Assembly: GCA_016181045.1 (NCBI GenBank) | Contig: JACPAB010000003.1 | Span: 7,652-71,651, forward strand | DNA from: Candidatus Yanofskybacteria bacterium | GTDB taxonomy: Bacteria; Patescibacteriota; Minisyncoccia; 2-02-FULL-40-12; GWA2-44-9 | Reading direction: 5' to 3' | DNA: 64,000 nucleotides | Shown here: positions 1 to 64,000 of the stretch, in pieces | Layout of the letters: each line of letters begins with the position of its first letter | Numbering within the stretch: position 1 is the first letter of the stretch | The notes under the pieces: model-generated | Database searches by the model: none | What the model saw: the letters and a program-made list of their open reading frames with translations, nothing else | What the model was told of the DNA's origin: nothing | Translations under genes and position numbers: made by a program

Positions 1-111
1 ATCCGGGATCTGGCCGTATCGCAGGGAATGATTACGATGCTTCAGGATGCTTACATGAAATTATTGGAAGGTGTGACATCGGTCGAAGAAATAAAAAGAA
101 TCCTGGGGTAG
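1..111 (+). CDS. C-terminal fragment of a second GspE/PilB-family secretion ATPase (starts upstream of the window)
   Basis: Open frame from base 1 to TAG at 109-111. The tail ...QGMITMLQDAYMKLLEGVTSVEEIKRILG parallels the C-terminus of the PilB-like protein at 39704-41452 (QGMITMFQDGILKVLQGVVSLEELLEV). Confidence 0.6.
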   Translation: MRDLAVSQGMITMLQDAYMKLLEGVTSVEEIKRILG

Positions 112-180
112 TAAAATTCTAAACAAATCCAAGTGACTAAAATCCAAAAAATTAAAAACGTTTATAATTTGGAGTTTTGA

Positions 181-227
181 ATTTAGATATTGTTTAGAAA
201 TTAGATATTAGAAATTAGAAATTTCAG
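181..227. repeat. AT-rich tandem heptamer tract (TTAGAAA/TTAGATA units)
   Basis: Read directly: atttagatattgtttagaaattagatattagaaattagaaatttc. The same heptamer style recurs at 15424-15448, 31241-31266, 42880-43030 and 62895-62915. Confidence 0.7.
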
Positions 228-242
228 TAAAAGGACCTTTAT

Positions 243-391
243 AATCTGTAGGTAAACTCTCGAACTCATAAGAATTCGAGGCAGGATAATTCCGAGGAGT
301 AGGCCAGTCGAAACCGATCTATCCGAACTAGGATAATATCCCGATTGGATCATTTGGTATGTAAATACGCGGACCCAATTACCTACAGATT
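243..391. repeat. 149-nt element closed by a 13-bp terminal stem, upstream of ruvB
   Basis: aatctgtaggtaa (243-255) is the reverse complement of ttacctacagatt (379-391). Internal stem ctcgaa/ttcgag. It shares a cgaaaccga(y)(y)tatc core with the element at 52745-52919. Confidence 0.5.
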
Positions 392-450
392 AGAAAGGTT
401 CTTTCGCCAGAATTCTATCTGGATTGTGGTATATTTTAATTAAAATAATC

Positions 451-1473
451 ATGAATGTCAACCCCCAAAAAGACCCTAAATTAACCCCGAAATCTGTTCC
501 CGACGACACCCAGCTGGACCAGGCGTTGAGACCCAAAACCTTTCAGGAATATGTCGGTCAGGAAAAAGTGAAGGACAACCTCCGGGTCATTATCGGTGCG
601 GCCAAAAAGAGGGGCGAACCCATGGAACACGTGCTTTTGCACGGCCCTTCCGGGCTTGGCAAGACCACGCTCGCCTACCTTATCGCCAAAGAACTTGGGA
701 CCAATATCAGGATCACCTCCGGTACGGCATTAGAGAAGGCCGGAGACGTCGGATCTATTTTAAGCAGTTTAAGCGACGGAGATGTTTTGTTCATAGACGA
801 GGTCCATCGCTTGAACAAGATGATCGAAGAGGTAATCTACCCGGCCATGGAGAACTTCAAGCTGGATATAGTCATAGGCAAAGGCAACTCGGCCAGAACA
901 CTTCAGATAGACCTGCCCCGCTTTACCCTGATAGCCGCCACCACGAAGATCTCCCTCCTTTCGGCGCCTTTCCGTTCAAGATTCGGAGTGAACTTCCGGC
1001 TCGATTTCTATAAAGACACCGACATAGAAAGGATCATTGGCCGTTCGGCTGAACTGCTGGGAGTCGATATAGACAAGGACGCGATCAGAACCATCGCCAT
1101 CTCGTCCAGATTTACGCCCAGAGTGGCAAACAGATTGTTGAAAAGGGTCAGGGACTACGCCCAGATCAAAGAAGCGGGCATAATAAGCTCGCCACTGGCC
1201 AAAGAAAGCTTGAAGATGCTGGAGGTGGACGAAAAAGGTCTCGAAGAAACCGACAGGAAGATACTTCTTACCATCGCAGAGAAATTCGGCGGCGGACCGG
1301 TGGGCTTGAAGTCCATAGCCGCCGCGATCTCCGAGGAGGAAGCCACGATAGAGGACGTTTACGAGCCCTATCTGATGCAGCTGGGATTCCTCGCAAGAAC
1401 TCCGAAAGGAAGAGTGGTCACCTCGAGAGGGTTCGAGCATCTGGGGCTAAAAAAGAAGGGCACACTAATCTAG
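451..1473 (+). CDS. ruvB: Holliday junction branch-migration helicase RuvB
   Basis: Walker A GPSGLGKTT and Walker B LFIDEVHRL, with a RuvB-typical N-terminus (LRPKTFQEYVGQEKVK). ATG at 451 is preferred over the TTG at 424. Confidence 0.95.
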   Translation: MNVNPQKDPKLTPKSVPDDTQLDQALRPKTFQEYVGQEKVKDNLRVIIGAAKKRGEPMEHVLLHGPSGLGKTTLAYLIAKELGTNIRITSGTALEKAGDVGSILSSLSDGDVLFIDEVHRLNKMIEEVIYPAMENFKLDIVIGKGNSARTLQIDLPRFTLIAATTKISLLSAPFRSRFGVNFRLDFYKDTDIERIIGRSAELLGVDIDKDAIRTIAISSRFTPRVANRLLKRVRDYAQIKEAGIISSPLAKESLKMLEVDEKGLEETDRKILLTIAEKFGGGPVGLKSIAAAISEEEATIEDVYEPYLMQLGFLARTPKGRVVTSRGFEHLGLKKKGTLI

Positions 1474-1477
1474 ATCC

Positions 1478-2218
1478 TCAGAACCGCAACTTTTTTAAAT
1501 TATTCTCGCACACCTTACATCCGCACCCAATCTCGTCAACCTTCTTACGACCCCCTATTGGTTTAAGGATATGGTCAACAATAATAGTCCATATTTTGAA
1601 CTTGGATTTTACATCACTTTCAGATAAAAAGTTACCCACTAATTTCCACAATGGTTTATCCCACCTTGTTAAATCCTTGAGAAGTCGCTTATCGCTAACC
1701 CACCATTGTCCATTAAGCTGGTAGTGTCGTTTCAATAAAGTTGGTAAGCCCATATTCATGTTCAAAAGTGAAGACAACGGGTCTTTGGTTATATTTCTTT
1801 CAGCTTTATTATTAGCGTGGAAAAACTCAAACTGAATATCATCTTTATTTTTTACTTTCGGAGGTTCAGTATTTTTCAGCTTTTTCTTCAGCTTAAACAG
1901 GAGCCCCTTTTTATCAAACAAGATTTTTGACTCTACTAAAAAAGGCATTCTCTTAGACGATACTTGTTCTTCGCTCTGCTTAATTAGTTGTTTATAAGAA
2001 AGAAAACTAATATCAAGTTTCACGCCACCTATTATGGGATGATTAAGGTTTGAACAATTATCTCTATCGGTCACAACAACCACGTCAAGGTCGCTATCGT
2101 CAGTAATCTCGTTTCTAGCAGCTGAACCGAAAATAAATGCTCCTTGATAATCGCTATGCTTTTTTAGCTTTTTTAATACTTGTATCGCTGATTTAAAACG
2201 AGTTGATGTTGTTGTCAT
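1478..2218 (-). CDS. Pol-beta-superfamily nucleotidyltransferase domain protein
   Basis: GS-X10-DxD signature (FIFGSAARNEITDDSDLDVVVV) near the N-terminus. The C-terminal domain is unassigned. Confidence 0.6.
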   Translation of the reverse strand: MTTTSTRFKSAIQVLKKLKKHSDYQGAFIFGSAARNEITDDSDLDVVVVTDRDNCSNLNHPIIGGVKLDISFLSYKQLIKQSEEQVSSKRMPFLVESKILFDKKGLLFKLKKKLKNTEPPKVKNKDDIQFEFFHANNKAERNITKDPLSSLLNMNMGLPTLLKRHYQLNGQWWVSDKRLLKDLTRWDKPLWKLVGNFLSESDVKSKFKIWTIIVDHILKPIGGRKKVDEIGCGCKVCENNLKKLRF

Positions 2219-2303
2219 TCTTTACATTTAATCATTTTCTTAAGGTGACTTTAAGGTGAGTTGTGCACACGCGTTTAGTTCAAACTTGTGTTATGCTTAA
2301 TTT

Positions 2304-3185
2304 GTGCCCAAAGTTGTTCGTATAAGCAGGCCGGACTTAAAGAAGCTCTATCTGAAAGAGTTTCGTGGGTCTTACGAAATAGCAAAGATACTAAATTGTA
2401 GTCCTTCTTTAATTAGAAAAAGGTTGGAAGAATTCGGAATAAAATCCCGGACAGTACAAGAAGCAAAAGCACTAACAAGGCCTCGCTATCCCAGAACTGA
2501 TTTCTCGGGAGACTTAATAGAAAAAGCTTATCTAATTGGCTTTCGCCTCGGAGATCTGTATGCGGTCAAGACTCATCCTAACAGTCCCACAATAAGGGTC
2601 GGGACTAATTCTACAAAAGAGGACCAATTGCTGTTAGTTGAGGGCCTATTCTCAAAATATGGCCACGTAAAAAGAAATGGTCGAGATAAGAATGGTGCTA
2701 TTCACGTTAGGGCATTCGTAAACAACTCTTTTAATTTTCTGGTGCCAAAAGAGGACAAGATCGATAGTTGGATATTAAAAAACAAGGATTACTTTATCGC
2801 ATTTCTCGCTGGCTATGCAGACGCTGAAGGAACTTTTTGTATCTGTGGCGGGGATGGCGTATTCAGTATTAAATCTCAAGATAAGAATACACTTTTTAGT
2901 ATTTGGAAAACCTTAAATCGACTGGGTATACTTTGTAAAAAACCCTCTCTCTTCCGGGTTGCCGGATTCATAGATTACCGTGGAATTAAAAATAATAAAG
3001 ATGCCTATATTTTTACAATATACAGGAAAGATTCTCTTCTAAAACTAATTGACCTTCTTAAACCATATTTGAAACATGGAAAAAGGATTAAAGACATGTT
3101 ATTAGTAGAACAAAATATAAATAACAGAAACATAAAATATAACTTTAAAAAAGATAATCGCTGGCTTAAAACATACAAAACATGA
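2304..3185 (+). CDS. Free-standing LAGLIDADG-family homing-endonuclease-like protein with an N-terminal HTH
   Basis: Two LAGLIDADG-type motifs (YLIGFRLGDLY and FLAGYADAEGTF). GTG start. Its stop overlaps the yebC-like start (ATGA at 3182-3185). Confidence 0.75.
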   Translation: MPKVVRISRPDLKKLYLKEFRGSYEIAKILNCSPSLIRKRLEEFGIKSRTVQEAKALTRPRYPRTDFSGDLIEKAYLIGFRLGDLYAVKTHPNSPTIRVGTNSTKEDQLLLVEGLFSKYGHVKRNGRDKNGAIHVRAFVNNSFNFLVPKEDKIDSWILKNKDYFIAFLAGYADAEGTFCICGGDGVFSIKSQDKNTLFSIWKTLNRLGILCKKPSLFRVAGFIDYRGIKNNKDAYIFTIYRKDSLLKLIDLLKPYLKHGKRIKDMLLVEQNINNRNIKYNFKKDNRWLKTYKT

Positions 3186-3694
3186 GTGGGCACAATAAAT
3201 GGCAGCAAATTCGGCACAAAAAGTCCCTGACCGACAAGAAAAAGGGTCAGATATTTTCCAAGCTCGCACGGCTTATTACTTTGGCCGCCAAAAAAGGAAC
3301 CGACCCAAAAGCAAATCCAACACTGGCCCAGATAATAGACCAGGCCCGGGCGGCCAATATGCCGGGAGACAATATCGAAAGGGCCATCAAGAGGGTTTCC
3401 GACAAGGACCAGGCCCAGCTGGAAGAGTTGGTTATAGAAGCGCTTGGACCAGGAGGAGTGGCTCTGAAGATACGGGCCATAACCGACAACCGGAATCGAA
3501 CCATGGCTGAAATTAAAAAAATGCTGGGCGACCATGAGTCCAAACTGGTCCAGCCCGGAAGCTTGTCTTGGATGTTCAACCAGAAAGTTTCCGTTGATCC
3601 CTCGACACAAGAGAAGGTAAGCAAACTTTTCGAGGCCCTGGATGACCAAGATGAAGTTGAAGACGTGAGCTCGAATTTAAACGAAGAACAATGA
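3182..3694 (+). CDS. YebC/PmpR-family protein, short form (170 aa)
   Basis: N-terminus MSGHNKWQQIRHKK...GDNIERAIKR and DNRNRT motif match the YebC family. It is about 70 aa shorter than the usual 240 aa. Confidence 0.85.
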   Translation: MSGHNKWQQIRHKKSLTDKKKGQIFSKLARLITLAAKKGTDPKANPTLAQIIDQARAANMPGDNIERAIKRVSDKDQAQLEELVIEALGPGGVALKIRAITDNRNRTMAEIKKMLGDHESKLVQPGSLSWMFNQKVSVDPSTQEKVSKLFEALDDQDEVEDVSSNLNEEQ

Positions 3695-4161
3695 TAATCT
3701 TAGGAATAGACCCGGGCACTACAAGGATCGGATTCGGGGTTATAGAATCAGCCAAAAACCACCTTACGGTTCTGGATTATGGGATTATTAGCACGCCGGG
3801 AAAAGACAGGTCTTTGGATTACAAACTAATATCCGAAGGCCTCTCTAAACTCATAGCCGCATACAAACCCGAAAGAGCCGGAGTGGAAAAACTGTTCTTT
3901 TCCAAAAACCTGAAGACAGTGATGTCTGTTTCGGAAGCAAGAGGAGTTATAATGCTGACCCTGGCCAATCACGGCATACCTATAATGGAGCCCGCCCCCC
4001 AACAGGTCAAACAGGCCGTGTCTGCCTACGGGAGCGCGGGCAAAGCGCAGGTTGAAAGAATGGTCAGGCTTATCTTGAAAATACAGGGCACTATAAAACC
4101 GGATGACGCAGCTGATGCTTTAGCTATTGCAATTTGTGCAGCAAATAATAATATTTACTAA
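3691..4161 (+). CDS. ruvC: Crossover junction endodeoxyribonuclease RuvC
   Basis: MIILGIDPGTTRIGFGVIE N-terminus and C-terminal DAADALAIAICA motif. Confidence 0.95.
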   Translation: MIILGIDPGTTRIGFGVIESAKNHLTVLDYGIISTPGKDRSLDYKLISEGLSKLIAAYKPERAGVEKLFFSKNLKTVMSVSEARGVIMLTLANHGIPIMEPAPQQVKQAVSAYGSAGKAQVERMVRLILKIQGTIKPDDAADALAIAICAANNNIY

Positions 4162-4241
4162 TTAATAAGCCGTCTCATTAATTTTCGTCCCCTTGGCCAT
4201 GGGCAATCGGGAAAATTTAAAGGGATTATTTTAGAAGTCGT

Positions 4242-4409
4242 ATGTTCACTGAATACGATTACGCAGTCGACGGAGAAGAGGAGTTAGAGGACAAGACAGA
4301 CGAAGAGAAAGATGAAGAGGATGAGAATGATGAGGAAGACGATGAGGAGGATGACGAAGAGAACGAAGAACAGCTCGATGATAAAAAAGACAAGGAAGAG
4401 GCCTGGTAG
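4242..4409 (+). CDS. Hypothetical hyper-acidic 55-aa protein
   Basis: ATG-to-TAG ORF missing from the track (<60 aa): MFTEYDYAVDGEEELEDKTDEEKDEEDENDEEDDEEDDEENEEQLDDKKDKEEAW. A strong hairpin terminator follows directly. Confidence 0.4.
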   Translation: MFTEYDYAVDGEEELEDKTDEEKDEEDENDEEDDEEDDEENEEQLDDKKDKEEAW

Positions 4410-4410
4410 A

Positions 4411-4438
4411 AAAACAGCCCCGATTATCGGGGCTGTTT
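4411..4438. terminator. Bidirectional intrinsic terminator
   Basis: aacagcccc-gattatc-ggggctgtt, flanked by an A-run and a T-run, between convergent ORFs. Confidence 0.75.
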
Positions 4439-4445
4439 AGTTTTG

Positions 4446-5034
4446 TTAGGGGTTGGTAGATTTTTGGTTCACTATTTTTTGGACTTCTCTAACTACTTGA
4501 AATTGCGGTTTTGCGGCATCAATCACATAGTCAGCGTATTTCTTTTGAGCTATGCCATGTTTTAGAAATTCTGGAATAGCAACTTTAGTATCATAGTCAG
4601 TCCTATGGACTGATCCGAACCTAATAGCTCGGCGTTTAAGCATCAGCTTGGGGTGAATTTCCAGATAAATTTTAACGTCAAGCATATCTCGCACTTTTTT
4701 GTCTTTAAAAAGCATAAAGCCCTCAATAAGAACAATTGGCCTCGGTTTTAGAATTATCGGCTTTGGCTTAGCTCCCGCTTTCTTTGGAAACGACTTTGTA
4801 TGAACTTCTTTGCCGTTTTGTAATGTTTTCAAATGTTTTAGCAAAACACTAAATTTAAGATTAGACGACTTTTCCCAGTTTCGGAAGCCATGTTTTAAGG
4901 GAAAAGTTCGAGGATGCTTGAAATAGTTATCTAACTTTATGTGTTCGTGGTTTTTATCAGATAACTTCAGTTTTTGCAAAGAGTTGTCTTGCCAGAACCG
5001 GATGGACCAACAATTCCAATAAAAAGAGTTTTCA
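4446..5034 (-). pseudogene. Uridine kinase/PRK-family P-loop kinase, interrupted by a frameshift at an A5 run
   Basis: Minus-strand ATG at 5034 encodes MKTLFIGIVGPSGSGKTTLCKN then TGA. The rest of the kinase (IVLIEGFMLF...VRDMLDVKIYLE) continues in another frame as ORF 4446-4979. One extra A in tgcaaaaactg (~4973-4978) would fuse the two parts. Confidence 0.7.
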
Positions 5035-5050
5035 TAGAGTCAAAATATCA

Positions 5051-6226
5051 CTAACCTACCCTCACAAACTTCTTAGGGCCGATCTGGACTACATCACCTT
5101 CTTTCGGCACAAAACCCCACTCCTTTTTCACTTCTCCGTTAACCTTCACCGCGCCTTGGTCAATCAATATTTTTGCGGAACTGGAACTTCCTTGCGTTAC
5201 CAGTCCGACAAGTTCAACCAGTTTTGCCGTTTTAATTTCTTCCATTTCGCTGGGCAACTCCCCTTTGGAGAATACTCTATCCCACTCTTCTCTGGCTTTG
5301 GTTGCTTCCTTATCGCCGTGATACATCTTCACCAACTCAAAGGCGAGTTCTTTTTTAAACTCATAGGGACTGCTTCCTTTTTTTTCTTCTATCCACTGCT
5401 GCGGCTTTTCTGTGCACAGTTCAAAGACCGTCACTATCATCCCGTCCGGTATGGTTTTCATTGTCTTGCCGAACATGTCTTGGGGCGAATCACCTAAAGA
5501 TATAATCCCGCCTTCGGTCTTGCTCATCTTTTTTCCTGATTCCGCGTCAACCAAGAGTTGTGTCGCAAAAACAAGCTTGTCTTTATTAATTAGTTTTTCC
5601 TCTAACTTTCTACCCATGAGCATGTTAAATGTCTGGTCGTTTCCCCCGACCTCTCCATCTATTTCCATAGCCACCGAATCGTAACCCTGCATCAAGGGAT
5701 ACAAAAATTCATTAACGCCGATGGGCTCTTCATTTTTTACCCTTTCCTGGAACATGTCTCTTTTTTCCATCTGTTGGACCGTCACATGACTTGCCAATTT
5801 AACTACATCTCCAAAAGACATCTTTGATAACCATGAACTGTTATATTTAACATCAAAAGAGCCCTTGGGAAGAATTTTATAGACCTGTCCCAGATAATTT
5901 TTCATGTTATTTTTTACCTCCTTTTCAGTAAGTGGTTTCCGTGTTGTGTCTTTTCCTGTCGGGTCTCCTATTCGCGCGGTAAAATCGCCAATCACAAGAA
6001 CTGGCTTATGCCCCAGCTCCAGCAACTGCTTAAGAAAAAGTAGTGGGATTGTGTGTCCAAGGTGAAGGTCCGTCCCAGTTGGATCTATGCCTAGATATAC
6101 TCTTAACCTTTTACCCTCTTTTAGTTTTTTTACCGCTTCTTCGCGGGATGGAAAAATTGCTTCAATGCGCCGAGTTAAAGTATCTTCTATTTTTTTATCT
6201 TCTGTATTTACTTTAGTTCCGAACAT
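5051..6226 (-). CDS. tyrS: Tyrosine--tRNA ligase
   Basis: HIGH motif (HLGH), KMSKT motif, IGDPTGK, and a C-terminal S4-like domain. Start trimmed to MFGTKV (ATG at 6226). Confidence 0.9.
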   Translation of the reverse strand: MFGTKVNTEDKKIEDTLTRRIEAIFPSREEAVKKLKEGKRLRVYLGIDPTGTDLHLGHTIPLLFLKQLLELGHKPVLVIGDFTARIGDPTGKDTTRKPLTEKEVKNNMKNYLGQVYKILPKGSFDVKYNSSWLSKMSFGDVVKLASHVTVQQMEKRDMFQERVKNEEPIGVNEFLYPLMQGYDSVAMEIDGEVGGNDQTFNMLMGRKLEEKLINKDKLVFATQLLVDAESGKKMSKTEGGIISLGDSPQDMFGKTMKTIPDGMIVTVFELCTEKPQQWIEEKKGSSPYEFKKELAFELVKMYHGDKEATKAREEWDRVFSKGELPSEMEEIKTAKLVELVGLVTQGSSSSAKILIDQGAVKVNGEVKKEWGFVPKEGDVVQIGPKKFVRVG

Positions 6227-6296
6227 ATTCTTAAATAATATCTTTAATCGATTCCCTTGTAAATAATGACTTTTTGTGGCAGAATCAAGCCAGACA

Positions 6297-8420
6297 ATGA
6301 AGCACTCCTGGAGGGGAAAGGTGAAAACAAAACACCTCATTAGGGCATTAGGCATGCTTTTTTTGTGGCTGTTCGTTATCGGCACAATAATCTTTTTATC
6401 ACTTTTCCTTTACATCCAAAGAACCCTCCCCGACCCGGAAACCATAGCCAATAGGCGAGTTGGAGAATCGACAAAAATATACGACCGAACGGGAGAGATA
6501 CTCCTTTACGACATCCACGGAGAGGAAAAGAGGACGGTAATACCCTGGGACGATATCCCCGAATCGGTAAAGAAGGCCACCTTGGCAACCGAAGACAGCA
6601 ACTTCTATAACCACAAAGGGTTGGACATCCGGGGCATCGTGAGGGCATTTTTTACAAACTTAAAGAATTTTAAGATATCACAAGGCGGTTCAACAATAAC
6701 CCAGCAGCTTGTAAAAAAGGCGCTGTTGGGCGACGAGAGAACAATTACCAGAAAGATAAAAGACCTTACTTATTCCATAGAAATAGAAAGAAGGTTTTCA
6801 AAAGACCAAATACTGTGGATGTATTTGAACCAGATACCCTACGGCTCCAACATTTACGGCGTAGAGGAGGCCAGTAAAACATTCTTCGGCAAGCCGGCGT
6901 CAGGCCTGACCAACGCGGAAGCCGCGACTCTTGCCGCTTTGATCCGGGCTCCGTCTTATTACTCTCCTTACGGCAACCATGTCCCCGAGCTTCTGGCTCG
7001 CAAGGACTTCGTTCTTAAAAGGATGGCTGACCTGGGTTTTATAACCGCGGAAGAATATGCCGCCGCAAAAGAACAGGGGCTTAGTTTTAAAAAGAGTGCT
7101 GAAAAGATCGTCGCTCCTCACTTTGTCGTAATTGTCAAAGAATACTTGAGCTCCAAATATGGAGAAAACGTCGCGGAAAGCGGCGGATTCAAAGTTATCA
7201 CCACCCTGGACGCAGACCTGCAACTATTGGCCGAAGAGACCGTCGAAAAGTACGCCAAGGTAAACAAAGAAAAATATAAGGCCTCAAACGCCGCCTTGGT
7301 TTCGATAGACCCTAAAACCGGCGACCTGTTGGCTCTGGTCGGTTCGGCTGATTATTTCGACATCGAGAATGAGGGCAACTTCAATGTCGCCACCGCGAAA
7401 CGTCAGCCGGGTTCGGCTTTCAAACCGTTCGCCTACGCCACGGCCCTCCAGAAGGGCTACACCGACTTTACGGTCCTGTTCGACCTGAAAACGGAGTTCA
7501 ACTACAACTGCTCTCCCGACGCTCTTCAGGAAAAAGACCAGTTCGGCATTGATTGCTACCACCCCCAGAACTACGACGGCCTCTACCGCGGCCCCGTCAC
7601 TCTAAGACAGGCGCTCGCGCAGTCGCTTAACCTGCCCTCCGTTAAAACCCTCTACTTGGCCGGTGTGGCCGATACGATAGACCTGGCCGAGAGCATGGGT
7701 ATCACCACTCTGGGCGACCGCGAGCGCTTCGGTTTGTCGCTGGTTTTGGGCGGCGCGGAAGTTAAGTTAGCGGACATTACCTCCGCTTACGGCGTCTTTG
7801 CCGCGGACGGAATGAGAAGCCCTTGGTCGTTCATCCAAAGAATAGAGTCCTCCAACGGTGCGGTTCTTGAAGAAAAGGAAAATGAACCCGAAAGAGTTCT
7901 CGACGCCCAGAAAGCCAGAATGATAAACAACATACTCTCGGACAACAGTGCCCGAGCTCCTGTCTTCGGATATTCAAGCTCTCTTTATCTGGCCGGACGC
8001 GATGTCGCGGCTAAAACCGGAACAACCCAGGAGAACAGAGACGCCTGGGTCATAGGATACTCGCCTAATCTTGTAACCGGAGTTTGGACGGGAAACAATA
8101 GGCAAGAGTCCATGACCCGGCAGGGAGCAGGTATCAGCGCCGCGGGACCCATGTGGCATGAGTTCATGGCTAAGGCCCTCGAGTCGTACCCCAACGAGAA
8201 GTTCGTCAGCCCGGCTCCTCTTTCCGGAAACAAGATAATGCTTGACGGGAATTATATCTACACAAAAGATATAACGTTACCCTTGGAATACCATTCTATC
8301 CTTTACTTCGTGAACCGGAACGACCCAAGGGGCCCCTTCCCGGAAGATCCTTCCAAAGACCTCCAGTTCAACAATTGGGAATGGCCGGTACAAAATATTT
8401 TCGCTTCTCCTATCGAATAA
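6297..8420 (+). CDS. Class A penicillin-binding protein (glycosyltransferase + transpeptidase), PBP1A-type
   Basis: GT51 motifs (EDSNFYNHKGLD, GGSTITQQL) and transpeptidase motifs (SAFK, KTGTT), with an N-terminal TM helix. The start could also be the GTG at 6276. Confidence 0.9.
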   Translation: MKHSWRGKVKTKHLIRALGMLFLWLFVIGTIIFLSLFLYIQRTLPDPETIANRRVGESTKIYDRTGEILLYDIHGEEKRTVIPWDDIPESVKKATLATEDSNFYNHKGLDIRGIVRAFFTNLKNFKISQGGSTITQQLVKKALLGDERTITRKIKDLTYSIEIERRFSKDQILWMYLNQIPYGSNIYGVEEASKTFFGKPASGLTNAEAATLAALIRAPSYYSPYGNHVPELLARKDFVLKRMADLGFITAEEYAAAKEQGLSFKKSAEKIVAPHFVVIVKEYLSSKYGENVAESGGFKVITTLDADLQLLAEETVEKYAKVNKEKYKASNAALVSIDPKTGDLLALVGSADYFDIENEGNFNVATAKRQPGSAFKPFAYATALQKGYTDFTVLFDLKTEFNYNCSPDALQEKDQFGIDCYHPQNYDGLYRGPVTLRQALAQSLNLPSVKTLYLAGVADTIDLAESMGITTLGDRERFGLSLVLGGAEVKLADITSAYGVFAADGMRSPWSFIQRIESSNGAVLEEKENEPERVLDAQKARMINNILSDNSARAPVFGYSSSLYLAGRDVAAKTGTTQENRDAWVIGYSPNLVTGVWTGNNRQESMTRQGAGISAAGPMWHEFMAKALESYPNEKFVSPAPLSGNKIMLDGNYIYTKDITLPLEYHSILYFVNRNDPRGPFPEDPSKDLQFNNWEWPVQNIFASPIE

Positions 8421-8688
8421 TTATCTGGTCGAAGTTTAAATTTTCTTCCTTCAAGACCGTCGTTAGGTCTCTGATCCTCAAAATAAGTTCGTTGGCGACT
8501 GTTTTGTTCGACGTCTGGATTGTGACTTTGTTATTCAAAAAATCCACCTTAAACCCCGAGTTCCTTCCTTCTGGAAAGTATCCGGCCAAAAACCGGGCAA
8601 AAGCCCGGTTTAGTTTGTCGCTTGCCTCGTTATTCTTGGCAAAACCTTTTACTTTCTTTTCAATTGCCCCGCCGATACCTCGAAACAT
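8410..8688 (-). CDS. DUF721-like (DciA-family-like) small protein
   Basis: 92-aa ORF directly downstream of dnaN. The C-terminal pattern (KVTIQTSNKTVANELILRIRDL) resembles DUF721. Family assignment is from memory. Confidence 0.5.
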   Translation of the reverse strand: MFRGIGGAIEKKVKGFAKNNEASDKLNRAFARFLAGYFPEGRNSGFKVDFLNNKVTIQTSNKTVANELILRIRDLTTVLKEENLNFDQIIIR

Positions 8689-8689
8689 A

Positions 8690-9781
8690 TTATTTTCTTA
8701 ATGGCATTATAAGATAAACCAGGTCCTTTCTGTTGTTGCTCGGCCTTAGCACCAAAGGACTGCCTTGTCCCGTGTACTCCAATACAACTTCCTCGGTATC
8801 CATGATCTTGAGGCCATCTAAAATATAGTGGTAGTTCAGCGAGATCTCAAAAGGTTGATTCTTTAGGGTTGATACTATCCCGGTTTCTATTTCTCCTTTA
8901 TCCGAGTTTTTTGCGGTAATACTTGTTTTACTCTCGGCACATTGTATCTTTACATCCGATATGTTGGACGAGAACAGTCCCGCCAGACGGATATTCTTTT
9001 CCAGTTCATTTTTGTTGATTAAAACTTTCGATACGAATCTGTCGGGGATAACTTTTCTATAGTCAGGGTAGGCGCCGTCAACCAGACGGGAGACCATTTC
9101 AAAGTCGTCATTTGAGAACGATATCTGATTATCGCCCAAGTTCACGATAACGTCCCCGTCCAGCTCGCCCGCTATCCTGGCAAGCTCAAGAACCGTATTC
9201 CTCGGAATAATAAAGGATTGTTTGGCCGCGTTTTTAAAATCAAACTGTTTCTCGGTTAAGCGAAAGCTGTCGGTTGAAGCAAATACTACCCTGTCATTGT
9301 CGAAACTGACGAATATACCCGCCAACTCCGGTCTGGCCTCCGACAAAGCCACGGACTCGATAACGGACATTAAAGAATTCTTAAGGGCCTTTACCGGAAT
9401 CGCGGCTAAGGGTTTGCTTTTTATTTTAGGTATGATCGGGAAGTCCTTAGCGTCAAAACCAAGTATTTGGGTTTTATAATGCTCGGAGTTTATACTCAAA
9501 ACATTATTTTTTACGGTCAGGGTTATTTTTTCGTCGCTTATATTCCCGGTAAAGTCAGAAATTATCCTTGCCGGAACCGCAACTTGGCCGACTTCCTCTA
9601 TTTTAGCGCCAATTATGTAATTTATTCCTATTTCAAGATTTGTTGCGGATAATCTTAGGCGGCCATTCTCTGTTTTAAAAAGAATGTTGCTCAAAATAGG
9701 AAGTGTCGTATTTTTGGCCACAACCTTTTCCACTACTCCAAGGGCTTTTTTGAAATTTTTTTGGTTGACGACTATTTTCAT
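8690..9781 (-). CDS. dnaN: DNA polymerase III beta sliding clamp
   Basis: 363 aa with a typical N-terminus (MKIVVNQKNFKKAL...LPILSNILF) and position next to dnaA. Confidence 0.93.
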   Translation of the reverse strand: MKIVVNQKNFKKALGVVEKVVAKNTTLPILSNILFKTENGRLRLSATNLEIGINYIIGAKIEEVGQVAVPARIISDFTGNISDEKITLTVKNNVLSINSEHYKTQILGFDAKDFPIIPKIKSKPLAAIPVKALKNSLMSVIESVALSEARPELAGIFVSFDNDRVVFASTDSFRLTEKQFDFKNAAKQSFIIPRNTVLELARIAGELDGDVIVNLGDNQISFSNDDFEMVSRLVDGAYPDYRKVIPDRFVSKVLINKNELEKNIRLAGLFSSNISDVKIQCAESKTSITAKNSDKGEIETGIVSTLKNQPFEISLNYHYILDGLKIMDTEEVVLEYTGQGSPLVLRPSNNRKDLVYLIMPLRK

Positions 9782-10067
9782 ATAAGAATATGACTACATA
9801 CACCTATTTCGCTCGGTTGAACTGAAAATAAATTTTCAATCACCCTCGCTAATAGTTGTAATGTATTATTTAAAGTAATTTTATCATTATTAAGAAGGAA
9901 TTTTTGTGGAAATCTTTTTCAACCGCTTGTTTAATCCAGTTGTAGTTATGTTTTTACAAATATTATTTATCCCCAGCACTTGTTTATAAATTACTTATTA
10001 TCGGCTCATAAAAATTCGTAAACTCGGATATTAAAAAGTAATAACAAATTTATCAACAAATTAACAA
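9782..10067. promoter_or_regulatory. AT-rich dnaA-dnaN intergenic region, candidate oriC segment
   Basis: 286-nt AT-rich spacer with DnaA-box-like 9-mers TTATCCCCA (9967-9975) and TTATCAACA (10050-10058), each one mismatch from TTATCCACA. Confidence 0.45.
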
Positions 10068-11441
10068 CTACTTCTCAAAAGAATTATAAACACGTTCTTT
10101 GATCAGAACCAGTTCTTGTTTTAAATTTTCATCCATCGATGTTTCGCCCCTGATCTTTTCGCAGGCATGAATGACCGTTGAATGGTCCCTTCCTCCCAAT
10201 TTCTGGCCGATCTCCGGGAAAGACAATTTTGTTTCTTCTCTGAGCAGGAACATTGCCACCTGTCTTGGTTTGACCACCTCCTTCTTGCGGCTCCTTTTTA
10301 GGAGGTCGTTTGATGATATGCTGTAAAAATCAGCGACGGACCGGAGTATGACCTGAGGCGAGGTCTTTCGATAGGGCGTATTCAGGTAAGCGTTCAGTAT
10401 GTTCTTCACCTCTTTTAAGTCAGGGACTTTATTATATATTTGGCTGAAAGCAACTACTCTGTTTAGGGCGCCCTCTAACTCTCTGACGTTCTTTTGAATG
10501 TGCGTGGCTACATATGAAAGGATGTCCTCTTCCAAAGAAGCGCCTTTTTCCGAAACCTTCATCTTTAAAATGGCTAATCTGGTCTCAAAGTCCGGGATGC
10601 CGACATCGGCTATCATACCGCCTTGGAACCTGGACTTGAGGCGCTCTTCCAGCGCCGGAATGGCCTGCGGCGGCCTGTCGGACGATAGTAATATTTGTTT
10701 GTTCTTACCGTAAAGTTCGTTGAATGTTGAAAATACTATATCCTGTGTCTTGACCTTACCGGCAATGAACTGAACGTCGTCGATCATCAGAAGATCCAAT
10801 TTTGAATACCTGTTTTTGAGATCCTCAATTGTTTTATTCCCTATGGACTCAACAATATCGGCCGTAAGACGCTCGGCAGAAATATAAAGGACTTTTTTGT
10901 CTTTATTTTCGTTCGACACTTTGTTTCCGATCGCCTGAAGAAGATGCGTCTTGCCCAAACCGACCCCGCCATACAAAAACAGAGGATTATAGAGTTTCCC
11001 AAGCTCTCTGGTTACCCTTAAAGCAGCTGCATGAGCCAGTTCGTTGTTAGAGCCGACAACAAACGACTCGAAAGTGTATTTTTTATTCAGATTAGTTTGC
11101 TTGTCTACATCGGCATCCTGCGCAGCATCTGATTTTTCTTCGATTTCGTTATCCATGATGATCTTTGAGAAGTCCTGTTTAAGGAGCTCTATTTTGGGTC
11201 GTCCGATGGCGTATCTGATCTCCCGTATTTCAGGAGTGAGGGTTCTTATCGAGTCCAGTATCTTTCTGTTGAACTTGTTTTCTAGCCACTCTTTAATGAA
11301 ACCGTTCGGAACGCTAACCAAAACACAATTCTTGTCGCGTGAGAGAATGGAAGTGTTCTTGAACCAGGTGGTGAAATTGGCTCTCGATAAAGATAATTCC
11401 ATTTCTCCCAAAACCGCTTTCCAGAGTTCTTCGTTGGTCAT
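10068..11441 (-). CDS. dnaA: Chromosomal replication initiator DnaA
   Basis: AAA+ Walker [20 protein letters not shown], and a C-terminal DNA-binding domain ([11 protein letters not shown]). Confidence 0.97.
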
Positions 11442-11572
11442 GAAACAAGTTTAAACAAAAACTTCAAGCTATCCAAAACAAAAACGTGCACACACTGTGT
11501 ATAACAGGTGGAGAACTGTTGACAATATTGACAAGCAACGAAAAGTGATTGAAAAAATAAAATTTCCTGCGC

Positions 11573-11601
11573 TTGATTAAAATTGCCTCAGAAGATATAA
11601 T
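11573..11601 (+). promoter_or_regulatory. Sigma70-like promoter of rpmH (TTGATT-17-TATAAT)
   Basis: -35 at 11573-11578 and -10 at 11596-11601. The -10 ends 7 nt before the rpmH ATG and no SD lies between them. Confidence 0.5.
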
Positions 11602-11608
11602 AATTAAT

Positions 11609-11752
11609 ATGCAATCAAAAGCCCTGACATATAGGCCAAAAAGAAAGAAAAGAAAGTCCACCCACGGATTCCTCACTCGGATGAGAACTAAATCCGGCCG
11701 AAAAATCCTGGCCAGGAGACGGAACAAGGGCAGAAAACGGCTAACCGTTTAA
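11609..11752 (+). CDS. rpmH: 50S ribosomal protein L34
   Basis: 47-aa ORF missing from the track: [47 protein letters not shown]. It sits upstream of rnpA, as is usual. Confidence 0.93.
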
Positions 11753-11868
11753 TTTTCAATTTTCAGTTTCCAATTTTCATTGAATGTTTCAATGTATTAA
11801 TTTTCAATTGAAGAATTGAATCATTGTAAATTTATTGGGAATTGATAATTGTAAATTGGAAATTTTTT
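11753..11868. repeat. AT-rich dispersed intergenic repeat (core caattttcattgaat), copy 1
   Basis: Core at 11771-11785. Related copies at 13747-13844 and 46511-46568, each just after a + strand stop codon. Confidence 0.7.
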
Positions 11869-11872
11869 AGTT

Positions 11873-12205
11873 ATGGCTCTCAACAAAAAAAACCGGCTCA
11901 AAAAGAAGAAGGATTTCGAGGGGGTCTTTAAACAGGGAAAAGCCGTAAAAGGCAATTTTTTATTTGTCAAATACAGGAAAAACGGTTCGGGCTATCCCAG
12001 GATCGCTTTTATAGTATCGTCCAAAGTTTCTCGAAAGGCCGTTGTCAGGAACAGGATCAGGAGAATATTGTCGGATATTTCCAGAACCAGGTTGAAGGAA
12101 CTTGGCCCTGTGGACATAATATTGATAGCGGATAAAAAGATCATAGAAGCCCCAAGAGAAAAAATAGAACAGGACCTGGAATCGATTTTCAGAAAACTTA
12201 AATGA
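11873..12205 (+). CDS. rnpA: Ribonuclease P protein component
   Basis: 110 aa, basic, RNR-type motif ([10 protein letters not shown]), located between rpmH and yidD. Confidence 0.9.
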
Positions 12206-12270
12206 CCCTTCGACCCATTCGACAAAGCCTCAGGGTGGTGAGCTTGTCGAATCCACAGGCTCAGGGTCAT
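12202..12270. repeat. Nested palindromic (REP-like) element at the rnpA stop codon
   Basis: Outer stem atgaccct (12202-12209) / agggtcat (12263-12270). Inner stem attcgacaaagc (12217-12228) / gcttgtcgaat (12242-12252). Confidence 0.65.
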
Positions 12271-12288
12271 ACTGAACCAATTGAACGT

Positions 12289-12516
12289 ATGAAAAATGTA
12301 GCCATTAAACTTATTAATATCTACAAAAGCGGTTCCGCCAGGTTTTGGCTCGGCGGTCCTTTTGTGCTCTATTCTAACTGCAAATACCATCCGACCTGCT
12401 CTGAATATACAATTCAAGCGATCGAAAAACACGGACTGTTCAAGGGGTTCGGAAAAGGAGTATTGCGGGTCTTGCGATGTAATCCCCTCTCCCGCGGAGG
12501 GATAGATCTGCCATGA
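12289..12516 (+). CDS. yidD: Membrane protein insertion efficiency factor YidD
   Basis: [10 protein letters not shown] and LRCNP motifs. ATG at 12289 is preferred because the upstream part of the tracked ORF lies inside the palindromic element. Confidence 0.85.
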
Positions 12517-13202
12517 TTAGTATTTTTAACGAAATTTTATTCAGGCCTCTTTTCAACATTACCGTATTTTTATACGACATTCTGCCTTGGAATGATTTCG
12601 GTCTGGCAATCATAGTCCTGACCGTTATAATCAAATTTATCTTCCTGCCTTTGACCACAAAGTCGATAAGGTCTCAAAAAAAACTCAGCCAGCTTAATCC
12701 TCAAATCCAGCAGATCAAAGAAAAGTACAAGAACAATCCAAAGGCGCAGTCAGAGGCGACCCTTGCCTTATACCGGGAAAACGGCATCAACCCGTTGTCC
12801 GGTTGTCTTCCTCTGCTGATACAGATTCCCATTCTCATCGGTCTTTACCAGGCATTTATAGTCGGTCTTAAACCGGAAAGCTTGGGTATGTTGTATGGTT
12901 TTGTTAAAAATCCCGGCGCCATAAACCAGACATCTTTTTGGTTCATAGATATCGGCTCGAAGATGCCTGTTCTGGCTATTCTTGCCGGAGGACTGCAGTT
13001 TCTTCAGGCCAAAAAAAGCTCTGCCCAAACCCAAGGGCCCGGCGCTGTTCCGGAGATGAAAGCGCTCAACTCTCAAATGTTGTATTTTTTTCCGATTATG
13101 GTAATAGTTATTGGTTGGAACTTGCCGGCCGGCCTGCTCTTATACTGGCTGACGACAACCGCGTTTTCCATCGTTGAACAGACATATGCGCAAAGGTCAT
13201 GA
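12513..13202 (+). CDS. yidC: Membrane insertase YidC (short form)
   Basis: 229 aa, multi-TM, with YidC/Oxa1 core motifs ([24 protein letters not shown]). Confidence 0.9.
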
Positions 13203-13717
13203 CCAATTTTACCGAACAGAACGGGGACAGGATCAAGGAAGCCGTCAAAAAGATGGCGGGCTTTATGGACACGGAGTGTCAGGTAGAGCTTCGGGAAGAG
13301 CTGGGCCAGGATGGCAGGGTTAGTTTGGTTATTTCCATGTACACTCCCGACAACGCCAGATTTTTGATAGGAAAGAACGGACAGAATCTGAAGGCCCTCG
13401 AACACTTGGTAAGGTCAATGTTCATGAAACCTGCCCGACTACCTGACGGCACTCAGGCGGGCGGGGACAGTAAAGAAGTTGCCGGCATCTCTGTTGATGT
13501 GAATGACTATAAACGCGCAAGGACCTCGTACATAGTGGATATGGCCAAACAGGCCGTCCAGCGTGTAAGGAATACCCAGAAGGCCGAGGTTCTCCTTCCT
13601 ATGTCTGCCTATGAAAGAAGGGTTGTCCACATGGAGCTGGCAGCTTGCCCTGACATTGCCACCGAAAGCGCTGGAGATGAACCCCATAGACGGATAGTAA
13701 TCAAGCCCTATCCATAA
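13199..13717 (+). CDS. jag: Jag-like KH/R3H RNA-binding protein
   Basis: KH-like GKNGQNLKALEHL and an R3H-type C-terminus (YERRVVHMEL...GDEPHRRIVI). Located downstream of yidC. Confidence 0.85.
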   Translation: MTNFTEQNGDRIKEAVKKMAGFMDTECQVELREELGQDGRVSLVISMYTPDNARFLIGKNGQNLKALEHLVRSMFMKPARLPDGTQAGGDSKEVAGISVDVNDYKRARTSYIVDMAKQAVQRVRNTQKAEVLLPMSAYERRVVHMELAACPDIATESAGDEPHRRIVIKPYP

Positions 13718-13746
13718 AAAATTGAGGTTGCAACCTCAATTTTTTA
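13718..13746. terminator. Bidirectional intrinsic terminator
   Basis: Perfect palindrome aaaaattgaggttgcaacctcaattttt. Confidence 0.8.
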
Positions 13747-13844
13747 ATTTACAATTATCAATTTTTCAATTTTCATTGAATGTATCAATTGATCAATTGT
13801 ATCATTGGAGAATTTATTGAAAATTGATGCTTGAAAATTGAAAA
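13747..13844. repeat. AT-rich dispersed intergenic repeat, copy 2
   Basis: Core caattttcattgaat at 13767-13781. Confidence 0.7.
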
Positions 13845-15008
13845 TTAATCCACTGCAATTTTTAAGGCATAGAGTTTGCCGTCTGTTTCGTTGAGTATTA
13901 TCAGAAAATTCTCGGTGCCGGTAAGCATCAGCTGTTTGGCGGATATATTTTTTGCCGGAGAGAACAGAAGCTCCTTTGTGCCATCCATATTTATTTTATA
14001 GATATCCTCGCCCCCCTGGCCGGACCGTCCGACGGCGCAGAAGATGTAGTCGCTGTTTATGCCCCAAGCGCATTTATAAGCGGGAGTAGAGATGTCCAGG
14101 GCCTTAACCGACGAAGACAAGGCGTCCCCGCCCGCCTGAGTGTCGTCAGGCAGTCGGGCGGGTTTTATGAAAAGCATCGGGCGGCCGCTTTCTCTTGTTG
14201 AATAAAGAATCTTTACGCCGCCGGAAGACCAAAGAACATCCACTTTCCCGGGTTCATCGACGAACTTAGTTAAATTCCCGGTCAGGGAGAGAAGATAAAC
14301 ACTATCCCTGCCATCCACCGAGGCCTTAAAAGATATGTATTCTTCCGATGGCCAGGAGAGCTTTATGTCCGCAAGGCGGGTATCGATGACCTTTCTCGGA
14401 GAACTGCCGTCGGGCGAGGAAACATAGATAGCGCCGTCAAGGCCCAGGGACCGAAGATACGCTATGTGCGAACCGTCCGGTGAGAACGCTAATGACCTTA
14501 TGGTTTTTCCAAGGCCCACAACCTTGTTTGTTTGGTAATTGTAATATCTGAAATCCTTGCCGTTGTTCGTGTCAAAAACACTCACCACCTCTTTTTTATT
14601 TGGGGACCAGAGCGTCTCGACAAGATTCGGAAGCGGTTTATCGGAGACGATCCTCTCGTTCATCCCGTACGAAACAGAAGCGCGCTGCGGGCCCTCGCGG
14701 TTTCGTTCGGGATTCATATCTCTCGGACCGGCCTCGAATACCCGGCCGTTGCTTTTGTCGTAATACAGGACGGAGGATTTTTCTTTTGAAAGAGTCGGAG
14801 ATAAAACCGCTCTCTTGCTTAAGGCAGACAGGTTTCCCGAAGAATTTTCGAGATCACTCGGCTGGCTTTCGTCGAATTTTTCCAGGAAGCCACCCCCGAT
14901 ATTAGCCGATTGCCTTGTGAAATCCTTTTGGCTTATCAAATATCCCGCTAAAAAAGCGGCCAACGACAAGGACAGAACAATTAGTACTATTAGAAATTTA
15001 TTATTCAT
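13845..15008 (-). CDS. Membrane-anchored TolB-like beta-propeller (PD40-repeat) protein
   Basis: N-terminal TM helix and PD40-like repeats (LAFSPDGSHIAYL, LWSPNKKEVV, LWSSGGVKILY). Confidence 0.6.
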   Translation of the reverse strand: MNNKFLIVLIVLSLSLAAFLAGYLISQKDFTRQSANIGGGFLEKFDESQPSDLENSSGNLSALSKRAVLSPTLSKEKSSVLYYDKSNGRVFEAGPRDMNPERNREGPQRASVSYGMNERIVSDKPLPNLVETLWSPNKKEVVSVFDTNNGKDFRYYNYQTNKVVGLGKTIRSLAFSPDGSHIAYLRSLGLDGAIYVSSPDGSSPRKVIDTRLADIKLSWPSEEYISFKASVDGRDSVYLLSLTGNLTKFVDEPGKVDVLWSSGGVKILYSTRESGRPMLFIKPARLPDDTQAGGDALSSSVKALDISTPAYKCAWGINSDYIFCAVGRSGQGGEDIYKINMDGTKELLFSPAKNISAKQLMLTGTENFLIILNETDGKLYALKIAVD

Positions 15009-15423
15009 TTATGTTTTCTTCTTCCGGCTGTTTCTTTGCCTGTATGCTCATTCCTCGATACATCCAGATAAGGGCCAATGTTCGGAAAGGAATGAATTCC
15101 AGCACCGAAGCCAGGATGGGGAAATTCTCCGCTACGAATCCGAGAGCAAACCGCTTCCACTGTTTGCGCGCGTTCTTGGACATGCCGACCCCTATAAGTA
15201 TGGCCACGTCTACCAGAAGTCCCAATGGTATGGCGATTATCGCTCCGACCCCAGTATAGACCGTTAATATTTCAATTATATCAACAAAAAGGGCAAAGAG
15301 TATCAGGATATAAGACCCGACACCCATTTTGTATGGCTCTGGCCGGCTTAATTCTTCCGGTTCTCGGCTTTCTATATTCCTCTGTGCTTCAAGTTCGTTG
15401 AAAACATCATTTTCATCTGCCAT
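15001..15423 (-). CDS. Hypothetical multi-TM membrane protein (T4SS-like cluster)
   Basis: 140 aa with 3-4 predicted hydrophobic helices. Its stop overlaps the downstream gene by 8 nt. Confidence 0.55.
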   Translation of the reverse strand: MADENDVFNELEAQRNIESREPEELSRPEPYKMGVGSYILILFALFVDIIEILTVYTGVGAIIAIPLGLLVDVAILIGVGMSKNARKQWKRFALGFVAENFPILASVLEFIPFRTLALIWMYRGMSIQAKKQPEEENINE

Positions 15424-15448
15424 ATTCTAATTCCTAATTTCCTAATAC

Positions 15449-17218
15449 CTAACTCCTAAGCTTTGCCCACTCTTCTTTGGCTTTCTCTATTTCCAAAAGT
15501 TGCTTCGGGTCGGAGGTAATTATCTGGTCTTCGGCGTAAGAGGCCACTACCCTGATACCGATATGGTTCTGGCCCAGGAAGAACAAACCGAAACCGACCC
15601 TTGCCTCAAGAAGATAATATTTTTCCGCATCGGTCAGGTTGAATGTTTGCTGGACTATGTCTATCGTCGAGGGGGACTGCTTCATCAGGACTTGAATGGA
15701 TGAGTTGGCAAGGACGCTTTTGCCCGCTTCGCTGGCGAGAAATACCGACACATCCTGTGAAATGGTTGTAAGTCCGGCGTAATATTTTCTGGCCCGGCGG
15801 GCAATGTTGGCGATAAAATCGGCGCCGATGGGATATTTCATAAGCCACCAGGCCTCATCGATCATTAGGAGCCGTTTTTTCAAAGTTCTGCGCATGGCGG
15901 TCCAGATATGATTGAGAACCAGATACATAGCGATAGGCCTTAACTCTTCTTCCATGTCCCTGATACTGAAAACAACCATTTGGTTATCCAACGCCACGTT
16001 GGTCGGCCTGTTCAAAAATCCGGCGAATGTTCCCTGGGTGTATTTGCGGAGCCGGATAGCCATTGATTCGGCGCCGGTAAGGCCTTCTAATACGTTTTGG
16101 AGGTCAGATAGCAACGGGGCGGACGCTTTTGAAAAATCCGATTCAGGAACGATGTCCTTTAGGGCATATGTTTGAATTAGGGCCTCGTCTAATATAGACA
16201 CCTCCTCCGGAGTTAACTCACCCAAGATAAGCCGGAGCAGTCCGGTTAAGCTCAATATGTGCGACTTGAATACGTCCGCCGGTGATTCGTCTGGTTTGGG
16301 CACGGGGAGATCGAAGGGGTTAATGTGCTGGTCGGAGTTTATCGATATCTTAACAGAGGTCCCCCCGATGGTGTCAGAAAGGTATTTGTATTCGTTCTCG
16401 GGGTCAATGATAAGAACCTGGGTGCCGAAAATTAAACTTCTCAATATTTCCAGTTTTACGGTATAACTTTTTCCTCCTCCGGATTTGCCAAACACGACTG
16501 CGTTGGCATTCTCCAAGTTGAACCGGTCGAACAAGACGAGGGAGTTATTGTGGGTGTTAATGCCGTAGAGGATCCCGGAATTTGATGTCAGGTCGAAGGA
16601 TACAAAAGGAAATATCGAAGAAAGCGGCTCGGTGTTCAAGGACGTGTGGACGTTGAGCTTGTCCTCATTTAGGGGAAGCGTTGAAGTGAATCCCTCGCCC
16701 ATTCTGAAAATGGCCGATTTGGGGAAAACAAGCTGGTATTCCAGAAGCCCTCTGACCTTATTTTCCGTCTCATCAAGTTCTTTCAAACTATTCTCGTAAT
16801 AAGTGATGTAAACCCCCAGTTCAAAGAACTTGTCGGTCCCCTGTTGGAGCTTGTCCCGGAGCAGTTCGATATCCTGCATCGCCGTCTCAAGCATCGGATC
16901 CCGGACCTTGCCTTTGGAGGCCTCTTCCATGGTTTGGGACTGGAGCCGGGCCAGCTGGTCGCGGAGTTGTTTTAAAACAGTAGCGGTATTTTTCGGCAAG
17001 ATGAATATCGAAATATCCAAAACCCGATCCAGGTTCAGGATCGGAGAGAACCAGTTCGTCTGCAGGTATCTCGGGAACGTCGCCAAAAAGATCGTTCGGG
17101 CAAACTTATTACCGACCTGCATGTAGTTTGGTGAGACGCTAAATGCTTCCGGAGCAAGAAGCTCGTCCATTTTCTTGACTGATGCGTCACCCAGTTGTAT
17201 ATCTTGTTTGTTCGCCAT
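15449..17218 (-). CDS. VirB4/TraC-family type IV secretion ATPase, C-terminal ATPase part
   Basis: Walker A GKSGGGKSYT, Walker B LLMIDEAWWL, and TISQDV motif. Confidence 0.85.
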   Translation of the reverse strand: MANKQDIQLGDASVKKMDELLAPEAFSVSPNYMQVGNKFARTIFLATFPRYLQTNWFSPILNLDRVLDISIFILPKNTATVLKQLRDQLARLQSQTMEEASKGKVRDPMLETAMQDIELLRDKLQQGTDKFFELGVYITYYENSLKELDETENKVRGLLEYQLVFPKSAIFRMGEGFTSTLPLNEDKLNVHTSLNTEPLSSIFPFVSFDLTSNSGILYGINTHNNSLVLFDRFNLENANAVVFGKSGGGKSYTVKLEILRSLIFGTQVLIIDPENEYKYLSDTIGGTSVKISINSDQHINPFDLPVPKPDESPADVFKSHILSLTGLLRLILGELTPEEVSILDEALIQTYALKDIVPESDFSKASAPLLSDLQNVLEGLTGAESMAIRLRKYTQGTFAGFLNRPTNVALDNQMVVFSIRDMEEELRPIAMYLVLNHIWTAMRRTLKKRLLMIDEAWWLMKYPIGADFIANIARRARKYYAGLTTISQDVSVFLASEAGKSVLANSSIQVLMKQSPSTIDIVQQTFNLTDAEKYYLLEARVGFGLFFLGQNHIGIRVVASYAEDQIITSDPKQLLEIEKAKEEWAKLRS

Positions 17219-17224
17219 ATGTCG

Positions 17225-17866
17225 TTAGTTGTCAGTCGTTGGTTGTAAGTTGATTTTAATGCCGGGATTATACAGACCGTAATAAAGATTCATCAGTTCG
17301 GTGCCTTCAAGGAGCCGGGTCTTAAGTCCCAGCCCGACCAAGCCGTCGAATACGAGCTCGACTCTTTGCAGGAGCTGGTTTTTGTATGTTTCGAGCTGTT
17401 CGGGTTTTATCTGTTTGATCACACCCGAAGGCTTGAGGATACTTTTTAAACTATCCACCAATCCTGTTTTTGACGGCGTCTCGAATACGTAAAAAGGAAC
17501 TACAATGTAGAATTTTTTGGACATGATATTGGACAGGTCTGCCAGTTCTTTGATGAACTTCGAATACTCGGCGGCCTGTATTTTTAGCAGCTCGCTTGTC
17601 AGCGATTCGGTAGTCGTCTCTATGAGTTTGAGATAGTCCTCGATATCGAGCCGCCTGGAATTCACCACGATTTGCAGGGGGAAATCGGTTGAATTCAGGA
17701 ATCTCTGGAAATTCTGCAGGATCGCGACCTGCTCCTCCTCCGATCTCAACTCGAAGTTTATCGACGAGACCTCTATTACCGTCCTCAAAGAGCCGTTCTT
17801 CAGAATAACGATGTTGTCGACTATGTCTGCTACCTCGACTAATTGTTTTGTGGATTGGTTAGCCAT
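17225..17866 (-). CDS. VirB4 N-terminal-domain-like protein encoded as a separate ORF
   Basis: IVILKNGSLRTVIEVSSINFELRSEEEQVAILQNFQRFLNSTDFPLQIVV resembles the N-terminal domain of Gram-positive VirB4 homologues. TAA stop lies 6 nt before the ATPase ORF. Confidence 0.55.
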   Translation of the reverse strand: MANQSTKQLVEVADIVDNIVILKNGSLRTVIEVSSINFELRSEEEQVAILQNFQRFLNSTDFPLQIVVNSRRLDIEDYLKLIETTTESLTSELLKIQAAEYSKFIKELADLSNIMSKKFYIVVPFYVFETPSKTGLVDSLKSILKPSGVIKQIKPEQLETYKNQLLQRVELVFDGLVGLGLKTRLLEGTELMNLYYGLYNPGIKINLQPTTDN

Positions 17867-18169
17867 CTACTTGTTCAATATGTTGGTTTGATCTTCTTTC
17901 TTAAATATATATTTTTTCGGATTTAGAATGTATGACAGACCATAAGATGCGTAAACCAATAGGGGGACCCCATCTACCCTTACGAATGCCATGGCTAAGA
18001 ATATCGCGGCAACAGGCAGGGCCAAAGCGATAAACAGAAAACCTTTCGTGAACATGAAAAGAAGAAAAAGTATTGCCGCTCCTCCGGCCACCCATAAAAA
18101 TTGCATGAGCGTGAACGGCCCGACAATTTTCACTTCCGTCTCGATAAATTGTGGAATTTGAAAGCGCAT
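17867..18169 (-). CDS. PrgI-family (VirB3-like) small membrane protein
   Basis: MRFQIPQFIETEVKIVGPFTLMQFLWVAGG followed by two TM helices. Start taken at ATG 18169. Confidence 0.7.
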   Translation of the reverse strand: MRFQIPQFIETEVKIVGPFTLMQFLWVAGGAAILFLLFMFTKGFLFIALALPVAAIFLAMAFVRVDGVPLLVYASYGLSYILNPKKYIFKKEDQTNILNK

Positions 18170-18245
18170 ATAACTTAAGTATATCAAATAAACCGCTAAA
18201 AATGGTGCCAGTAGTCAACAGGGTGTCAGATACAGGATACGGGGG

Positions 18246-18274
18246 TTGCAATACCGTTAGCCTTTTGATATATT
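18246..18274 (+). promoter_or_regulatory. Sigma70-like promoter of the TA pair (TTGCAA-17-TATATT)
   Basis: -35 at 18246-18251 and -10 at 18269-18274. The ATG at 18281 is only 6 nt after the -10. Confidence 0.45.
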
Positions 18275-18280
18275 TAACTT

Positions 18281-18496
18281 ATGAAAACTATTTCTATTCC
18301 AAAAACTATGGCAAAAGAAGAGTTGCTTCTCCTGACTCGCAAAGAATACGACCAGCTTTTGGATACTATAAGGAAAATAGAAAAAAAAGCAGAACTAGAC
18401 CCCGACTTACAAGAAGCAATCAAAGAAATTAAAAAGGGCAAACTTATAGGGCCGTTTACTTCTATTAAAGAATTGCGATTGTCTCTGGCAAAATGA
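18281..18496 (+). CDS. Putative type II antitoxin
   Basis: 71-aa ORF overlapping the toxin start by 4 nt (ATGA), which is typical TA architecture. Confidence 0.6.
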   Translation: MKTISIPKTMAKEELLLLTRKEYDQLLDTIRKIEKKAELDPDLQEAIKEIKKGKLIGPFTSIKELRLSLAK

Positions 18497-18738
18497 AAAT
18501 ATTTTATACTCCTAAATTCAAGAGGAGTTTTGATAATTTCCCAAAACATATTAGAGACACGTTCTATAAACAGACAACTCACTTACTAAAAAACATAAGG
18601 CACCCATCTCTTAAAGCCAAGAAATACAGTGAGAAGTTGGATATTTGGCAGGCAAGGATAGATAAGTCTGTCCGGCTTTACTTTTTGATTGAGAAAGACA
18701 GGTACATCTTGCTTGATATTAAAAAACATTCAAAGTAG
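18493..18738 (+). CDS. RelE/ParE-family type II toxin
   Basis: 81 aa with a C-terminal pattern IWQARIDKSVRLYFLIEKDRYILLDIKKH typical of the RelE/ParE fold. Confidence 0.7.
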   Translation: MKIFYTPKFKRSFDNFPKHIRDTFYKQTTHLLKNIRHPSLKAKKYSEKLDIWQARIDKSVRLYFLIEKDRYILLDIKKHSK

Positions 18739-18769
18739 CTCCACTTTTTTGGTTGATTGTGGGAGCGCC

Positions 18770-18882
18770 AGTGAACGGCCCGACAATTTTTACCTCGGTC
18801 TCGATAAATCCCGTACGAAGCAGAGACACGTTGCGGGTCCTCCGGCTTTGTTCGGGATGAATTGTGGGATTTGAAAACGCCT
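18770..18882 (-). pseudogene. Relic duplicate of the prgI 5' end
   Basis: About 60 nt match 18108-18169 (gtgaacggcccgacaatttt...tcgataaa...ttgtgg(a/g)atttgaaa). The start codon has become AGG and a 47-nt hairpin repeat (18810-18856) splits the copy. Confidence 0.7.
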
Positions 18883-18883
18883 T

Positions 18884-19438
18884 TTATTTTTGGTTTCTTA
18901 GGTCGACGACATTTCCGGGGCTGACCGGAGGTTCCTGGTTTCTTAGCGGGGGCGGGATATATTGAGGTGGGCCGGATCTTACGGGGGGTCTATATTGTTG
19001 GGGCGGCTCTAAAGATTTTTGAGGAGATAACCCTTTTTGCATATTTTTGAGATCCCCTATTACTGAAGCGAATAACTCGTTTACAATTTTACTCTGTATT
19101 TGATACGCAACCGCGGAGTCGATTCCCAAATTCTCGGAGATCTTGCCGGCCATCTCGTTTATCGAAATATCGCCAAGAAGGACGTCTCGGATTATTCGGG
19201 TCGCCTCTGCTTTCTGGTCTTTGTTCAGGCCGAAGCTTGGGCCCAAATTTTCTTCGATGAACTCTGCGGTCGAAGGATCCATCAAAATGTTCCTGACGGA
19301 CTCTGGCAGAGCGAGAACTCTGTTTGTATATTCTGTAAAGAAATTCTTGGGCTTGGAACCAAAAAGATCCACGTTGAATGGCGTTGCGTAACTTGAACCT
19401 TCTCCCATGCCTTCTTGTTCGTTTAGAATTTCGTCCAT
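18884..19438 (-). CDS. Hypothetical protein with a proline-rich C-terminus (T4SS-like cluster)
   Basis: 184-aa ORF with no recognisable motif. Called from position and coding-like composition. Confidence 0.5.
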   Translation of the reverse strand: MDEILNEQEGMGEGSSYATPFNVDLFGSKPKNFFTEYTNRVLALPESVRNILMDPSTAEFIEENLGPSFGLNKDQKAEATRIIRDVLLGDISINEMAGKISENLGIDSAVAYQIQSKIVNELFASVIGDLKNMQKGLSPQKSLEPPQQYRPPVRSGPPQYIPPPLRNQEPPVSPGNVVDLRNQK

Positions 19439-19454
19439 ATCAATTTACCGTCTG

Positions 19455-21590
19455 TTATAGTGGTGGCGTCGGCGTGGTTGGAGGAATCCTTCCTCCCGGC
19501 ATAGTTCCTGTGGTAGTAGGACTACTCAATATTTCAGTGTGCAAGATCTCGATCTTCCTGTCGCCACCAGGAGTGTCAAGCAATGTTCTTTCTAAACGCT
19601 GAACATAATTAGTTCTGGCCCGGCCCCTTAACTGTGAAATATAAAGTTTCAGGGCTTCTCTGAATTCAGGGCTGGTTTCCCAAGTATCCTTTTTAATATT
19701 GGCCGTGTCTTTCATGTCACCACTCTTTAGAAAACCGCCGAACATGTGAGTTTTTAATTGGAACTCGTTTGCCGGAGGAGCACCGTAGGCCTTATCAAAA
19801 CCTTCTTCCGCCTCTCTCCTAAGGTCTGGGTTGCGAGTTCTATCGGAATTATAACCTACAGCAAAGCTGGGATTTATCTTTCCCAGTTCTTTCAAAAAGT
19901 TCCGACCCTCTGCGGTGGTGTGTCCGCCAAAGACGCCTATCCCGGCCTCAATTTGATTGTCTTCCAGTCCCGACATCGCTTTCTTGTCGGTCAAAACGTA
20001 CCTGAACATTTCTCTTCGGGCAGCAACGGCACCCTTTAAGGAGCTGTAATCGTAACCAGGTCCGCTTTCAGCTGCAGCCATTCTTGCCAAATCCTTGCCT
20101 TTCATCTTTGAGAACTTTGCTTCTTTTGCTGTTTTGGCGAAGTCCTCGGCGGCTAATGGATTCTGGGATAATTGCGTCAAAGTTGAGGTGAATAGGTCGT
20201 TATCCAATTGGCCTATCTTTGCGGCTAACTTTCTATAAGCAAACCCTCTGGGGTCAGTAGAGCCCAACTGCTTGGCCCTTCGGACCACTTCAGCTTCATC
20301 TATCTTTCCGTTTTGATACTCTCTTTCAAAGTCCTGAAAGTTCTTACCGGCCAGGTCGACAAAAGCTTTTTGGGTTCTTACCTCCGCTCCCCTAACTCCG
20401 AATCTTTGGGCAAAGCGGCTGGTCTGCTGTTCCAGCCCGAACTTGCCGCCATAAAATATCCCCGCTTTTCCGGGCAGGCCTTCTTCCTTAATCTGTTCCA
20501 ATCTCTGTTTGGCAGCTGCCCCAGCCGCTGTTAACCATAATCTTCTTGCTGCCACGCCTCGCGACCACTTGGCTACAGTCACAACTCCGGTGCCGGAGAA
20601 CATTGATGCTTTCATTGCCGTGATCGTGCCTCCGATGAGAAATATGGCCGTCAGGACATAAAAGAATAAGAGCTGAAAACTGAACGGCAGATCGGAGGTG
20701 GGTTTGGCGCTGGACAGGTTCGCCGCTATCTTTTGAATAACGTCACCCTGGCTTTGAAGGAAATAAAGGCCGAAATACAGAAAGAAAAGAAATATCGGCA
20801 GGAACATATTCCAGCCGATAAATAAACTCCACCATTTTTTGTAAGTTCCCTGGCCAGCCGGAAATATGTTAAGCATCCAGGCCATCGGCGATACAACCAA
20901 CAACGCCCAGAGTATCGGAATTCTTATCATGGCGAAAATAAAAGCGGTCAATAAGCTGAAAAGGAATGTGAAAAGCAAGACCACGGAAAATAGCAAACTG
21001 ACAAGAGTACCGAAGACCACACTGTCGATCGCGACTCCGGTTGAGACATCCGATATACTGCCTGCTGCGGGCAGTAGCTTGGCGGGATTAAGTTCTTGTC
21101 CAAGGCGCAGGGACATGTCCCCGATTGATACCAGGAAAGTGTTTGTGAGCACCTGCGACGCGTCGATGACCAGAACTCCCAACACCAAGCTGAAGTTGAT
21201 GAGCAGGGCGGATATCAAGAATTTTGGGAACAGGGTTCTTGCCTCGTATTTGGTGATATTAAAGATAGTCGCGAAGGCCATGACTATCAATGCTACAATG
21301 AAGAACATGTTGGCGAAATTCCTCATTATCTTCCAACTCTCGTCCACTACCGGTATCCCGCCGTCAGGATAAACCGGGATATGGATGACCCAGTTCAGCG
21401 CAACGGCAAGTACGCCGATGACTTTTCCGACCAGAGTGAATATGACGAACAAGACATTGGCGAACACGGCCTCAAAAGCCCAATCGGTCAGCCAATTGGC
21501 TTTAGCTTCGTGGGTTGGTAGTAAAACCAAAGCAATCACGAAAATAATCGCTAAATAACATTTCCGGTATTTTTTAAAATTTCTTGACAT
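19455..21590 (-). CDS. TrbL/VirB6-like polytopic membrane protein with a long C-terminal soluble extension
   Basis: Signal/TM N-terminus, 6 or more TM helices over ~350 aa, then a ~350-aa hydrophilic tail. Start trimmed to MSRNFKKY (21590). Confidence 0.6.
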   Translation of the reverse strand: MSRNFKKYRKCYLAIIFVIALVLLPTHEAKANWLTDWAFEAVFANVLFVIFTLVGKVIGVLAVALNWVIHIPVYPDGGIPVVDESWKIMRNFANMFFIVALIVMAFATIFNITKYEARTLFPKFLISALLINFSLVLGVLVIDASQVLTNTFLVSIGDMSLRLGQELNPAKLLPAAGSISDVSTGVAIDSVVFGTLVSLLFSVVLLFTFLFSLLTAFIFAMIRIPILWALLVVSPMAWMLNIFPAGQGTYKKWWSLFIGWNMFLPIFLFFLYFGLYFLQSQGDVIQKIAANLSSAKPTSDLPFSFQLLFFYVLTAIFLIGGTITAMKASMFSGTGVVTVAKWSRGVAARRLWLTAAGAAAKQRLEQIKEEGLPGKAGIFYGGKFGLEQQTSRFAQRFGVRGAEVRTQKAFVDLAGKNFQDFEREYQNGKIDEAEVVRRAKQLGSTDPRGFAYRKLAAKIGQLDNDLFTSTLTQLSQNPLAAEDFAKTAKEAKFSKMKGKDLARMAAAESGPGYDYSSLKGAVAARREMFRYVLTDKKAMSGLEDNQIEAGIGVFGGHTTAEGRNFLKELGKINPSFAVGYNSDRTRNPDLRREAEEGFDKAYGAPPANEFQLKTHMFGGFLKSGDMKDTANIKKDTWETSPEFREALKLYISQLRGRARTNYVQRLERTLLDTPGGDRKIEILHTEILSSPTTTGTMPGGRIPPTTPTPPL

Positions 21591-21592
21591 TT

Positions 21593-23068
21593 TTACGGCT
21601 GAACCGGCGCTAACCACCGGGAAGTTTCTACTGAGCCGACTAAACTCCATGTTGGAGTTGCGGCGCCGTCCGAATCGATCAAAACGTCATAATGCAACCC
21701 GCTTGGTTTGTGGAAAAGTATGTCGCAAGAGACCGGGCCAGAAGCGAATGGGCAATTAGTTCCGCCGGGTTTGCTCAACAACCCCCAGCCATTGGAACTA
21801 TTTTTCCAGGCCACGGCGTTAAGAAAACTGGCCAATTGAGCCGGGGTCATCGGAGTGCCATAGTTTCCCCTTTCGGCTTGCACATCTGAAAGCAGAGAGC
21901 CCGGTTCTCCACCCGGTGGTGAGGGATTTGGTTCTGAAGGAGGCGGCTCTTCCACTGGATCTTCCGGATCCGGCAATCCACCATAGTTCCCTCCCTGATA
22001 CTCTCCCACTATTTCAATTGGAGCTTCTTTGTCGGGAGCCCTCAGGTCTTTTAAGCGGCTAACCAATCTCTCGCTTATGTCAACGAGTAGTTCATTCAGC
22101 TCATCAGAACTGACCACCCACTCAAGCTCTTTTTCTACTGTCGTCGAGACGGAGTCGCCTATCGTGCTTCCAGGGGTCTTAATGTCGTTGTAGATAAGGC
22201 ATTTTCCGTTCAGATCTCTTGTTTTGCAGGATGAGGCAGCATTTTTTCCGTCACCGCTTATGGATAAATATCCCCGTCCAGCCAGGGCTTGATTTAAGTC
22301 GGACGATTTTTCTATATTTCTTTGCTTGTTTGCTTCGTCTAAAGAACCAAACAGAGTTCCGTAATAATTATTTTGGGGCTCCAGTAATCTTGACCAGGCC
22401 TCCCAGCCCCCGTTCCCGGCAAAGTCGCTCTGGTAACTGGCCATATTAAAACTGGACGGCAAGGTGCAGTTGACACGCAAAGAAAACGGGTCTAAGCTTC
22501 CGGTTCGTGTATTCGCATCCTTCAATGACGTCTTGCCCCTAACCCCAAAAGTATTTTTAAGATCTTGTTCGAAATAGTCACACATCTTAGTATTTGACAG
22601 CTCTGCCCTGAATATATTCTCACCTCTGTATTCGGCATTGGTTTCAAAATTGCGCCAGTTTTTTATCCAGGTCTCTCCTCCATCTCTTCCGCCTTCTCTG
22701 ACTAAAGCCAAAACCCCGTTGACGCTTTTGTCAAAAATTCCCCTGGAGATGCATCTGGCCACCGGATCGTAAATGAATTCTTTCGCTGTATCTTGTGATG
22801 TTGCCGAATCTTCAACCTTATCCGGTGTACTACATCCAAACGCGCCGCCGGTAAAAAATGAGACAGCGGCGCAAGCAGCAGCTCTTATAACCGCTTTCAA
22901 GAATTTCCTGATTGCTTCGCCAATATCCCTCAAGATATTTCTCAAAGCATTTTTAATAGCGCACTTTGGGGCGCCTGCGATCTCACTCAAAGAAGCCATT
23001 GCAACATAAGGGAGAATAAGGCCGAGTATGATCAACAAGCAAACAGTTGTTTTAAAAGCATGGGTCAT
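21593..23068 (-). CDS. Secreted cysteine-rich protein of unknown function (T4SS-like cluster)
   Basis: N-terminal signal/TM, a proline-rich linker (EEPPPSEPNPSPPGGEPG), and a C-terminal ~100-aa domain. Confidence 0.55.
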   Translation of the reverse strand: MTHAFKTTVCLLIILGLILPYVAMASLSEIAGAPKCAIKNALRNILRDIGEAIRKFLKAVIRAAACAAVSFFTGGAFGCSTPDKVEDSATSQDTAKEFIYDPVARCISRGIFDKSVNGVLALVREGGRDGGETWIKNWRNFETNAEYRGENIFRAELSNTKMCDYFEQDLKNTFGVRGKTSLKDANTRTGSLDPFSLRVNCTLPSSFNMASYQSDFAGNGGWEAWSRLLEPQNNYYGTLFGSLDEANKQRNIEKSSDLNQALAGRGYLSISGDGKNAASSCKTRDLNGKCLIYNDIKTPGSTIGDSVSTTVEKELEWVVSSDELNELLVDISERLVSRLKDLRAPDKEAPIEIVGEYQGGNYGGLPDPEDPVEEPPPSEPNPSPPGGEPGSLLSDVQAERGNYGTPMTPAQLASFLNAVAWKNSSNGWGLLSKPGGTNCPFASGPVSCDILFHKPSGLHYDVLIDSDGAATPTWSLVGSVETSRWLAPVQP

Positions 23069-23985
23069 TGCGTCGACAGAGAGTTTGTAATGCTTGTGGC
23101 AAAATCAGCGACTATTTCGGGTAGTCGGTTAATATAAAGATTTACCAGAGCGTTAAAGGCAATAAGAGATTGAACCGGATCGTCCTCAACCCTGTTCAGG
23201 AGAATATAATTTTTTTTGATACTTTCAAAAAAAATGGCTAATTTCATGTGATGATCGGTGAACTTTTTAGGCACGCTCATCTTCTGCAGATTTTCAATTT
23301 GGCTATTTATTTGAATAATTTCCTGCTCTATGTAGTTGACGCTTTTTTGGCGCAGTTCGGGGTTACCGGTCAAGGTTGAGATGTTTGACAAATCGACATC
23401 GCCCATCAAGTCCGTCAATTCAATGAATCTATCCAGGTCTCTTATTGTTGAAGATTCCAAGTACGGGAAAATATCTGACGTGTATTTTTTTATATTTTCG
23501 GGGGTATTTTCAACGATTTGCGGCGAGCTTAGTTTGAGAGACGAATTTATTTCTGACTGCCGGAAAATTTCGTCAACAACCATATTCAAGGAGTTGGTAT
23601 AATTAGGACTGCTTGATTTTAAGGAGCCCTCTACTAATCCTCCCAGAGTAAGGTTCGATAATTGTTTTGTAACATTATTGTTGATTAGCAGATCGTCTGG
23701 ACCCGGCTTTAAGGGGTCGTGTCCCGATGCCACTTCTTCTCCGTCAAGAAACCCATCCCCGTCAGTATCGGGGTTTTGAAAGTCGGTATTCCAATAGGAT
23801 TCTTCGCGGTTCGATAAGCCGTCCTTATCTGTATCCGGGTCAACCTCAAAAGACAGAGTGCCCTTAAGTATATTCGCGGTTTTTACAACCGGAGAAGATG
23901 ACCTGAAAGAATCAATAAGAGTAAAAACCGAAAACAAAGCAATCAATGCCAAAAAACCGACAAAAACTTTGATTTTATTTACCAT
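23065..23985 (-). CDS. Membrane-anchored protein with thrombospondin type-3-like calcium-binding repeats
   Basis: N-terminal TM helix and DxDxDG-type repeats (DPDTDKDGLSNREE, NPDTDGDGFLDGEE). Confidence 0.6.
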   Translation of the reverse strand: MVNKIKVFVGFLALIALFSVFTLIDSFRSSSPVVKTANILKGTLSFEVDPDTDKDGLSNREESYWNTDFQNPDTDGDGFLDGEEVASGHDPLKPGPDDLLINNNVTKQLSNLTLGGLVEGSLKSSSPNYTNSLNMVVDEIFRQSEINSSLKLSSPQIVENTPENIKKYTSDIFPYLESSTIRDLDRFIELTDLMGDVDLSNISTLTGNPELRQKSVNYIEQEIIQINSQIENLQKMSVPKKFTDHHMKLAIFFESIKKNYILLNRVEDDPVQSLIAFNALVNLYINRLPEIVADFATSITNSLSTQ

Positions 23986-24019
23986 TTATATGCCTAAAGC
24001 ATACCACTTATAATTACAT

Positions 24020-24829
24020 TTAGCTTGTTGATATTAAGGTTGTCAATTTTAGCCAGCTTTCTACTGATAATTCTTCTGGCCTTGAGTCTGGATTTACCCT
24101 CAATTCATTAAGTATTTCCACAGTTTTTTCTTTTGACGCAAAAATTCTAACCAACGTGTTTTTGAGTTGCTTTCTTTTCCCAGAAAAACCGGCTTTAATT
24201 ATTTTGAAAAACAGGTCTTTGTCTGTCGGCATATCTTTTTTGGGAACAATCCTTATTATCGCCGAATCGACTTTGGGTATCGGTCTAAAACTGCCTTTGG
24301 ATACATAGCCGATGATTGTTGGACTGGAATAAAACTGCACGGATAGTGCAAGCAGGTTCATATGCGGCGGCTTGGCCACGATCCTTTGAGCCACTTCTTT
24401 TTGAACAGTCAGAACTATTAATTTTGGTTTCGGCCATTTTTCAAAAACAGTTCGCAGAAAATTGGACGTAATGTAATAAGGAATATTACCGATTACTTTG
24501 TAATCGCAATTTTCAATTTTCAATTTACAATTTTCAAACAATTTTTTAATATCTAATTTCAAAATGTCTCCTTCAACAATCTTTACATTAGAATTGTGGA
24601 ATTTATCTTTAAGTTCTTCAATAAGCCGGCGGTCCTTTTCTACGGCGATAATCCGCTTCGCTTTTTCGGAAAGTTTCCGCGTTAAATTTCCAGTTCCCGG
24701 GCCTATCTCCACTACCGTATCTTCCGGCCCCACCTCTGCGGTCCCGATGATCTTATCCAAAATACCCTGATTGATCAGGAAATTCTGGCCAAGCGACTTT
24801 TTGGGTTTAATATTTGATAATTTTTTCAT
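24020..24829 (-). CDS. rsmA: 16S rRNA (adenine1518/1519-N6)-dimethyltransferase RsmA/KsgA
   Basis: KKSLGQNFL, VVEIGPGTGNLT and GNIPYYITS motifs. Start trimmed to MKKLSNIK. Confidence 0.92.
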   Translation of the reverse strand: MKKLSNIKPKKSLGQNFLINQGILDKIIGTAEVGPEDTVVEIGPGTGNLTRKLSEKAKRIIAVEKDRRLIEELKDKFHNSNVKIVEGDILKLDIKKLFENCKLKIENCDYKVIGNIPYYITSNFLRTVFEKWPKPKLIVLTVQKEVAQRIVAKPPHMNLLALSVQFYSSPTIIGYVSKGSFRPIPKVDSAIIRIVPKKDMPTDKDLFFKIIKAGFSGKRKQLKNTLVRIFASKEKTVEILNELRVNPDSRPEELSVESWLKLTTLISTS

Positions 24830-26855
24830 CGTCATCTGTGTAAAAGTTTGACATGGATGTTCTGACATCCAAAACATTGCCGGGCATCTCGCCTATGAAT
24901 CTGGAAGGCAGATTCGCTTCGGTAGAACCGAAAATGTGCCGGTATTTGGCATAAGATATGTGAAGTTTCTTTTTTGCCCTGGTTATGGCCACGTAGCAGA
25001 GGCGTCTTTCCTCCTCCAGCTCTTTTGGGTCAATAAGCGACCTTGAATGAGGGAAAAGCCCCTCTTCCATTCCGGCGATGAATACGATCGGGAACTCCAA
25101 ACCTTTTGACGAATGCGCCGTCATTAACACAACCCTGTTGTTGATATTTTTAAGATTGCCTGCCCCGTACCAACCCCGCCCCTTTTCTGAATGGCGGTCA
25201 GCGGAAGAGATTGGTGTGGGGTCGGCGTCTTGTAGCAGAGCTATCTCTTCCAAGAATATAGCAATCCCATCTCCGTTTTTGAGCGAGTCGTGTTTCTTGG
25301 CGACGGTCAGCAGTTCTTTTATGTTCTCTATCCTGTCTTGGACGGTATCGGCGACACCTGATTTTTTAAATGTGTTTAAAAGATAGTCCTCATAGTTGGT
25401 TTTTCGGACTATGTACTTAATAAGTTCGGTAAGCTTTACGGACTTTTTGGAATTTAGATCTTTGAGTAGTTTGGCCAGTTCTTCAAGGCCGGGACCCTGT
25501 CTCGAACCCTTCATTTCCGCAGCCAGTGCCGCTACGGCCGATATAAGATTTGTCTCCTCGGTCTTTACTATTTTTTGAAAAGTGCTCGAGCCGATGCCGC
25601 GTGGCGGCAGGTTGTATATCCTTTCGAAACTCACGACATCGGAAGGGTTCGAGACCACTTTAAGATAGGCCAGCATGTCTTTTATCTCTCTTCTTTCGTA
25701 AAATTTGATGCCCCCGACTATCTGATACGGGAACCCTCTTGTGATCAACGCCTCTTCGATGGCTCTGGATTGGGCATGGGTCCGGTAAAGAATGGCGAAG
25801 TCGTTTATTTTATACCCCTGCGTGGTCAGGTCTTCCATCGTTTCGATTATAAAACCGGCCTCGTCACGTTCGTTCAAGGCCTCCCTGATTAAAATTTTCT
25901 CCCCGTGGTCATTCTCGGTCCAGAGCTCTTTGGGCACCTGGCTTTGGTTATTGGATATGACGTTCTGGGCGGCGGCGAGGATATTCTTGGTGGACCGGTA
26001 ATTCTGTTCCAAAAATATTACTTTGGCATCGGGGTAGTCCTTTTGGAAGTTCAAGATGTTCTTTATGTCGGCGTCGCGGAACATGTAGATACTTTGCGCA
26101 TCATCACCAATGACGAATAGATTCTTATGTTTTTGAGCAAGAAGGGTCACCAGCTGATATTGGTCATGGCTGGTGTCCTGATATTCGTCGACAAGGATAT
26201 ATTTCCAGACGTTTTGATATTTCTCGAGGATGTCCGGGTTTTGTTTAAATATTTTAACGGTTAGAACTATCAAATCGTCAAAGTCCAATCCGTTCATTTT
26301 TTTCAGCTCGGTTTGGTATTTCCCGTAAACTCTCGCCACGACTTTGGAGAAAAAATCATCGGGCTCAAATTTCTCCGGAAAAATAAGATTTGTTTTTAGC
26401 CGCGATATTTTAGCAAGTATTGCCCGGGGGTTGAATTTCTTGGGGTCTATTTCAAGATCACCCATGACCCTCTTGACGACTCCGGTCTGGTCGTCAGAAT
26501 CAAAAATCGTGAAGTTGCTGCCGTAACCGAGAACAGGTATCTCTCTCCTTAATATCCGGAGGCAGATGGAATGGAAAGTGCCCAGCATCGGCGTAGCCGA
26601 TGCAATTTTCAAATTCCGATTTTCAATTTTCAATAAATTATAAACCCTTTCTTTGATCTCGTTGGCGGCCTTATTGGTAAAAGTAATTCCGAGAATTTCA
26701 CAGGGTCTTATTCCTTGAGAAATTAAATAAGCTACCCGATGGGTCAAACAGCGGGTCTTGCCCGAACCCGGTCCTGAAATAACCAAAACAGGCCCCTCAA
26801 TGGCCCTTACCGCTTCAATCTGTTTGTCGTTTAAACCCTGGAAAATATTGTCCAT
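24807..26855 (-). CDS. pcrA: ATP-dependent DNA helicase PcrA/UvrD
   Basis: SF1 motifs GPGSGKT, VDEYQDT and TAHSSKGLEF. Start trimmed to MDNIFQGLNDKQ. Confidence 0.92.
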   Translation of the reverse strand: MDNIFQGLNDKQIEAVRAIEGPVLVISGPGSGKTRCLTHRVAYLISQGIRPCEILGITFTNKAANEIKERVYNLLKIENRNLKIASATPMLGTFHSICLRILRREIPVLGYGSNFTIFDSDDQTGVVKRVMGDLEIDPKKFNPRAILAKISRLKTNLIFPEKFEPDDFFSKVVARVYGKYQTELKKMNGLDFDDLIVLTVKIFKQNPDILEKYQNVWKYILVDEYQDTSHDQYQLVTLLAQKHKNLFVIGDDAQSIYMFRDADIKNILNFQKDYPDAKVIFLEQNYRSTKNILAAAQNVISNNQSQVPKELWTENDHGEKILIREALNERDEAGFIIETMEDLTTQGYKINDFAILYRTHAQSRAIEEALITRGFPYQIVGGIKFYERREIKDMLAYLKVVSNPSDVVSFERIYNLPPRGIGSSTFQKIVKTEETNLISAVAALAAEMKGSRQGPGLEELAKLLKDLNSKKSVKLTELIKYIVRKTNYEDYLLNTFKKSGVADTVQDRIENIKELLTVAKKHDSLKNGDGIAIFLEEIALLQDADPTPISSADRHSEKGRGWYGAGNLKNINNRVVLMTAHSSKGLEFPIVFIAGMEEGLFPHSRSLIDPKELEEERRLCYVAITRAKKKLHISYAKYRHIFGSTEANLPSRFIGEMPGNVLDVRTSMSNFYTDDDEKIIKY
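25163..25222 (+). repeat. 60-nt hairpin repeat inside pcrA (copy a)
   Basis: ccccgtaccaa...ttggtgtgggg. Homologous to 55574-55636. Confidence 0.7.
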
Positions 26856-26980
26856 TAAGCTAAAAATCTCAAGCAGTTGAGATTTTCTTAACGCTTGTGG
26901 ACCCGGCGGTAATCGAAACCGCGTCTCGGCAATGCGAATGCCGTGTATTGCCACTATACGACAGGCCCCAAAATCCAACT

Positions 26981-27056
26981 TGGTCGGGCTGCCGGGATTT
27001 GAACCCGGAAATTTCCTGAACCCGAATCAGGCGTGTTACCGTTACACTACAGCCCG
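26981..27056 (-). tRNA. tRNA-Pro(CGG), CCA encoded
   Basis: Hand-folded cloverleaf: acceptor CGGGCTG/CAGCCCG, anticodon loop TTCGGGT, T-arm CCGGG-TTCAAAT-CCCGG, 3' ACCA. Confidence 0.85.
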
Positions 27057-27061
27057 AAAAT

Positions 27062-28498
27062 TTATACGTAATATTTCTTTCGCCTCTCTTCCTCTTCCCT
27101 CTCTATCGCATCATCTATTTTTTTAAGCGACCCGCGGAGTTCTTCAGGCGACTTTTTATCCAGGTCGTGGATCCTCTGCATCAGGTCTTCCCGCACATTT
27201 TTTGACGGGTTTTCTACAACCTCGGCCAGAAGCGAGTTCAGGATCAGACCGACTTTGGGGCCCGGCTCCACACCAAGTTCTTTCATTACATCTTTACCGT
27301 CGATCTTGAGCATCTTGGCCGATATCGGGTCATCGGAGACCTTGTCGATGATATATTTGAGATGTCTCAATTTGTAGGGCACCGCCTTGGGCCGGCCCGA
27401 ACCGATCCTGTCGGCCTCCCGGACCTTTAAGAGGTCTTCCACGTTTTCTTTTCCTATCCTCACGAGCAATCTTCTTACCGATGATTCCGTTACCTCCTCG
27501 GGATTATAGTAGAACATATGGTACCTTACCAGTTTTATCACTTTCTCGCTAAAATCCCTGGGAAATTTAAGGCGGTCCATTATTTCTGCCGCCATCCTTG
27601 CGCCAACCACCTCGTGGCCGTAGAAAGTCGCTTCATTGTGGGTCTCTCCTCTTTTGGTACGGGGCTTCCCAATATCATGAAACAACGAAGCGAGCCGGAC
27701 TTCGAGAGAATATTTTTTTTCCGTAGAGTATTTTAGGGCGCGAGTGCAATGTTCCCAGACGGAGTAAATATGGTGAAGGTTTTGATCTACGCCTATTCCT
27801 TCACGAAGTTCGGGGGCAATGAATTTCAAAATCCCCGTTTCCTCAAGCAGTAAAATCCCCTCATAAGCGTTTTCGGACTCTATTATTTTTATGAATTCGT
27901 CCCGTATTCTCTCTTTTGATATCGCCGCCAGCCATTCCGAAGCGGCCTTAAGGGCTTTTAGGGTGGATTCTTCTATTTGAAACCCAAGTATCGTCGCAAA
28001 GCGGACGGTTCTTAATAGGCGCAATGCATCTTCGCCGAATCTGTCGGCTGGATTCCCGACCGTTCTGACCAGTTTGTTTTTTAGGTCTTTTTGTCCTTCA
28101 AACAAGTCAACAATCTTCCCGTCCTTGTCTATAGCCATTGCATTTATCGTGAAATCCCGACGGGATAGATCGTCCTCAAGCTTATTCGCAAACTTGATCT
28201 CATCGGGATGTCGTTTATCGGTATATTTTCCTTCTATTCTGTATGGCGTTACCTCCACAAGGGCTAAAGTTTCATCTTCCGAGCCGGTTTTCACTGCGAC
28301 TGTGCCGAAAACATTCTCATAGATATTTTCGGGAAAAATATTTTGAATTTCCCTCGGTTTTGCGTTTGTGGTTACGTCCCAATCTTTTGGTTCTTTGCCC
28401 AACAACAAATCGCGTACGCATCCGCCCACGACATAGCCCTGATAACCGGCTTTCTCGAGTTTTTCTATGATATTTTTTACTTCGTTCGGAAGTTCCAT
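27062..28498 (-). CDS. cca: CCA-adding tRNA nucleotidyltransferase with HD domain
   Basis: GGCVRDLLLG, RRDFTINA and an HD motif (LFHDIGK). Start trimmed to MELPNEV. Confidence 0.88.
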   Translation of the reverse strand: MELPNEVKNIIEKLEKAGYQGYVVGGCVRDLLLGKEPKDWDVTTNAKPREIQNIFPENIYENVFGTVAVKTGSEDETLALVEVTPYRIEGKYTDKRHPDEIKFANKLEDDLSRRDFTINAMAIDKDGKIVDLFEGQKDLKNKLVRTVGNPADRFGEDALRLLRTVRFATILGFQIEESTLKALKAASEWLAAISKERIRDEFIKIIESENAYEGILLLEETGILKFIAPELREGIGVDQNLHHIYSVWEHCTRALKYSTEKKYSLEVRLASLFHDIGKPRTKRGETHNEATFYGHEVVGARMAAEIMDRLKFPRDFSEKVIKLVRYHMFYYNPEEVTESSVRRLLVRIGKENVEDLLKVREADRIGSGRPKAVPYKLRHLKYIIDKVSDDPISAKMLKIDGKDVMKELGVEPGPKVGLILNSLLAEVVENPSKNVREDLMQRIHDLDKKSPEELRGSLKKIDDAIEREEEERRKKYYV

Positions 28499-28507
28499 TG
28501 TCTGTTG

Positions 28508-28579
28508 TGCCCCCACCAAGAGTCGAACTTGGATTTAGGGTTTAGGAAACCCTCGTCCTATCCGTTGAACGACAGGGGC
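28508..28579 (-). tRNA. tRNA-Arg(CCU)
   Basis: Hand fold: anticodon stem AGGGT/ACCCT, loop TTCCTAA, T-arm CCAAG-TTCGACT-CTTGG. The acceptor stem has two G-U pairs. Confidence 0.75.
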
Positions 28580-28652
28580 GTTATTTATCTTGAAATTATA
28601 CCATTTTTGAACTGGATTGACAACGACGTCTGTCTGTAATAATATGTAATAC

Positions 28653-28859
28653 ATGAGACAAATAATAAACATATCATTGCCGGAACAAATGGCAAAGATG
28701 GTCGAAAGAGAGGTTAAAAAAAGGAATTTCGCCTCTACTAGCGAATACATTCGTTATCTTATCAGGTCAAACGAATTGATATCTGATATAGAACAAAGCC
28801 GAAAGGAGTTCGCCGAAGGTAAGGGAAAGATATTGAAGTCACTTAAAGATTTGGGGTAG
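28653..28859 (+). CDS. Ribbon-helix-helix (CopG/ParD-like) antitoxin
   Basis: N-terminal RHH-like pattern MRQIINISLPEQMAKMVEREVKKRNFASTSEYIRYLIR. Confidence 0.65.
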   Translation: MRQIINISLPEQMAKMVEREVKKRNFASTSEYIRYLIRSNELISDIEQSRKEFAEGKGKILKSLKDLG

Positions 28860-28861
28860 AT

Positions 28862-29125
28862 TTGTTAATGCAAATTTCTTATTCCCCCACATTCAGAAAA
28901 AGATATAAAAAACTCCGAAAAGAGGTAAAATTACAAGCCATTAAAAAAGAGATTTTGTTTAGAAAAAATCCATTTGAACCTTCCCTGGGAACTCACAAAC
29001 TTCATGGACGAATGGAGGGGTTGCGCGCGTTTTGGGTTAACAAAAAATACAGGATAATTTTTGAATTTGAGAGTGATAGTATGATAAAATTTCACACTGT
29101 CGGTACTCACGATATTTACAAGTAA
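28862..29125 (+). CDS. RelE/YafQ-family type II toxin
   Basis: LGTHKLHGRMEGLRAFWVNKKYRIIFEFE...FHTVGTHD pattern. The start may be the ATG at 28868. Confidence 0.7.
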   Translation: MLMQISYSPTFRKRYKKLRKEVKLQAIKKEILFRKNPFEPSLGTHKLHGRMEGLRAFWVNKKYRIIFEFESDSMIKFHTVGTHDIYK

Positions 29126-29127
29126 AT

Positions 29128-29200
29128 GGGCCTGTAGCTCAGCTGGTAGAGCGCGCGAATGGCATTCGCGAGGTCACGGGTTCGATCCCCGTCGGGTCCA
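29128..29200 (+). tRNA. tRNA-Ala(GGC)
   Basis: Hand fold: G3:U70 pair present, anticodon loop ATGGCAT, T-arm ACGGG-TTCGATC-CCCGT. It starts 2 nt after the toxin stop. Confidence 0.85.
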
Positions 29201-29208
29201 CAAATACT

Positions 29209-29234
29209 AAACGGCTCACCAGGGTGAGCCGTTT
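29209..29234. terminator. Bidirectional terminator hairpin
   Basis: aaacggctcac-cagg-gtgagccgttt. A near-identical stem occurs at 62193-62220. Confidence 0.75.
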
Positions 29235-29799
29235 AAATTGCGTGGAGTTCCTTCAGAGTTCTCTCGTATAGAATGACCGCTCTTTTCGCTTCCGCGTAGC
29301 GTAAAAAGTAGTTCGTATCATGGACGAGGCGGTTTCTGATCTTGTGGGCTTCCCAGAGGCCATTGAGTGTTTCAAGCTGGCTTTGATTGATAGCCAGAAG
29401 ACGCTCGCCCATTGTTTCTCCGGGGAATGAATTTTTAAGAATGTCATCGACTACTTTGTCTGCTTCGATGACGGCGAATTTCCATTCGGCCTCGCGGGTG
29501 GAAGTTATATGCCTTTGAACTTCTTCCCAACGGGTGTTTACTGCCGAAGTGGCCGAACTGGGCGGGGCGATGATTTTTGCGATATCTATTCTTTTTGCCG
29601 CCAACCGGTTGAGCTTAACCACGACGATCACGAGAAGCAAAAAAACAATACCCGCCAGTGAGGCCATTACTATTTTTAAAGTACTGAGATTTTCTCCGAG
29701 GAACGGGAAATAATCGCCTATCTGGGCCAACTGAAATCCTCCGATCCCTGAAGTGGTAAATAAACTTCCAACTGTTGAAGACACGATGTTGTAGTCCAT
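29233..29799 (-). CDS. Hypothetical membrane-anchored protein
   Basis: 188 aa with one central TM helix (LAGIVFLLLVIVVVKL) and a helical C-terminal domain. Confidence 0.55.
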   Translation of the reverse strand: MDYNIVSSTVGSLFTTSGIGGFQLAQIGDYFPFLGENLSTLKIVMASLAGIVFLLLVIVVVKLNRLAAKRIDIAKIIAPPSSATSAVNTRWEEVQRHITSTREAEWKFAVIEADKVVDDILKNSFPGETMGERLLAINQSQLETLNGLWEAHKIRNRLVHDTNYFLRYAEAKRAVILYERTLKELHAI

Positions 29800-29807
29800 G
29801 CCCGTAT

Positions 29808-31235
29808 TTATTTTAACGCTTGTTCCAAATGATATGCCAGACGCAGGACCGTCGCTTCATCGAAGTATTTTCCGATGATCTGGAAGCCCACCGGCATATT
29901 ACTCTCCCGTCCCAATCCGCACGGGACAGATATGCCGGGCAGGCCGGCCAGGTTAACCGGTACGGTGTAGATGTCTTCCAAATACAGAGACAACGGGTCG
30001 GCTACCTTCTCCCCTATTTTGAATGCCGTAGTCGGAGACACCGGCCCTACAATAGCGTCAACTTTCTTAAAAGCATTGTCGAAGTCCTGTCTCAACAGAG
30101 TGCGGATTTTCTGCGCTTTCAGGTAATAAGCATCATAATATCCCGAGGATAACGCGTATGTTCCCAAGATTATCCTTCTTTTGGGTTCCGGTCCAAGCCC
30201 TTCCGAACGCGAGTTCAAATATACGTCCAACAATGTTTCCGATTTTTGGGAAGAATGACCGTATCTTATGCCGTCAAAACGGGCCAGGTTCGAAGAGATC
30301 TCCGAAGGAACGATTATATAATAAGCGGCCAGAGCGTATTCGAAGTTGGGCAGAGATATCTCTTCGATGATACAGCCCAGCTCCGCGAGCTTGTTTATGG
30401 AATGCCTGACCTTTTCTTCAACCTCCGGGCTCAAGCCTTTCCCAAAAAATTCCTTCGGCACTCCTATTTTAAGGCCCTTGATGCCGGAATTAAGATTTTT
30501 CGAGACATTAGGGACGGCTTTGTTTAAAGTTGTGGAATCGAATTTATCAAATCCGGCAATTGCTTCGAAAATCAGGGCCGCGTCTTCAACATTTTTGGTG
30601 ATAGGTCCGATCTGGTCCAGAGATGAGGCCATCGCTATAAGCCCGTGGCGGGAAACTCGTCCGTAACTGGGCTTAAACCCCACCACTCCGCAAAAAGACG
30701 CCGGTTGGCGTATCGAACCGCCGGTATCGGAACCGAGGGCGAATACCGCCAGGTCCGCGGCAACGGCTGCGGCCGAACCGCCGGAAGAACCGCCCGGAAC
30801 CCGCTTAAGGTCGTGAGGATTTTTCGTGGGGCCAAAAGCGGAATTTTCGGTTGATGTGCCCATGGCGAACTCATCCATATTTGTTTTCCCAAGAAACTGT
30901 ACGCCTGCTGATCTTAACTTTTTTATAACCGTTGCGTCATAAGCCGATATATAATTTTCAAGCATCTTTGAGCCGGCAGTACAAATAGTGCCGTTGATGA
31001 GCATGTTGTCTTTGGTGGCGGCGGGAACAGCCCAGAGCGGCCCAGCCGCCTGGGAATTTCTGATTTCTAATTTCAAATTTCTAAATACAGATAAATAAGC
31101 GTTGAATTTTTTGTTCTCTCTGCTTATTTTTTCTGAATAGTGTTTGAAAATCTCTTCAGCCGAAAACTCCTTCTTCCGAAGGCCTACTTGAACATCGCGA
31201 ATCGTGTAATTTTTTGAATTTTTAATTTCGGACAT
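29808..31235 (-). CDS. gatA: Glutamyl-tRNA(Gln)/aspartyl-tRNA(Asn) amidotransferase subunit A
   Basis: Amidase signature GGSSGGSAAAVA, 475 aa, located downstream of gatC. Confidence 0.93.
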   Translation of the reverse strand: MSEIKNSKNYTIRDVQVGLRKKEFSAEEIFKHYSEKISRENKKFNAYLSVFRNLKLEIRNSQAAGPLWAVPAATKDNMLINGTICTAGSKMLENYISAYDATVIKKLRSAGVQFLGKTNMDEFAMGTSTENSAFGPTKNPHDLKRVPGGSSGGSAAAVAADLAVFALGSDTGGSIRQPASFCGVVGFKPSYGRVSRHGLIAMASSLDQIGPITKNVEDAALIFEAIAGFDKFDSTTLNKAVPNVSKNLNSGIKGLKIGVPKEFFGKGLSPEVEEKVRHSINKLAELGCIIEEISLPNFEYALAAYYIIVPSEISSNLARFDGIRYGHSSQKSETLLDVYLNSRSEGLGPEPKRRIILGTYALSSGYYDAYYLKAQKIRTLLRQDFDNAFKKVDAIVGPVSPTTAFKIGEKVADPLSLYLEDIYTVPVNLAGLPGISVPCGLGRESNMPVGFQIIGKYFDEATVLRLAYHLEQALK

Positions 31236-31266
31236 TTGGATTTGTTTAGAAATTAGTAATTAGAAA

Positions 31267-31602
31267 TTAGGATTTCCGCAAGACCGATTTCACCTTAATA
31301 AATCGGTTTTGTCGGCTTGGCGCTTGGCCGACGAGCTTATCGTTCAAGTCCTCGTTCATTTCACCCTCTTTCGCCGAGGCTTCGGCGGGCAAGAAGTCCT
31401 TCCGGTATTCGTCCGTCCGGAAAGAATTGATCAGGCCTGTGATCTGGTGGGCGGGGTCAACTTTTGACGTATCAACTTTGTTCAACTGGTTTATAAAATC
31501 CAAAATCGAACCCAGCTCTTTTGGAAATTTTTTCGCTTCATCCTTGTTTAACTTTATTCTTGCCAAGTTGGCAACATGTTGTAGTTCTTTTTCGGTAAGC
31601 AT
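31267..31602 (-). CDS. gatC: Amidotransferase subunit C
   Basis: VANLARIKL...ILDFINQLNKVDT pattern, located upstream of gatA. Confidence 0.85.
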   Translation of the reverse strand: MLTEKELQHVANLARIKLNKDEAKKFPKELGSILDFINQLNKVDTSKVDPAHQITGLINSFRTDEYRKDFLPAEASAKEGEMNEDLNDKLVGQAPSRQNRFIKVKSVLRKS

Positions 31603-31619
31603 GGTGTCGGTTAACTGAT

Positions 31620-33662
<2,043 letters not shown>

Positions 33663-33687
33663 TCAGATTTAGTGGTGGATTAAAGGC

Positions 33688-34047
33688 CTATTCCTCTACT
33701 TTGAACGCCCTGGTAACGGTTCGGAATGTTCCAATTACAGTGTGGTTCAGAGGGCTTTCGGCGGGGGCGCATGTGCCGGGTCCTGCGCCGAAGAGAATGG
33801 TATATGTCGCTCCGTTGGACATGACCGGCTGGGACACGGGCGGCTGCCGGTCTCTTTGGGTGTAAAGGCACCACTCCACAGCGCTATCGGCGGCATATAT
33901 GGCAGCCACGGAACTCAAGGAATCCTGCGCCGACTTTAAACGAGGCAGAAGTGTGTTAGCCAAAGACAGGGTGATAGTGAGAATTACGCCCAGCATAAGA
34001 ACGGAGAATATTAATACTGAACCTTTTTGGATATCGTAAATTTTCAT
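33688..34047 (-). CDS. Minor pilin-like (PilX-like) protein
   Basis: N-terminal hydrophobic helix GSVLIFSVLMLGVILTITL. Last gene of the pilin block. Confidence 0.45.
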   Translation of the reverse strand: MKIYDIQKGSVLIFSVLMLGVILTITLSLANTLLPRLKSAQDSLSSVAAIYAADSAVEWCLYTQRDRQPPVSQPVMSNGATYTILFGAGPGTCAPAESPLNHTVIGTFRTVTRAFKVEE

Positions 34048-34048
34048 A

Positions 34049-34588
34049 TTATGGAAAAGAAAATTCACCTATCTCATCTCGGGACGAGACGGTGGTCTGA
34101 AGGTTTATTTCAAGCACTTCACGGCCCGATACGTTTTCTACTGTTGTCAGAATTGCTACCCTGGGGGTCTTATTGTCGTTCGACAAAGAACCCGTTATAC
34201 AAAAGTTGAATCGCGAAAATCTCACATCGGAACCGCTTATGACCACATAAGGCCCTCCGGCCTGGCTCTTCTCGATTGCGCCGTTGTTCAATCTAAAGAC
34301 GACATCGCTTTTTACGGGGTGGTTTATGGTGAGGGTGTTGGCCGTGCAACCTGGCGACTCCTGATTTGCGATCACGCTTACCCTGATATCTCTGGACATG
34401 CTCTCCAGAACGAATATGGCGTTATCCTGTATCTTTTGGGATGCGGATGCTCTTCTTTGCAACGATAAGGTTTCGACGAATATGCCACTGACAGCCATTG
34501 CGATGATGGAAAATATAAGCGAAGTTACAAGGACTTCAACTATTGTAAACCCCGCCTCTGATTTTTTTACATTTAAATATTTAAACAT
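34049..34588 (-). CDS. Prepilin-type N-terminal cleavage/methylation domain protein (minor pilin)
   Basis: AGFTIVEVLVTSLIFSII class III signal. Confidence 0.75.
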   Translation of the reverse strand: MFKYLNVKKSEAGFTIVEVLVTSLIFSIIAMAVSGIFVETLSLQRRASASQKIQDNAIFVLESMSRDIRVSVIANQESPGCTANTLTINHPVKSDVVFRLNNGAIEKSQAGGPYVVISGSDVRFSRFNFCITGSLSNDNKTPRVAILTTVENVSGREVLEINLQTTVSSRDEIGEFSFP

Positions 34589-34599
34589 TTAAATATTTT

Positions 34600-35091
34600 T
34601 TATTTCCAGTTAAAAAGATGTGATTCCGCGATAGCGCTTTTTGCTATGCCCCCCCGCTGTTCCCAGGTTACTTCGCTTATGATTCTCAATTCGCCCGCAT
34701 TGACCTTCAGGATCGAGATCGTCCTTCGGAATATCGTGTTGTTGCCGGTTGAATAATTATACAACCCGTTAGCTTCTTTGATGGGCGGATTTGTGCCCAA
34801 TGCGATAAGGGTGTCGGAATTCCATTCAATCCTGTAAGTGCCGTTGGCAAGGCCGGTGTCAAAAGCGGTACCATTGAACCAGTTGGTGTCTCTTATTCCC
34901 CTTATAACCTCTATGCCTTCCTGGGTCAGGTTGGCGGCAACGAGATTGTTTTTAACGACCGCGGCGGTATTGTTTATATTGGTCGTTAAGATCAAAGACG
35001 GCCCAAGAGCGATGGTCAGCACAACCAAAGCCATCAGGGCTTCAATAAGGGTAAAACCTTTGTTATTGAATTTTTCCGGAAGTATATACAT
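34600..35091 (-). CDS. Prepilin-type minor pilin (PilV-like)
   Basis: KGFTLIEALMALVVLTIAL class III signal. Confidence 0.75.
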   Translation of the reverse strand: MYILPEKFNNKGFTLIEALMALVVLTIALGPSLILTTNINNTAAVVKNNLVAANLTQEGIEVIRGIRDTNWFNGTAFDTGLANGTYRIEWNSDTLIALGTNPPIKEANGLYNYSTGNNTIFRRTISILKVNAGELRIISEVTWEQRGGIAKSAIAESHLFNWK

Positions 35092-35599
35092 TTATGGTTT
35101 TACAATTAGCCGGACAAGTTCCGCCTATTTTCCCTAAAGTAATAGCTTGGGGCGGCAGTCCTAAAGTCGAATCGTTGTTAAGATATGTTTTTGGGTCTGG
35201 CGGTTCGAAGAATATGTCGTTGAAGGGCGACTTGAATTCGACTCTGGTATCGGTAAAGACACTCGTTAATATTATCGTGTCGGCACCGTCGTAGTTCTTG
35301 TTAAGCGCGGAACAATTGACGGAAGCGGCGTCAGGCCCGACATATAGGGCATACGAGGTCTGGTCTATATAGTGGATCCCATAACCGCATCTTATTTTCA
35401 ATCCGGTTCCGGTATCATGCCGCGCGCTTGCAAGCGCGCGCGTTTGGGCTAATCGTAGCCCACCCACGAGTTCATTGGCGGTCAAAGTCAGGTCGATCCT
35501 GCTTCTTTGGAAGTTGAGCAGCATAAAAGCGGTGATAACACCGGTAATTGCGGCCACCACCGCAACCTCAACAAGAGTAAATCCACTCCGCCTATTCAT
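35063..35599 (-). CDS. Prepilin-type minor pilin (FimT/GspH-like)
   Basis: SGFTLVEVAVVAAITGVI class III signal. Confidence 0.75.
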   Translation of the reverse strand: MNRRSGFTLVEVAVVAAITGVITAFMLLNFQRSRIDLTLTANELVGGLRLAQTRALASARHDTGTGLKIRCGYGIHYIDQTSYALYVGPDAASVNCSALNKNYDGADTIILTSVFTDTRVEFKSPFNDIFFEPPDPKTYLNNDSTLGLPPQAITLGKIGGTCPANCKTINVYTSGKIQ

Positions 35600-36029
35600 A
35601 TTTGATGACGATGCTGTCGCCGGCCTTGAGATTAATCTTATTCAAGTCCTTGGAGTCGATCTGCTTGTCATTGATAAAAAATCCGAAATGCTTGTCCCCC
35701 ACTCTATTCAGGTGGTCATTGATCTCCATGATCCGGGTCTGATTCTTCTCGTCCAACGCATAGTTGAGTTTTATTTTTCCGACAGCCATAGCCATGTTCA
35801 AGGCATCGAGTACTGTCATGTCCTCTACAACCTCGCCTTCAAAAGTTCTTTTCAGGTTATCAAAATTAACGGCTAAAGTGGCCAAACTGTTGCCATCGCT
35901 TCCAGCATCTTTCAGGTTGTCAACGGTTATTTTAAAAACGGAAGCCAGCAGTAATAAAACTATGATCGAAGCTATTTCGATCAGGTACCGTTTCTTAAAA
36001 AATGGTTTGAGTGACTTTTTGTAATTCAT
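35592..36029 (-). CDS. Membrane-anchored DUF4430-like protein
   Basis: N-terminal TM helix. The pattern TVLDAL...INDKQ...LKAGDSIVIKYE resembles DUF4430. Assignment is from memory. Confidence 0.4.
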   Translation of the reverse strand: MNYKKSLKPFFKKRYLIEIASIIVLLLLASVFKITVDNLKDAGSDGNSLATLAVNFDNLKRTFEGEVVEDMTVLDALNMAMAVGKIKLNYALDEKNQTRIMEINDHLNRVGDKHFGFFINDKQIDSKDLNKINLKAGDSIVIKYE

Positions 36030-36747
36030 TTTGGAAAATTAAGAAAATTATCGAGTTTATTGCTAAAAAAGTTCCCAGGGGCAGCGCTGTTTTAAGTGTC
36101 GCCTTTCCGGCCATGACAAGGGCTATACCAACCAATGCCGCTGTCCAGACGGAGAACAGCACCGCCAGAACGCCCAGAGGATAACCCAGCGCCAGACCGA
36201 TTAAAAATACAAGCTTAGCGTCTCCGAGGCCGAGCCACCGCCCCCGGGACCCTAAGTACATTATAGCAAAGATCGCGCTAAGTATTAAAGCGGTAATCAA
36301 CCGCGCCGAAATGTCCGCCACGGACAGGTTAAAAGTAAAAGCCAAAATGATAAGCGGGAAAACGATCTTGTCGGGAATAATAAGTTCGAGAAGATCCGAA
36401 AATACTATAACCATCAAACCGGAGATAAGCGCTAATCCATAGAGCACCTCGAGAGCATAAGTATTTCGGAAATAGATATATGCCAAGAAGGCGACCGCCG
36501 TCAGTATTTCGACAGCGGGATATATCAAGGATATTTTTTGCCGGCAATGGCGGCACTTCCCCTTCAGGGTCAGGAAACTCAAAACAGGAATAAGGTCGCG
36601 CCATTTCAGAACATGGCCGCAATGCGGGCATTCGGATCTTCCCCAAAATATCCCGCCCTTTTTGCCAAGTCGGAATGTTATAACGTTAAGAAAACTGCCG
36701 ATACTTAAACCGACAACAAGAATGAAAAGTGTGATAATCCAGCCCAT
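35995..36747 (-). CDS. pilD: Prepilin peptidase (A24 family)
   Basis: Zn-binding CPHC...CRHC and polytopic membrane domains containing GLGDAKL. Confidence 0.9.
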   Translation of the reverse strand: MGWIITLFILVVGLSIGSFLNVITFRLGKKGGIFWGRSECPHCGHVLKWRDLIPVLSFLTLKGKCRHCRQKISLIYPAVEILTAVAFLAYIYFRNTYALEVLYGLALISGLMVIVFSDLLELIIPDKIVFPLIILAFTFNLSVADISARLITALILSAIFAIMYLGSRGRWLGLGDAKLVFLIGLALGYPLGVLAVLFSVWTAALVGIALVMAGKATLKTALPLGTFLAINSIIFLIFQNELQKVTQTIF

Positions 36748-36761
36748 TAGTTAAGTATATC

Positions 36762-36787
36762 AAAAATCCGGCAGATGCCGGATTTTT
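36762..36787 (-). terminator. Intrinsic terminator after the major pilin gene
   Basis: aaaaatccggc-agat-gccggattttt. Confidence 0.8.
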
Positions 36788-36816
36788 GATGAGGTTTAAA
36801 AGTTTAAAGTTTAAAA

Positions 36817-37332
36817 CTAATTTTGGCCCTGATCATAAACACAGTTTATGCCTGTACTGGTGCAGTTGGCACCGTTTGCGTCAGTTCCGTCACGGCCTTG
36901 TCCGGTCCACCCCACAGAGGAGTTGATGTCCGCGTCGCTTTTAAGAGCTCCCGCCGATTGCTCCAGCTCTGCCCAGACGTGGTATCTCGTCAAACCGTTA
37001 TATGCGTATCCATAAGCGTAGTCACCTGCGTTCAAGGGATCTGACGGCATCTGGGTCATGTATTTCGGAACCAATAGCGCTCCAAGCCCGGCAAATGTCG
37101 CTGTCTGGGGATATGATCCGGCATCGTCGAAATAAAGCTCCGCGGCGGTCCTTACCTGGCTAATGTCGGCAATTCTCTTGGCGTCTCTGGCTCTTTGCCT
37201 GGCTACGCCAAGCTGCAGCAAGAGAAGGGTGGCAAGGATACCGATAATGGAAATGACGACCAGAAGCTCGACCAAGGTAAAACCCTTCGATTGACTCAGG
37301 GCGAGTCCTTTTTGAGAGTTGTTTTTTATCAT
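36817..37332 (-). CDS. pilA: Major type IV pilin
   Basis: [23 protein letters not shown] class III signal with Glu at +5. It has its own terminator. Confidence 0.85.
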
Positions 37333-37396
37333 ATTCTTAATTTTACTTGAAACATGAAGATTAACGCAACTTAAGATATCAACACCTTCTTTTTAA

Positions 37397-38605
37397 TTAA
37401 CTTACCCCGACCAGGTTATATATCGGCAGCAGTATCGCCGAGACCAAAATTGCAACAGCTACGCCGAGCAGTAGAACTAAGATCGGCTCTATCAGCTGGG
37501 AAATGCTTCCAATGGCGTTCTCCGATTCGGATTTGTAGTATTTGGATATGTGGGTAAGCATGAAGTCCAGCTTTCCTGTTTTTTCTCCGATTGCCACCAT
37601 CGAGGTGGTCAGCGGCGGGATCTCGGCATATTTAGAGAATGATTCGGATATCGTTCCTCCGCCTCTTACATTCTCTTCGGCGTCGAGGAGTATCTTCTGA
37701 TAATTAATGTTGCCGACCAGCTCGGATGTTATATGAAGGGCGTCAAGAATGGGAATCCCCGACTTGATCAGGGTCGATAAGCTTTCCGATATGCGGGCAA
37801 GATATAAACTTCTTACGACAACTCCGAGAGAAGGCATGGTGATCTTTAGGTTATCCAGCCAGGCCCTGCCGGAGGAAGTGCCGATGTATCTCCAAAACCC
37901 CACTATCAAGGCGAGCAGAAAGGGCACAAGGATAATAAGATATTTGTTCACAAAAGCCGTAACCCATATGAGCATTCTGGTAGTTATGGGAAGCTGAACG
38001 TCCCCAATATCTTTGAATACCGAAAGCAATTGAGGAAGGACATATACCACCATGATCGACGTTACCACAAGCAACGCGAACACCACGAAGGCCGGATATG
38101 CCAGGGCGCCCCGTATTTTAGAGTTTATGGATTGGCTTCTTTCTAAATAGTCAGCCAGATAGAGCAAGGACTCATGAAGTTTTCCGGAGACCTCTCCCGA
38201 TTGGACAAGTTTTATGTAAAAAGAGCCGAAAAGTTCTGGATGAACCGCCAACGAGGCCGACAATGATTGGCCGCTTTCCACTGCCTCGGAGACGTCAGTG
38301 AGGACTTTTCTGAACTGGGGTTTTTCAACCTGTTTGGCCAGAGTTCTCAGTCCTTCTGCTAAAGGCATGTCGGCATCGATCAGGGTGGATAGTTGTCTGG
38401 TGAACAAAACCACGTCCTTGTTCGATATTTTGGAAAAATATTTGGATATGTCGGACGATAGAATTCCCTTGTCGGTCGCCTCCAAAGACAAGATAGTATA
38501 ACCCTTTGACTGCAAAGTGGTGACGGCGACGTTCTCATCCGGTGCCTCAACGCTTCCCTCCAGTATCTCCCCAGTTTGTGTTTTGACCTTATATTTGAAA
38601 TTCAT
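37397..38605 (-). CDS. pilC: Type IV pilus platform protein PilC (GspF family)
   Basis: 402 aa with duplicated GspF domains and 3 TM segments. Confidence 0.9.
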   Translation of the reverse strand: MNFKYKVKTQTGEILEGSVEAPDENVAVTTLQSKGYTILSLEATDKGILSSDISKYFSKISNKDVVLFTRQLSTLIDADMPLAEGLRTLAKQVEKPQFRKVLTDVSEAVESGQSLSASLAVHPELFGSFYIKLVQSGEVSGKLHESLLYLADYLERSQSINSKIRGALAYPAFVVFALLVVTSIMVVYVLPQLLSVFKDIGDVQLPITTRMLIWVTAFVNKYLIILVPFLLALIVGFWRYIGTSSGRAWLDNLKITMPSLGVVVRSLYLARISESLSTLIKSGIPILDALHITSELVGNINYQKILLDAEENVRGGGTISESFSKYAEIPPLTTSMVAIGEKTGKLDFMLTHISKYYKSESENAIGSISQLIEPILVLLLGVAVAILVSAILLPIYNLVGVS

Positions 38606-38608
38606 ATC

Positions 38609-39670
38609 TTAGACAAGGTTTTTTAATTCTCCCGGGTTTTGTGAATAGAACTCTGCTCTTTCCCAGCCGATCTCTTTCCTCCTTACCAGGTCGGCCAAAG
38701 ACCTGTCCAAACTTATCATACCGATATCCTGACTGGTCTCTATGACCATGTCCATCTGCCGGGGGCGATTATCCCGAATCAATGTTCTGATGGCTGGCGT
38801 GGCTATCATCACTTCAACTGCCGGAACCAGACCTCCTTTTATCCTGGGAATAAGGCGCTGGGAGATCACTCCCGATATCGTGTTGGCAAGCTGGTTCCTG
38901 ATCTGGGATTCCTGGTTCGGCGGGAAGCTGTTCAGGATCCTTTCAACTGTCTGGGATGCGCTGTTGGTGTGCAGAGAGGCAAATACCAAATGGCCCGTCT
39001 CGGCAGCCGTGACGGCCGCGCTCATTGTTTCGTAATCACGCATTTCCCCGACCATGACTACGTTGACGTTCTGCCTGAAGGTCGAACGCAGCGCTTTGTG
39101 GAAAGAAAAAGTGTCCTGGTAAACTTCCCTTTGGTCGATGACGCTTTTGTCGGGAGAGAATATGTATTCGATGGGGTCTTCAATAGTGACTATCTTCTCG
39201 GCCCGTTCTTTATTTATCATATCAATGATTGATGCCATGGTGGTGGACTTTCCATGGCCGTTTGGACCGACTACGAGAACAAAGCCCTGGGAGAGCTTGG
39301 AAAAGATCTTCACTATCGGGGGGAGATTCAGCTCCTCCACCGTCTTTATCACATTCGGTATTAACCGCAGAGATGCCGCAAAGCCACCTTTGGCCTGATA
39401 GGCATCGACTCGAAACCTGTTCTTGCTGGGTATTTCGAATGAAAAGTCGAGCTCTTTCTCGGAAAGGAACCGGTTCTTCTTTTCTTCTCCAAGCAAAGCG
39501 AACACCAGCCCTTGGGAGGTCTCGCTGTCCAGGACGCTGTAATTGATCAGCATGACCAGGCGGCCGTCGACTCTTATGACAGGATAGTGGCCCGGCGAGA
39601 TATGCAGGTCGGTAGCTCCCTGCTGGGCCGTCAATAAAAGTAATTCTTCTAAATATTGTTTTGGGTCCAT
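38609..39670 (-). CDS. pilT: Twitching-motility retraction ATPase PilT
   Basis: GPNGHGKSTT Walker A, PilT-size (353 aa), ASLHTNSA motif. Confidence 0.9.
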   Translation of the reverse strand: MDPKQYLEELLLLTAQQGATDLHISPGHYPVIRVDGRLVMLINYSVLDSETSQGLVFALLGEEKKNRFLSEKELDFSFEIPSKNRFRVDAYQAKGGFAASLRLIPNVIKTVEELNLPPIVKIFSKLSQGFVLVVGPNGHGKSTTMASIIDMINKERAEKIVTIEDPIEYIFSPDKSVIDQREVYQDTFSFHKALRSTFRQNVNVVMVGEMRDYETMSAAVTAAETGHLVFASLHTNSASQTVERILNSFPPNQESQIRNQLANTISGVISQRLIPRIKGGLVPAVEVMIATPAIRTLIRDNRPRQMDMVIETSQDIGMISLDRSLADLVRRKEIGWERAEFYSQNPGELKNLV

Positions 39671-39703
39671 CTTTTTATATTTAAATATTTAAACATTTAA
39701 ATA

Positions 39704-41452
39704 TCATGCGGAATCGCCGGCTTGGGCGACTTCAAGCAGTTCTTCCAATGATACTACCCCCTGAAGCACTTTCAAAATTCCGTCCTGGAACATGGTTATC
39801 ATCCCCTGCCGCTTGGCCTCGGCGCGCATTGCCGCTTCCGAGATCGTTCCCAAAATTATCTTTTCCAGCTCGTCGGTCATTTCCATCATCTCGAAAATAC
39901 CGATTCGGCCCTTGAACGCTTTGCCCCCGCACTTTTTGCAAGGATTCTCTTTGTTTGGCTTAAATATCGTGTAGCCGTTCTTGGACAGAAATTCTGTTTG
40001 ATATTCGGCGGGCATATCAAGGATTGACTCGCTTATCATTTTTTCTTCGGCTGTGTTGGCTTTTGCCTGAACCTTGCAGTCGGGGCAGAGACGTCTTAAA
40101 AGCCGCTGGGCCGCTGCGACGTTCAAAGTGGAAGGTATTAAATAATTTTCAACACCCATATCTATTAAGCGCGGAACTACGCCCATGGCGTCATTGGTGT
40201 GGAGGGTGGACAACACAATATGGCCGGTCAGGGCGGCTTGGGTGGCAAGGCCTGCCGTTTCCCGGTCTCGAATTTCACCGACCATTATAATATCGGGGTC
40301 TTGCCTTAAAATATGGCGCAAACCGCTGGCAAAGGTGTAGCCGATCTCTTCGTGGATCTGGGATTGGTTAACTCCGTCCACGAAATATTCTATTGGGTCT
40401 TCCAGGGTAACTATGTTCACGTCCTCGCTGTTTATCTTCTTCAACATTCCGGCCAAGGTGGTTGACTTACCGGAACCGGTAGGGCCGGTTATCAAAATAC
40501 TGCCGAACGGCTTTTCCAGGGCCCTGTCTATTACCTCGGCCGATCTGCCGACAAGCCCTAGATCGGGCAGGTCTATCTTGCTGGTCAAAGGATCCAAGAT
40601 ACGCATTACAACCTTCTCGCCGTTTTTTGTAGGAAATGTTGAAACACGAAAATCAACTTTTCTGCCGGCGATCTTTGTGGAAAATCTCCCGTCCTGTGCC
40701 AGGCGGGTCTCGTCTATCTTAAGGTCGGTTAGGATTTTTATTCTGGTTACAACGGCGGACTGAAGATTTTTGGGCAGCGTCAGCGATGTGGTCAAGATTC
40801 CGTCGATCCTGAACCTGGTCCGCACCCTGTCTTCGAACGGTTCGATGTGAATGTCGGAAGCCCTTGTTTCAACTGCATGCTTGACTATAACCGCGACAAT
40901 GCGGGTTACCGGCGCTTCCGCCGTTATTTCCTCTAAGGATTTAACCGGGCCCACCTTGGCCTCGATCTCTTCGGATAATGATTCCAGTGCTTCTCCCACT
41001 TCACCGGTCAGTGTTCGGTAGCTCTTTAACAAGTTGTCGAAGTCCCGATAGCTGATAACGTATTTTTCGATAGTGAGCTCCTTGTCTTCCCCGATGAACT
41101 TCAAGGCCTCCAGGGCGCCGTTATCTTCGGGGTTCAAAATGCCGACGCGCAAAATATCTCCCTCTTTTGAAAATGGAACGGCATGATACTGGGTGATCAC
41201 GTCTTCCGAAACCTCTTTCAGTACCGAACGGTCCACTTCCACGCCTTCAAGATCCACAGCCGGCAACCGATAAAGAGACGACTTAAACTTGAGGAGGTCC
41301 TGGTCGGAGAAAAGTCCCCTTTCAATTAGAACTCGCCCAACTTCCTTATCTTCTTCCCGAGCTTGTTGGGTTATTTTGGCTAATTCATCTTGAGAAACAG
41401 TATTCTGACGAACCAGCTCGTCTAAAAGTGTTTGGGGAATCTTGATAGCCAT
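39704..41452 (-). CDS. pilB: Type IV pilus assembly ATPase PilB (GspE family)
   Basis: GPTGSGKSTT, tetracysteine motif (CPDC...CKKCGG), N-terminal GSPII domains. Confidence 0.92.
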   Translation of the reverse strand: MAIKIPQTLLDELVRQNTVSQDELAKITQQAREEDKEVGRVLIERGLFSDQDLLKFKSSLYRLPAVDLEGVEVDRSVLKEVSEDVITQYHAVPFSKEGDILRVGILNPEDNGALEALKFIGEDKELTIEKYVISYRDFDNLLKSYRTLTGEVGEALESLSEEIEAKVGPVKSLEEITAEAPVTRIVAVIVKHAVETRASDIHIEPFEDRVRTRFRIDGILTTSLTLPKNLQSAVVTRIKILTDLKIDETRLAQDGRFSTKIAGRKVDFRVSTFPTKNGEKVVMRILDPLTSKIDLPDLGLVGRSAEVIDRALEKPFGSILITGPTGSGKSTTLAGMLKKINSEDVNIVTLEDPIEYFVDGVNQSQIHEEIGYTFASGLRHILRQDPDIIMVGEIRDRETAGLATQAALTGHIVLSTLHTNDAMGVVPRLIDMGVENYLIPSTLNVAAAQRLLRRLCPDCKVQAKANTAEEKMISESILDMPAEYQTEFLSKNGYTIFKPNKENPCKKCGGKAFKGRIGIFEMMEMTDELEKIILGTISEAAMRAEAKRQGMITMFQDGILKVLQGVVSLEELLEVAQAGDSA

Positions 41453-41518
41453 TAGCTGTTAGCCATTAGCTGTTAGCCATTAGCTTCTAAGTTCTATTGG
41501 CTAAGTTCTATTGGCTAT

Positions 41519-41692
41519 TTATATTGGGGAAAAAAGGTCCTTTTTGAGGTCGTCCGTTTGGGCGATCGGCGGAGGAGGGACCGGGCCTAATGACGGCACG
41601 ACATAACTGGAATAATAAAAGTAGCCGGCAACAATTCCTAGAAGGATTATCATCACCAATATTAGTAGATTTTGTGTTGGTCGTGCTGCCAT
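41519..41692 (-). CDS. Hypothetical 57-aa single-TM protein in the pilus operon
   Basis: ORF missing from the track: MAARPTQNLLILVMIILLGIVAGYFYYSSYVVPSLGPVPPPPIAQTDDLKKDLFSPI. Confidence 0.4.
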   Translation of the reverse strand: MAARPTQNLLILVMIILLGIVAGYFYYSSYVVPSLGPVPPPPIAQTDDLKKDLFSPI

Positions 41693-41725
41693 ATGGGAAT
41701 ATTTAAATATTTAAATTTTTAAACA

Positions 41726-42259
41726 TTATTTCAAGTAGTATGCGTTTCCTTTGATTGAAAAGTTCAGTAATCCCGGCTTATCCGCCGCACCAGCCGCGGC
41801 ATCTAAAGATGTAATATCCATGATCCTAAGATTTTTTTCGGCGGACTGGAGGAAACTTACCAGTCCCGCATAACTTCCGCTTAACGCTATTTCGATCGGG
41901 AGAGAGTTGTAAGCCCCCACCCGGCTATCCGATGGCTTGCCGGCTATAACCGCGCTGATAAGCTGAAGTCCGCTTTGGGCAGACAGCTTGTCTACCGCTG
42001 AAACCATTTCAGCTAATCCTTTCTTGCTTGGGAGAACAGAAGATATCCTTGTAATGTCGGCCGCTTTTTGCTGATATTCTTTGTTCAAGTCCTGTATCCT
42101 CTTGATGATCGCGCTTCTGGAATCATAAAGTCCCTGTCTTTCTTCCAGCGCGACATTAAGCTCGGACATTTTATTGTATTCCGGAAGGACCCAACCCCAG
42201 GCGCCGACAAGCGCTAATGCGACCAGGCCTGCCCCGATGTAATTCTTATTTGGATTCAT
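41726..42259 (-). CDS. pilO: PilO-like pilus biogenesis protein
   Basis: N-terminal TM helix plus coiled coil, located after the PilN-like gene. Confidence 0.65.
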   Translation of the reverse strand: MNPNKNYIGAGLVALALVGAWGWVLPEYNKMSELNVALEERQGLYDSRSAIIKRIQDLNKEYQQKAADITRISSVLPSKKGLAEMVSAVDKLSAQSGLQLISAVIAGKPSDSRVGAYNSLPIEIALSGSYAGLVSFLQSAEKNLRIMDITSLDAAAGAADKPGLLNFSIKGNAYYLK

Positions 42260-42809
42260 CTTTTATGAATTTATCCTTGTCGAAGGTCAGTCGGATGGTG
42301 AATTCCAATCGTCCGTTCGTGAGGACATGGACATTGCTCAAGTCGATATCTTTTATCGAATCGTCGGAAACATACGCCGCGATCTGTCTTGCCAGGACGG
42401 TATAATTCAGGGTGAAGGCCTTTATCTCGAATTTCCCTTCTTCCGCTATGGCGTTGAATGTCGAGAATTGCACCTGCGGCTGGGTAAGCGCTTCTACCTT
42501 GGCTAATGCCTTTGACCAGAAAATGTGGTTGTTCAACAGGCTGGCAGTCAATGCTAACTGTTTATTCAGTGTCAAGAGATTTGCTTCGACCTTTTTATCC
42601 CGCTTCTTCTCAAGATTCACCAAATTGGCGTCAAGTTTGGCAACCTGGTCTTCCAACCCGCCTCGATAGAAAGCCAAACCGGCCGCAATCAAGAATACCA
42701 AAACAAGGGCAGCCGCTCCTGCATAAACCCACCTGTTCTCTCCCGGGGTCTTTATCTCAATCTTTCTTCTGCTTTCCGGAAGTAGTTGTATCCCTCCCTG
42801 GTCTGCCAT
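42246..42809 (-). CDS. pilN: PilN-like pilus biogenesis protein
   Basis: Short cytoplasmic N-terminus, TM helix and coiled coil, located after pilM. Confidence 0.65.
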   Translation of the reverse strand: MADQGGIQLLPESRRKIEIKTPGENRWVYAGAAALVLVFLIAAGLAFYRGGLEDQVAKLDANLVNLEKKRDKKVEANLLTLNKQLALTASLLNNHIFWSKALAKVEALTQPQVQFSTFNAIAEEGKFEIKAFTLNYTVLARQIAAYVSDDSIKDIDLSNVHVLTNGRLEFTIRLTFDKDKFIKDESK

Positions 42810-43029
42810 TGTTTACATTATATCTGAATACTAGACAAAACTTATACACATAGAGTAAGGGTAAACGCGCAAATTGACCTAATTGCTCTAATTATTCTAA
42901 TTGACCTAATCAAATCCTAAACTCTAATATCTAAATCCTAAACAAATTCAAAATTCTAAATTCAAAACTTTTCTGATTTTTGGGATTTGATTAGAATAAT
43001 TAGGTTAATTAGAAATTAGAATAATTTTA

Positions 43030-44121
43030 TTAGATCTCCCTCATCGCAAGACCGGTTGCAATCGCGAAAGCATTGGCCAGTTCCTGGATAACAGGACTTA
43101 ACTGTTGAGGATATATGATCCTCGCGAAAGCGTTCGCGCCATAGACATCCATGTTCAGCTTCTTTTTGAAATATTCCATGAAGTGAGGCATGTTGGACAA
43201 TCCCCCAATGAGCAGGATCTTGGATATCTTGATATTTTTGGAACTCTCATAATTTGAAAGCGTTTTCTTGGTTTCAAAAACCATCATATCCACCAAAGAA
43301 GTCATCGCTTCGTTGACGATATTCTCGTCCGAGGGCTTCAGTCCGATCTTTCGCTTTAGCTCCTCGGCTTTTTCCAGACCTACGTTCAAGGAGCGCGCAA
43401 TGGATTTGGTAATTTCAAATCCGCCGACTTCGTAGTTGTGGCTCACCCGTTCGTAACCCTTGTTAACGATGACTATAGAGGTGCTCCTTCCGCCGATGTT
43501 CACGATCGCTGTCGATGAAAGGTCGTTCCCGAGCAGTGCCCTGATCAGCGCGGTGTTCTCCAGCTCCAGGGCCCGGAGGTTCAATCCGGCTCCTTTCATT
43601 ATTCTTTGATAGCGAACGGTCTCTTCTTTCGGGACGGCGGCGACAAAAACCTCAACCGTAGTCGGCTTGGATCCCAGACCGCTCTTGCCGGGAACGGGAT
43701 TAACATTTGAGATGTCTATAATAGACCAGTCGAGAACGACTTCATTAAGCGGTATGGGGATGTATTTTTTTGCTTCGAACGGCAACGCCTTGGCTAAGTC
43801 CTGCTCGGACAGGTAGGGCATCTCTATGATCGTGCTGAAAGTCGAAAATGAGGGAATTGATGCCACAACATCCGTGGACTTGATGCCGCTTTTCTTTATC
43901 ACTTCTTTTATGCCCCAGATGATCTCTTCGTCAGGCAGTTTCAAAATCCCTCTTCCGGCTGTTGCTTGAGAATCAGAAACGCCGCTTTTAAGTTCAAAAA
44001 GGCCGTAGTTTGACAACTCGAAGCGCTGGCCTTTTTTCTGAAGTTCGACGACCTTGATCGAGGCCGTTCCGATGTCTATTCCCAATTTGCCTTTTTCCCC
44101 GAAAAGATTGAACATTGCCAT
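43030..44121 (-). CDS. pilM: PilM, actin-like pilus assembly ATPase
   Basis: LGIDIGTASIKVVEL phosphate-1 motif, 363 aa. Confidence 0.88.
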   Translation of the reverse strand: MAMFNLFGEKGKLGIDIGTASIKVVELQKKGQRFELSNYGLFELKSGVSDSQATAGRGILKLPDEEIIWGIKEVIKKSGIKSTDVVASIPSFSTFSTIIEMPYLSEQDLAKALPFEAKKYIPIPLNEVVLDWSIIDISNVNPVPGKSGLGSKPTTVEVFVAAVPKEETVRYQRIMKGAGLNLRALELENTALIRALLGNDLSSTAIVNIGGRSTSIVIVNKGYERVSHNYEVGGFEITKSIARSLNVGLEKAEELKRKIGLKPSDENIVNEAMTSLVDMMVFETKKTLSNYESSKNIKISKILLIGGLSNMPHFMEYFKKKLNMDVYGANAFARIIYPQQLSPVIQELANAFAIATGLAMREI

Positions 44122-44145
44122 GTATCACTCTAAGTATAGCAAAAA

Positions 44146-44805
44146 ATGATTGGTATATATCCACAAAAGGTAATCAAATTGGCAGGGGATGCCATATTTC
44201 CCATCCGGTGTGTCGGTTGCGGCGCATACGACACTTATTTCTGTGCCGCCTGCCTGGCGGAAGTGAAAATAAAAAACGACGCGGAGCTTGTCGGAGCCAT
44301 TCACGTTTTCTCGGCCGCAAATTACAGCGACAAGCTTATCCAGAGGGCATTGAAAGTTTTTAAATACGGCTTTGTCAGAGACATGGCCGGGCCTTTAGTT
44401 GAGATTGTCAGAACATACGTCGATAACATTCCGGTTATCAGTTCGGGTCTTTTGAGGGGCAATCCCCTCGTGGTTCCCGTCCCGCTCCACAAGAAGCGCT
44501 TGAACTGGCGGGGCTTCAATCAATCGGAAATTTTGGCGGAAAAAATTGCCGGGTTCTACGGACTCGAGGTCGGAAATATTCTGTTCAGGAACAAGAAAAG
44601 AAAACCTCAAGCGGATATCGAAGACAGAGAAAGCAGGATGAACAATGTGGCGGATTCATTTGCCTGCTCCGCAAACATTAATGGTAGGAACGTCGTTCTG
44701 GTGGACGACATATGTACCACCGGCGCGACCCTGAACGAATGCGCCAAAGTCCTGGCGGCAAACGGCGCCGGAAAAATAAGCGCTTTAGTCATTGCGAGAG
44801 GGTGA
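44146..44805 (+). CDS. comF: ComF-family phosphoribosyltransferase
   Basis: N-terminal Zn-finger cysteines (CVGCG...CAAC) and PRTase motif VVLVDDICTTGATL. Confidence 0.85.
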   Translation: MIGIYPQKVIKLAGDAIFPIRCVGCGAYDTYFCAACLAEVKIKNDAELVGAIHVFSAANYSDKLIQRALKVFKYGFVRDMAGPLVEIVRTYVDNIPVISSGLLRGNPLVVPVPLHKKRLNWRGFNQSEILAEKIAGFYGLEVGNILFRNKKRKPQADIEDRESRMNNVADSFACSANINGRNVVLVDDICTTGATLNECAKVLAANGAGKISALVIARG

Positions 44806-44833
44806 AAAATGTGGTAAAATTACTTGTTTTTAG

Positions 44834-44918
44834 GGAGAGGTGCGTGAATGGTTAAACGAATGGCTTGCTAAGCCATGACGGCGTAAGCCGTCTGTGGGTT
44901 CAAGTCCCACCCTCTCCG
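44834..44918 (+). tRNA. tRNA-Ser(GCU)
   Basis: Hand fold: acceptor GGAGAGG/CCTCTCC, anticodon loop TTGCTAA, long variable arm, T-arm GTGGG-TTCAAGT-CCCAC. Confidence 0.85.
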
Positions 44919-44919
44919 C

Positions 44920-46503
44920 ATGGCTGAAAGTTCAAACAAAAAGGTTAAAAATGTACGGCCGCCGGTGGTGGTAGTTTTGGGCCATGTCGATCATGGAAAA
45001 ACCAAACTTCTATCAGCTATTAGAAACGTAGCCGTGCCTAAAGAATCGGGGGGAATTACCCAGCACATCGGGGCCTACCAAGTTGAGGTTCCGCAGGAAC
45101 CGAAATCCCGAGATAATCGAGGGATCCCTCATGGTATTCGGGATGATTTTGCTGGCCGCAAAATCACGTTTCTGGATACGCCCGGCCACGAGGCCTTCTC
45201 GGCCATCCGGTCGCGCGGAGCCAGGGTCGCGGACATAGCCATATTGGTCGTGGCTGCCGACGAAAGCGTCAAGCCGCAGACCAAAGAGGCCATCAAGATA
45301 ATCAAGCAGGAAAAAATGCCGTTCATAGTTGCGCTGAACAAAATAGACAAAGAAGGCGCCAATGTGCAGAAGGTAAAGCAGGATTTAGCGACCGAAGAAG
45401 TGTTGGTTGAGGACTGGGGGGGAAATGTTCCGGTCGTCGAGATATCGGCCAAGCAGGGCAAGGGCATAAGTGAATTGATGGACATGATAATCCTGGTCGC
45501 GGACCTTGAGGACCTCGGAGAAGACCTTTCGTCTCCCGCTAAGGGGTTGATAATAGAATCCAACCTCGATAAGAGGGTAGGTTATGTCGCCACGGCGCTG
45601 GTCCATAAAGGAGTACTTAGATTGGGCGACTGGATAGTTGCCGGAACGGCCACGGGCAAGATAAAAGCCATGGAGGATTTTACCAGTGCTTCGATTACCG
45701 AGGCCAGGCCATCCCAGCCGGTTCGTATCATCGGCTGGTCATCGGCTCCCAATATCGGGATAGAGTTTAGTTCCGCCGGAAGCAAAGATGAAGCCGTTAA
45801 GATCGCCGAAGATAACGTCAACCTTGCTCCCCTCTTGTCTTTCTTCTCGGGCGCGCAGGAGACACCCGAGAACAAGGCCATGCTGAACATTATTTTCAAA
45901 TCGGACGTGACCAGTTCGCTGGAAGCCATTGATTCGGTTTTGAGGACGATAAAGTCCGAAGAAGTCGGTTACAGGGTGATCGGGCACGACATCGGCAACA
46001 TCACGGAAGCCGATGTTAAAACCGCTATCGCCGGAAAGGGCCAGGTAGTGGGATTCAGGGTTACCGCGGATGACTCGGCCAAAAAGCTCGCCGAACGTGA
46101 AGGAGTTAAGATGGCCACCTTCGACATTATCTATGAGTTGATAGAATACGTCAGAGAGCAAATGGCGGATCTTTTGGGGCCGGTCATCACTAAAATAGCA
46201 TTGGGAAAACTCAAGGTACTCGCCACTTTCAAGAAGGACCCCAAGTTCCAGGTCATCGGCGGAAGGGTTATTTCGGGCAAGGCCATCAGGGGCGCGTTTG
46301 CCGACGTTCTTCGTGGCGGAATAGTGATTTGTAACGGTCGTATCGGCCAGCTTCAGCACAACAAGGAGGACCTGCCGGAAGTCAAAGAGGGGCTTGAAGC
46401 AGGCATAAAGCTCGAAGTAATTCCTGGCCAGCCATTCCAAGAAATCCAAGTCGGAGATATGTTGGAGATATATGAGGAGCAGAAGACAGCCAGAACTCTA
46501 TAA
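44920..46503 (+). CDS. infB: Translation initiation factor IF-2 (short form lacking the N-terminal region)
   Basis: G-domain motifs GHVDHGKT, DTPGH and NKID. The ATG lies 2 nt after the tRNA-Ser discriminator base. Confidence 0.93.
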   Translation: MAESSNKKVKNVRPPVVVVLGHVDHGKTKLLSAIRNVAVPKESGGITQHIGAYQVEVPQEPKSRDNRGIPHGIRDDFAGRKITFLDTPGHEAFSAIRSRGARVADIAILVVAADESVKPQTKEAIKIIKQEKMPFIVALNKIDKEGANVQKVKQDLATEEVLVEDWGGNVPVVEISAKQGKGISELMDMIILVADLEDLGEDLSSPAKGLIIESNLDKRVGYVATALVHKGVLRLGDWIVAGTATGKIKAMEDFTSASITEARPSQPVRIIGWSSAPNIGIEFSSAGSKDEAVKIAEDNVNLAPLLSFFSGAQETPENKAMLNIIFKSDVTSSLEAIDSVLRTIKSEEVGYRVIGHDIGNITEADVKTAIAGKGQVVGFRVTADDSAKKLAEREGVKMATFDIIYELIEYVREQMADLLGPVITKIALGKLKVLATFKKDPKFQVIGGRVISGKAIRGAFADVLRGGIVICNGRIGQLQHNKEDLPEVKEGLEAGIKLEVIPGQPFQEIQVGDMLEIYEEQKTARTL

Positions 46504-46510
46504 GAGTTCT

Positions 46511-46568
46511 GGAATTATCAATTTTCAATTTACAATTTTCATTGAATTTTCAATGATTCAATTTAAAA
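46511..46568. repeat. AT-rich dispersed intergenic repeat, copy 3
   Basis: Core caattttcattgaat at 46533-46547. Confidence 0.7.
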
Positions 46569-46570
46569 AT

Positions 46571-46642
46571 GGTGCCGTGGCGAAGTGGAAACGCGATCGT
46601 CTGCAAAACGATCATGCATGGGTTCGATTCCCATCGGCACCT
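46571..46642 (+). tRNA. tRNA-Cys(GCA)
   Basis: Hand fold: acceptor GGTGCCG/CGGCACC, anticodon loop CTGCAAA, discriminator U73. Confidence 0.85.
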
Positions 46643-46648
46643 CAGCTT

Positions 46649-46830
46649 ATGGCAAAAACCATTCTCGTAACCGGAGGGTGCGGATTTATCGGCAGCCATT
46701 TCGTTAGGCAGTTTAAAAAAGCCAGAATTCATGATAAAATATAGACGCTCGCGGAAACTGTAAAATGGTATCAGGATAACCCAGTATGGATAAAGAGTGC
46801 TGTGAGGCGTCTAAAAAAAGCGAAGTCCCG
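46649..46830 (+). pseudogene. Remnant of dTDP-glucose 4,6-dehydratase (RfbB-like) with the ~300-codon core deleted
   Basis: MAKTILVTGGCGFIGSHFVRQF (Rossmann N-terminus) then a stop. A C-terminal-like TLAETVKWYQDNPVWI follows in another frame about 20 nt later. Confidence 0.65.
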
Positions 46831-46885
46831 CACCATGCTTCGCTCTGGTGCTGGGATAAATCCGCATATTCAAATTTGAAATAAT

Positions 46886-46969
46886 GCCGGGGTGGCGAAA
46901 CAGGAAACCGCAGGTGACTTAAGATCACCCGCTCGCAAGAGCTTGAGGGTTCGAGCCCCTCTCCCGGCA
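46886..46969 (+). tRNA. tRNA-Leu(UAA)
   Basis: Hand fold: anticodon stem GGTGA/TCACC, loop CTTAAGA, long variable arm, T-arm GAGGG-TTCGAGC-CCCTC. Confidence 0.85.
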
Positions 46970-46988
46970 CAAAAAAATAAGAGCCCTC

Positions 46989-47156
46989 TTACTTGAGGGT
47001 TTCTTTTTTGATGATGTCGGTTACGTTCAGTTTGTTGCTACCGCAACTCCTACATGTGGACTCTTGAAATTCGGCATCCCAGATATTGTTACAGTCGAGA
47101 CATTGATGCCGTCTTTGAACTTTTATCTGAAGCTTCATTTCATCTCCGTAAGGCAT
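46989..47156 (-). CDS. Hypothetical 55-aa zinc-ribbon protein
   Basis: ORF missing from the track: MPYGDEMKLQIKVQRRHQCLDCNNIWDAEFQESTCRSCGSNKLNVTDIIKKETLK (CxxC...CxxC). Confidence 0.5.
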   Translation of the reverse strand: MPYGDEMKLQIKVQRRHQCLDCNNIWDAEFQESTCRSCGSNKLNVTDIIKKETLK

Positions 47157-47232
47157 TTTGTCTATCCTTGTAAGTAAAGCGAACTAATTATAGATTATAT
47201 TATAATCCTAAAGCAATCAAAGGAGTAGGACC

Positions 47233-48123
47233 TTGAAAATCTTACTGACCGCCGCAGCGACCCTTCTTTTTCCATATATTGCTTTTGGGCAGAGCTTTCG
47301 GGCGCTGAATCAGCAGGTTCAGCAGGGCGGAGTGCTGGTGCTTCGCGTTGCTCCCCAATGGCAGGGGCCGCAAGTGAGCATTGCGGTTTTCGCCAAGCAT
47401 TATCTTCCCAATAGATACGGCGATGTCTACATCGGGATTGATAAAAGCATTGTTCCCGGAAAACATATCGCCACCCTGGTCGAATACGGCCGAGGGATTC
47501 GCTTGAGCTGGGATTACGAAGAAATAGAAGTTGTTGACAAGAACTTACCTTCAAGGACCAGAAGGCCGTTTGTTCCCAACAAAAAATGGGAACGAGAGAG
47601 GGAAACTATCAGACAAGCCTTCGATGGCGGGGATTATTTTGAAAAGTATTTTAACGGAGAATTTGTAAGGCCACTGGATAGAGCGGTAATAGATCAGAAT
47701 AGAACTATCGGCGACGAGTCAAGTCCTTTTGGAACTAACCACAACGGCGTAGATTTAATAACTCTTGACCCTAAAACTAGAAGACATAAACGACCGGTCA
47801 AGGCCATAAATTCAGGGAAGATTGCTTTAATCGCCAGGAATTACTCTACCGATGGTAACATGATGATCATTGACCATGGTTCCGGAATTTTTTCTGTTTA
47901 TATGCACTTGTCCAGGTTTTTGGTATCAAAAGTCGGCCAAACGGTTAAAAAGGGTGATGTTGTGGCGATGTCAGGCGATACAGGCAGCGCCAGAACAAGG
48001 CCAAGTTGTAAAAATTGCGGTCCTCACCTTCACTGCTCAGTCAAAATAAGAAGTAAAGATGGGAAAAGCGATGTCTATGTGGATCCCCTGGCGTTTATAG
48101 AGACAATGAATAGGATCTTTTGA
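47233..48123 (+). CDS. M23-family metallopeptidase
   Basis: HNGVDL and GPHLH motifs, with a signal peptide. Confidence 0.8.
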   Translation: MKILLTAAATLLFPYIAFGQSFRALNQQVQQGGVLVLRVAPQWQGPQVSIAVFAKHYLPNRYGDVYIGIDKSIVPGKHIATLVEYGRGIRLSWDYEEIEVVDKNLPSRTRRPFVPNKKWERERETIRQAFDGGDYFEKYFNGEFVRPLDRAVIDQNRTIGDESSPFGTNHNGVDLITLDPKTRRHKRPVKAINSGKIALIARNYSTDGNMMIIDHGSGIFSVYMHLSRFLVSKVGQTVKKGDVVAMSGDTGSARTRPSCKNCGPHLHCSVKIRSKDGKSDVYVDPLAFIETMNRIF

Positions 48124-48125
48124 TC

Positions 48126-49037
48126 CTATTTTTTATCATGGAATCTTTCGTGGACTTCGCGAAGTTGTTTATCGGTCACGTGAGTATATATTTGGGTCGT
48201 GGTGACCGAAGAATGGCCTAAAAGTGCCTGGACGGAGCGGATATCGGCGCCGTTACGCAGAAGGTCGGTAGCAAAAGAGTGACGGAGAGTGTGGGGCGAA
48301 ACCTTCTTTCTAATGATGCCGGCCTTGATGGCGTATTTTCCGACTATTCTCTGAATGCTTCTCGGCGTCAGGCGCAGGTTCGACTCCTTTGAGAAACTTT
48401 TTGAGCGCGGAATCCTGATGAACAGAGCCTCGTCGGCATCCACTCGCTTTTTGAGATATTGGTCCAAAGAGTCCTTCGCGTTGTCTGATAAAAACACGAC
48501 CCTTATCTTACTGCCCTTTCCGCGAATCGAGACCTCTCCTCTTTTGGGGTCTATTTTGTCCCTGTCCAGCGCGCACAATTCGGATACGCGCATTCCGGTG
48601 CTGAATAAAGTACCGAGAACCGCCCGGTCTCTTAAGGTATCCAGATTGTTGTCTTCTGGAGATTTTAATAATCTTTCCAATTCATCCGCTTCCAAAAATG
48701 TGACTTCCCGGTCCTCCTGTTTCCCCAATTCCACCTTCTCCGCCGAAACGGATTTAATGTCTCTTTTGGCTAAGTATTTCAAGAAATTGCGCAGGGCGAT
48801 TATGTGGTAGTTCTGGGTAACTTTTTTAAGCGGCTTACCCTCGTCGTCCTTGAAGCGGTTCAGATAAAGACGGTATTGTCTGATCAGGTCTTCGGTTATG
48901 CCTGCCGGGCTGGAAACCTTGGTGAATTGTAAAAATCTATTCAAATACCGCCCGTAGTTTTCCACGGTTTTAGCCGAGCGGTTCTTCTCTATCTCCAAAT
49001 GCTCCAAGTATTGAATTTTGAGGGTTTTGATGTCCAT
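48126..49037 (-). CDS. Tyrosine recombinase, XerC/XerD family
   Basis: Catalytic region HTLRHSFATDLL...LLGHSSVTTTQIYTHV and an N-terminal SAM-like domain. Confidence 0.88.
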   Translation of the reverse strand: MDIKTLKIQYLEHLEIEKNRSAKTVENYGRYLNRFLQFTKVSSPAGITEDLIRQYRLYLNRFKDDEGKPLKKVTQNYHIIALRNFLKYLAKRDIKSVSAEKVELGKQEDREVTFLEADELERLLKSPEDNNLDTLRDRAVLGTLFSTGMRVSELCALDRDKIDPKRGEVSIRGKGSKIRVVFLSDNAKDSLDQYLKKRVDADEALFIRIPRSKSFSKESNLRLTPRSIQRIVGKYAIKAGIIRKKVSPHTLRHSFATDLLRNGADIRSVQALLGHSSVTTTQIYTHVTDKQLREVHERFHDKK

Positions 49038-49137
49038 TTATCCGATTATATCTAATATGTCGCAAAATGTTGAGTTGATAACAGAATCTTTAGGTGTTAT
49101 GTTTTAGGCGCTTCATTTAATAATTTAAGAAGGGGCA

Positions 49138-49497
49138 ATGAAGTTCTTTAAGCAAGAAAGATGTGTTGGTTGGTTGGCAATAGTCGGTTTGGCGCTAACC
49201 TGGGCGGTGGTTATTGGAATTATGGTTTTTGTATATTTGCATGTTAGTTATCAGAAACATGCCGAAGAATATTTCGGTGTTACGATCAGCCGGGACTTTT
49301 CCGAAGAAAAGAAAATACTGCTTAGGCCGCTGGTTGAAGGGAGAATAAGGGCCATGGCGGAAATATACGCTGAAGCCGCGGCGGCGGGAGCCGGATTCAA
49401 AGAACAGAAAAACTCCCGGCGATCTGATCTTTACCGGGCCTGCGCGGCAGCCAAGTACTTTGAACTGATTGACGATGACTATATATGGTGCCGATAG
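49138..49497 (+). CDS. Hypothetical single-TM protein
   Basis: 119-aa ORF with an N-terminal TM helix (WLAIVGLALTWAVVIGIMVFVYL). Confidence 0.45.
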   Translation: MKFFKQERCVGWLAIVGLALTWAVVIGIMVFVYLHVSYQKHAEEYFGVTISRDFSEEKKILLRPLVEGRIRAMAEIYAEAAAAGAGFKEQKNSRRSDLYRACAAAKYFELIDDDYIWCR

Positions 49498-49512
49498 CAC
49501 CATTTTTATTTG

Positions 49513-49585
49513 CCAGGTAGTGAATTTTTGAGTTGGCTCTGCCATTTGCGACCCCAAGACCGCATCTCAAAAATCTACTACCTGG
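49513..49585 (+). repeat. Hairpin element GTAGTGAATTT...AAATCTACTAC, copy 1, abutting the rpsO promoter
   Basis: Arms ccaggtagtgaatttttgag (49513-49532) and ctcaaaaatctactacctgg (49566-49585). Confidence 0.7.
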
Positions 49586-49586
49586 T

Positions 49587-49614
49587 TTGCATTTTTTGTG
49601 AATTCAGGTATACT
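49587..49614 (+). promoter_or_regulatory. Sigma70-like promoter upstream of rpsO (TTGCAT-16-TATACT)
   Basis: -35 at 49587-49592 and -10 at 49609-49614. The ATG is at 49625. Confidence 0.5.
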
Positions 49615-49624
49615 AAAGAGGAAC

Positions 49625-49891
49625 ATGTTAACCCCCAAAGAAAAATTAAAAGTCATCGAGAAGGTCCAGATACATGACAAGGACACGGGTTCTGCCGAGG
49701 CGCAGATCGCTTTGTTTACCGAAGAAATAGAGCAGTTGGCCAAGCATCTGAAGAAGCACCAGAAAGACAACAGCTCCCGCCTGGGCTTGCTCAAAATGGT
49801 TTCAAAACGAAAGCGGCTCTTGGACTACCTCAAAAGGGTCAATCCGAAAAGACACTTGGCGGTCATCAAGAAGCTCGGTCTCGAAAAGTAA
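49625..49891 (+). CDS. rpsO: 30S ribosomal protein S15
   Basis: MLTPKEKLKVIEKVQIHDKDTGSAEAQIALFTEEIEQLAKHLKKHQKDNSSRLGLLKMVSKRKRLLDYL matches the S15 pattern. Start trimmed from the tracked 49598. Confidence 0.93.
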   Translation: MLTPKEKLKVIEKVQIHDKDTGSAEAQIALFTEEIEQLAKHLKKHQKDNSSRLGLLKMVSKRKRLLDYLKRVNPKRHLAVIKKLGLEK

Positions 49892-49984
49892 TCAACGACT
49901 AACAACCAACTACAAACGACAGGAGATTAAAATATTATTAATCGAAATAGTCGTAGGTCGTAGGTCGTAAGTTGTAAGTAAAAG

Positions 49985-50503
49985 TTGTCGCATAAGACCA
50001 CAGTACCCCAAAGAAAAAACCACCGAGTCGGTGTTTTTGTCGATGTCAGCAATATGTATCATTCGGCCAAGAATCTTTATCACGGCAGAGTTAACTTCGG
50101 AGAACTTTTAAAATTGGCAACCGCTTCTCGGCAGCTGGTCAGAGCTGTCGCTTATGTGGTCAAATCGGATACCGAGGAAGAAAAGGCGTTCTTCAATGCT
50201 CTGGAAAAGGCGGGATATGAGTTAAAATCCAAGGACTTGCAGGTGTTCCCGGGCGGCATGAAAAAGGGCGACTGGGACGTGGCCGTAGCGGTTGATGCGA
50301 TAAGTTTATCCAAGCAGTTGGATGTGGTCGTGATTGTCTCCGGCGATGGCGACTACGAACCGCTGGTGGAGTATCTTAAATTCAGCGGAGTTATCGTTGA
50401 GGTTATGGGTTTCCGGAGAAGCACCAGTTCGAAACTGGTGGATGTTGCCAACAACTTTATCGACTTGGACGAAGTTAAAGATAAAGTCGTATTAAAAAAA
50501 TAA
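49985..50503 (+). CDS. NYN-domain (LabA-like) protein
   Basis: RVGVFVDVSNMY and VVIVSGDGDYEPLV motifs. TTG start. Confidence 0.75.
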   Translation: MSHKTTVPQRKNHRVGVFVDVSNMYHSAKNLYHGRVNFGELLKLATASRQLVRAVAYVVKSDTEEEKAFFNALEKAGYELKSKDLQVFPGGMKKGDWDVAVAVDAISLSKQLDVVVIVSGDGDYEPLVEYLKFSGVIVEVMGFRRSTSSKLVDVANNFIDLDEVKDKVVLKK

Positions 50504-50504
50504 T

Positions 50505-50619
50505 CGGACGGATAACGGGGTGAGGAGCAACAAGAAAATAGGGTTCAGGTCAAAATTCTTAAATTGTTGAGGATTCTGATCTGAATCTGTCGGTTGCTCT
50601 ATTTTCCGGGTACCCGTCC
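50505..50619 (+). promoter_or_regulatory. Possible pnp leader hairpin
   Basis: Long-range pairing ggacgg...gagcaac (50506-50531) with gttgctc...ccgtcc (50593-50619), just upstream of the pnp ATG. Confidence 0.35.
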
Positions 50620-50628
50620 ACATTTCGG

Positions 50629-52737
50629 ATGGAAGTAAAAACGTATAAGACGGAGTTTGCGGAGAAGCCGCTTTCGGTCGAATTCGGGCGTCTCGGCGGG
50701 CAAGCTAACGGTTCTTGCCGCGTTCAGTACGGCGAAACAACCGTGCTTATCAACGCCACCATGTCGGCTCACCAAAAGCAGGTGGACTACATGCCCCTTT
50801 CGGTTGATTACGAAGAAAAGTATTATGCCGCCGGCAAGATTAAGGGCTCAAGGTGGATAAAAAGAGAAACCCGCCCTTCGGATGAAGCCATTTTGTCCGG
50901 CCGAGTTATTGACCGCGCCATTCGCCCGCGATTTGACCACAACATCAGGAACGAGATCCAGGTCGTCGCAACGGTCCTTTCTTTTGATGGAGTGAACGAT
51001 CCGGACATGCCCGCTCTCTTTGGGGCATCATTAGCTCTTATGACCTCCGATATTCCCTTTGACGGCCCGATTGCTGGGGTAAGGGTCGGCAGAGTGGGCG
51101 GCAAACTGATATTCAACCCTACCTACAAAGAAAGAGCCGAAAGCGATTTCGACGTCGTTGTTGCCGGAACAGCCAATAAAATAAATATGATTGAGGCCGG
51201 AGCGAAAATAGTTCCCGAAAAAAACATAGCCGAAGCCATAACAGCCGGGTTTCAAGAGTTTCAGGGTTTAATAAAGTTTCAAAGTAAGATTGCGGCAGAA
51301 ATGGGAAAAAATAAGAAAGAATTGGTCGTGTTCAGCCGAGATGAAGCTCTTGTGCTGACTGTCAGGAATTTCGCCGACCCGAAGCTCGAGAAAACCCTCT
51401 TTGCTCCCGGAAAAACAAAGGGTGAATTTTATGAGGGACTTGGCCAGATAAAAGAAGAAACCATGGCTTACGTTAAAGAGCAGTATAAGGACCATCCCGA
51501 ATTGGGCAAAAAAATGGCCGAGACCGATGCTATTTTTGAAGAAGAGATAGACCGTATCGTCCACAGGAATATTCTTACGGAAGAAAAGAGGCCCGATGGT
51601 AGAAAGGTTGACCAATTGAGGGACTTAAATGCCGATGTCGGCATTATCCCCCATACTCACGGGTCGGGATTATTTAACAGAGGAACAACCCAAGCCCTTT
51701 CCATGCTTACTCTTGCTGCTCCCGGTATGGAGCAATGGATAGAAACGATGGAAATAAACCTCACAAAAAAGAGATTCATGCACCATTATATTTTCCCGCC
51801 TTTCAGTGTGGGTGAAGTGGGCAGGATGGGCGGAGGCGGACGGCGTGAAATTGGCCACGGGGCTTTGGCCGAAAGGTCTCTGGAACCGATAATTCCGGCA
51901 AAAGATAAATTCCCTTACACGATCAGGGTTGTCTCCGAAATACTTTCATCCAACGGCTCTTCTTCTATGGCCTCGGTGTGCGGTTCTTCGCTGGCCTTGA
52001 TGGACGGCGGCGTGCCCATCAAATCCCCTGCCGCCGGTATCGCGATGGGACTGATGTTTGATGAAAAAGGAGAGAAGTATAAGATCCTTACCGATATTCA
52101 AGGTCCGGAGGACCATCATGGCGACATGGATTTGAAAGTTGCCGGAACCAGAGACGGCGTGACCGGAATGCAGATGGATGTAAAGGTAGAAGGCATCACA
52201 ACCGAAATAGTCGAAAAAGCCCTTGAGCAGGCCAAAAAGGCGCGTTTGGAAATACTCGAGGTCATGGAAAAATCTATCTCCACTCCACGCCCAGAGTTGT
52301 CTCAATATGCTCCCCGTGTGGAAACGATTAAAATAAATCCCGCCAAAATAGGCGCTTTGATAGGCCCTGGAGGCAAGGTTATCAATGACATAATCGAGAG
52401 GACCGGAGCCGAGATAGACATTGAAGACGACGGTTCGGTTTTTGTCACGTCGCTTACTCCGGAGGGAATGAAAAAGGCAATGGAGTTAATTAAAGACATC
52501 ACCTATGAGCCCCAGTCGGGAGACGAGTTTGACGGCACGGTTGTAAGCATCAGGGACTTCGGCGCCTTTGTTGAAATAATGCCCGGCAGGGACGGGATGG
52601 TTCATATCTCCGAAATAAGCAATGAACGAGTGGGCAAAGTTTCCGATGTTTTGAAAATGGGCCAGAAAGTCCACGTTTGGGTCAAAGGCGTGGATGATAT
52701 GGGCAAAGTTTCTCTTACGATGAAGGGGCCGAGATAA
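50629..52737 (+). CDS. pnp: Polyribonucleotide nucleotidyltransferase (PNPase)
   Basis: Two RNase PH domains, a KH domain (IGPGGKVINDI) and an S1 domain (FGAFVEIMPGRDGMVHISE). Confidence 0.96.
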   Translation: MEVKTYKTEFAEKPLSVEFGRLGGQANGSCRVQYGETTVLINATMSAHQKQVDYMPLSVDYEEKYYAAGKIKGSRWIKRETRPSDEAILSGRVIDRAIRPRFDHNIRNEIQVVATVLSFDGVNDPDMPALFGASLALMTSDIPFDGPIAGVRVGRVGGKLIFNPTYKERAESDFDVVVAGTANKINMIEAGAKIVPEKNIAEAITAGFQEFQGLIKFQSKIAAEMGKNKKELVVFSRDEALVLTVRNFADPKLEKTLFAPGKTKGEFYEGLGQIKEETMAYVKEQYKDHPELGKKMAETDAIFEEEIDRIVHRNILTEEKRPDGRKVDQLRDLNADVGIIPHTHGSGLFNRGTTQALSMLTLAAPGMEQWIETMEINLTKKRFMHHYIFPPFSVGEVGRMGGGGRREIGHGALAERSLEPIIPAKDKFPYTIRVVSEILSSNGSSSMASVCGSSLALMDGGVPIKSPAAGIAMGLMFDEKGEKYKILTDIQGPEDHHGDMDLKVAGTRDGVTGMQMDVKVEGITTEIVEKALEQAKKARLEILEVMEKSISTPRPELSQYAPRVETIKINPAKIGALIGPGGKVINDIIERTGAEIDIEDDGSVFVTSLTPEGMKKAMELIKDITYEPQSGDEFDGTVVSIRDFGAFVEIMPGRDGMVHISEISNERVGKVSDVLKMGQKVHVWVKGVDDMGKVSLTMKGPR

Positions 52738-52744
52738 GCTCTCC

Positions 52745-52919
52745 AGCCCCAATACCCAAGACCGACCGATAGTTCGGCTTTCCGGCGAAACCGACTATCT
52801 ACATGCTACAGAGTTTCCCGGCTAAAGCACGGGAACCTACTCCGAGACGGCGTTTTGGTCGCCTTTGGCGACACCAAGCCAAAATGCCTGCGCAAGTTCG
52901 TTCTGTGGGTATTGGGGCT
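52745..52919 (-). ncRNA. Structured ~175-nt element, family copy D (reverse orientation relative to 53422-53612)
   Basis: 14-bp closing stem agccccaataccca / tgggtattggggct. Internal hairpin gtcgcc-ttt-ggcgac (52858-52872). Starts 8 nt after the pnp stop. RNA status is unproven. Confidence 0.45.
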
Positions 52920-52941
52920 TTCGCTTGAAGTTAAGTATTAT

Positions 52942-52966
52942 AAAACCGGCCCCAAAGGCCGGTTTT
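52942..52966 (+). terminator. Intrinsic terminator
   Basis: aaaaccggcc-ccaaa-ggccggtttt. Confidence 0.8.
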
Positions 52967-52974
52967 ATAATTGA

Positions 52975-53038
52975 CCCCGTAGTGAATTTTCCGAAATTTT
53001 TTGGCGACTTTGTCGCAATCGGAAAATCTACTACAGGG
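52975..53038 (+). repeat. Hairpin element GTAGTGAATTT...AAATCTACTAC, copy 2, abutting a promoter
   Basis: Arms ccccgtagtgaattttccga (52975-52994) and tcggaaaatctactacaggg (53019-53038). Confidence 0.7.
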
Positions 53039-53068
53039 TTGACAAATGGGTTTTAAGTGTGGTATACT
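53039..53068 (+). promoter_or_regulatory. Near-consensus extended -10 promoter (TTGACA-18-TGgTATACT)
   Basis: -35 at 53039-53044, TG at 53060-53061, -10 at 53063-53068. Confidence 0.6.
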
Positions 53069-53136
53069 TTAAATACAGTTCGTTCTGTCAAAACTCAGTA
53101 TGCGCTGAGCTGGAAGGCAAAGCGTAGGAGGAGAAA

Positions 53137-53325
53137 ATGCAGCAAGTTATCAGAGATGGCCCGGTCAGTGTCGACTACGACCCAGAGAAGAAAGAGTTAG
53201 TGATCCGAAACAAGGTTACGGATCATGCGTGTCCTGGTCGCATCCGTTTCTTCGATGACGGGAAGATACTCGTGTCGCCATTCGGACCGTTCGAACTTGT
53301 TGGCAACAGTATCAAGTTTGGTTAG
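53137..53325 (+). CDS. Hypothetical 62-aa protein
   Basis: An AGGAGG SD lies 6-7 nt upstream of the ATG, with the consensus promoter upstream and a hairpin plus T-tract (53347-53400) downstream. No recognisable motif. Confidence 0.55.
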   Translation: MQQVIRDGPVSVDYDPEKKELVIRNKVTDHACPGRIRFFDDGKILVSPFGPFELVGNSIKFG

Positions 53326-53421
53326 TAGCCTCGACACAGGAGGTATCAGCGGTCATCATTTGAAGACCACTGGACCTTCTGTGCGGGCTTTTTTTGTTTG
53401 GGAAAATAATCAAGCGGAGCC

Positions 53422-53612
53422 AAACATTCTCTCTGACATACCCGCAGGCAAGTCATGAAATGAAAGGCGGACAATAAAGAGTCCGAAATAATAGGTCGAG
53501 CGGTCGCCAAAGGCGACAGGCAAGTGCGGGTTACCTGTTATTTCGGGAACTCTTTCCAGACGCTCTTGAATTGAATGGCGAAGGCGAGGACCGGATGGAA
53601 GAGAGGATGTTT
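53422..53612 (+). ncRNA. Structured ~190-nt element, family copy C1
   Basis: Closing stem aaacattctctct / agagaggatgttt. Internal hairpin gtcgcc-aaa-ggcgac (53503-53517). Conserved blocks are shared with 57647-57867. RNA status is unproven. Confidence 0.5.
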
Positions 53613-53745
53613 GGCGGAGCGTCCTTTGTTTACAACTTTATTTTGTTGTTGTGCTAAAATGAATTTAATCAAATAGCCAATAGCGAATAGCCAATAGCGA
53701 ATAGTAAAAAACTAGTCGCTAATCGCCAGTCGCTAATTGCTAATC

Positions 53746-55266
53746 ATGGCTGACGATCAAGGAGGACCGAAAATCGCAAGCATAGACGAATTGGTCAATG
53801 AACTGACCAAGAAGAATTCTTCACCACCCAAGCCACCAATGGGCGGTCAGTTTCAACCTAATCCTGCCCCGGCGCCTGCTCCTTCACCAGCGCCCCAGAC
53901 GGCAGTTCCGCAGCCGGAAATACCCAAACCAAAGTTCACTCCTCCGCCTCTTCCGTCGGCAATGCCAAGACCGGCTACTCCTTCGACGGGCTCCCAGCCT
54001 TCGCAAAGCTATGGCGGGCAGGCAGGACCTTCGGCTGCTCCGGCCCCAATGCCAGCTCCTACACCAAAGCCATCCGCACCGCCTCCGTCAGCCGCGGCAC
54101 CTGTAAAAGAATACCAGTCGTCCATCAGGACAATGAAAGAGGATATTTCAACATTAAAAATGGGTCAAAAACCTGCCGGGGTTGATGTTCCCAGGAAAGT
54201 TGAAGCACCTGTACCGAGCGGCCCTCCCGGACCCAAGATAGTTCCGCCGCCCAACACTCCAGGACAGTTCAAAATGCCTTCTGCGGGGCTGGGTCAAGCT
54301 GAAAAAGCTGCTCCCCTTCCTCAAACTAAAGAACCCATCTCTCCACCCATGCCTACCGGCAGACAGGCAGTTCGAGGACCCAGCTTACCGCCAGCCGGTA
54401 GGCCCGCTCCTCTGCCAGTTGGCGGACCGCAAAAGTCCCAAATATATGCGCCTCCTTTACCAACAGGAGGAATATCCGGCAGTCGGAATCGCTTATTCGG
54501 GATTATCATCGGAGCCGCGGTTTTGTTCGGCGCGCTTTACTGGTTCCTGGTCTTAAGGGTTCCCGAGCCGGAAGTAGTCCTGGAAACACCCACGCCAACC
54601 CCCGTGGCAACACCAATACCCGACTTAAGCTCTGTTTTGGCTGGATTAGAAAGCCAGACAGTTTGTACCGCTGGTTGTACTGTGGATGATTTTATTTCAA
54701 ATATTAGCAGTGGGACGATAAATGGCGGACAATTTAAAAAGGTTTATTTGAGTGAAAATGACACATCCGGTAATGTGGCTGAGGTTTTAGATTCTTTGGG
54801 CCTAGTATATCCTGCCCGGCTTAAAGAATCATTGGGCCCCGATTCTTTTGTTTTGACGTATGGCCAAAAAGAAATATTTGATTCAAAAGGATTTCTTGTA
54901 ATAAGCGCTCCTGTAGAAAAAAGGTTTGTGTTCATATCTGAAGTCAAGGATTCATCCCTAGTTAATCAAGAAGCAAAAGCATGGGAACCGACCCTGACCG
55001 AGGCCTTCCGGCAATTATTCGGCTTAAATCCGGCGCAACAACCAGAACCTAATTTTCTAAACAACACCTACCAGGGCTCCGCCATAAGGTTCAGGAATTT
55101 CCCCTACGCTGACAGAAGCATAGATATCGGTGTTGTTTCGGCAATAAACGGGAAAAGTTACCTTGTTATTGCCGGCTCGAGGGAATCAATGTTCGCTACT
55201 ATAGATGTTTTGAAGGGTCTTACAGTATTAAGTTCACCAACCCCGCCTCCGTCACCTATTCCGTAA
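53746..55266 (+). CDS. Hypothetical proline-rich single-TM protein with an extracytoplasmic C-terminal domain
   Basis: ~250-aa Pro/Ala-rich N-terminal region, TM helix LFGIIIGAAVLFGALYWFLVL, and a ~230-aa C-terminal domain. ATG at 53746. Confidence 0.6.
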   Translation: MADDQGGPKIASIDELVNELTKKNSSPPKPPMGGQFQPNPAPAPAPSPAPQTAVPQPEIPKPKFTPPPLPSAMPRPATPSTGSQPSQSYGGQAGPSAAPAPMPAPTPKPSAPPPSAAAPVKEYQSSIRTMKEDISTLKMGQKPAGVDVPRKVEAPVPSGPPGPKIVPPPNTPGQFKMPSAGLGQAEKAAPLPQTKEPISPPMPTGRQAVRGPSLPPAGRPAPLPVGGPQKSQIYAPPLPTGGISGSRNRLFGIIIGAAVLFGALYWFLVLRVPEPEVVLETPTPTPVATPIPDLSSVLAGLESQTVCTAGCTVDDFISNISSGTINGGQFKKVYLSENDTSGNVAEVLDSLGLVYPARLKESLGPDSFVLTYGQKEIFDSKGFLVISAPVEKRFVFISEVKDSSLVNQEAKAWEPTLTEAFRQLFGLNPAQQPEPNFLNNTYQGSAIRFRNFPYADRSIDIGVVSAINGKSYLVIAGSRESMFATIDVLKGLTVLSSPTPPPSPIP

Positions 55267-55267
55267 C

Positions 55268-55380
55268 AGTGTCACCCAGTGTCACCAATAAATGACAATG
55301 TTAGAGCCATATTTTGATGGTGACACTGATTGGTGACATGGTGACAAAAGTTATCCACATGGTGACATTGACGTGTCACC
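55268..55380. promoter_or_regulatory. Array of seven GGTGACA/TGTCACC heptamers plus a perfect DnaA box
   Basis: TGTCACC at 55270-55276, 55280-55286 and 55374-55380. GGTGACA at 55319-55325, 55332-55338, 55340-55346 and 55361-55367. TTATCCACA at 55351-55359. Confidence 0.6.
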
Positions 55381-55573
55381 TTAAAGAGTTAAAATGAAAG
55401 TAGGTCTTTCGCTGGTTGTCTGACACGTTCGTGGATTGCCGGCAATTCATTAGGGCTTTCGCGGCCCACTAAGGCGCAGTGCTCACACTCGCAATTCATT
55501 TGTTTTTGCTCAGGAGCGCTCTGCGCCTTTTAAGTTTTTATCCAAGAGTGAAACGATTGGCTTACAAAAACTT

Positions 55574-55636
55574 AACCCCGCACCAAACCCGCCCCCTTTC
55601 TGAATGGCGGTCAGCGGAAAAGATTGGTGCGGGGTT
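55574..55636 (+). repeat. 60-nt hairpin repeat (copy b), intergenic
   Basis: aaccccgcaccaa...ttggtgcggggtt perfect closing stem. Homologous to 25163-25222. Confidence 0.7.
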
Positions 55637-55671
55637 GTTTTATTAAAATATTATCGTTATCATATATATTT

Positions 55672-56043
55672 ATGACTAAAGATGAACTCCAAAAATTATA
55701 CGAAGACCTCGAGCTGGAAGAAAAGAATTTAAGGAAGCAGTTGGCCGAAATAGCCGAGCAGAATCCCGCCATACGGGGCGATTATCAGGTTAAGGTTCCC
55801 GAATATGGAGAACATGAAGACGAGAACGCCATGGAGGCGACCGACCTGGACAGGAATTTTGCCATGGAAAGGGAGCTGGAAAACAAGCTCAACGAAATAT
55901 TGAAGACCAAAGAAAAGATCAAAAAAGGAACTTATGGAAAATGCGAGAGTTGCTCTGCCGAAATAGCGCCGGCCCGGCTTAAGGTAAGGCCGGTAGCGGC
56001 ACTTTGCATAAGTTGCGCCAAGTCAGGTAGTAAATCCAACTAA
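55672..56043 (+). CDS. DksA/TraR-family C4 zinc-finger protein
   Basis: Coiled-coil N-terminus and CESC...CISC zinc finger. ATG at 55672. Confidence 0.8.
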   Translation: MTKDELQKLYEDLELEEKNLRKQLAEIAEQNPAIRGDYQVKVPEYGEHEDENAMEATDLDRNFAMERELENKLNEILKTKEKIKKGTYGKCESCSAEIAPARLKVRPVAALCISCAKSGSKSN

Positions 56044-56104
56044 ATTCACCCCCACACTCATGTATGAGTGTGGGGGTTCGACCCGGAGGGAGTCGAACCC
56101 CCTT

Positions 56105-57643
56105 TTGTCCACTAGATTATTTTCATCGGCAATATCCGGGATAGATGCCAAACTCATAGAAGTTGAAGCCGATTCTTTTCCCGGCCTTCATTCTTTTACC
56201 GTCGTCGGCTTGCCGGACAAATCGGTTCAGGAGGCCAAGGACCGGATATCTTCCGCTATTAAGAATAGCGGATTTCAGGCACCCAACAGAAAACACAAGA
56301 AAATAGTGGTTAATCTGGCCCCGGCAGACATAAAAAAGGAAGGTCCTTCTTATGACCTTCCCATTGCTTTGAGTTTTCTGGTCGAGACGAACCAACTCAA
56401 GTTCGACTCCTCAAAGACCCTTTTCATGGGCGAGCTCTCCCTGGATGGATCATTGAAACCCACAAACGGGGTTTTGGCGTCGGCGATATTGGCTAAAAAT
56501 CAGGATTTTAAGGAGATCATTGTCCCCTATCAGAACGTTGATGAAGCCGCCGTTATCGGCGGATTGAATGCGGTCGGGGCAAGAACGATAACCGAAGTCG
56601 TCAACCACCTCAACGAGATAAAAAGAATAAAGTCGTCCCCACCCTCGAGAGTTCCGGAAAAATCCAGTGATTTGGCTCTTTTCTCTTCGATCCAGGGCCA
56701 GGAATCAGCCAAAAGGGGCATTACTATTGCCGCCGCCGGCTTCCACAATGTTCTTATGTGGGGCCCTCCCGGTTCCGGTAAGACCCTTCTTTCCAAAGCT
56801 CTGGTCGAATTAATGCCGAAAATGTCGGTTGCCGAGTCGCTGGACGTGGCCAAGATATACAGCTCCGTCGGGTTGTTGAAAGGCAGTCCCCTGTCTCTGG
56901 AAAGGCCATTTCGCAGTCCACACCACACAACCTCCGCTCCGGCAGTTATCGGAGGAGGCGCTTGGCCCAAGCCCGGAGAGATAAGTTTGGCCCATAGAGG
57001 GGTGCTTTTTCTTGATGAATTGCCTGAATTTCCCAGGAATGTTCTGGAAGCCCTCCGTCAGCCCCTCGAAGATGGTAAAGTAACCGTATCGAGAGCTGCC
57101 GGCTCGGTTGAACTGCCGGCCAAGTTTATGCTAACGGCGGCCATGAACCCATGTCCCTGCGGGAATCACGGCGAGGAAAAGCTTGCCTGTATCTGCTCCC
57201 TTATCTCAATATTGAGGTATAGAAAGAAGATTTCCGGCCCGCTCTTGGACAGGATAGACATTCAACTTAATGTTCCGCGCGAAACAATCGTCCGGGGGAC
57301 GATTGTTTCCGTCACCGCAGGGGCGGCTGGGGGCGATCCTCGCCCCAAGATAAAGCTTGCCCAAGAGATCCAGCAGGCCAGATTCAAAGGTTCCGGTATT
57401 TTGTTCAACTCCGAAATAAACTACAAAAATATAGATAAATACTGTGTTTTGAGCCGAGAGGCGGACGAATTTTTGAATAGATCGGCGAACATAAACTCCC
57501 TGTCCCTAAGGTCCTATCACAAGATAAAGAAACTTGCCCGCACCATAGCCGATATGGACGATTCTGAAATTATCCACGAGAAACACATAGCCGAAGCGGT
57601 CGGATTGAGGATTAACGACAAAATGGCCTCTGACTTGGCGTAG
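56105..57643 (+). CDS. comM: ComM/YifB-family Mg-chelatase-like AAA+ ATPase
   Basis: GPPGSGKT, LFLDELPEF and a Lon-protease-like N-domain. TTG at 56105 gives the family-typical N-terminus (..SSAISGIDAKLIEVE). Confidence 0.85.
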   Translation: MSTRLFSSAISGIDAKLIEVEADSFPGLHSFTVVGLPDKSVQEAKDRISSAIKNSGFQAPNRKHKKIVVNLAPADIKKEGPSYDLPIALSFLVETNQLKFDSSKTLFMGELSLDGSLKPTNGVLASAILAKNQDFKEIIVPYQNVDEAAVIGGLNAVGARTITEVVNHLNEIKRIKSSPPSRVPEKSSDLALFSSIQGQESAKRGITIAAAGFHNVLMWGPPGSGKTLLSKALVELMPKMSVAESLDVAKIYSSVGLLKGSPLSLERPFRSPHHTTSAPAVIGGGAWPKPGEISLAHRGVLFLDELPEFPRNVLEALRQPLEDGKVTVSRAAGSVELPAKFMLTAAMNPCPCGNHGEEKLACICSLISILRYRKKISGPLLDRIDIQLNVPRETIVRGTIVSVTAGAAGGDPRPKIKLAQEIQQARFKGSGILFNSEINYKNIDKYCVLSREADEFLNRSANINSLSLRSYHKIKKLARTIADMDDSEIIHEKHIAEAVGLRINDKMASDLA

Positions 57644-57646
57644 ATA

Positions 57647-57867
57647 AAAGCGAAGCCCTAACACTTTTTACATCCAGTCCTCGCCTTCGTCACTCACCTT
57701 AAAACGTCTGTAAAGAGCATCTAAAATAACAGGTAACCCTCGCTTGCCTCCAAGCTAAAGCTTGGCGCTCGACCTATTATTTTAGGCCTCTTTATTGTCC
57801 GTCTTTCAGCTCATGACTCGCCTGCGGGTATGTAAAAAGCGTCATGGCCTTCGCTTTAAGTTAACAA
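57647..57867 (-). ncRNA. Structured ~220-nt element, family copy C2 (reverse orientation)
   Basis: Closing stems aaagcgaagcc / ggccttcgcttt and ctttttacat / atgtaaaaag. Internal hairpin ccaagc-taaa-gcttgg (57740-57755). Starts 4 nt after the comM stop. Confidence 0.5.
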
Positions 57868-58040
57868 AAAGCTCCCGGCCATATCCCTATCATTCAGCAC
57901 TCCTGGAGCGATACGGTAACATAAAGAGCATCCGAGATAGCAAAGAACAAATATAGCGAAGCGCTCTTGTTCTTTGCGTTAATGAGGATGCCCGCACAGG
58001 ATGTTCCGTGCGGAACACTTCGGTTGGCTCAGTGTCGGCA

Positions 58041-58412
58041 TTAGGCGTCTATGTTCTTGAAGTGCTTGATTTTGGCCACATGTCTGGCTTTATCCAGAGT
58101 TAGGGACAAGATGTCTATTTGCCATTCCTGGTCTGGGCCGCATCTTTTGTCGGTCAAGTATGTCCTGGCCGCTCTGACTATCCTTTTCAGCTTTTCCTTG
58201 TTCACTCTTAATTCCGGCTCAAACCCGGTTATTTCTTTGCTATTGGCTTTAACTTCAACAAAAACCAAAACTCCTTCTTTTTCGGCTATTACGTCTATTT
58301 CTCCCCACGGTTTTCTGTAATTTAAGGCCAAAATTGTATAATTTCTGGATTGCAGAAACTCGGAAGCGTATTTTTCCGCCAAGGCCCCAAATTCGGACGT
58401 CTTTGATTCCAT
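58041..58412 (-). CDS. yraN: YraN-family (UPF0102) endonuclease-like protein
   Basis: GEIDVIAEKEGVLVFVEVKAN motif, 123 aa. Confidence 0.8.
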   Translation of the reverse strand: MESKTSEFGALAEKYASEFLQSRNYTILALNYRKPWGEIDVIAEKEGVLVFVEVKANSKEITGFEPELRVNKEKLKRIVRAARTYLTDKRCGPDQEWQIDILSLTLDKARHVAKIKHFKNIDA

Positions 58413-58586
58413 GGGACATAATTTAGCACTAAAATTATAAAGTTAATATCAACAGTTACGAATTGACCCCGGGTTTCTAAAATGCTATCTTTACTTCTGT
58501 AATTCTCGCAAGAGGGTTTTTGCTTTTTAGGGAAGTTTTAATTACTAAAATCGATTAGTACTAAACTCAAAAATTTCATAGCGTCT

Positions 58587-59639
58587 TTGCGTGGGAAATT
58601 GATAATCCCGGAGAGCCGTTTTTCCAATTTCTACGGCGTTCTGCTCCTGGCCCTGTTTTTGATTGCTTTCAAGGGTGGTTCCGGAGAGGGCCAGTCCAGT
58701 TTGTTCAGCAATTTGATAAGGAAATACGTCGAAGAAACCTCCGCCTCCATAATCTCTTATACGTCGCACAATCAAGTGGCGGACCTGACCAGTTTGGCGG
58801 TTATGCAGGATATGGGTCAAGGTGGGGAGGATACTGATTTGGAACTGTCTACCATTCAAGACAGTTCTTTTTTGTCTAATAATCCGGTCACTATGGACTA
58901 TCTGGACTTCGGCTTCAAGCAGAACCAGATAGCCAAATATGAAGTTCAGCCGGGGGATGCGCTGTCTTTTATTGCCTCCGACTATGGCGTAAGCATCAAT
59001 TCCATTATTTGGGCCAATGGTTTGACTAAAGCGGACAACATCAGTCCGGGACAGATATTGAGAATACCTCCAGTTACCGGTGTTATTCACAAGATAAAGA
59101 AAGGTGATACCCTCGATTCCATTGCCAAGAAATATGGAGCTGAAAAAGAAAAAATAATTCAGTTCAACAGGCTTTCTGACAGCGGCATACTGGCGGTAGA
59201 TGACGAATTGGTGGTGCCTGATGGGAAAATGGCCTCTCCGGCCAATGTCCAGGCAACGACAGCTGCAAGATTCTCTCATTTGCCTGATCTGGGTGATTAT
59301 TTCCTTATTCCAACCACCGGCCGTAATTGGAGAAGAATTCACGGCAGGAACGGAGTAGATATTGCCAACTCATGCGGAACGCCGATATTTGCTTCTGCCG
59401 ACGGTTCTGCCGCCATAGTTGATGGGGTGGGATATAACGGGGGATTCGGTAAGTTCATAAAATTGATCCATTCCAACGGGACAGAAACGCTTTACGCTCA
59501 TGCAAGCAAACTGCTTATTACTTCAGGCCAACTTGTCCAGAGAGGCCAACAGATAGCTTTGATTGGAACAACCGGCCGCTCGACCGGTTGCCATTTACAT
59601 TTCGAAGTGCACGGCGCCAAAAATCCTCTATTGAAATAA
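58587..59639 (+). CDS. LysM-domain M23 metallopeptidase
   Basis: Two LysM repeats (YEVQPGDALSFIASDYGVS, HKIKKGDTLDSIAKKYG) and M23 motifs (GVDIA, GCHLHFEV). TTG start. Confidence 0.85.
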   Translation: MRGKLIIPESRFSNFYGVLLLALFLIAFKGGSGEGQSSLFSNLIRKYVEETSASIISYTSHNQVADLTSLAVMQDMGQGGEDTDLELSTIQDSSFLSNNPVTMDYLDFGFKQNQIAKYEVQPGDALSFIASDYGVSINSIIWANGLTKADNISPGQILRIPPVTGVIHKIKKGDTLDSIAKKYGAEKEKIIQFNRLSDSGILAVDDELVVPDGKMASPANVQATTAARFSHLPDLGDYFLIPTTGRNWRRIHGRNGVDIANSCGTPIFASADGSAAIVDGVGYNGGFGKFIKLIHSNGTETLYAHASKLLITSGQLVQRGQQIALIGTTGRSTGCHLHFEVHGAKNPLLK

Positions 59640-59906
59640 GTCGTTCCGCTCCCGCCAATCCCCACCCTCATCGCTCCGCCCCTCTTCGCTCGGCCGACAA
59701 TCCATCTCAGACACGCCTCCGGTCGCCCAGCGTGCGACCTCGGCCACATTCGCCACGGCTTTTCGAATCCGGTTCAGATCAATTATAACCGGATTCGCCA
59801 TGCGAAAAGCCGGGTCTCAAGTGTCTTCAATTGGATTGTCGGCCTGCGCTTAGTAAGGCGAGGTGGCAAACGGTCTAAAACAGGAAGGAGCTTTCGCTAA
59901 ACACTT

Positions 59907-60103
59907 AAAGCGAAAGCCCCTCTCCATTTGTAGACCGTCTGCGTCGAGGGTAACACAATGCTTGAATTAACTGATAATTTGCTTAGATAACAAATTTTAG
60001 CCGGAAAACCCGCCTAAGTTTTACAAAGTAAAATTTAGGCGGGGCAAACGGATGCTAAAATTTGTTAAGCAAATTGAAGTTTAATTCGAGCATTTGTCCG
60101 AAG
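59907..60103 (+). repeat. Left ~197-nt direct repeat bounding the island, containing a hairpin with ~45-nt arms
   Basis: Arms at 59957-60003 and 60050-60094. About 80% identical by eye to 62221-62399. Confidence 0.75.
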
Positions 60104-60140
60104 ATGACGAAGTCATAAGCAGTCACTGTCTCGTACGGGA

Positions 60141-60168
60141 TTGACATCTCGGTAGCATATTATAGAAT
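60141..60168 (+). promoter_or_regulatory. Sigma70-like promoter of the island operon (TTGACA-16-TAGAAT)
   Basis: -35 at 60141-60146 and -10 at 60163-60168. SD GGAGGG at 60190-60195. Confidence 0.55.
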
Positions 60169-60200
60169 ACCTTTAAGCTTTTATTTGATGGAGGGCTTGG

Positions 60201-60584
60201 ATGAAAAAGCTAATCGCTCTTTTTGTTTTTCTTTTCACGCTTGGTGCGGCTATCGATACGAAGGCCCAGACCGTGATCAGGCCTGACTATGTTCAGGTTC
60301 CAAATCAGGGCTATCCCACACACCCTGTTCTTGTGAGGAATGTCAGTCCATACGAACTGGAAGTCATTGTCAGATGGGCCGGCATGAAAACGGACTACCA
60401 TTTCGGTGTGGATGCCAAAAAAGACGCGGAAGTTATGCTTCCTTCGTATGTCCGGCTGAATGTCCGGGCTTGGGTCAGGGTCTACGACCAAAGGGGGAGA
60501 AAAAACTTGAAAGAGATGAAATTCCTTTGGTATTACGACGAAGCGTTGAAGAAAACGGTATTCTGGTTCCCGCGTTTCAAGTAG
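60201..60584 (+). CDS. Hypothetical secreted 127-aa protein
   Basis: Signal peptide MKKLIALFVFLFTLGAAIDTKA|QT and a strong SD. Confidence 0.6.
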   Translation: MKKLIALFVFLFTLGAAIDTKAQTVIRPDYVQVPNQGYPTHPVLVRNVSPYELEVIVRWAGMKTDYHFGVDAKKDAEVMLPSYVRLNVRAWVRVYDQRGRKNLKEMKFLWYYDEALKKTVFWFPRFK

Positions 60585-60723
60585 CCAAGGTTTTAAGCCA
60601 TTTTCCGAGCCCATTGCGGGCTCTTTACATTTAAACTAAATAGTGATATAATATAAGGTATAGTAGGTAAGTTTCTTTGACATGCAGTTTTTGTCCCGCC
60701 ATGGCGGGACTGGGAGGAGAGAG

Positions 60724-61476
60724 ATGAGACGATTCATTCGTGTCGTTGCCGTTGTTCTCGTTGGTTTTGCGGCTACCGGCTGCGCAACCGGCGGGTACTT
60801 GGGTCCCAAGCCCTATGGAGGGCCGCTGGGTGACGTCATGGCGGGGAATCTCGCGATAACGTGCCCGGGGGACTACTTCGTCGGAGGAGGCATCAACCGG
60901 TGTCTCCGCGATATCGGCGGGGATTTCGGCCGGTACTCGAACCATCCCATGTATCGCGGCGGGATGGGCGGGCCACAGCTTTCGCAAGCTGATAAGCTTT
61001 CCGTCTTCTGCGGTCTGGGCGGTTCCGCCGTGGCGATGTTGCTCGACGCGAGCGTCAAGAAGATCCTCGGCGCGGGGTTTTTATCCGCTGCCGTCTGTGA
61101 GGTAGCGGCGTCTGTCTCTAACCGAGGCAACAAACAGCCACAGGGCCAGCAGGTCCGTATCGCAAGCGACGGAACTCCCGTCGCTGTCGGCCGGCCTGTT
61201 ATCCCAGCAGCGCAGGGCTATCAGCCCATCGGCGACTCCGTTCCGTCCGATCCGAAGTGGTACATCCGCAACATGACCGGCGGGCGCGGAGAGCTCTGGA
61301 ACGGGAACCGGTTCATCAAGGTTCTCGAGCCGGGCGAGAGTTACGGCGTTTTAAACCCGAGCGGGGTCAAACTCGTCATCCTTGTTCCCACGAAAGAGGG
61401 GACACTGGAGCCCGCTGAAGCGCTTCGCAAGCCGCGCCGCGACGGCTGGGACATGGTGGTTCCCTCGGTCCAGTAA
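60724..61476 (+). CDS. Hypothetical lipoprotein (Gly/Cys-rich)
   Basis: MRRFIRVVAVVLVGFAATGC lipobox-type signal. SD GGAGGAG upstream of ATG 60724. Confidence 0.6.
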   Translation: MRRFIRVVAVVLVGFAATGCATGGYLGPKPYGGPLGDVMAGNLAITCPGDYFVGGGINRCLRDIGGDFGRYSNHPMYRGGMGGPQLSQADKLSVFCGLGGSAVAMLLDASVKKILGAGFLSAAVCEVAASVSNRGNKQPQGQQVRIASDGTPVAVGRPVIPAAQGYQPIGDSVPSDPKWYIRNMTGGRGELWNGNRFIKVLEPGESYGVLNPSGVKLVILVPTKEGTLEPAEALRKPRRDGWDMVVPSVQ

Positions 61477-61511
61477 CGAGGGGTGCCTCACTTCAAACAA
61501 GGAGAAAAGTC

Positions 61512-61997
61512 ATGGCACATGTAAGGTTCAACGGATATCGGGAATTCGTCTCGGACGAGGTTCTGTCGGTCGAAGAAGAGCGATGGGGACTTCACGGTCC
61601 CGCCCATACGCGGTGGGTCGAGAAGCACGTCTACTGGGTCCTTCCGGTAGGCACGCTGTTCCTGGTCGCTCTGCTCTTCCTCGTTTTCTTCTGGGGATTC
61701 GGGGGGAGCTTCAGGGCAGCGAGGGGCACGGCATTCACGCAGAGGACCGGCCAGGGCTGGATTCCCGTCCAGCCGGTACAGCCGATCCCGTCGCCGGCGG
61801 TATCCACTCCGCCGCCGCCCACGCAAGTGCCTGCCACGCCTCCACAAGTGACCGTGAACGTTCCGGACCGCATCCAGGTTAATGCGACTGTCCGGAACGT
61901 CACAGCGCCTCCGTCTGCTCCGGCTCCCAGCCGAGAGCTGACGCCGGAGGAGAAGGCGAATCAGTTCTGGGATCGCAGGCTCAATCGCGAGCCCTGA
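61512..61997 (+). CDS. Hypothetical single-TM protein with a proline-rich ectodomain
   Basis: TM helix VLPVGTLFLVALLFLVFFWGF. SD AAGGAG upstream. Overlapping ORFs in other frames are treated as GC artefacts. Confidence 0.55.
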   Translation: MAHVRFNGYREFVSDEVLSVEEERWGLHGPAHTRWVEKHVYWVLPVGTLFLVALLFLVFFWGFGGSFRAARGTAFTQRTGQGWIPVQPVQPIPSPAVSTPPPPTQVPATPPQVTVNVPDRIQVNATVRNVTAPPSAPAPSRELTPEEKANQFWDRRLNREP

Positions 61998-62001
61998 AAC
62001 A

Positions 62002-62055
62002 CACCCGTTAGTTTGCAACCCCGTTCATCGGGGCCATCGCAAACGGCGGGTTTTT
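62002..62055 (+). terminator. Compound terminator of the island operon
   Basis: Inner hairpin ccccg-ttcat-cgggg, outer pairing acccgttagtttgc / gcaaacggcgggt, then TTTTTT. Confidence 0.6.
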
Positions 62056-62220
62056 TCTTTGCGGCCACCTCGCTTTTTCGCGACGCCTTATCCCACGAGG
62101 AACCACGTCAAACCCTGTTGGGTTTGCGTTCTCTTTCGGTCCGGGGTGGCCTGTGAACGTTCCTCTTAGTGATAAGGCCGTCGCCTCAAAGCTAAACGGC
62201 TCACTTCTATGAGCCGTTTT

Positions 62221-62399
62221 AAAGCAAAGCCCATTCCCGTTTTAGACCGTTTGCCTCCGAGGGTAACATAATGATTAAATTAATAGATAATTTGCTTATT
62301 CAATAAATTTTAGCCGGAAAATCCTGAGTCTGCGAAGGAGGAACGGATGCTAAAATTTATTAAGCAACATTGAGAGTTAATTTAAGCATTTGTCCGAAG
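62221..62399 (+). repeat. Right ~179-nt direct repeat bounding the island, containing the hairpin
   Basis: Arms at 62270-62316 and 62345-62390. Lies directly upstream of tsaE. Confidence 0.75.
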
Positions 62400-62429
62400 G
62401 AGACCGAAGGCGCAGGCAACAGGTCGAAA

Positions 62430-62909
62430 ATGGTGATTTATCACTCCAACAGCCCAAAAGATACTCAAAGATTAGCAGCAAAAATTGCCAGGGAAACAGA
62501 ATCCGGTGTCATTCTTTTAGAAGGGGAGTTGGGCGCCGGCAAGACCACTTTTGTCCAGGCGTTCGCCAGAGCTTTAGGGGTCAAAGCCAAAGTAAAAAGC
62601 CCCACATTCAATATTATTAAAAAGTATAAAATCCCTTTTCGTTCTAATGGCTATTCGCTAATGGCTATTCGCTATTTGTATCACATTGATTGCTATCGCC
62701 TGAAAGACCACAAGGAAGCGATACCGCTGGGCATCCAGGATGTTTTTTCCGCCGCAGGCGGACCCGCCTCTGGCGGGAAAGCATCGCAGAGTGTTGTTCT
62801 TATTGAATGGCCGGAAAGAATAAGCAAAGTTTTACCCAAAAAACGTATTAGAGTGCATATTGATCATATAGATAAGAATAAACGTAAAATAACAATTTCT
62901 AATTTCTAA
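62430..62909 (+). CDS. tsaE: tRNA t6A37 biosynthesis ATPase TsaE (YjeE)
   Basis: GELGAGKTTFVQ P-loop, SPTF, HIDCYRL and LIEWPE motifs. ATG at 62430 is preferred because the upstream part of the tracked ORF lies in the repeat. Confidence 0.85.
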   Translation: MVIYHSNSPKDTQRLAAKIARETESGVILLEGELGAGKTTFVQAFARALGVKAKVKSPTFNIIKKYKIPFRSNGYSLMAIRYLYHIDCYRLKDHKEAIPLGIQDVFSAAGGPASGGKASQSVVLIEWPERISKVLPKKRIRVHIDHIDKNKRKITISNF

Positions 62910-62915
62910 TTACTA

Positions 62916-64000
62916 ATGACTAAAAAACTGATTCTTATTGATGGCCATGCGCTGGTTCACAGGGCGTTCCATGCCCTGCCGCTATCAATGAGCTCGCCCA
63001 ACGGCATTCCCACCAACGCGGTCTATGGCTTCGTTTCCGTCTTGATAAAAACCATCAAAGATTTGAGGCCGGATTATATTGTGGCCACTTTCGACCTAGC
63101 CGGTCCGACGTTCCGCCACGAGGAGTTCGCCGAATACAAAGCCCACCGGGAAAAGGCCCCGGACGACCTTCATGTCCAGGTGCCGCTGGTCAAAGAAATA
63201 CTGGGCGCATTCGGCATACCCATCTACGAGAAAGAGGGCTTTGAGGCCGATGACCTGATTGGTTCTATTGCCGAGATCACCAAGAAGCACAAAGATATCC
63301 AGACCATCATTGCCACCGGGGACCTGGACACCCTCCAGCTTGTTGAGAGCGACAAAGTCGTTGTGCGCACTCTCAAAAAGGGTGTTTCCGACACCATTTT
63401 ATATACACAAAAAGAAGTCGAGGAAAGATACGGCCTAGAACCCGGGCAGATGGTTGATTTCAAGGGTTTAAAAGGCGATCCGTCCGACAATATTCCCGGC
63501 GTTCCCGGAGTGGGGGAGAAGACGGCATCAGTCCTGATAAAGACCTTTAAATCTTTGGAGGGTCTTTATCAAGAAATTTCTAATTACCAATTTCTAATTT
63601 CTACAGAGATTCCCGGGCTAAAGCACCGTGAACCTTCTCCGAGCAAACAAATTCAAAATTCAAAATCTAAAAAAAATAAAACCCAAATCAAGCCGCCGCT
63701 TTCAGAAAAGTTAATTCAGAAATTGTTGGAAAATAAAGATGTGGCGTTTTTCTCAAAGAAATTAGCTACGATTATTAGAGATGTCCCGATTCAGTTCGAT
63801 ATTAAAAATGCCGAGTGGAGAAAGGGTATGAAAAAAGAGGAGCTTGTAAAAATGCTGCAGGACCTCGGCATATACAGTTTGCTTAAGAGAATAAACGAAC
63901 TGGATGGCGAAACTCCTGAACAGCCATCTTTGATGGCGGAAGCGACAGACGATATAAAAGTATCTTCCCTCGGTTCCCGTGAACAGGTCGGCAAGCTGAT
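62916..64000 (+). CDS. polA: DNA polymerase I, 5'-3' exonuclease region (partial, runs off the window)
   Basis: ORF absent from the track (no stop in window). MTKKLILIDGHALVHRAFHA..., FEADDLIG and GDPSDNIPGVPGVGEKTA (H3TH). Confidence 0.88.
   Translation, partial: MTKKLILIDGHALVHRAFHALPLSMSSPNGIPTNAVYGFVSVLIKTIKDLRPDYIVATFDLAGPTFRHEEFAEYKAHREKAPDDLHVQVPLVKEILGAFGIPIYEKEGFEADDLIGSIAEITKKHKDIQTIIATGDLDTLQLVESDKVVVRTLKKGVSDTILYTQKEVEERYGLEPGQMVDFKGLKGDPSDNIPGVPGVGEKTASVLIKTFKSLEGLYQEISNYQFLISTEIPGLKHREPSPSKQIQNSKSKKNKTQIKPPLSEKLIQKLLENKDVAFFSKKLATIIRDVPIQFDIKNAEWRKGMKKEELVKMLQDLGIYSLLKRINELDGETPEQPSLMAEATDDIKVSSLGSREQVGKL

Follow-up and report, generated by a model that had tools for sequence, protein, structure and literature searches.

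A 36-bp palindromic insert read in frame in jag and a TolB-like gene of a Candidatus Yanofskybacteria genome: a probable miniature mobile element

In a Candidatus Yanofskybacteria MAG from an uncultured groundwater organism, jag and a gene for a TolB-like protein each contain the same short GC-rich hairpin sequence, here designated element A, at a position that is empty in most orthologues. We consider element A likely to be a non-autonomous palindromic mobile element of 36 bp, a counterpart in miniature of the Rickettsia palindromic elements (RPEs). This reading builds on insertion relative to empty sites, a patchy phylogenetic distribution, near-identity of copies across loci and phyla, a target motif, the location of the inserts in protein loops and an open reading frame.

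An earlier note on this DNA had described a 42-nt repeat in two unrelated genes on opposite strands, and this repeat is real: AAACCTGCCCGACTACCTGACGGCACTCAGGCGGGCGGGGAC at positions 13427-13468 (plus strand) matches the reverse complement of positions 14124-14165 (minus strand) at 39 of 42 positions, with three mismatches, and no match arose in 100 dinucleotide-preserving shuffles. The inverted match reaches 48 nt (13421-13468 / 14124-14171) at 92% identity. While the 42-nt match stands, the inserted unit is not 42 but 36 nt long (13430-13465 and 14127-14162): because empty orthologues already have the AAA, GAC and TTCATR flanks, these belong to an older target site. In both genes, the junction AAA^CCC...GGG^GAC against the empty AAA^GAC (carets mark insertion points) makes the boundaries unambiguous, with zero bases duplicated. 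Within the window, i.e. the entire 64-kb stretch of DNA analysed, the host genes and the two copies, which lie 655 nt apart in inverted orientation, are as follows.

13199..13717, plus strand: host gene 1, jag/khpB, encoding a KH plus R3H RNA-binding protein of 172 aa (insert-free orthologues, 158-160 aa)
13845..15008, minus strand: host gene 2, encoding a membrane-anchored TolB-like beta-propeller protein of 387 aa (typical orthologues, ~356 aa)
13430..13465, plus strand: element A copy 1, a 36-nt GC-rich bulged hairpin, CCTGCCCGACTACCTGACGGCACTCAGGCGGGCGGG
14127..14162, minus strand: element A copy 2, CCCGCCCGACTGCCTGACGACACTCAGGCGGGCGGG as read on the minus strand

Host gene 1 carries KH_KhpA-B (Pfam, 2.2e-6) and R3H (1.4e-16) domains and is therefore assigned as Jag/KhpB; HYT67_01145, from a Candidatus Yanofskybacteria MAG, matches it with 100% identity. 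The ORF of host gene 2 comprises an N-terminal helix and a beta-propeller, with TolB among the best PDB matches. As noted previously, the near-identical peptides KPARLPDGTQAGGD and KPARLPDDTQAGGD are read in frame, both genes using one and the same strand and frame of the element. Element A itself reads PARLPDGTQAGG in Jag (residues 78-89) and PARLPDDTQAGG in the TolB-like protein (residues 283-294), and these 12 residues would, judging from the sequence, be translated. AlphaFold2 models place the Jag insert in a coil that separates the KH helix (59-75) from the R3H strand at 94; residues 85-90 have pLDDT below 50. In the TolB-like model (pLDDT 81 overall), the insert lies in a loop immediately behind strand 276-283, and pLDDT falls below 50 for residues 290-298. 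Both window inserts are thus predicted to occupy flexible surface loops modelled with low confidence, a location that the earlier note had raised.

The imperfect hairpin proposed from the sequence was borne out, as both copies fold into a bulged hairpin (-21.9 kcal/mol for jag and -25.1 kcal/mol for the TolB-like gene; z = -3.3 relative to shuffles). Pairing runs from the first base to the last, with 90% of cells paired in a 14-pair model, and the loop exists in two variants, TGGCAC and CGGCAG. Across copies, the stem displays neither compensatory changes nor covariation, and its decay is visible in the L004 copy and the window jag copy. Covariance model R1 assigns 59.8 bits to copy 1 and 62.1 bits to copy 2 and finds no further copy in the 64-kb window or in 107 kb of related loci, leaving two copies in the window, both intragenic. 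Neither element A nor the tRNA-like units described below have an Rfam match. We rejected a tRNA fragment, a CRISPR repeat, a terminator and an intron on structure and context, there being no T-run, array or bulge-helix-bulge motif.

The majority of orthologues in both families are without element A. In jag, the empty site FMK^DNKEVAG (DNA in L002, TTCCTGAAA^GAC) becomes FMK-PARLPDGTQAGG-D through an insertion of 36 nt; in the TolB-like gene, F(V/I)K^D becomes FIK-PARLPDDTQAGG-D, with the empty form MLFVK^D in 19 of 21 orthologues (DNA TTCGTAAAA^GAC in L017 and TTTGTAAAA^GAC in L018). The insertion proposed in the earlier note is thereby upheld: its counterpart, a peptide ancestral to both families, fails because their closest orthologues have clean empty sites. 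Nor can the shared peptide be credibly ascribed to a convergent protein motif, or the repeat to an assembly or sequencing artefact. Nothing speaks for these readings except the original similarity, and they are refuted by the empty orthologues, by similarity at the DNA level that includes synonymous positions, and by independent assemblies from NCBI, ENA, Logan and JGI, in which the element, differing by point variants, occupies the same sites. Reads of SRR12113384 and SRR12113430 include the organism of the window, and L003 and L018 stem from sample ERZ27284378.

In neighbour-joining trees, filled alleles fall into three separate jag clades and two TolB-like clades, each with empty sister sequences. 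One genome (L002) combines a filled TolB-like gene with an empty jag, so the two sites are occupied independently. Identity within the element (34/36 and 33/36, 92-94%) exceeds that of the host genes (80% and 72%), and third-codon-position divergence in the element is lower than the host rate in three of four pairs (P = 0.036, 0.032 and 0.0025). By these comparisons, element A is younger or more constrained than its host genes. Spread of filled alleles by homologous recombination was rejected, as the flanks of up to 150 nt are not clearly more alike than the rest of the gene, their identity being raised little or not at all. The L004 copy has four changes relative to the consensus and seven relative to the window jag copy, which break the inner stem and leave the frame intact; such decay is the behaviour expected of a tolerated selfish insert.

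Element A also occurs at other loci and in other lineages. The TolB-like copy of L002 and the jag copy of L003 are identical (36/36). In an unrelated bacterium of Gram-negative type (L005/L025), yidC contains a 35/36 copy that has this frame too and lies in a low-complexity linker after TM1; in L025 this copy may be nested in a second hairpin (CCCGCCTGCC...GGCGGGCAGG). Copies of 32-34/36 are found in the T-loops of Ignavibacteriales tRNA-Arg(UCG)-like units, filled in L021 and L023 and empty in the related L030, which brings the sites with known empty/filled pairs to three (jag, TolB-like and the tRNA-Arg(UCG) T-loop). The tRNA insert looks disruptive there, because the filled units of L021 and L023 have acceptor-stem mismatches (a degenerate stem) and the L024 copies sit in 3' tRNA fragments. 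ARAGORN misses the filled tRNA until the insert is taken out. A tRNA intron, whether of the archaeal bulge-helix-bulge type or group I, was rejected, given junctions at the helix foot, a length of 36 nt that is too short for a ribozyme core and the lack of an Rfam match. Overall, identity is 89-100% across Patescibacteria, Ignavibacteriales and another bacterium, and at all four loci (jag, TolB-like, yidC and tRNA) the element lies in sense orientation. These observations come from a small sample of about six independent insertion loci.

Wider searches yielded few additions. A location-blind pattern scan of 241 million metagenome contigs, with a pattern blind to the CAGTCAGG variant, returned one true match, namely yidC of L005. 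In a scan of GTDB genomes with CCTGACGNCACTCAGGCGGGCGG, the sole match was a chance one to a TPR protein; since this pattern is too narrow for the consensus variant GATGGCAC, the result is not evidence of absence. A 16-column profile searched against representative proteins gave two matches at E <= 0.001, both spurious ORFs over the Ignavibacteriales tRNA region, and is no census, as single-copy exact matches score near the cut-off. No copies were found in IMG/VR, among INPHARED phages or among PLSDB plasmids, so a vector was not identified.

We infer that the pattern reflects recurrent site-specific insertion and not repeated precise loss. The opposite history, one ancient insertion per gene followed by several precise excisions, would not require recent mobility within Yanofskybacteria, and sequence conservation would then reflect selection on DNA or RNA instead of youth. 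Parsimony is nearly tied in the TolB-like gene (two gains versus three losses) and hence does not decide between recurrent gain and an ancestral gain that was precisely lost several times. An ancient origin also draws on the L004 copy, whose divergence equals that of its host gene (80.6% versus 80.0%), and on distant jag lineages (P0013, P0020, P0021, P0027, P0041 and P0042) bearing degenerate (P/S)AR...GG inserts of 8-21 residues at the same linker position, which could be old decayed copies. Yet cutting out exactly 36 nt where no direct repeats flank them would still need an enzyme, and a hairpin without compensatory changes gives no sign of structural selection. Moreover, complete identity between jag and TolB-like copies across genomes, together with the 35/36 copy in another phylum, is incompatible with vertical descent, and a 27-nt insert at the L028 jag site is only weakly similar to the element in DNA. 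We therefore regard the ancient-insertion history as unlikely.

The mobile-element reading is further supported by the sites themselves. An asymmetric 12-mer, TTYRTRAAA^GAY, is common to both empty Yanofskybacteria sites, where its codon phase is identical (F-x-K^D); in the window, it is split by the element as follows.

13421..13429, plus strand: 5' half of the jag target, TTCATGAAA, codons F-M-K; pre-insertion sequence, found in empty orthologues and closely resembling the TolB-like target
13466..13468, plus strand: 3' half of the jag target, GAC, codon D
14163..14171, minus strand: 5' half of the TolB-like target, TTCATAAAA, codons F-I-K
14124..14126, minus strand: 3' half of the TolB-like target, GAC, codon D

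About 8 of 128,000 window positions lie within two mismatches of the 12-mer, so that the chance of a second random site resembling the first is ~6e-5. Seven near-matching sites in the window are unoccupied; hence, the motif is not sufficient for insertion. It is absent from the insertion sites in yidC (..GCGA^GGC) and in the T-loop (TTC^GAA), and the 5' flanks (AAA^ in jag and the TolB-like gene, TTC^ in the T-loop, CGA^ in yidC) define no single target.

The earlier note had also proposed that orientation or frame is constrained, for which the few data give partial support: the three independent protein-gene loci (jag, TolB-like and yidC) all use frame 1. Given a TGA that closes two of six frames in every copy, the consensus has four open frames, among which such agreement has a chance of ~1/16 (in the window jag copy, TAG closes a third frame). 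For the window pair itself, the shared target is the simpler explanation of common frame and orientation: with the same motif, the same codon phase and orientation-specific insertion, the same peptide results automatically in both genes.

The proximity of the two window copies invites another account, in which the second copy arose locally, one convergent gene passing it to the other through template switching or microhomology-mediated gene conversion, with no transposase involved and with the pre-existing inverted 12-mers (TTCATRAAAGAC), 655 nt apart, as anchors. That the only two copies in 64 kb are inverted neighbours, that their shared flanks pre-existed at both sites and that both have C at position 18 (T in L002, L003 and L005) would all be in line with such an event. 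However, 655 nt is long for quasi-palindrome template switching, L002 has the TolB-like copy next to an empty jag, and the window copies differ at 3/36 positions, yet copies in different genomes are identical. Local copying also leaves the yidC and tRNA copies in other phyla unexplained, and we consider it very unlikely.

Under our favoured reading as a mobile element, element A would enter as a precise 36-bp block without target-site duplication. In Yanofskybacteria, it may have entered the same two TTYRTRAAA^GAY sites repeatedly and always in the same orientation relative to the motif, whose codon phase would impose one frame and thus the same 12 residues, PARLPD(G/D)TQAGG, in both genes. 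Its survival would be explained by a length that is a multiple of three, by the lack of a stop in frame 1 and by a polar, Pro/Gly-rich peptide located in disordered surface loops and linkers. The element presumably moves between genomes, given near-identical yidC and tRNA T-loop copies in unrelated, co-occurring groundwater bacteria. Movement probably depends on a trans-acting enzyme. Insertion without target-site duplication is expected of single-strand HUH transposition, and a hairpin-recognising transposase of the HUH/Y1 type would fit as a candidate mover. No transposase or related autonomous element was identified in the 64-kb window; the 25 commonest of the 113 Pfam families in its 53 ORFs include Phage_integrase, with one ORF, and no Y1 transposase.

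The genomic context of the copies bears on two further proposals. In the first, element A is a functional cis-element, an RNA or DNA binding site with Jag/KhpB as candidate binder, that was recruited to the rnpA-yidD-yidC-jag operon and to tRNA and kept by selection. Consistent with this, three of four independent loci lie in or beside that operon, and the single true match of the location-blind scan fell in yidC, with a rough chance of a few in a thousand; the uniform sense orientation (4/4 loci) and the higher conservation of the element relative to its host genes point the same way. Presence and absence nevertheless vary between close relatives, the stem decays without covariation, Rfam offers no match, and the tRNA copies in L021, L023 and L024 look disruptive, all of which makes a selected binding site highly improbable.

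The second proposal extends the mobile-element reading: element A may spread across phyla in a targeted, non-random way, homing to short motifs or loops in sense orientation with a marked preference for the rnpA-yidC-jag (KhpB) operon and tRNA T-loops. Such spread would involve exchange between episymbiotic Patescibacteria and co-occurring bacteria, possibly their hosts, such as Ignavibacteriales. We judge this extension to be distinctly unlikely. If true, it would imply a mode of insertion not recognised before, which might be coupled to transcription or RNA or have a link to KhpB, and would make element A a natural marker of symbiont-host DNA flow.

Element A has company in the window. The TolB-like gene contains, in addition, element B, which fits a MITE pattern in having terminal inverted repeats of 12 nt and a duplication of 5 nt, ATGAA. 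Elements B and D represent two more families of small GC-rich palindromes that likewise have copies inside genes and in frame, giving at least three small element families with in-frame copies in one 64-kb stretch. Records of palindromic selfish DNA settling in frame in protein genes come mainly from Rickettsia and fungal mitochondria. Our finding suggests that reduced genomes of the Candidate Phyla Radiation (CPR) undergo this process as well. Being extremely small, repeatedly present at the same nucleotide position and near-identical in three distantly related groundwater lineages, element A may offer a tractable system for studying how a minimal hairpin is mobilised. It would also introduce variation into loops and linkers of proteins that are otherwise conserved and calls for caution in the annotation and phylogenetics of CPR proteins and tRNAs, as with the filled tRNA overlooked by ARAGORN.

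Among known systems, REPs and REPINs, which RAYT (HUH Y1) transposases mobilise, resemble element A as imperfect palindromes of 20-40 nt. REPs, however, are extragenic and high-copy with a GTAG head, whereas element A is an intragenic, low-copy single hairpin without GTAG; no RAYT or TnpA gene was seen among the 25 commonest Pfam families of the window ORFs. IS200/IS605 ends comprise two different hairpins, in contrast to the single one of element A, and insert 3' of a fixed 4-5-mer with lagging-strand bias. Both window copies lie on the same side of the presumed oriC (inferred between dnaA and rnpA) in opposite orientations, and hence apparently on one replichore, which does not fit lagging-strand-specific insertion of the IS200/IS605 type.

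MITEs, which sometimes form in-frame fusions with host ORFs (PMC10969869), are likewise small, non-autonomous and palindromic; classical bacterial families include Correia, ERIC, BOX and Nezha. They differ in having terminal inverted repeats and target-site duplications, the latter being absent from element A, and no cognate autonomous IS with matching terminal repeats was seen in the 64-kb window. The GC clusters, 'byp' and double-hairpin elements of fungal mitochondria are ~30-55-nt GC-rich palindromic mobile inserts in an AT-richer genome. Genes for proteins as well as for RNAs contain them, and ribosomes bypass some of them instead of translating them. Element A similarly is a short GC-rich palindrome in genes, but it resides in bacterial chromosomes and has an open frame, making plain translation the default reading.

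The closest parallel we draw is to the RPEs, of which R. bellii has 526, including 53 within protein genes and a single one in the gene for tmRNA (PMC1458961; review PMC10969869). RPEs measure ~100-150 bp, occur in tens to hundreds per genome and are restricted to Rickettsia, as opposed to 36 bp and two copies per 64 kb here. Element A, unlike RPEs, recurs at the same nucleotide position in different lineages with 89-100% identity across phyla. It is set apart from RPE-1 to RPE-10 by its 36-bp length and its Patescibacteria/Ignavibacteriales hosts, the distinction resting on these features. What element A shares with RPEs is a palindromic sequence present in frame in unrelated genes, compatible with the protein fold, variable among relatives and occasionally found in a structural RNA gene. 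A hairpin repeat in unrelated genes, a frame kept relative to empty orthologues and a loop location accordingly place it with RPE-like elements as a class.

A GC-rich 42-mer at 13427-13468 (+) has a second, inverted copy at 14124-14165 that differs from its exact reverse complement at 3 positions, the inverted match of the two copies reaching 48 nt at 92%, and none of 100 dinucleotide-preserving shuffles contained such a match. Each copy folds into a bulged hairpin (z = -3.3). With its KH_KhpA-B and R3H domains, the ORF carrying the plus copy is Jag/KhpB; the minus copy lies in a gene whose AlphaFold2 model (pLDDT 81), an N-terminal helix followed by a beta-propeller, has TolB structures among its best PDB matches. 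The Jag and TolB-like proteins are 100% identical to HYT67_01145 and HYT67_01150, encoded on a 78.5-kb contig in a Candidatus Yanofskybacteria MAG. Copies, ORFs and hairpins were thus re-found as an earlier note, made from the sequence alone, had described them.

13199-13717, plus strand: jag/KhpB, host of the plus copy
13430-13465, plus strand: element A, copy in jag
13845-15008, minus strand: TolB-like gene, host of the minus copy
14127-14162, minus strand: element A, copy in the TolB-like gene

Comparison with orthologues, as that note had proposed, revealed empty sites in both families. Where the window Jag reads FMK[PARLPDGTQAGG]DSKEVAG, the orthologues closest to it, 160 aa long and 86-88% identical, have FMK|DNKEVAG, and the MLFIK[PARLPDDTQAGG]D of the window TolB-like protein corresponds to MLFVK|D in 19 of 21 orthologues. 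DNA alignments delimit an insert of exactly 36 nt, here element A, with zero duplicated bases and zero positional ambiguity at its edges. The repeat is therefore real but shorter than the 42-nt unit originally reported, as AAA, GAC and the upstream TTCATR belong to the target. Taken together, the Yanofskybacteria and yidC copies give the consensus CCCGCCCGACTGCCTGATGGCACTCAGGCGGGCGGG.

Element A is patchily distributed among Yanofskybacteria: jag is filled in the window and at two further loci (L003 and L004). The filled TolB-like genes are those of the window and L002, the latter adjoining an empty jag. Neighbour-joining trees place each of the three filled jag alleles, and each of the two filled TolB-like alleles, in a clade of its own, always with empty sister sequences. 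We infer that the element was gained several times, not precisely lost over and over. Conservation of the element is far above that of its host genes, with 34/36 positions shared between the TolB-like copies of the window and L002 (gene, 80%) and 33/36 between the jag copies of the window and L003 (gene, 72%), and the 150-nt flanks show little or no added similarity. For three of the four pairs, third codon positions within the element had diverged less than the host rate (P = 0.036, 0.032, 0.0025). The element has also moved from locus to locus and from genome to genome, the L003 jag copy being identical to the L002 TolB-like copy (36/36). In the L004 copy, divergence is about that of the surrounding gene and three inner-stem pairs are gone, but the frame is intact; the stem showed zero covariation among copies. 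Everything concluded here, within Yanofskybacteria and beyond, draws on about six independent insertion loci.

Beyond Yanofskybacteria, one match came from scanning JGI metagenome contigs blind to location, a 35/36 copy in yidC in the same reading frame (each of our two large DNA scans used a pattern blind to one variant). It sits in the linker that follows TM1 in a YidC of 563 aa, which has a periplasmic domain; the genes there run yidD-yidC-jag-mnmE-mnmG-rsmG-parAB, and on L005/L026 rnpA lies upstream of yidD. Three of four element A loci, this one included, lie in or beside the rnpA-yidC-jag operon. Among 1.84 billion representative proteins searched with a profile there were two matches, both spurious ORFs on DNA attributable to Ignavibacteriales because neighbouring genes fall into 90% clusters with MBI3112308-10. 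There, element A variants (2-4 mismatches) are inserted between TTC and AAAT in the T-loop of tRNA-Arg(UCG)-like sequences; ARAGORN calls tRNA-Arg(tcg) once the 36 nt are deleted in silico, and a related NCBI MAG has an intact tRNA, an empty T-loop and zero copies in 23 kb. Hence, jag, the TolB-like gene and the T-loop provide three independent empty/filled site pairs, and element A occurs, 89-100% identical, in at least three deep lineages. Viral, phage and plasmid collections contained zero copies, and no Rfam family matched.

Other GC-rich hairpins sharing element A stems (CCCGCCTGCC...GGCGGGCAGG, and CCCCGCCCTCTA..CTGCCTGA..TAGAGGGCGGGG) occur at L025 3821-3896 (= L005), L030 9593-9624, L024 66-92 and L002 12546-12588, the last intergenic and directly upstream of rnpA. 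Since such arms flank the 36-mer in the L025 yidC, element A may there be nested in a second hairpin element. Separately, the Ignavibacteriales tRNA-Arg(ACG)/tRNA-Arg(UCG) spacer is full of repeated units (L021 3040-3400, L024 240-600, L030 9150-9800), each comprising two hairpins and the 3' part of a tRNA (T-arm plus acceptor strand), translated by gene callers into spurious ORFs (P0188, P0189) and with zero Rfam matches; these units could be what is left of repeated integrations, or else a small structured RNA.

The earlier note had read the shared peptide as a sign of constrained orientation or frame. Element A is indeed in sense orientation at 4/4 loci and in frame 1 at all three protein-gene loci (jag, TolB-like, yidC), yet the window pair is explained directly by a shared target: both empty sites read TTYRTRAAA^GAY in codon phase F-x-K|D, and hence both genes encode the same peptide. 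As only ~8 of 128,000 window positions match this 12-mer with at most two mismatches, the likeness of the two sites is not due to chance (~6e-5). The motif is not sufficient for insertion, since other near-matching window sites are unoccupied, and it is found neither at the yidC nor at the T-loop site. TGA interrupts frame 3 and reverse frame 2 of every copy, leaving the consensus four open frames; the window jag copy carries TAG in reverse frame 1. The presumably translated peptide is polar and Pro- and Gly-rich (GRAVY -0.77). Modelling of the loop placement raised in the note located both window inserts in coil with pLDDT < 50 (AlphaFold2), directly after a Jag helix and directly after a TolB-like strand.

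Element A is thus best regarded as a minimal, non-autonomous palindromic mobile element, which would insert in fixed orientation at preferred sites and be retained where harmless, probably moved by a trans-acting enzyme. The hairpin, together with the lack of duplication, suggests a single-strand HUH-type activity, against which stand the single hairpin, the apparent absence of a fixed short target at its sites and the presence of both orientations within 1 kb; no HUH-type gene was seen among the 25 commonest of 113 Pfam families listed for the window (53 ORFs).

Two other palindrome families are present.

14664-14717, minus strand: element B, 54-nt in-frame insert (18 aa, MNPERNREGPQRASVSYG) in the TolB-like gene
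18810-18856, minus strand: element B copy 2, diverged, within a duplicated 5' piece of a PrgI-like gene
25163-25222: element D copy 2, in frame inside UvrD/PcrA helicase ORF 24807-26978 (minus strand)
~55575-55637: element D copy 1, intergenic, upstream of a DksA/TraR-type zinc-finger ORF

With a core of ~49 nt, 12-nt terminal inverted repeats (CCCGAACGAAAC / GTTTCGTACGGG) and a 5-nt ATGAA target duplication, element B looks like a classical mini-MITE; its TolB-like insert is shared only with orthologue P0122/L018 and is modelled at pLDDT < 50 (residues 99-115). Element D is a ~60-nt palindrome (ACCCCGCACCAA...TTGGTGCGGGGT, -31 kcal/mol) whose two copies are 92% identical, the helicase copy being read through as ...DADPTPISSADRHSEKGRGWYGAGN.... 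Elements A, B and D therefore indicate a genome hosting several small GC-rich palindrome families that colonise coding sequence. A third TolB-like insert, NPRTQGAEQSSYDG (42 nt, AACCCGCGAACACAGGGAGCGGAGCAGTCGTCGTATGACGGC), occupies another position in L018 (P0122) and P0131, and this gene appears to have been struck repeatedly by small inserts. N-termini of two unrelated proteins, Jag (P0085) and TolB-like (P0147), from other Yanofskybacteria share an extension, M(D/N)PVRGLARD(L/K)VASPKDLGGATSNG (see also P0104), which points to another repeat upstream of genes, translated by gene callers.

The window has further features. The intact PrgI-like gene (17867-18187, -) and the duplicated, frameshifted copy of its 5' end (~18770-18875), which carries the second element B copy, flank a small cassette of two opposite-strand genes (18281-18496 and 18493-18738) that resembles a toxin-antitoxin pair in size and arrangement alone. 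Inverted repeats of ~130 nt (53436-53562 and 57705-57833; 82-89% identical) bracket a 4.1-kb segment with an unknown 509-aa ORF, a DksA/TraR zinc-finger ORF and a ComM/Mg-chelatase-like ATPase, and may bound a mobile or invertible segment. A free-standing ORF at 2304-3185 (+), with weak LAGLIDADG homing-endonuclease matches, adjoins a nucleotidyltransferase gene. AT-rich AATTTTCAATTTTCA-type intergenic repeats (11442-11872, 13739-13848, 24508-24566, 26604-26662, 46513-46571) include the jag/TolB-like spacer and the dnaA-rnpA spacer, the latter likely oriC.

Full-text literature searches returned no description of such elements in Patescibacteria. Rickettsia palindromic elements are the closest analogue of element A, and fungal mitochondrial GC clusters and byps a second. 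We rejected a classical MITE, as element A has no duplication, and a REP, as it sits within genes in few copies and has no GTAG. Rickettsia palindromic elements are in-frame, compatible with the host protein and variable in presence (PMC1458961; PMC10969869); in R. bellii, protein genes carry 53 copies and the tmRNA gene carries one (PMC1458961). Like them, element A is in frame and patchy, but it differs in size and host, on which grounds membership of the Rickettsia family was rejected.

Follow-up and report, generated by a model that had tools for sequence, protein, structure and literature searches.

The window, a 64-kb stretch of a Candidatus Yanofskybacteria genome, carries two full copies of a family of ~210-base hairpin rods (family 1) that is widespread in groundwater CPR bacteria and has not been described before. 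Family 1, the sister family of copy C and at least one more family (at 59.9 kb and 62.2 kb of the window) make up a modular superfamily of hairpin repeats in the intergenic DNA of groundwater Paceibacteria. One metagenome scan yielded 59 further loci, every one on groundwater CPR contigs, and a covariance model of the family (R1) recovers 51 full copies. The pattern used to search for the loci itself included CCGCAG; GACGAGGAC is conserved in almost all copies though it lies outside the pattern, and GGGTTACCTGT, in the apical junction of copy A, is nearly invariant and likewise absent from it. The sequence-only reading had proposed a family of structured elements whose stems swap sequence yet still pair, a view that holds and is much strengthened by ~50 homologues. 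The two copies that it aligned, A and B, are homologues (~78% over ~170 nt), and each of the conserved blocks that it listed occurs exactly twice in the window, at the sites given, against a chance expectation of 0 to 0.45. It placed the copies correctly and misjudged their lengths: A spans 53412-53621 on the + strand, from AAGCGGAGCC to GGCGGAGCG, and B spans 57646-57857 on the - strand, from AAAGCGAAGGCC to GGGCUUCGCUUUU. Both begin with (A)AAGCGRAG. The rods share a conserved head, AAGCGAA, a unit length of ~210 nt and, as read from the flanks of ~50 copies, termini of the form (T)AAAAGCGAAG...CTTCGCTTTT(A) or ...GGAGCG.

Against R1, copy A scores 161.6 bits (E 8e-39) and copy B 171.2 bits (E 3e-41). 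The MFE of A is -86.6 kcal/mol on the + strand (z -7.1) and -70 on the other, that of B -90.3 kcal/mol on the - strand (z -8.0) and -63.5 on the other; no shuffle of either copy folds as well. In A, the basal internal loop consists of a 5' strand CCGCAGGCAAG (53442..53452, +), (nearly) invariant in 41-51 copies, and a 3' strand GAAGGCGAGGACCGGAUG (53580..53597, +). The 5' arm of helix P5, AAUAAUAGGU, leads into the junction CGAGCG (53487..53502, +), followed by a variable apical hairpin GUCGCC-AAA-GGCGAC (53503..53517, +) and by the apical junction AGGCAAGUGCGGGUU with the P5 3' arm ACCUGUUAUUU (53518..53543, +). In B, the end of the closing helix and then the 5' strand of the basal loop are read in ACAUACCCGCAGGCGAGUCAUGA (57811..57833, -), the 3' strand of that loop is GAAGGCGAGGACUGGAUG (57671..57688, -), and the apical domain (57724..57781, -) holds the P5 arms, CGAGCG, the hairpin CCAAGC-UUUA-GCUUGG and AGGCAAGCGAGGGUU. 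The complete replacement of an internal hairpin noticed earlier thus concerns the apical one, GTCGCC/GGCGAC in A versus CCAAGC/GCTTGG in B (57750-57765, -), and the closing stems are, as claimed, unlike in sequence between the two copies with pairing kept.

The rod fold is clearly under selection, and on one strand only. The blocks that had been described as conserved and unpaired are conserved, but most of them pair with one another: AAUAAUAGGU with ACCUGUUAUUU, AAAGAG with CUCUUU, and GUCAU with AUGRC. The sole unpaired blocks are two internal loops, CCGCAGGCAAG / GAAGRCGAGGAC and CGAGCG / AGGCAAGCGAGGG, which measure 11/15 nt and 6/15 nt; nothing resembling an open-promoter bubble is present. 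Compensatory double changes occur at 35 of the 46 base pairs of the family-1 alignment; 89.5% of cells pair, compared with 71.6% in shuffles and 40-51% when the partners are slid; and stem variants inside tight subfamilies keep pairing in 61 cases and lose it in 18 (17% expected). G-U pairs outnumber A-C mismatches on the sense strand (161 vs 39), which identifies one strand as the selected one; the same bias is seen in recent changes (23 vs 4), and the sense strand folds better in 50/51 copies. In helix P5, 98.7% of cells are paired and a U-G wobble is retained in 49/51 copies. The apical hairpin reads CCCCGCC.../...GGCGGGG in many loci, and L074, L084, L091, L105 and L129 have additional hairpins placed just behind AGGCAAG. 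The AGGCAAG/CGAGSR loop occurs twice in a pseudo-two-fold arrangement and contains GGAGG and GAGGA.

Searches against Rfam 15 returned no match for A, B or C, at the gathering threshold or at E 10, nor for the family-1 or family-2 copies in L077, L109 and L128, in agreement with the earlier statement that no RNase P, SRP, tmRNA or riboswitch is present. The rods do resemble large structured RNAs (raiA, HEARO/omega RNA, 6S, Y-RNA-like) in their ~200 nt, strong covariation, conserved loops and paired ends, whereas they differ in being multi-copy and nested, with no model match, promoter or linked partner gene. That they are a 6S-like or other known housekeeping RNA missed by Rfam models in CPR, one of the identities suggested at first, is scarcely credible: the length, rod shape and pairing of 5' and 3' ends would suit it, but two copies lie within 4.5 kb and several sister-family copies within 64 kb, copies occur nested or interrupted, a large central bubble is missing, and the model for 6S finds nothing even at E 10.

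Copy C (52738..52926, -), formerly counted as a third copy, belongs to a different family ("family 3"). It has a terminal module AAGCGAAAGCCCC...GGGGCUGGAGAGC, a AUACCCACAG motif and a predicted three-branched interior, its AAGCGAAAGC start could be located, and R1 does not match it, with filters off too. Only the terminal module AAGCGAAAGCC...GGCUGGAGAGC, the AUACCCRCAG motif and a small GTCGCC hairpin are common to C and family 1; the shared module and motif make C a sister family. Pieces of C recur in L114, L127, L134, L111 and L098, and one of its branches is a ~45-nt module also inserted in L120 and in polA, where it lies within an in-frame insertion of net ~26 residues that the L074 orthologue lacks; family 1 itself was not seen as an in-frame insertion inside protein genes. 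A further family, covarying too, is found at 59.9 kb and 62.2 kb of the window, and a family-2 fragment at 59850-59900. Upstream of B lies a conserved block, GCUCUUUAUGUUACCGUAUCGCUCCAGGAGUG...GGGAUAUGGCCGGGAGCUUU (57870..57960, -), 87-92% identical to the flanks of L132 and L130 and 78% to L120, which looks like the 5' arm of the outer, family-2-like rods that enclose family 1 in L127, L130 and L098.

The elements follow a position rule. Siting just after the stop codons of pnp and comM had been noted correctly, with gaps of 8 and 4 nt that, once the full terminal module is counted, prove to be 0 for C, whose 3' end touches the pnp stop (52735-52737), and 2 for B (comM stop, 57641-57643). The distance from a rod's 3' end to a convergent stop codon has a median of 2 nt and is within 13 nt in 22 of 27 cases, while stop codons facing the 5' end are a median 196 nt off; the rule is common to families 1, 2 and 3. 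Genes beside the elements are housekeeping ones (pnp, comM, ftsZ, greA etc.). Upstream neighbors are divergent genes in 29/44 cases. At most loci the selected strand runs antisense to the gene that it abuts, hence the structure under selection does not belong to the 3'UTR of that gene; of the REP-like 3'UTR stabilizer suggested initially, only the siting at gene 3' ends survives.

A purely cis-acting mRNA 3'-end element, i.e., an oversized intrinsic terminator or exonuclease barrier with neither mobility nor a function in trans, has precedent in REP and ERIC elements. It would account for rods placed 0-5 nt after the stops of pnp, comM, greA, gyrA, ftsW, ftsZ and nrd, for the A-richness of the DNA ahead of the 5' end, read as a U-tract in the transcript of the abutted gene, and for the palindromic ends TAAAAGCG...CGCTTTTA of ~13 of 38 classable copies (13 others are not classable). 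B and these ~13 copies have a GC-rich stem followed by a U-tract on both strands; the closing helix of B is entirely Watson-Crick, with an A-tract before and a U-tract after, and appears terminator-like in both directions. The closing helix of A, on the other hand, holds a 3x3 purine internal loop with no U-tract directly after it, and besides A ~12 of the 38 lack Watson-Crick closure and have less T-rich 3' flanks. A simple terminator scan calls none at the rods because the "loop" is 190 nt. Further, the best-pairing strand is opposite to the abutted gene's mRNA, 9/40 copies lie between divergent genes with nothing there to terminate, an ordinary small terminator follows the rod in the pnp loci read (window C, L086), and a terminator role leaves 200 nt of conserved loops unexplained. 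Such an element is thus an improbable account of the rods as a whole.

A stronger competitor, still on the unlikely side, is a stable structured non-coding RNA serving the host, each rod being a ~210-nt RNA with paired ends whose two purine-rich loops (AGGCAAG opposite CGAGSR) would be binding sites for a protein or for a component of the ribosome. A rod could also be a cis-antisense regulator of housekeeping genes, since all of it is complementary to the 3' end of the transcript from the convergent gene. The strong covariation and nearly invariant loops, the persistent P5 wobble and the strand bias in old and recent substitutions all speak for an RNA. The elaborate loops and the restriction of extra hairpins to defined positions look like functional RNA. 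Some orthologous copies are 94-95% conserved compared with 77-82% for neighboring coding DNA, and copy A and its syntenic orthologue in L124 share 89% identity; an RNA useful to the host would explain this at least as well as a repeat element would. The 5' side is roomier than the 3' side, as a needed promoter would predict. Finally, the conserved AAAAUGG of the 3' arm of family 2 seems, as read from the sequence of the window, to supply the tsaE start codon, in which case the family-2 sense strand must be transcribed; the gene caller starts this ORF upstream, at 62370.

Against this, the selected strand has no visible means of its own transcription. No positional motif was found upstream of 35 independent copies, where the best sigma-70 match (6.5 vs 7.3 in shuffles) is no better than chance, and no sigma-70 promoter was found at A, B or C. 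Where flanks were read (window C, L079, L086, L108, L111), the 5' end of the element is preceded, at no more than ~20 nt, by a small terminator hairpin, and most rods point against the local direction of transcription. The conserved loop is itself broken by a 48-nt hairpin inserted at GACG^AGGAC in L120 and L110, and fragments, nesting and replacement of one family by another at the same site likewise count against a host RNA.

This replacement is seen at two sites. Between comM and yraN, the window and L115 carry a family-1 copy (B, - in the window), L074 a family-1 copy on the opposite strand and L070 a diverged copy together with a family-2 rod, while the spacer is empty in L072 and L071. 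At the 3' end of pnp, the window has family 3, whereas L086, L108 and L111 have a family-1 element, L071 and L074 a family-2 one and L072 none; all elements found there run antisense to pnp. Identity between B and its positional orthologue, L115, is 72%, compared with 88% for flanking coding sequence. Copies 95-98% identical lie beside unrelated flanks in L079 and L111, and the "recombinant" flanks of L129, L092 and L079 could be metagenome assembly chimeras.

Such presence/absence differences, family swaps at one site and nesting favor the reading of the rods as non-autonomous hairpin repeats of the REP/REPIN, ERIC or attC kind, which we tentatively place ahead of a stand-alone small RNA. They would be discrete cassettes that are placed, swapped and nested at transcription-unit boundaries by machinery encoded elsewhere, which would recognize the "sense" strand in its folded form. 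Recognition or joining may take place at the conserved purine-rich internal loops and at the AAGCGAA terminus, and in the covarying arms pairing alone may be required. The 3' end of each cassette would come to rest at the stop codon of an opposite-strand gene. After placement, the closing helix probably serves as a two-way terminator as well, since the form TAAAAGCGAAGCC...GGCUUCGCUUUUA, with its A-tract, GC-rich stem and U-tract, is present in many copies.

Several observations count against a repeat element. No transposase was found in the window or among the 367 proteins of the contigs that bear elements, no RAYT (Y1/HUH) beside any of ~60 element loci, and no integron integrase in the window or those contigs; the sole recombinase of the window is a Xer-like tyrosine recombinase (48126-49037). 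No consistent direct repeat marking a target-site duplication appears in the flanks of ~50 copies, copies are few, and paralogues of the same genome are diverged (A vs B 78%). The missing target-site duplication and the diverged paralogues also speak against a classical MITE, derived from an insertion sequence with a DDE transposase and decaying neutrally. The overall palindromic, multi-copy, intergenic character of the rods and their variable presence among relatives would agree with the structured MITE considered at the outset. However, no insertion sequence with matching ends was found in ~0.5 Mb of related contigs, the diverged paralogues indicate no recent burst, and pairing is under strong purifying selection rather than decaying neutrally (35/46 pairs covary; 61 vs 18), which makes this origin very unlikely. 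It is largely refuted; nor did an autonomous parent element, such as one with AAGCGAAGGCC... terminal repeats, turn up in the contigs covered.

Among known systems, REP/BIME/REPIN-RAYT elements of Enterobacteria and Pseudomonas are similar in being persistent, extragenic, multi-copy hairpins with no target-site duplication or promoter of their own, kept by compensatory change, arranged in mosaic back-to-back units and situated near stop codons and terminators. The rods are 5-10 times longer (~210 nt vs 20-40 for REP and ~100 for REPIN), have elaborate conserved loops and far fewer copies per genome, obey an orientation rule with respect to the gene that they abut, and lack both short units with a GTAG-type tetranucleotide head and an adjacent RAYT at ~60 loci. 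ERIC/IRU, Correia (NEMIS), RUP, BOX and Rickettsia palindromic elements are 100-170-nt imperfect palindromes situated at gene boundaries; as RNA they form hairpins, which can act as terminators or processing sites, and the Rickettsia elements, like the ~45-nt module in polA, occur as in-frame insertions in protein genes. Correia and RUP, unlike the rods, have terminal inverted repeats with TA duplications, and the others show little covariation; deeply diverged subfamilies with swapped arms and a mostly antisense selected strand set the rods apart. Integron attC sites share with them a structure conserved above sequence, a fold that matters on one strand only, antisense to the adjacent ORF and starting at or within a few nt of its stop codon, a variable center and no target-site duplication. 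The rods, in contrast, lack the R''/R' core sites (RYYYAAC ... GTTRRRY), IntI and a cassette array, adjoin core housekeeping genes rather than cassettes, and are longer and far more conserved in sequence. GC skew suggests a replication direction with which the orientation of A relative to B and C does not agree, and this argues against IS200/IS605-type action on the lagging-strand template.

Copies A (53412-53621, + strand) and B (57646-57857, - strand) are homologous, with ~78% identity across ~170 nt, and each block that a sequence-only reading had listed as conserved is present exactly twice in the window, where that reading had placed it (chance expectation 0 to 0.45). Folding turns each copy into a single long imperfect hairpin, or rod, with a small GC-rich hairpin at its tip and a minimum free energy of -86.6 kcal/mol for A (z -7.1; complementary strand -70.0) and -90.3 kcal/mol for B (z -8.0; complementary strand -63.5). 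The earlier reading had located both copies correctly but cut their ends too short, both true copies starting with (A)AAGCGRAG, and the blocks that it took to be unpaired are for the most part paired with one another in the fold. Neither A and B nor the third proposed copy, C, has any Rfam match, whether at the gathering score or at E 10, and full-text literature searches turned up no account of such elements.

A metagenome scan with the pattern CCGCAG..ATAGGTCGAGCG..AGGCAAG returned 59 loci, all of them from groundwater metagenomes. Scanning genome contigs with ACCCGCAGGC N{115,145} GAAGGCGAGGAC gave 65 random matches in high-GC genomes and none in CPR (Patescibacteria); this second pattern is GC-rich, and GAAGACGAGGAC is what most copies carry. 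Viral contigs, phage records and plasmids gave no match. Syntenic contigs were obtained via ComM homologues. A first comparison of three clear copies already had 25 of 66 pairs compensatory. The covariance model of this family (family 1), R1, was built from a 41-sequence alignment with a hand-checked structure (186 positions, 46 pairs); it finds A and B and nothing else in the window, and, across the related loci, 51 full copies, among them second copies missed by the pattern (L100, L088, L086). In the R1-based alignment 89.5% of cells are paired, against 71.6% in shuffles and 40-51% with slid partners, and 35 of the 46 pairs show both-sided changes, the observed value being reached by none of 500 shuffles. 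The stems proposed earlier to have swapped their sequences are borne out, the arms being wholly different between subfamilies and still complementary. Four blocks are near-invariant, CCGCAGGCAAG, (A)AUAGGUCGAGCG, GGAGGCAAGCGAGGGUUACCUGU and GACGAGGACUGG, and the conservation extends to parts of them outside the search pattern. Both the basal and the apical loop contain the motif pair AGGCAAG / CGAGSR, in a pseudo-two-fold layout, and extra hairpins appear solely after AGGCAAG (L074, L084, L091, L105, L129). The fold is clearly under selection, which rules out both a chance structure and a decaying MITE.

Selection also distinguishes the two strands. Paired cells hold 161 G-U against 39 A-C combinations, the sense strand gives the better fold in 50 of 51 copies (mean -70 versus -57 kcal/mol), and a U-G wobble in P5, the apical-domain helix, is retained in 49 of the 51. 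Among recent single changes within tight subfamilies, 23 create G-U on the sense strand and 4 on the other, alongside 17 compensatory changes. Because the mutational biases known from transcription and replication would, by our reasoning, predict the opposite bias, this asymmetry is read as selection on the sense-strand fold. Specificity for a replication strand was considered and rejected: GC skew suggests that + is leading from ~44 kb, yet A lies on + and B and C on -.

The placement of the rods follows a rule, as judged from neighbour genes predicted with a dicodon gene caller trained on element-bearing contigs. On the 3' side, the stop codon of a convergent gene faces the element at a median distance of 2 nt (n=27; 22 within 13 nt); on the 5' side, the medians are 196 nt to the stop codon of a co-oriented gene (n=15) and 116 nt to the start of a divergent one (n=29). 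The genes against which the rods lie are housekeeping ones (pnp, comM, greA, gyrA, ftsW/rodA, ftsZ, nrd); the 3' end of copy C touches the pnp stop codon in the same way, and the family 2 described below obeys the rule too. Where the flanks were read, a small canonical terminator lies ~20 nt or less from the 5' end (copy C, L079, L086, L108, L111). Of 38 classable copies, ~13 carry a palindromic end, TAAAAGCGAAGCC...GGCUUCGCUUUUA, and ~12 terminate with ...GGC(U)GGAGCG, creating a 3x3 purine loop opposite the 5' GCGRAG; another 13 copies are unclassable. Such ends and the adjacency to stop codons would fit a plain 3'UTR or terminator role, but the strand bias contradicts that reading, as do the 9 copies, among the 40 with both neighbours known, that lie between divergent genes. 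As far as can be judged from sequence, the selected strand is mostly not the transcribed one.

Orthologous sites reveal uneven conservation and turnover. In the window, the comM-yraN spacer holds B on the - strand; in L074 it has a clear homologue on the + strand, with an extra hairpin, and in L070 a diverged copy on the - strand together with a rod of another kind. In L071 (11540-11915) it is occupied by an unrelated AT-rich 67-aa ORF with no rod counterpart, and in L072 it measures only 30 nt and lacks the element. The site after pnp carries family 3, the sister family represented by copy C, in the window, family 1 in L086, L108 and L111, family 2 in L071 and L074, and nothing in L072; wherever present, these copies are antisense to pnp. 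Certain orthologous copies are 94-95% identical, compared with 77-82% for the flanking coding sequence, and the rod fold is conserved more than neighbouring essential genes. Copy A is 89% identical to its syntenic counterpart in L124. B and its positional orthologue in L115 share 72%, against 88% for the flanking coding sequence, because the arms have been swapped. Nesting is common: the conserved GACG^AGGAC loop is split by a 48-nt hairpin in L120 and L110, and family-2-like arms enclose family 1 in L127, L130 and L098. An independent small host RNA would suit the covariation, the invariant loops and the similarity of orthologues; this identity is nevertheless held to be less likely than the favoured one below and fits poorly with other facts: conserved loops are interrupted, fragments exist, other families take the same site, the orientation runs against transcription, and promoters are absent, a search for a sense-strand promoter upstream being negative by positional base frequencies, by the best sigma-70 match against shuffles and by a consensus scan.

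Several observations were made beside these sites. The 67-aa ORF of L071 lies between two near-copies of a single hairpin (GTTCCGCGCGGAAC, GTTTCGCGCGGAAC), as if a terminator had been duplicated by insertion. Between yraN and B, 57870-57960 (- strand) is a conserved block, with 87-92% identity in L132 and L130 and 78% in L120, and it resembles the 5' arm of an outer rod of which the window lacks the 3' arm. Four short Logan contigs from four runs (L001-L004) carry the window's yraN and stop 77-84 nt beyond it, ~100 nt short of B, which is not on them; such ends are consistent with assembly breaks near repeats.

Copy C (52738-52926, - strand) had been regarded as a third member of the A/B family, an assignment that did not survive: it aligns poorly in MAFFT, folds into three branches, and is not found by R1 even with filters off. 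Neither nhmmer nor a covariance model produced any match for copy C or for the diverged L070 element, and copy C is tied to the superfamily through termini and motifs only. The start AAGCGAA(A/G)GCC is common to all families. Family 2 is a rod of ~220 nt starting with AAGC(G)AAAGCCC, found at 62218-62437 and 59904-60139 (both +), with a fragment at ~59850-59900 (-) and occurrences in at least 15 related loci. Its arms are conserved (GACCGUUUGCCUCCGAGGGUAACA, GUCCGAAGGAGACCGAAGGCGCAGGCAACAGGUCGAAAAUGG), 19 of 55 pairs are compensatory among 12 sequences, and it often stands back-to-back with a family-1 rod, the two 5' ends facing each other. The conserved AAAAUGG of the window's family-2 copy appears to supply the start codon of tsaE. 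A smaller unit, a ~45-nt hairpin module CUCGGAGNAGGUUC..GUGCUUUAGCC..GGGAAUCUCUGUAG, recurs as a branch of copy C, as an insert within family 1 in L120 and L110, and (on the - strand) within polA (62916 onward). The polA insertion (~63575-63680) is in frame, adds a net ~26 residues, is absent from the L074 orthologue and holds the module between AT-rich repeat arms, resembling the in-frame insertions of Rickettsia palindromic elements. Together the three rod families make up ~1.7% of the window.

No target-site duplication (TA, TTA or AAGCG-type direct repeats) was found in the flanks, GCGRAGC on both sides of some copies being a quasi-palindromic closing module and not a duplication, and transposase or integrase genes are not enriched nearby. 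A composite transposon bounded by the inverted A...B pair was rejected, both copies being missing from L072, whose genes run in an identical order. Judged from sequence only, a hairpin ribozyme, a K-turn, a bridge RNA, an omega RNA and a group I intron were discarded too, with no fitting motif, partner gene or Rfam match.

The reading that accommodates most of the facts, tentatively held at somewhat less than an even chance, is a non-autonomous hairpin repeat of the REPIN/ERIC/attC kind. The folded sense strand would then be the substrate of a trans-acting machinery, with a putative enzyme and mobility step, and the copies might secondarily act as boundary or terminator elements. Set against the nearest known systems, REP/REPIN, ERIC/Correia/RPE and attC, the rods stand apart in their size, conserved loops and low copy number, and they have a rule of their own, lying antisense directly against a stop codon. 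A bolder and rather improbable reading makes the rods the sites of an unrecognised CPR recombinase or nuclease system, or else a cis-antisense RNA regulon. A trans-acting recombinase or nuclease would recognise the strand-specific hairpin by its conserved purine loops and AAGCGAA end and install interchangeable cassettes precisely at core-gene stop codons, always antisense, by an attC- or REPIN-like mechanism but on housekeeping loci instead of gene cassettes; alternatively, cis-antisense RNAs would cover the 3' ends of pnp, ftsZ, gyrA, greA and comM.

A superfamily of structured elements, undescribed and from a poorly known phylum, is well supported, and the puzzle that it poses, which strand matters and why, is real. 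CPR genomes rank with the most streamlined known and generally pass for repeat-poor. Whether the rods belong to a concealed mobile or recombination system or to a novel class of structured RNA, the answer would be new biology for the phylum. The families can be used directly as Rfam or repeat-library entries. Rods account for spurious small ORF calls; one such call is a 45-aa ORF, probably spurious, which the source-database gene caller put on a family-2 rod in L070 (9482-9619). They may also account for breaks and chimeric joins in the assembly of CPR metagenome bins, and the seemingly recombinant flanks of L079, L092 and L129 may be either real rearrangements or such chimeras.

Other features of the window were noted in passing. 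ComM starts at TTG 56105, and the protein from there is 100% identical to a Candidatus Yanofskybacteria metagenome-assembled-genome protein; the ORF list begins comM at ATG 56060, the database protein at TTG 56105. The 45 nt between these two starts, within the stretch 56048-56105, are made up of a terminator hairpin and, after it, a T-arm-like hairpin (GGTTCGACCCGGAGGGAGTCGAACC), and give a faint partial tmRNA match. A 60-nt hairpin (CCCCGCACCAAACCCGCCCCCUUUCUGAAUGGCGGUCAGCGGAAAAGAUUGGUGCGGGGU) occurs at 55576-55635, just upstream of a dksA/traR-like gene, and at 25163-25222, with 92% identity between the sites and relatives in L070 (again upstream of a dksA-like gene), L111, L084, L108 and L123; a role as a leader, or membership of a further repeat family, is possible. 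AT-rich repeats (AATTTCTAATT.. / AAATTCAAAATTC..) at 114-260, 31053-31277, 42872-43013, 62887-62927 and 63561-63672 form hairpin-like inverted pairs, one of which provides the arms of the polA insertion. The genes dnaN and dnaA lie at 8690-11441, beside rnpA, yidD and yidC; the minimum of the cumulative GC skew, however, falls at ~44 kb, the point at which genes flip from - to +, so that the replication origin may not be beside dnaA. A free-standing ORF with LAGLIDADG homing-endonuclease domains (2304-3185, +) has yebC on one side and, on the other, a nucleotidyltransferase-like ORF (1478-2218) that is itself downstream of ruvB. Finally, GC-rich 48-nt inverted repeats (...CCTGCCCGACTACCTGACGGCACTCAGGCGGGCGGGGAC) at 13421-13468 and 14124-14171 are 92% complementary and stand 655 nt apart.

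Follow-up and report, generated by a model that had tools for sequence, protein, structure and literature searches.

A family of long imperfect hairpin repeats in intergenic spacers of Candidatus Yanofskybacteria

Two hairpin copies upstream of tsaE

The window analyzed here is a stretch of 64,000 nt from a Candidatus Yanofskybacteria bacterium (assembly GCA_016181045.1, contig JACPAB010000003.1, positions 7,652 to 71,651 of the forward strand). It carries the gene order ComM, M23 peptidase, YraN, variable secreted-protein genes, TsaE and PolA, which is conserved in relatives; the PolA relatives belong to Candidatus Yanofskybacteria, with best matches at 70–76% identity. An earlier note on this DNA had described a hairpin present here in two copies, and both pairs of arms were recovered by a repeat search and RNA folding. 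Since pairing runs on outward from these arms, this hairpin is the core of an imperfect palindrome of 215–260 nt, the family-A element. The features of the two copies are listed below; loci outside the window carry L numbers.

59907..60121, + strand: family-A element, copy 1 (alignments; covariance model R1 match at 59938-60111, 157 bits; fold)
59957..60003, + strand: left arm of the hairpin first noticed, copy 1, bearing a GAT bulge
60009..60043, + strand: apical hairpin allele of copy 1, CCCGCCTAAGTTTTAC / GTAAAATTTAGGCGGG, also present in L033
60050..60094, + strand: right arm of the same hairpin, copy 1 (repeat search, fold)
62221..62432, + strand: family-A element, copy 2 (R1 match at 62251-62407, 167 bits; nhmmer match at 62223-62434; comparison with L077)
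62270..62316, + strand: left arm, copy 2 (fold)
62345..62390, + strand: right arm, copy 2 (fold)

In copy 1, the repeat search resolved the arms into two inverted repeats, 59957-59985/60066-60094 (29 nt, 79%) and 59988-60001/60054-60067 (14 nt, 100%), and the apex into a third, 60009-60024/60028-60043 (16 nt, 94%). The two copies are joined by three direct repeats: 59945-60011 with 62258-62324 (85%), 60047-60072 with 62342-62367 (96%) and 60073-60108 with 62369-62404 (81%). Diagnostic patterns of 26 and 36 bases matched the window at both copies only, the number expected in shuffled sequence being zero. When folded as RNA, the copy-1 region reached -110 kcal/mol (z = -12.1) and the copy-2 region -66.3 kcal/mol (z = -4.1). 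Copy 1 was also analyzed as DNA, where folding energies of -43.6 for the + strand and -38.9 for the - strand were obtained, each far below the shuffles (z of about -10).

Both compensatory changes that had been read by eye between the copies proved correct. The G:C to A:T change corresponds to model pair 38/223, for which the family shows AU 53, GC 4, GU 4 and CG 1, and the C:G to T:A (U:A) change to model pair 91/198, with CG 47, UA 14 and UG 5. On the 52-pair family model, copy 1 and copy 2 differ at 10 pairs, six of them changed on both sides with pairing kept, one a wobble and three unpaired in one copy. The bulge in the left arm is likewise real (GAT vs TTC) and is a site of variable length, where small palindromes are inserted in L017, L036 and L047. 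The apex does differ between the copies, as had been claimed, and copy 2 retains a short 4-bp closing stem (TCCT...AGGA). The copy-2 apex allele is close to those of L011 and L013, and the long allele of copy 1 is held in common with L033. The apex is variable but not simply a free loop; it consists of alternative small hairpins shuffled among copies.

Anatomy and distribution of the family

Beyond the arms, pairing continues through GG..ACA.AATGC / GCATT.TGT.CC and TTTCG/CGAAG into an outer stem of ~30 nt; in the alignment of metagenome loci, the conserved length is ~225 nt. Copy 1 is made up of a left terminus (59907-59948), the core hairpin (59949-60101) and a side hairpin (60103-60120), has no right terminus and departs from the family sequence past TAAGCA. 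In copy 2, a left terminus (62221-62261) and a core (62262-62397) are followed by a side hairpin (~62399-62417) and by a right terminus that ends early at ...GGTCGAAAATG, adjoining the GTG at 62433, which is the tsaE start in the relative L077.

At least three types of the outer stem exist, their left and right sequences covarying: CCCCGCCCATTTC/GAAATGGGTGGGG, GCCAGATATTTT/AAAATATCTGGC and GGCCTTAGTCATTTC/GAAATGATTAAGGCC. The inverted termini measure ~30-35 nt (AAGCGAAACCCCGCCCATTTCAGACC / GGTCGGAAATGGGTGGGGTT...) and are common to families A and C, the latter being described below; a further sequence noted for the element termini is AAGCGAAACCCC...GGGGTT.... Across the family, the small side hairpin of the 3' arm is optional and the apex is one of ~8 alternative small hairpins. 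Identical apex alleles were found with different outer stems, even with a diverged core, which indicates an exchange of segments among copies. Both arms can harbour nested hairpin modules of ~20-50 nt, in either orientation; for instance, the module CTCGGAGTGGTTTCCTG...TGCTTTAGCC... belongs to the right arm of L018, L019 and L046, and L029, L048 and L055 carry its reverse complement in the left arm. A purine-rich internal loop, GGAAAA / GGAAC, is invariant within the retrieved set and absent from the diverged copies L090 and L093. A coding role was considered because the right arm holds an SD-like GGAGG followed by an ATG; it was ruled out by the early stop in copy 2 and by one-base indels among copies in this only ATG-initiated frame, so that the element is non-coding.

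Metagenome contigs were scanned with the pattern TTTTAGCCGG-N14-44-CGGATGCTAAAA, which comprises 22 exact bases, and 73 loci were retrieved, all in groundwater datasets and in ~40 gene contexts. Covariance model R1, built on the element core (156 positions, 52 pairs), gave 84 matches, 69 of them distinct, although apparent sequence conservation among these copies is inflated because most were retrieved by the exact 22-base pattern. The model added five copies in Candidatus Yanofskybacteria genome loci that had been fetched independently through polA. In long contigs, one exact-pattern copy occurred per ~150-350 kb. Two copies within 2-5 kb of each other were found in the window and in L028, L034, L047 and L084; in L028, a similar pair flanks a permease gene and an MgtC-like gene.

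No match to the element was obtained by blastn against phage and plasmid collections or in two pattern scans of viral contigs. In the window and 15 loci searched against Rfam 15 at the gathering threshold, only tRNAs passed. Membership of a known RNA family was rejected: even at E <= 10, Rfam returned only generic microRNA-precursor hairpins, far under their thresholds. Exact copies of a 127-aa protein of the window were found on short Logan contigs alone, which break off at the hairpin apex, and the hairpin repeats explain assembly breaks at such sites in these organisms. Exact-protein look-ups aimed at strain-level empty sites, made with TsaE (two start choices) and with a 161-aa protein, returned no record.

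Conservation of pairing and strand asymmetry

The earlier note had proposed that homologues be collected and covariation tested statistically, and in the resulting family pairs were kept well above the controls. In alignment A4, which was fitted to the model structure and holds the 69 distinct copies, 97.0% of cells were observed to pair vs 92.9% in shuffles, and 30 of the 52 pairs showed double-sided change against 9.8 +/- 1.8. There were 137 compensated cells, a number matched by no shuffle; none of 500 shuffles reached any of the measures, a control that does not amount to a probability since the copies are related by descent. Slid controls, in which the partners were moved by 1-3 columns, gave 5-8 double-sided pairs. 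RNAalifold, applied to an independent MAFFT alignment of 44 distinct copies, predicted 53 pairs, 14 of which had double-sided changes.

Three loci, L090, L093 and L106, carry a copy downstream of yraN, and these copies are 65-73% identical to one another, with a flank identity of 65-68%. Despite this divergence they kept 44-50 of the 52 pairs, with 7-13 double compensations vs 1-2 breaks per comparison, and they still fold (z = -9 and -13.6), better on the same strand. Because such diverged copies keep their pairing, the fold appears to be retained in resident copies and not merely in an active master copy. For locus pairs with alignable flanks, core identity followed flank identity and was somewhat higher (0.79 vs 0.66, 0.84 vs 0.77 and 0.93 vs 0.83). 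Gene conversion between copies is the main alternative to retention of the fold in place. As a separate observation, apex alleles are shuffled among copies; this is suggestive of gene conversion, a process that could keep sequence, and pairing with it, in the absence of structural selection.

The two strands are not equivalent. RNAfold energies of 48 distinct full elements averaged -92.3 kcal/mol on the + strand vs -79.1 kcal/mol on the complement, and the + strand was the lower in 47 of the 48. Model R1 scored 80-167 bits on the + strand vs 17-45 bits on the complement. Among minority pair states, G:U occupied 81 cells vs 33 for A:C, a ratio of ~2.5 to 1, and one-sided changes were mostly to G:U on the + strand, as at pair 43/218 (AU 45, GU 18). 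The better pairing of the + strand shows more than a double-stranded palindrome and indicates that the constraint bears on a single strand in its folded state; since DNA tolerates G:T as well, sequence alone does not separate RNA from single-stranded DNA. Structural selection that acts on one strand, be it RNA or DNA, as the earlier note had suggested, is therefore supported by the covariation, by the pairing kept at the yraN site and by the strand bias.

With regard to the neighbouring genes, the folding strand was often antisense to both, (-,-) accounting for 18 loci vs 10 for (+,+), and simple co-transcription in a 3' UTR consequently fails to explain which strand is the well-paired one. 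The direction of replication could not be assigned from the GC skew of the window, which tracks gene orientation (switches at ~4 kb and ~44 kb; dnaA at 10-11 kb).

Gene context, relation to known repeats and competing explanations

Across the 73 loci, the neighbours were housekeeping genes, for example prfB, ftsZ, recA, relA, parAB, lon and ribosomal protein genes. The right-hand gene was convergent in 38 of 57 loci, and a convergent stop codon lay within ~20 nt of the 3' end of the element in 19-25 of 56 distinct loci, compared with three for the mirror case. The flanks were moderately rich in A upstream (44%) and in T downstream (42%); clean U-runs were uncommon. The basal stem is GC-rich.

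Gain or loss of copies at orthologous sites was seen in comparisons of filled and empty sites, all of them between species. In L077, 41 nt separate the conserved terminator after the 161-aa gene from the tsaE GTG start, and the equivalent site in the window holds 368 nt, made up of another hairpin and copy 2. Downstream of yraN, where L090, L093 and L106 carry a copy, ~15 relatives (including L080-L089) have none, and where the site is filled, yraN has a different last codon and a different stop codon. The spacer between ComM and the M23 peptidase ranges from 6 nt to ~1.4 kb; it contains a copy in L084 and is empty in L085 and L095.

Further hairpin elements were identified in the window:

53436..53600, - strand: family B, second window copy, 78% identical over 171 nt to 57668-57833
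57644..57870, - strand: family B hairpin with similar termini and an unrelated core (-90.3 kcal/mol on the - strand vs -63.5 on the +)
59645..59897, - strand: family C, a GC-rich long hairpin head-to-head with copy 1 (-122.1 kcal/mol on the - strand vs -105.2 on the +)
62072..62192, + strand: GC-rich hairpin in the spacer upstream of copy 2 (z = -5.65), not present in the L077 empty site

Several families thus have inverted termini of ~35 nt in common and differ in their cores. The minus-strand 5' end of family C (59862-59897) is a left terminus of the family-A type, and this head-to-head arrangement with a shared terminus type explains both inverted repeat I1 and the additional hairpin immediately upstream of copy 1. 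On the minus strand, the 3' end of family C adjoins the stop codon of the M23 peptidase gene (59639), as the 3' end of the family B hairpin at 57644-57870 adjoins that of ComM (57643); families B and C accordingly obey the family-A rule, with the 3' end of the folding strand set against a stop codon. Additional family B copies were detected by BLAST in L035, L024 and L062.

Searches for a mobility function gave negative results within their scope. All-against-all clustering of 446 ORFs from the 73 loci revealed no recurring transposase, integrase or reverse transcriptase family, only housekeeping families, and Pfam analysis of ~40 window proteins detected neither a transposase nor a reverse transcriptase. 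The sole recombinase in the window is Xer-like, with 246 bits for XerC and 135 bits for the integron integrase vs a cut-off of 265. In a search for an autonomous element, no left and right termini paired at 0.6-3 kb were present in 1.8 Mb of retrieved DNA. A target-site duplication differing from locus to locus was not found: AGCG/GAGCG stands at both ends of many copies and is the same at all loci. Mismatches in this motif do not co-vary within a copy, and TTCGCT, the alternative form at the termini, makes a true inverted complement.

The element resembles several known repeats. MITEs, miniature transposable elements with inverted repeats, form long stem-loops as RNA and are frequently located at the 3' ends of genes, and bcr1 of the Bacillus cereus group, a small interspersed repeat regarded as mobile, keeps its structure by compensatory changes (PMC3184786), as does the present family. 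However, bcr1 is ~155 bp long with two independent stem-loops and 5-bp terminal direct repeats and has been shown to be transcribed, whereas the element described here forms one hairpin of ~230 nt and shows no variable direct repeats. ERIC and Correia (NEMIS) elements are likewise non-coding, 100-250 bp long and intergenically dispersed, with inverted termini, a stem-loop spanning the whole element, a frequent location at gene 3' ends and size variants produced by internal insertions (PMC3184786). In contrast to these, neither a duplication of TA or of another locus-specific kind nor a cognate transposase was found for the present family; its copy number is low, it resides in a candidate-phylum bacterium whose genome is very small, and copies inherited vertically keep their pairing. 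The bias toward the ends of convergent genes recalls SPRITE (PMC3184786), which is ~105 bp long and has a recognisable terminator motif, whereas here the stem exceeds 100 bp and is followed by a weak U-tract (42% T over 12 nt).

Other classes were considered and rejected. Like REP/BIME and REPIN-RAYT systems, the elements are extragenic palindromes that stand in intergenic mosaics near stop codons. REP elements are thought to move as single-stranded hairpins; they measure 20-40 nt and carry a GTAG or CGTC tag, and REPINs are REP doublets. The consensus contains no such tag or doublet, and no RAYT/Y1 transposase was present among the locus ORFs or the scanned window proteins. Integron attC sites are similar in being imperfect hairpins with extrahelical bases and a variable terminal structure, recognized on one strand through structure and not through sequence. 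Here, the hairpin base reads GGGTAACA...TTTGTCCGAAG, without RYYYAAC/GTTRRRY core sites (GTTRRRY occurs on neither strand), and neither cassette arrays nor an integron integrase were seen, the copies being dispersed singly among housekeeping genes; an attC or CALIN identity was thus dismissed. An IS200/IS605-derived PATE would need subterminal hairpins in direct orientation and no terminal inverted repeats, whereas the present element has ends that are inverted complements of each other and folds as a single hairpin over its whole length.

What the family does have are the terminal inverted repeats, small non-coding size and dispersed copies with presence or absence that are typical of MITEs, the bias toward convergent gene 3' ends of terminator-like (SPRITE-like) repeats, and the fold-keeping compensatory changes of bcr1 and ERIC-like repeats. 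It represents a new family within an already known kind of small repeat in bacteria, and it is classed as MITE-like only. Overall, we consider it probable that this is a MITE-like dispersed hairpin family of ~230 nt that occupies short intergenic spacers of Candidatus Yanofskybacteria (Parcubacteria/Paceibacterota), spreads rarely and is kept for its fold. The element would spread by means of an enzyme acting in trans (none was found in the searched loci), and a resident copy would be kept since its folded single strand, most likely RNA, may be useful or harmless at gene ends. The role that we favour is that of a bidirectional terminator or insulator, or of a hairpin protecting 3' ends, the native spacers of the genome being only 6-40 nt long. 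A long hairpin with a GC-rich base, set against stop codons where there is hardly any spacer, would most plausibly act in one of these ways; because the U-tract behind it is weak, terminator activity is a guess, and the frequent antisense position of the better-pairing strand is a difficulty for such a role.

A substrate role in single-stranded DNA transposition or recombination, served by an HUH/Y1 transposase, as in REPIN-RAYT or relatives of IS200/IS605, or by a tyrosine recombinase, as in integron attC sites, would make the strand bias a mark of the active strand and leave no part for RNA. We regard this as unlikely, although strand-specific pairing fits single-stranded DNA equally well and the + strand of copy 1 folds slightly better as DNA also. 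In its bulged bases and variable apex the element is reminiscent of attC sites, transcription from neighbouring genes often does not yield the folding strand, and elements cluster head-to-head or adjacently, like REPs in BIMEs. Against it, neither a Y1/HUH transposase nor an integron integrase was seen, the sole tyrosine recombinase of the window is Xer-like and none recurs in the 73 loci, and the core sites, tags and cassette arrays of the systems concerned are missing. Moreover, old residents should not be selected for transposition competence, yet the yraN-site copies keep their pairing.

A bolder reading, which we likewise regard as unlikely, is that the elements are no selfish passengers and instead represent a structured RNA or single-stranded DNA module, maintained vertically throughout the lineage. 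It could be a bidirectional terminator or insulator that is portable, or an ncRNA gene that is mobile and has a protein partner; candidate-phylum bacteria with ultra-compact genomes would punctuate transcription with it at the ends of genes, and it would move without a classical transposase or target duplication.

More doubtful is a multi-copy, stand-alone ncRNA gene transcribed from its own + strand promoter and acting either in trans or as a cis-antisense RNA to the 3' end of the convergent gene. Such a gene would fit the covariation and the G:U asymmetry on one strand, the orientation toward convergent gene ends, the conservation in place at the yraN site and the internal loop GGAAAA / GGAAC, which is invariant in the retrieved set. 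The same loop is missing in the diverged L090 and L093, however, and there is no Rfam match. No conserved promoter was found upstream of the left terminus; the sole promoter-like match, GTAACA-17-GATAAT (9/12), lies inside the left arm, so that the transcript would be without that arm. The ~40 gene contexts and the occurrence of truncated copies, both window copies included, are also atypical of an essential RNA gene.

That no structural selection operates, the element being a young palindromic repeat whose copies share a palindromic ancestor, with an asymmetry inherited from a master copy or arising from strand-biased mutation and gene conversion, seems very improbable to us. It can draw on two of the G:U positions, which are majority states inherited by most copies, on the shuffled apex alleles, which imply recombination among copies, and on a retrieval biased toward conserved copies. 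It does not account for 30 pairs with independent double-sided changes vs 5-8 in the slid controls, for the 44-50 of 52 pairs kept by yraN-site copies of 65-73% identity, or for an asymmetry that follows the orientation of the element itself in every gene context.

The earlier note had also spoken of island repeats, and this description was not borne out. The corresponding att-type explanation, in which the copies are the attL/attR junctions of a GC-rich three-gene island that was acquired horizontally and integrated into a structured target, would suit two direct-orientation copies 2.3 kb apart around genes of 63% GC; it is hardly credible, given that GC-rich DNA flanks copy 1 on both sides, that the copies differ in subfamily, termini, side hairpins and apex alleles, that L028 has its own copy pair around a permease and an MgtC-like gene, that no integrase was found, and that dozens of unrelated loci carry the element. 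For two of the three genes, homologues occupy the same place upstream of tsaE in L077 (74% and 69% identity), L078, L082, L086 and L087, and this positional conservation indicates a resident variable region and no recent island bounded by repeats. As members of different subfamilies, the two copies are independent and did not arise by duplication through insertion of the intervening genes.

The usual description of Candidate Phyla Radiation genomes is one of streamlining and little mobile DNA. A literature search found no description of dispersed structured repeats in these bacteria, and the main value of the MITE-like family lies in being, within the literature searched, the first of such repeats noted in a candidate-phylum lineage. 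Because compensatory changes are numerous and pairing is specific to one strand, the family is also a clean covariation case and a natural experiment in the conservation of structure. Should the hairpins serve as terminators or insulators, they would bear on the punctuation of transcription in these genomes. In the window, spacers that measure only 6-40 nt in relatives are occupied by several hairpin families.

Two observations concern the window itself. Hairpin families sit at both breakpoints of a local inversion, and the native region upstream of tsaE has been replaced by a hairpin element.

Inversion and gene starts beside the hairpin repeats

The orientation of the M23 peptidase–YraN block (window 58041-59639) was determined by comparing the window with loci L080-L106. 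Relative to approximately 20 relatives, the block is flipped: the relatives carry the order ComM+, M23-, YraN+, while the window reads ComM+, YraN-, M23+. Hairpin elements occupy the spacers at both inversion breakpoints.

The start of tsaE was compared with that of L077, a relative with an empty site for copy 2 of the studied family (family A, the dispersed hairpin repeat).

62430-62435, tsaE start region

In L077, tsaE starts at a GTG equivalent to window position 62433 and is preceded by a 41-nt spacer containing a promoter-like TTGAAA-N17-TACTAT. Since this promoter-like sequence is missing from the window, transcription of tsaE there must come from or through the copy 2 repeat. A one-codon extension of tsaE is also observed in the window, beginning at an ATG (62430) that lies in copy 2, within its truncated right terminus.

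Small secreted proteins and assembly ends at copy 1

60201-61997, three small proteins (127, 250 and 161 aa) predicted to be secreted or located in the membrane

The genes of these proteins have a GC content of 60-65%, compared to 45% for the genome, and no Pfam match was found for any of the three products. The 250- and 161-aa proteins are kept at the same position in relatives; the 127-aa protein turned up in identical Logan contigs and nowhere else. These contigs (L001-L003) are three independent short assemblies that share a common start point 160 nt upstream of the 127-aa gene, where the hairpin of copy 1 has its apex. Assemblies are broken by the repeat at this hairpin.

Terminus forms and further repeats

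The final 5-6 bases at the right terminus of family A occur in two forms, as observed on comparing, e.g., L004, L028 and L065 with L008, L033 and L046. The GGGGTT-GAGCG form is a direct repeat of the left-end GAGCG, while in GGGGTT-TCGCT its inverted complement is found.

57644-57870 and 53436-53600, window copies of a second long-hairpin repeat family, minus strand the better folder
62894-62922, 63575-63604, 58533-58548, 58621-58634 and 62639-62667, short AT-rich direct repeats located inside coding sequences or at their ends

The termini of the second family resemble those of family A and its core is unrelated; its minus strand folds at -90 kcal/mol vs. -63.5 kcal/mol for the other strand, and further copies are present in L035, L024 and L062. 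The AT-rich repeats, with the sequence AATTTCTAATTTCTAATTAC and variants of it, encode the peptides ISNF* (tsaE end), EISNYQFLISTE (inside polA) and FSNFY (M23 peptidase), and may represent small in-frame insertions. In addition, a perfect 20-nt palindrome, CCTGCCTGCCGGCAGGCAGG, is inserted in the family A copies of L015, L017/L036/L047 and L043, at a position that varies by copy (bulge, left terminus or after the right arm), and looks like a tiny mobile palindrome in its own right.

Other features of the window

13845-23068, minus strand, gene block mostly without Pfam matches
10068-11441, minus strand, dnaA
8690-9781, minus strand, dnaN

The gene block, which may encode a secretion or DNA-transfer apparatus, includes a TraG/VirB4-like P-loop ATPase (15449-17218). 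Both dnaA and dnaN lie at 9-11 kb of the window. GC skew seems to track transcription direction rather than mark an origin; skew and gene orientation change together at ~4.3 kb and ~44 kb.
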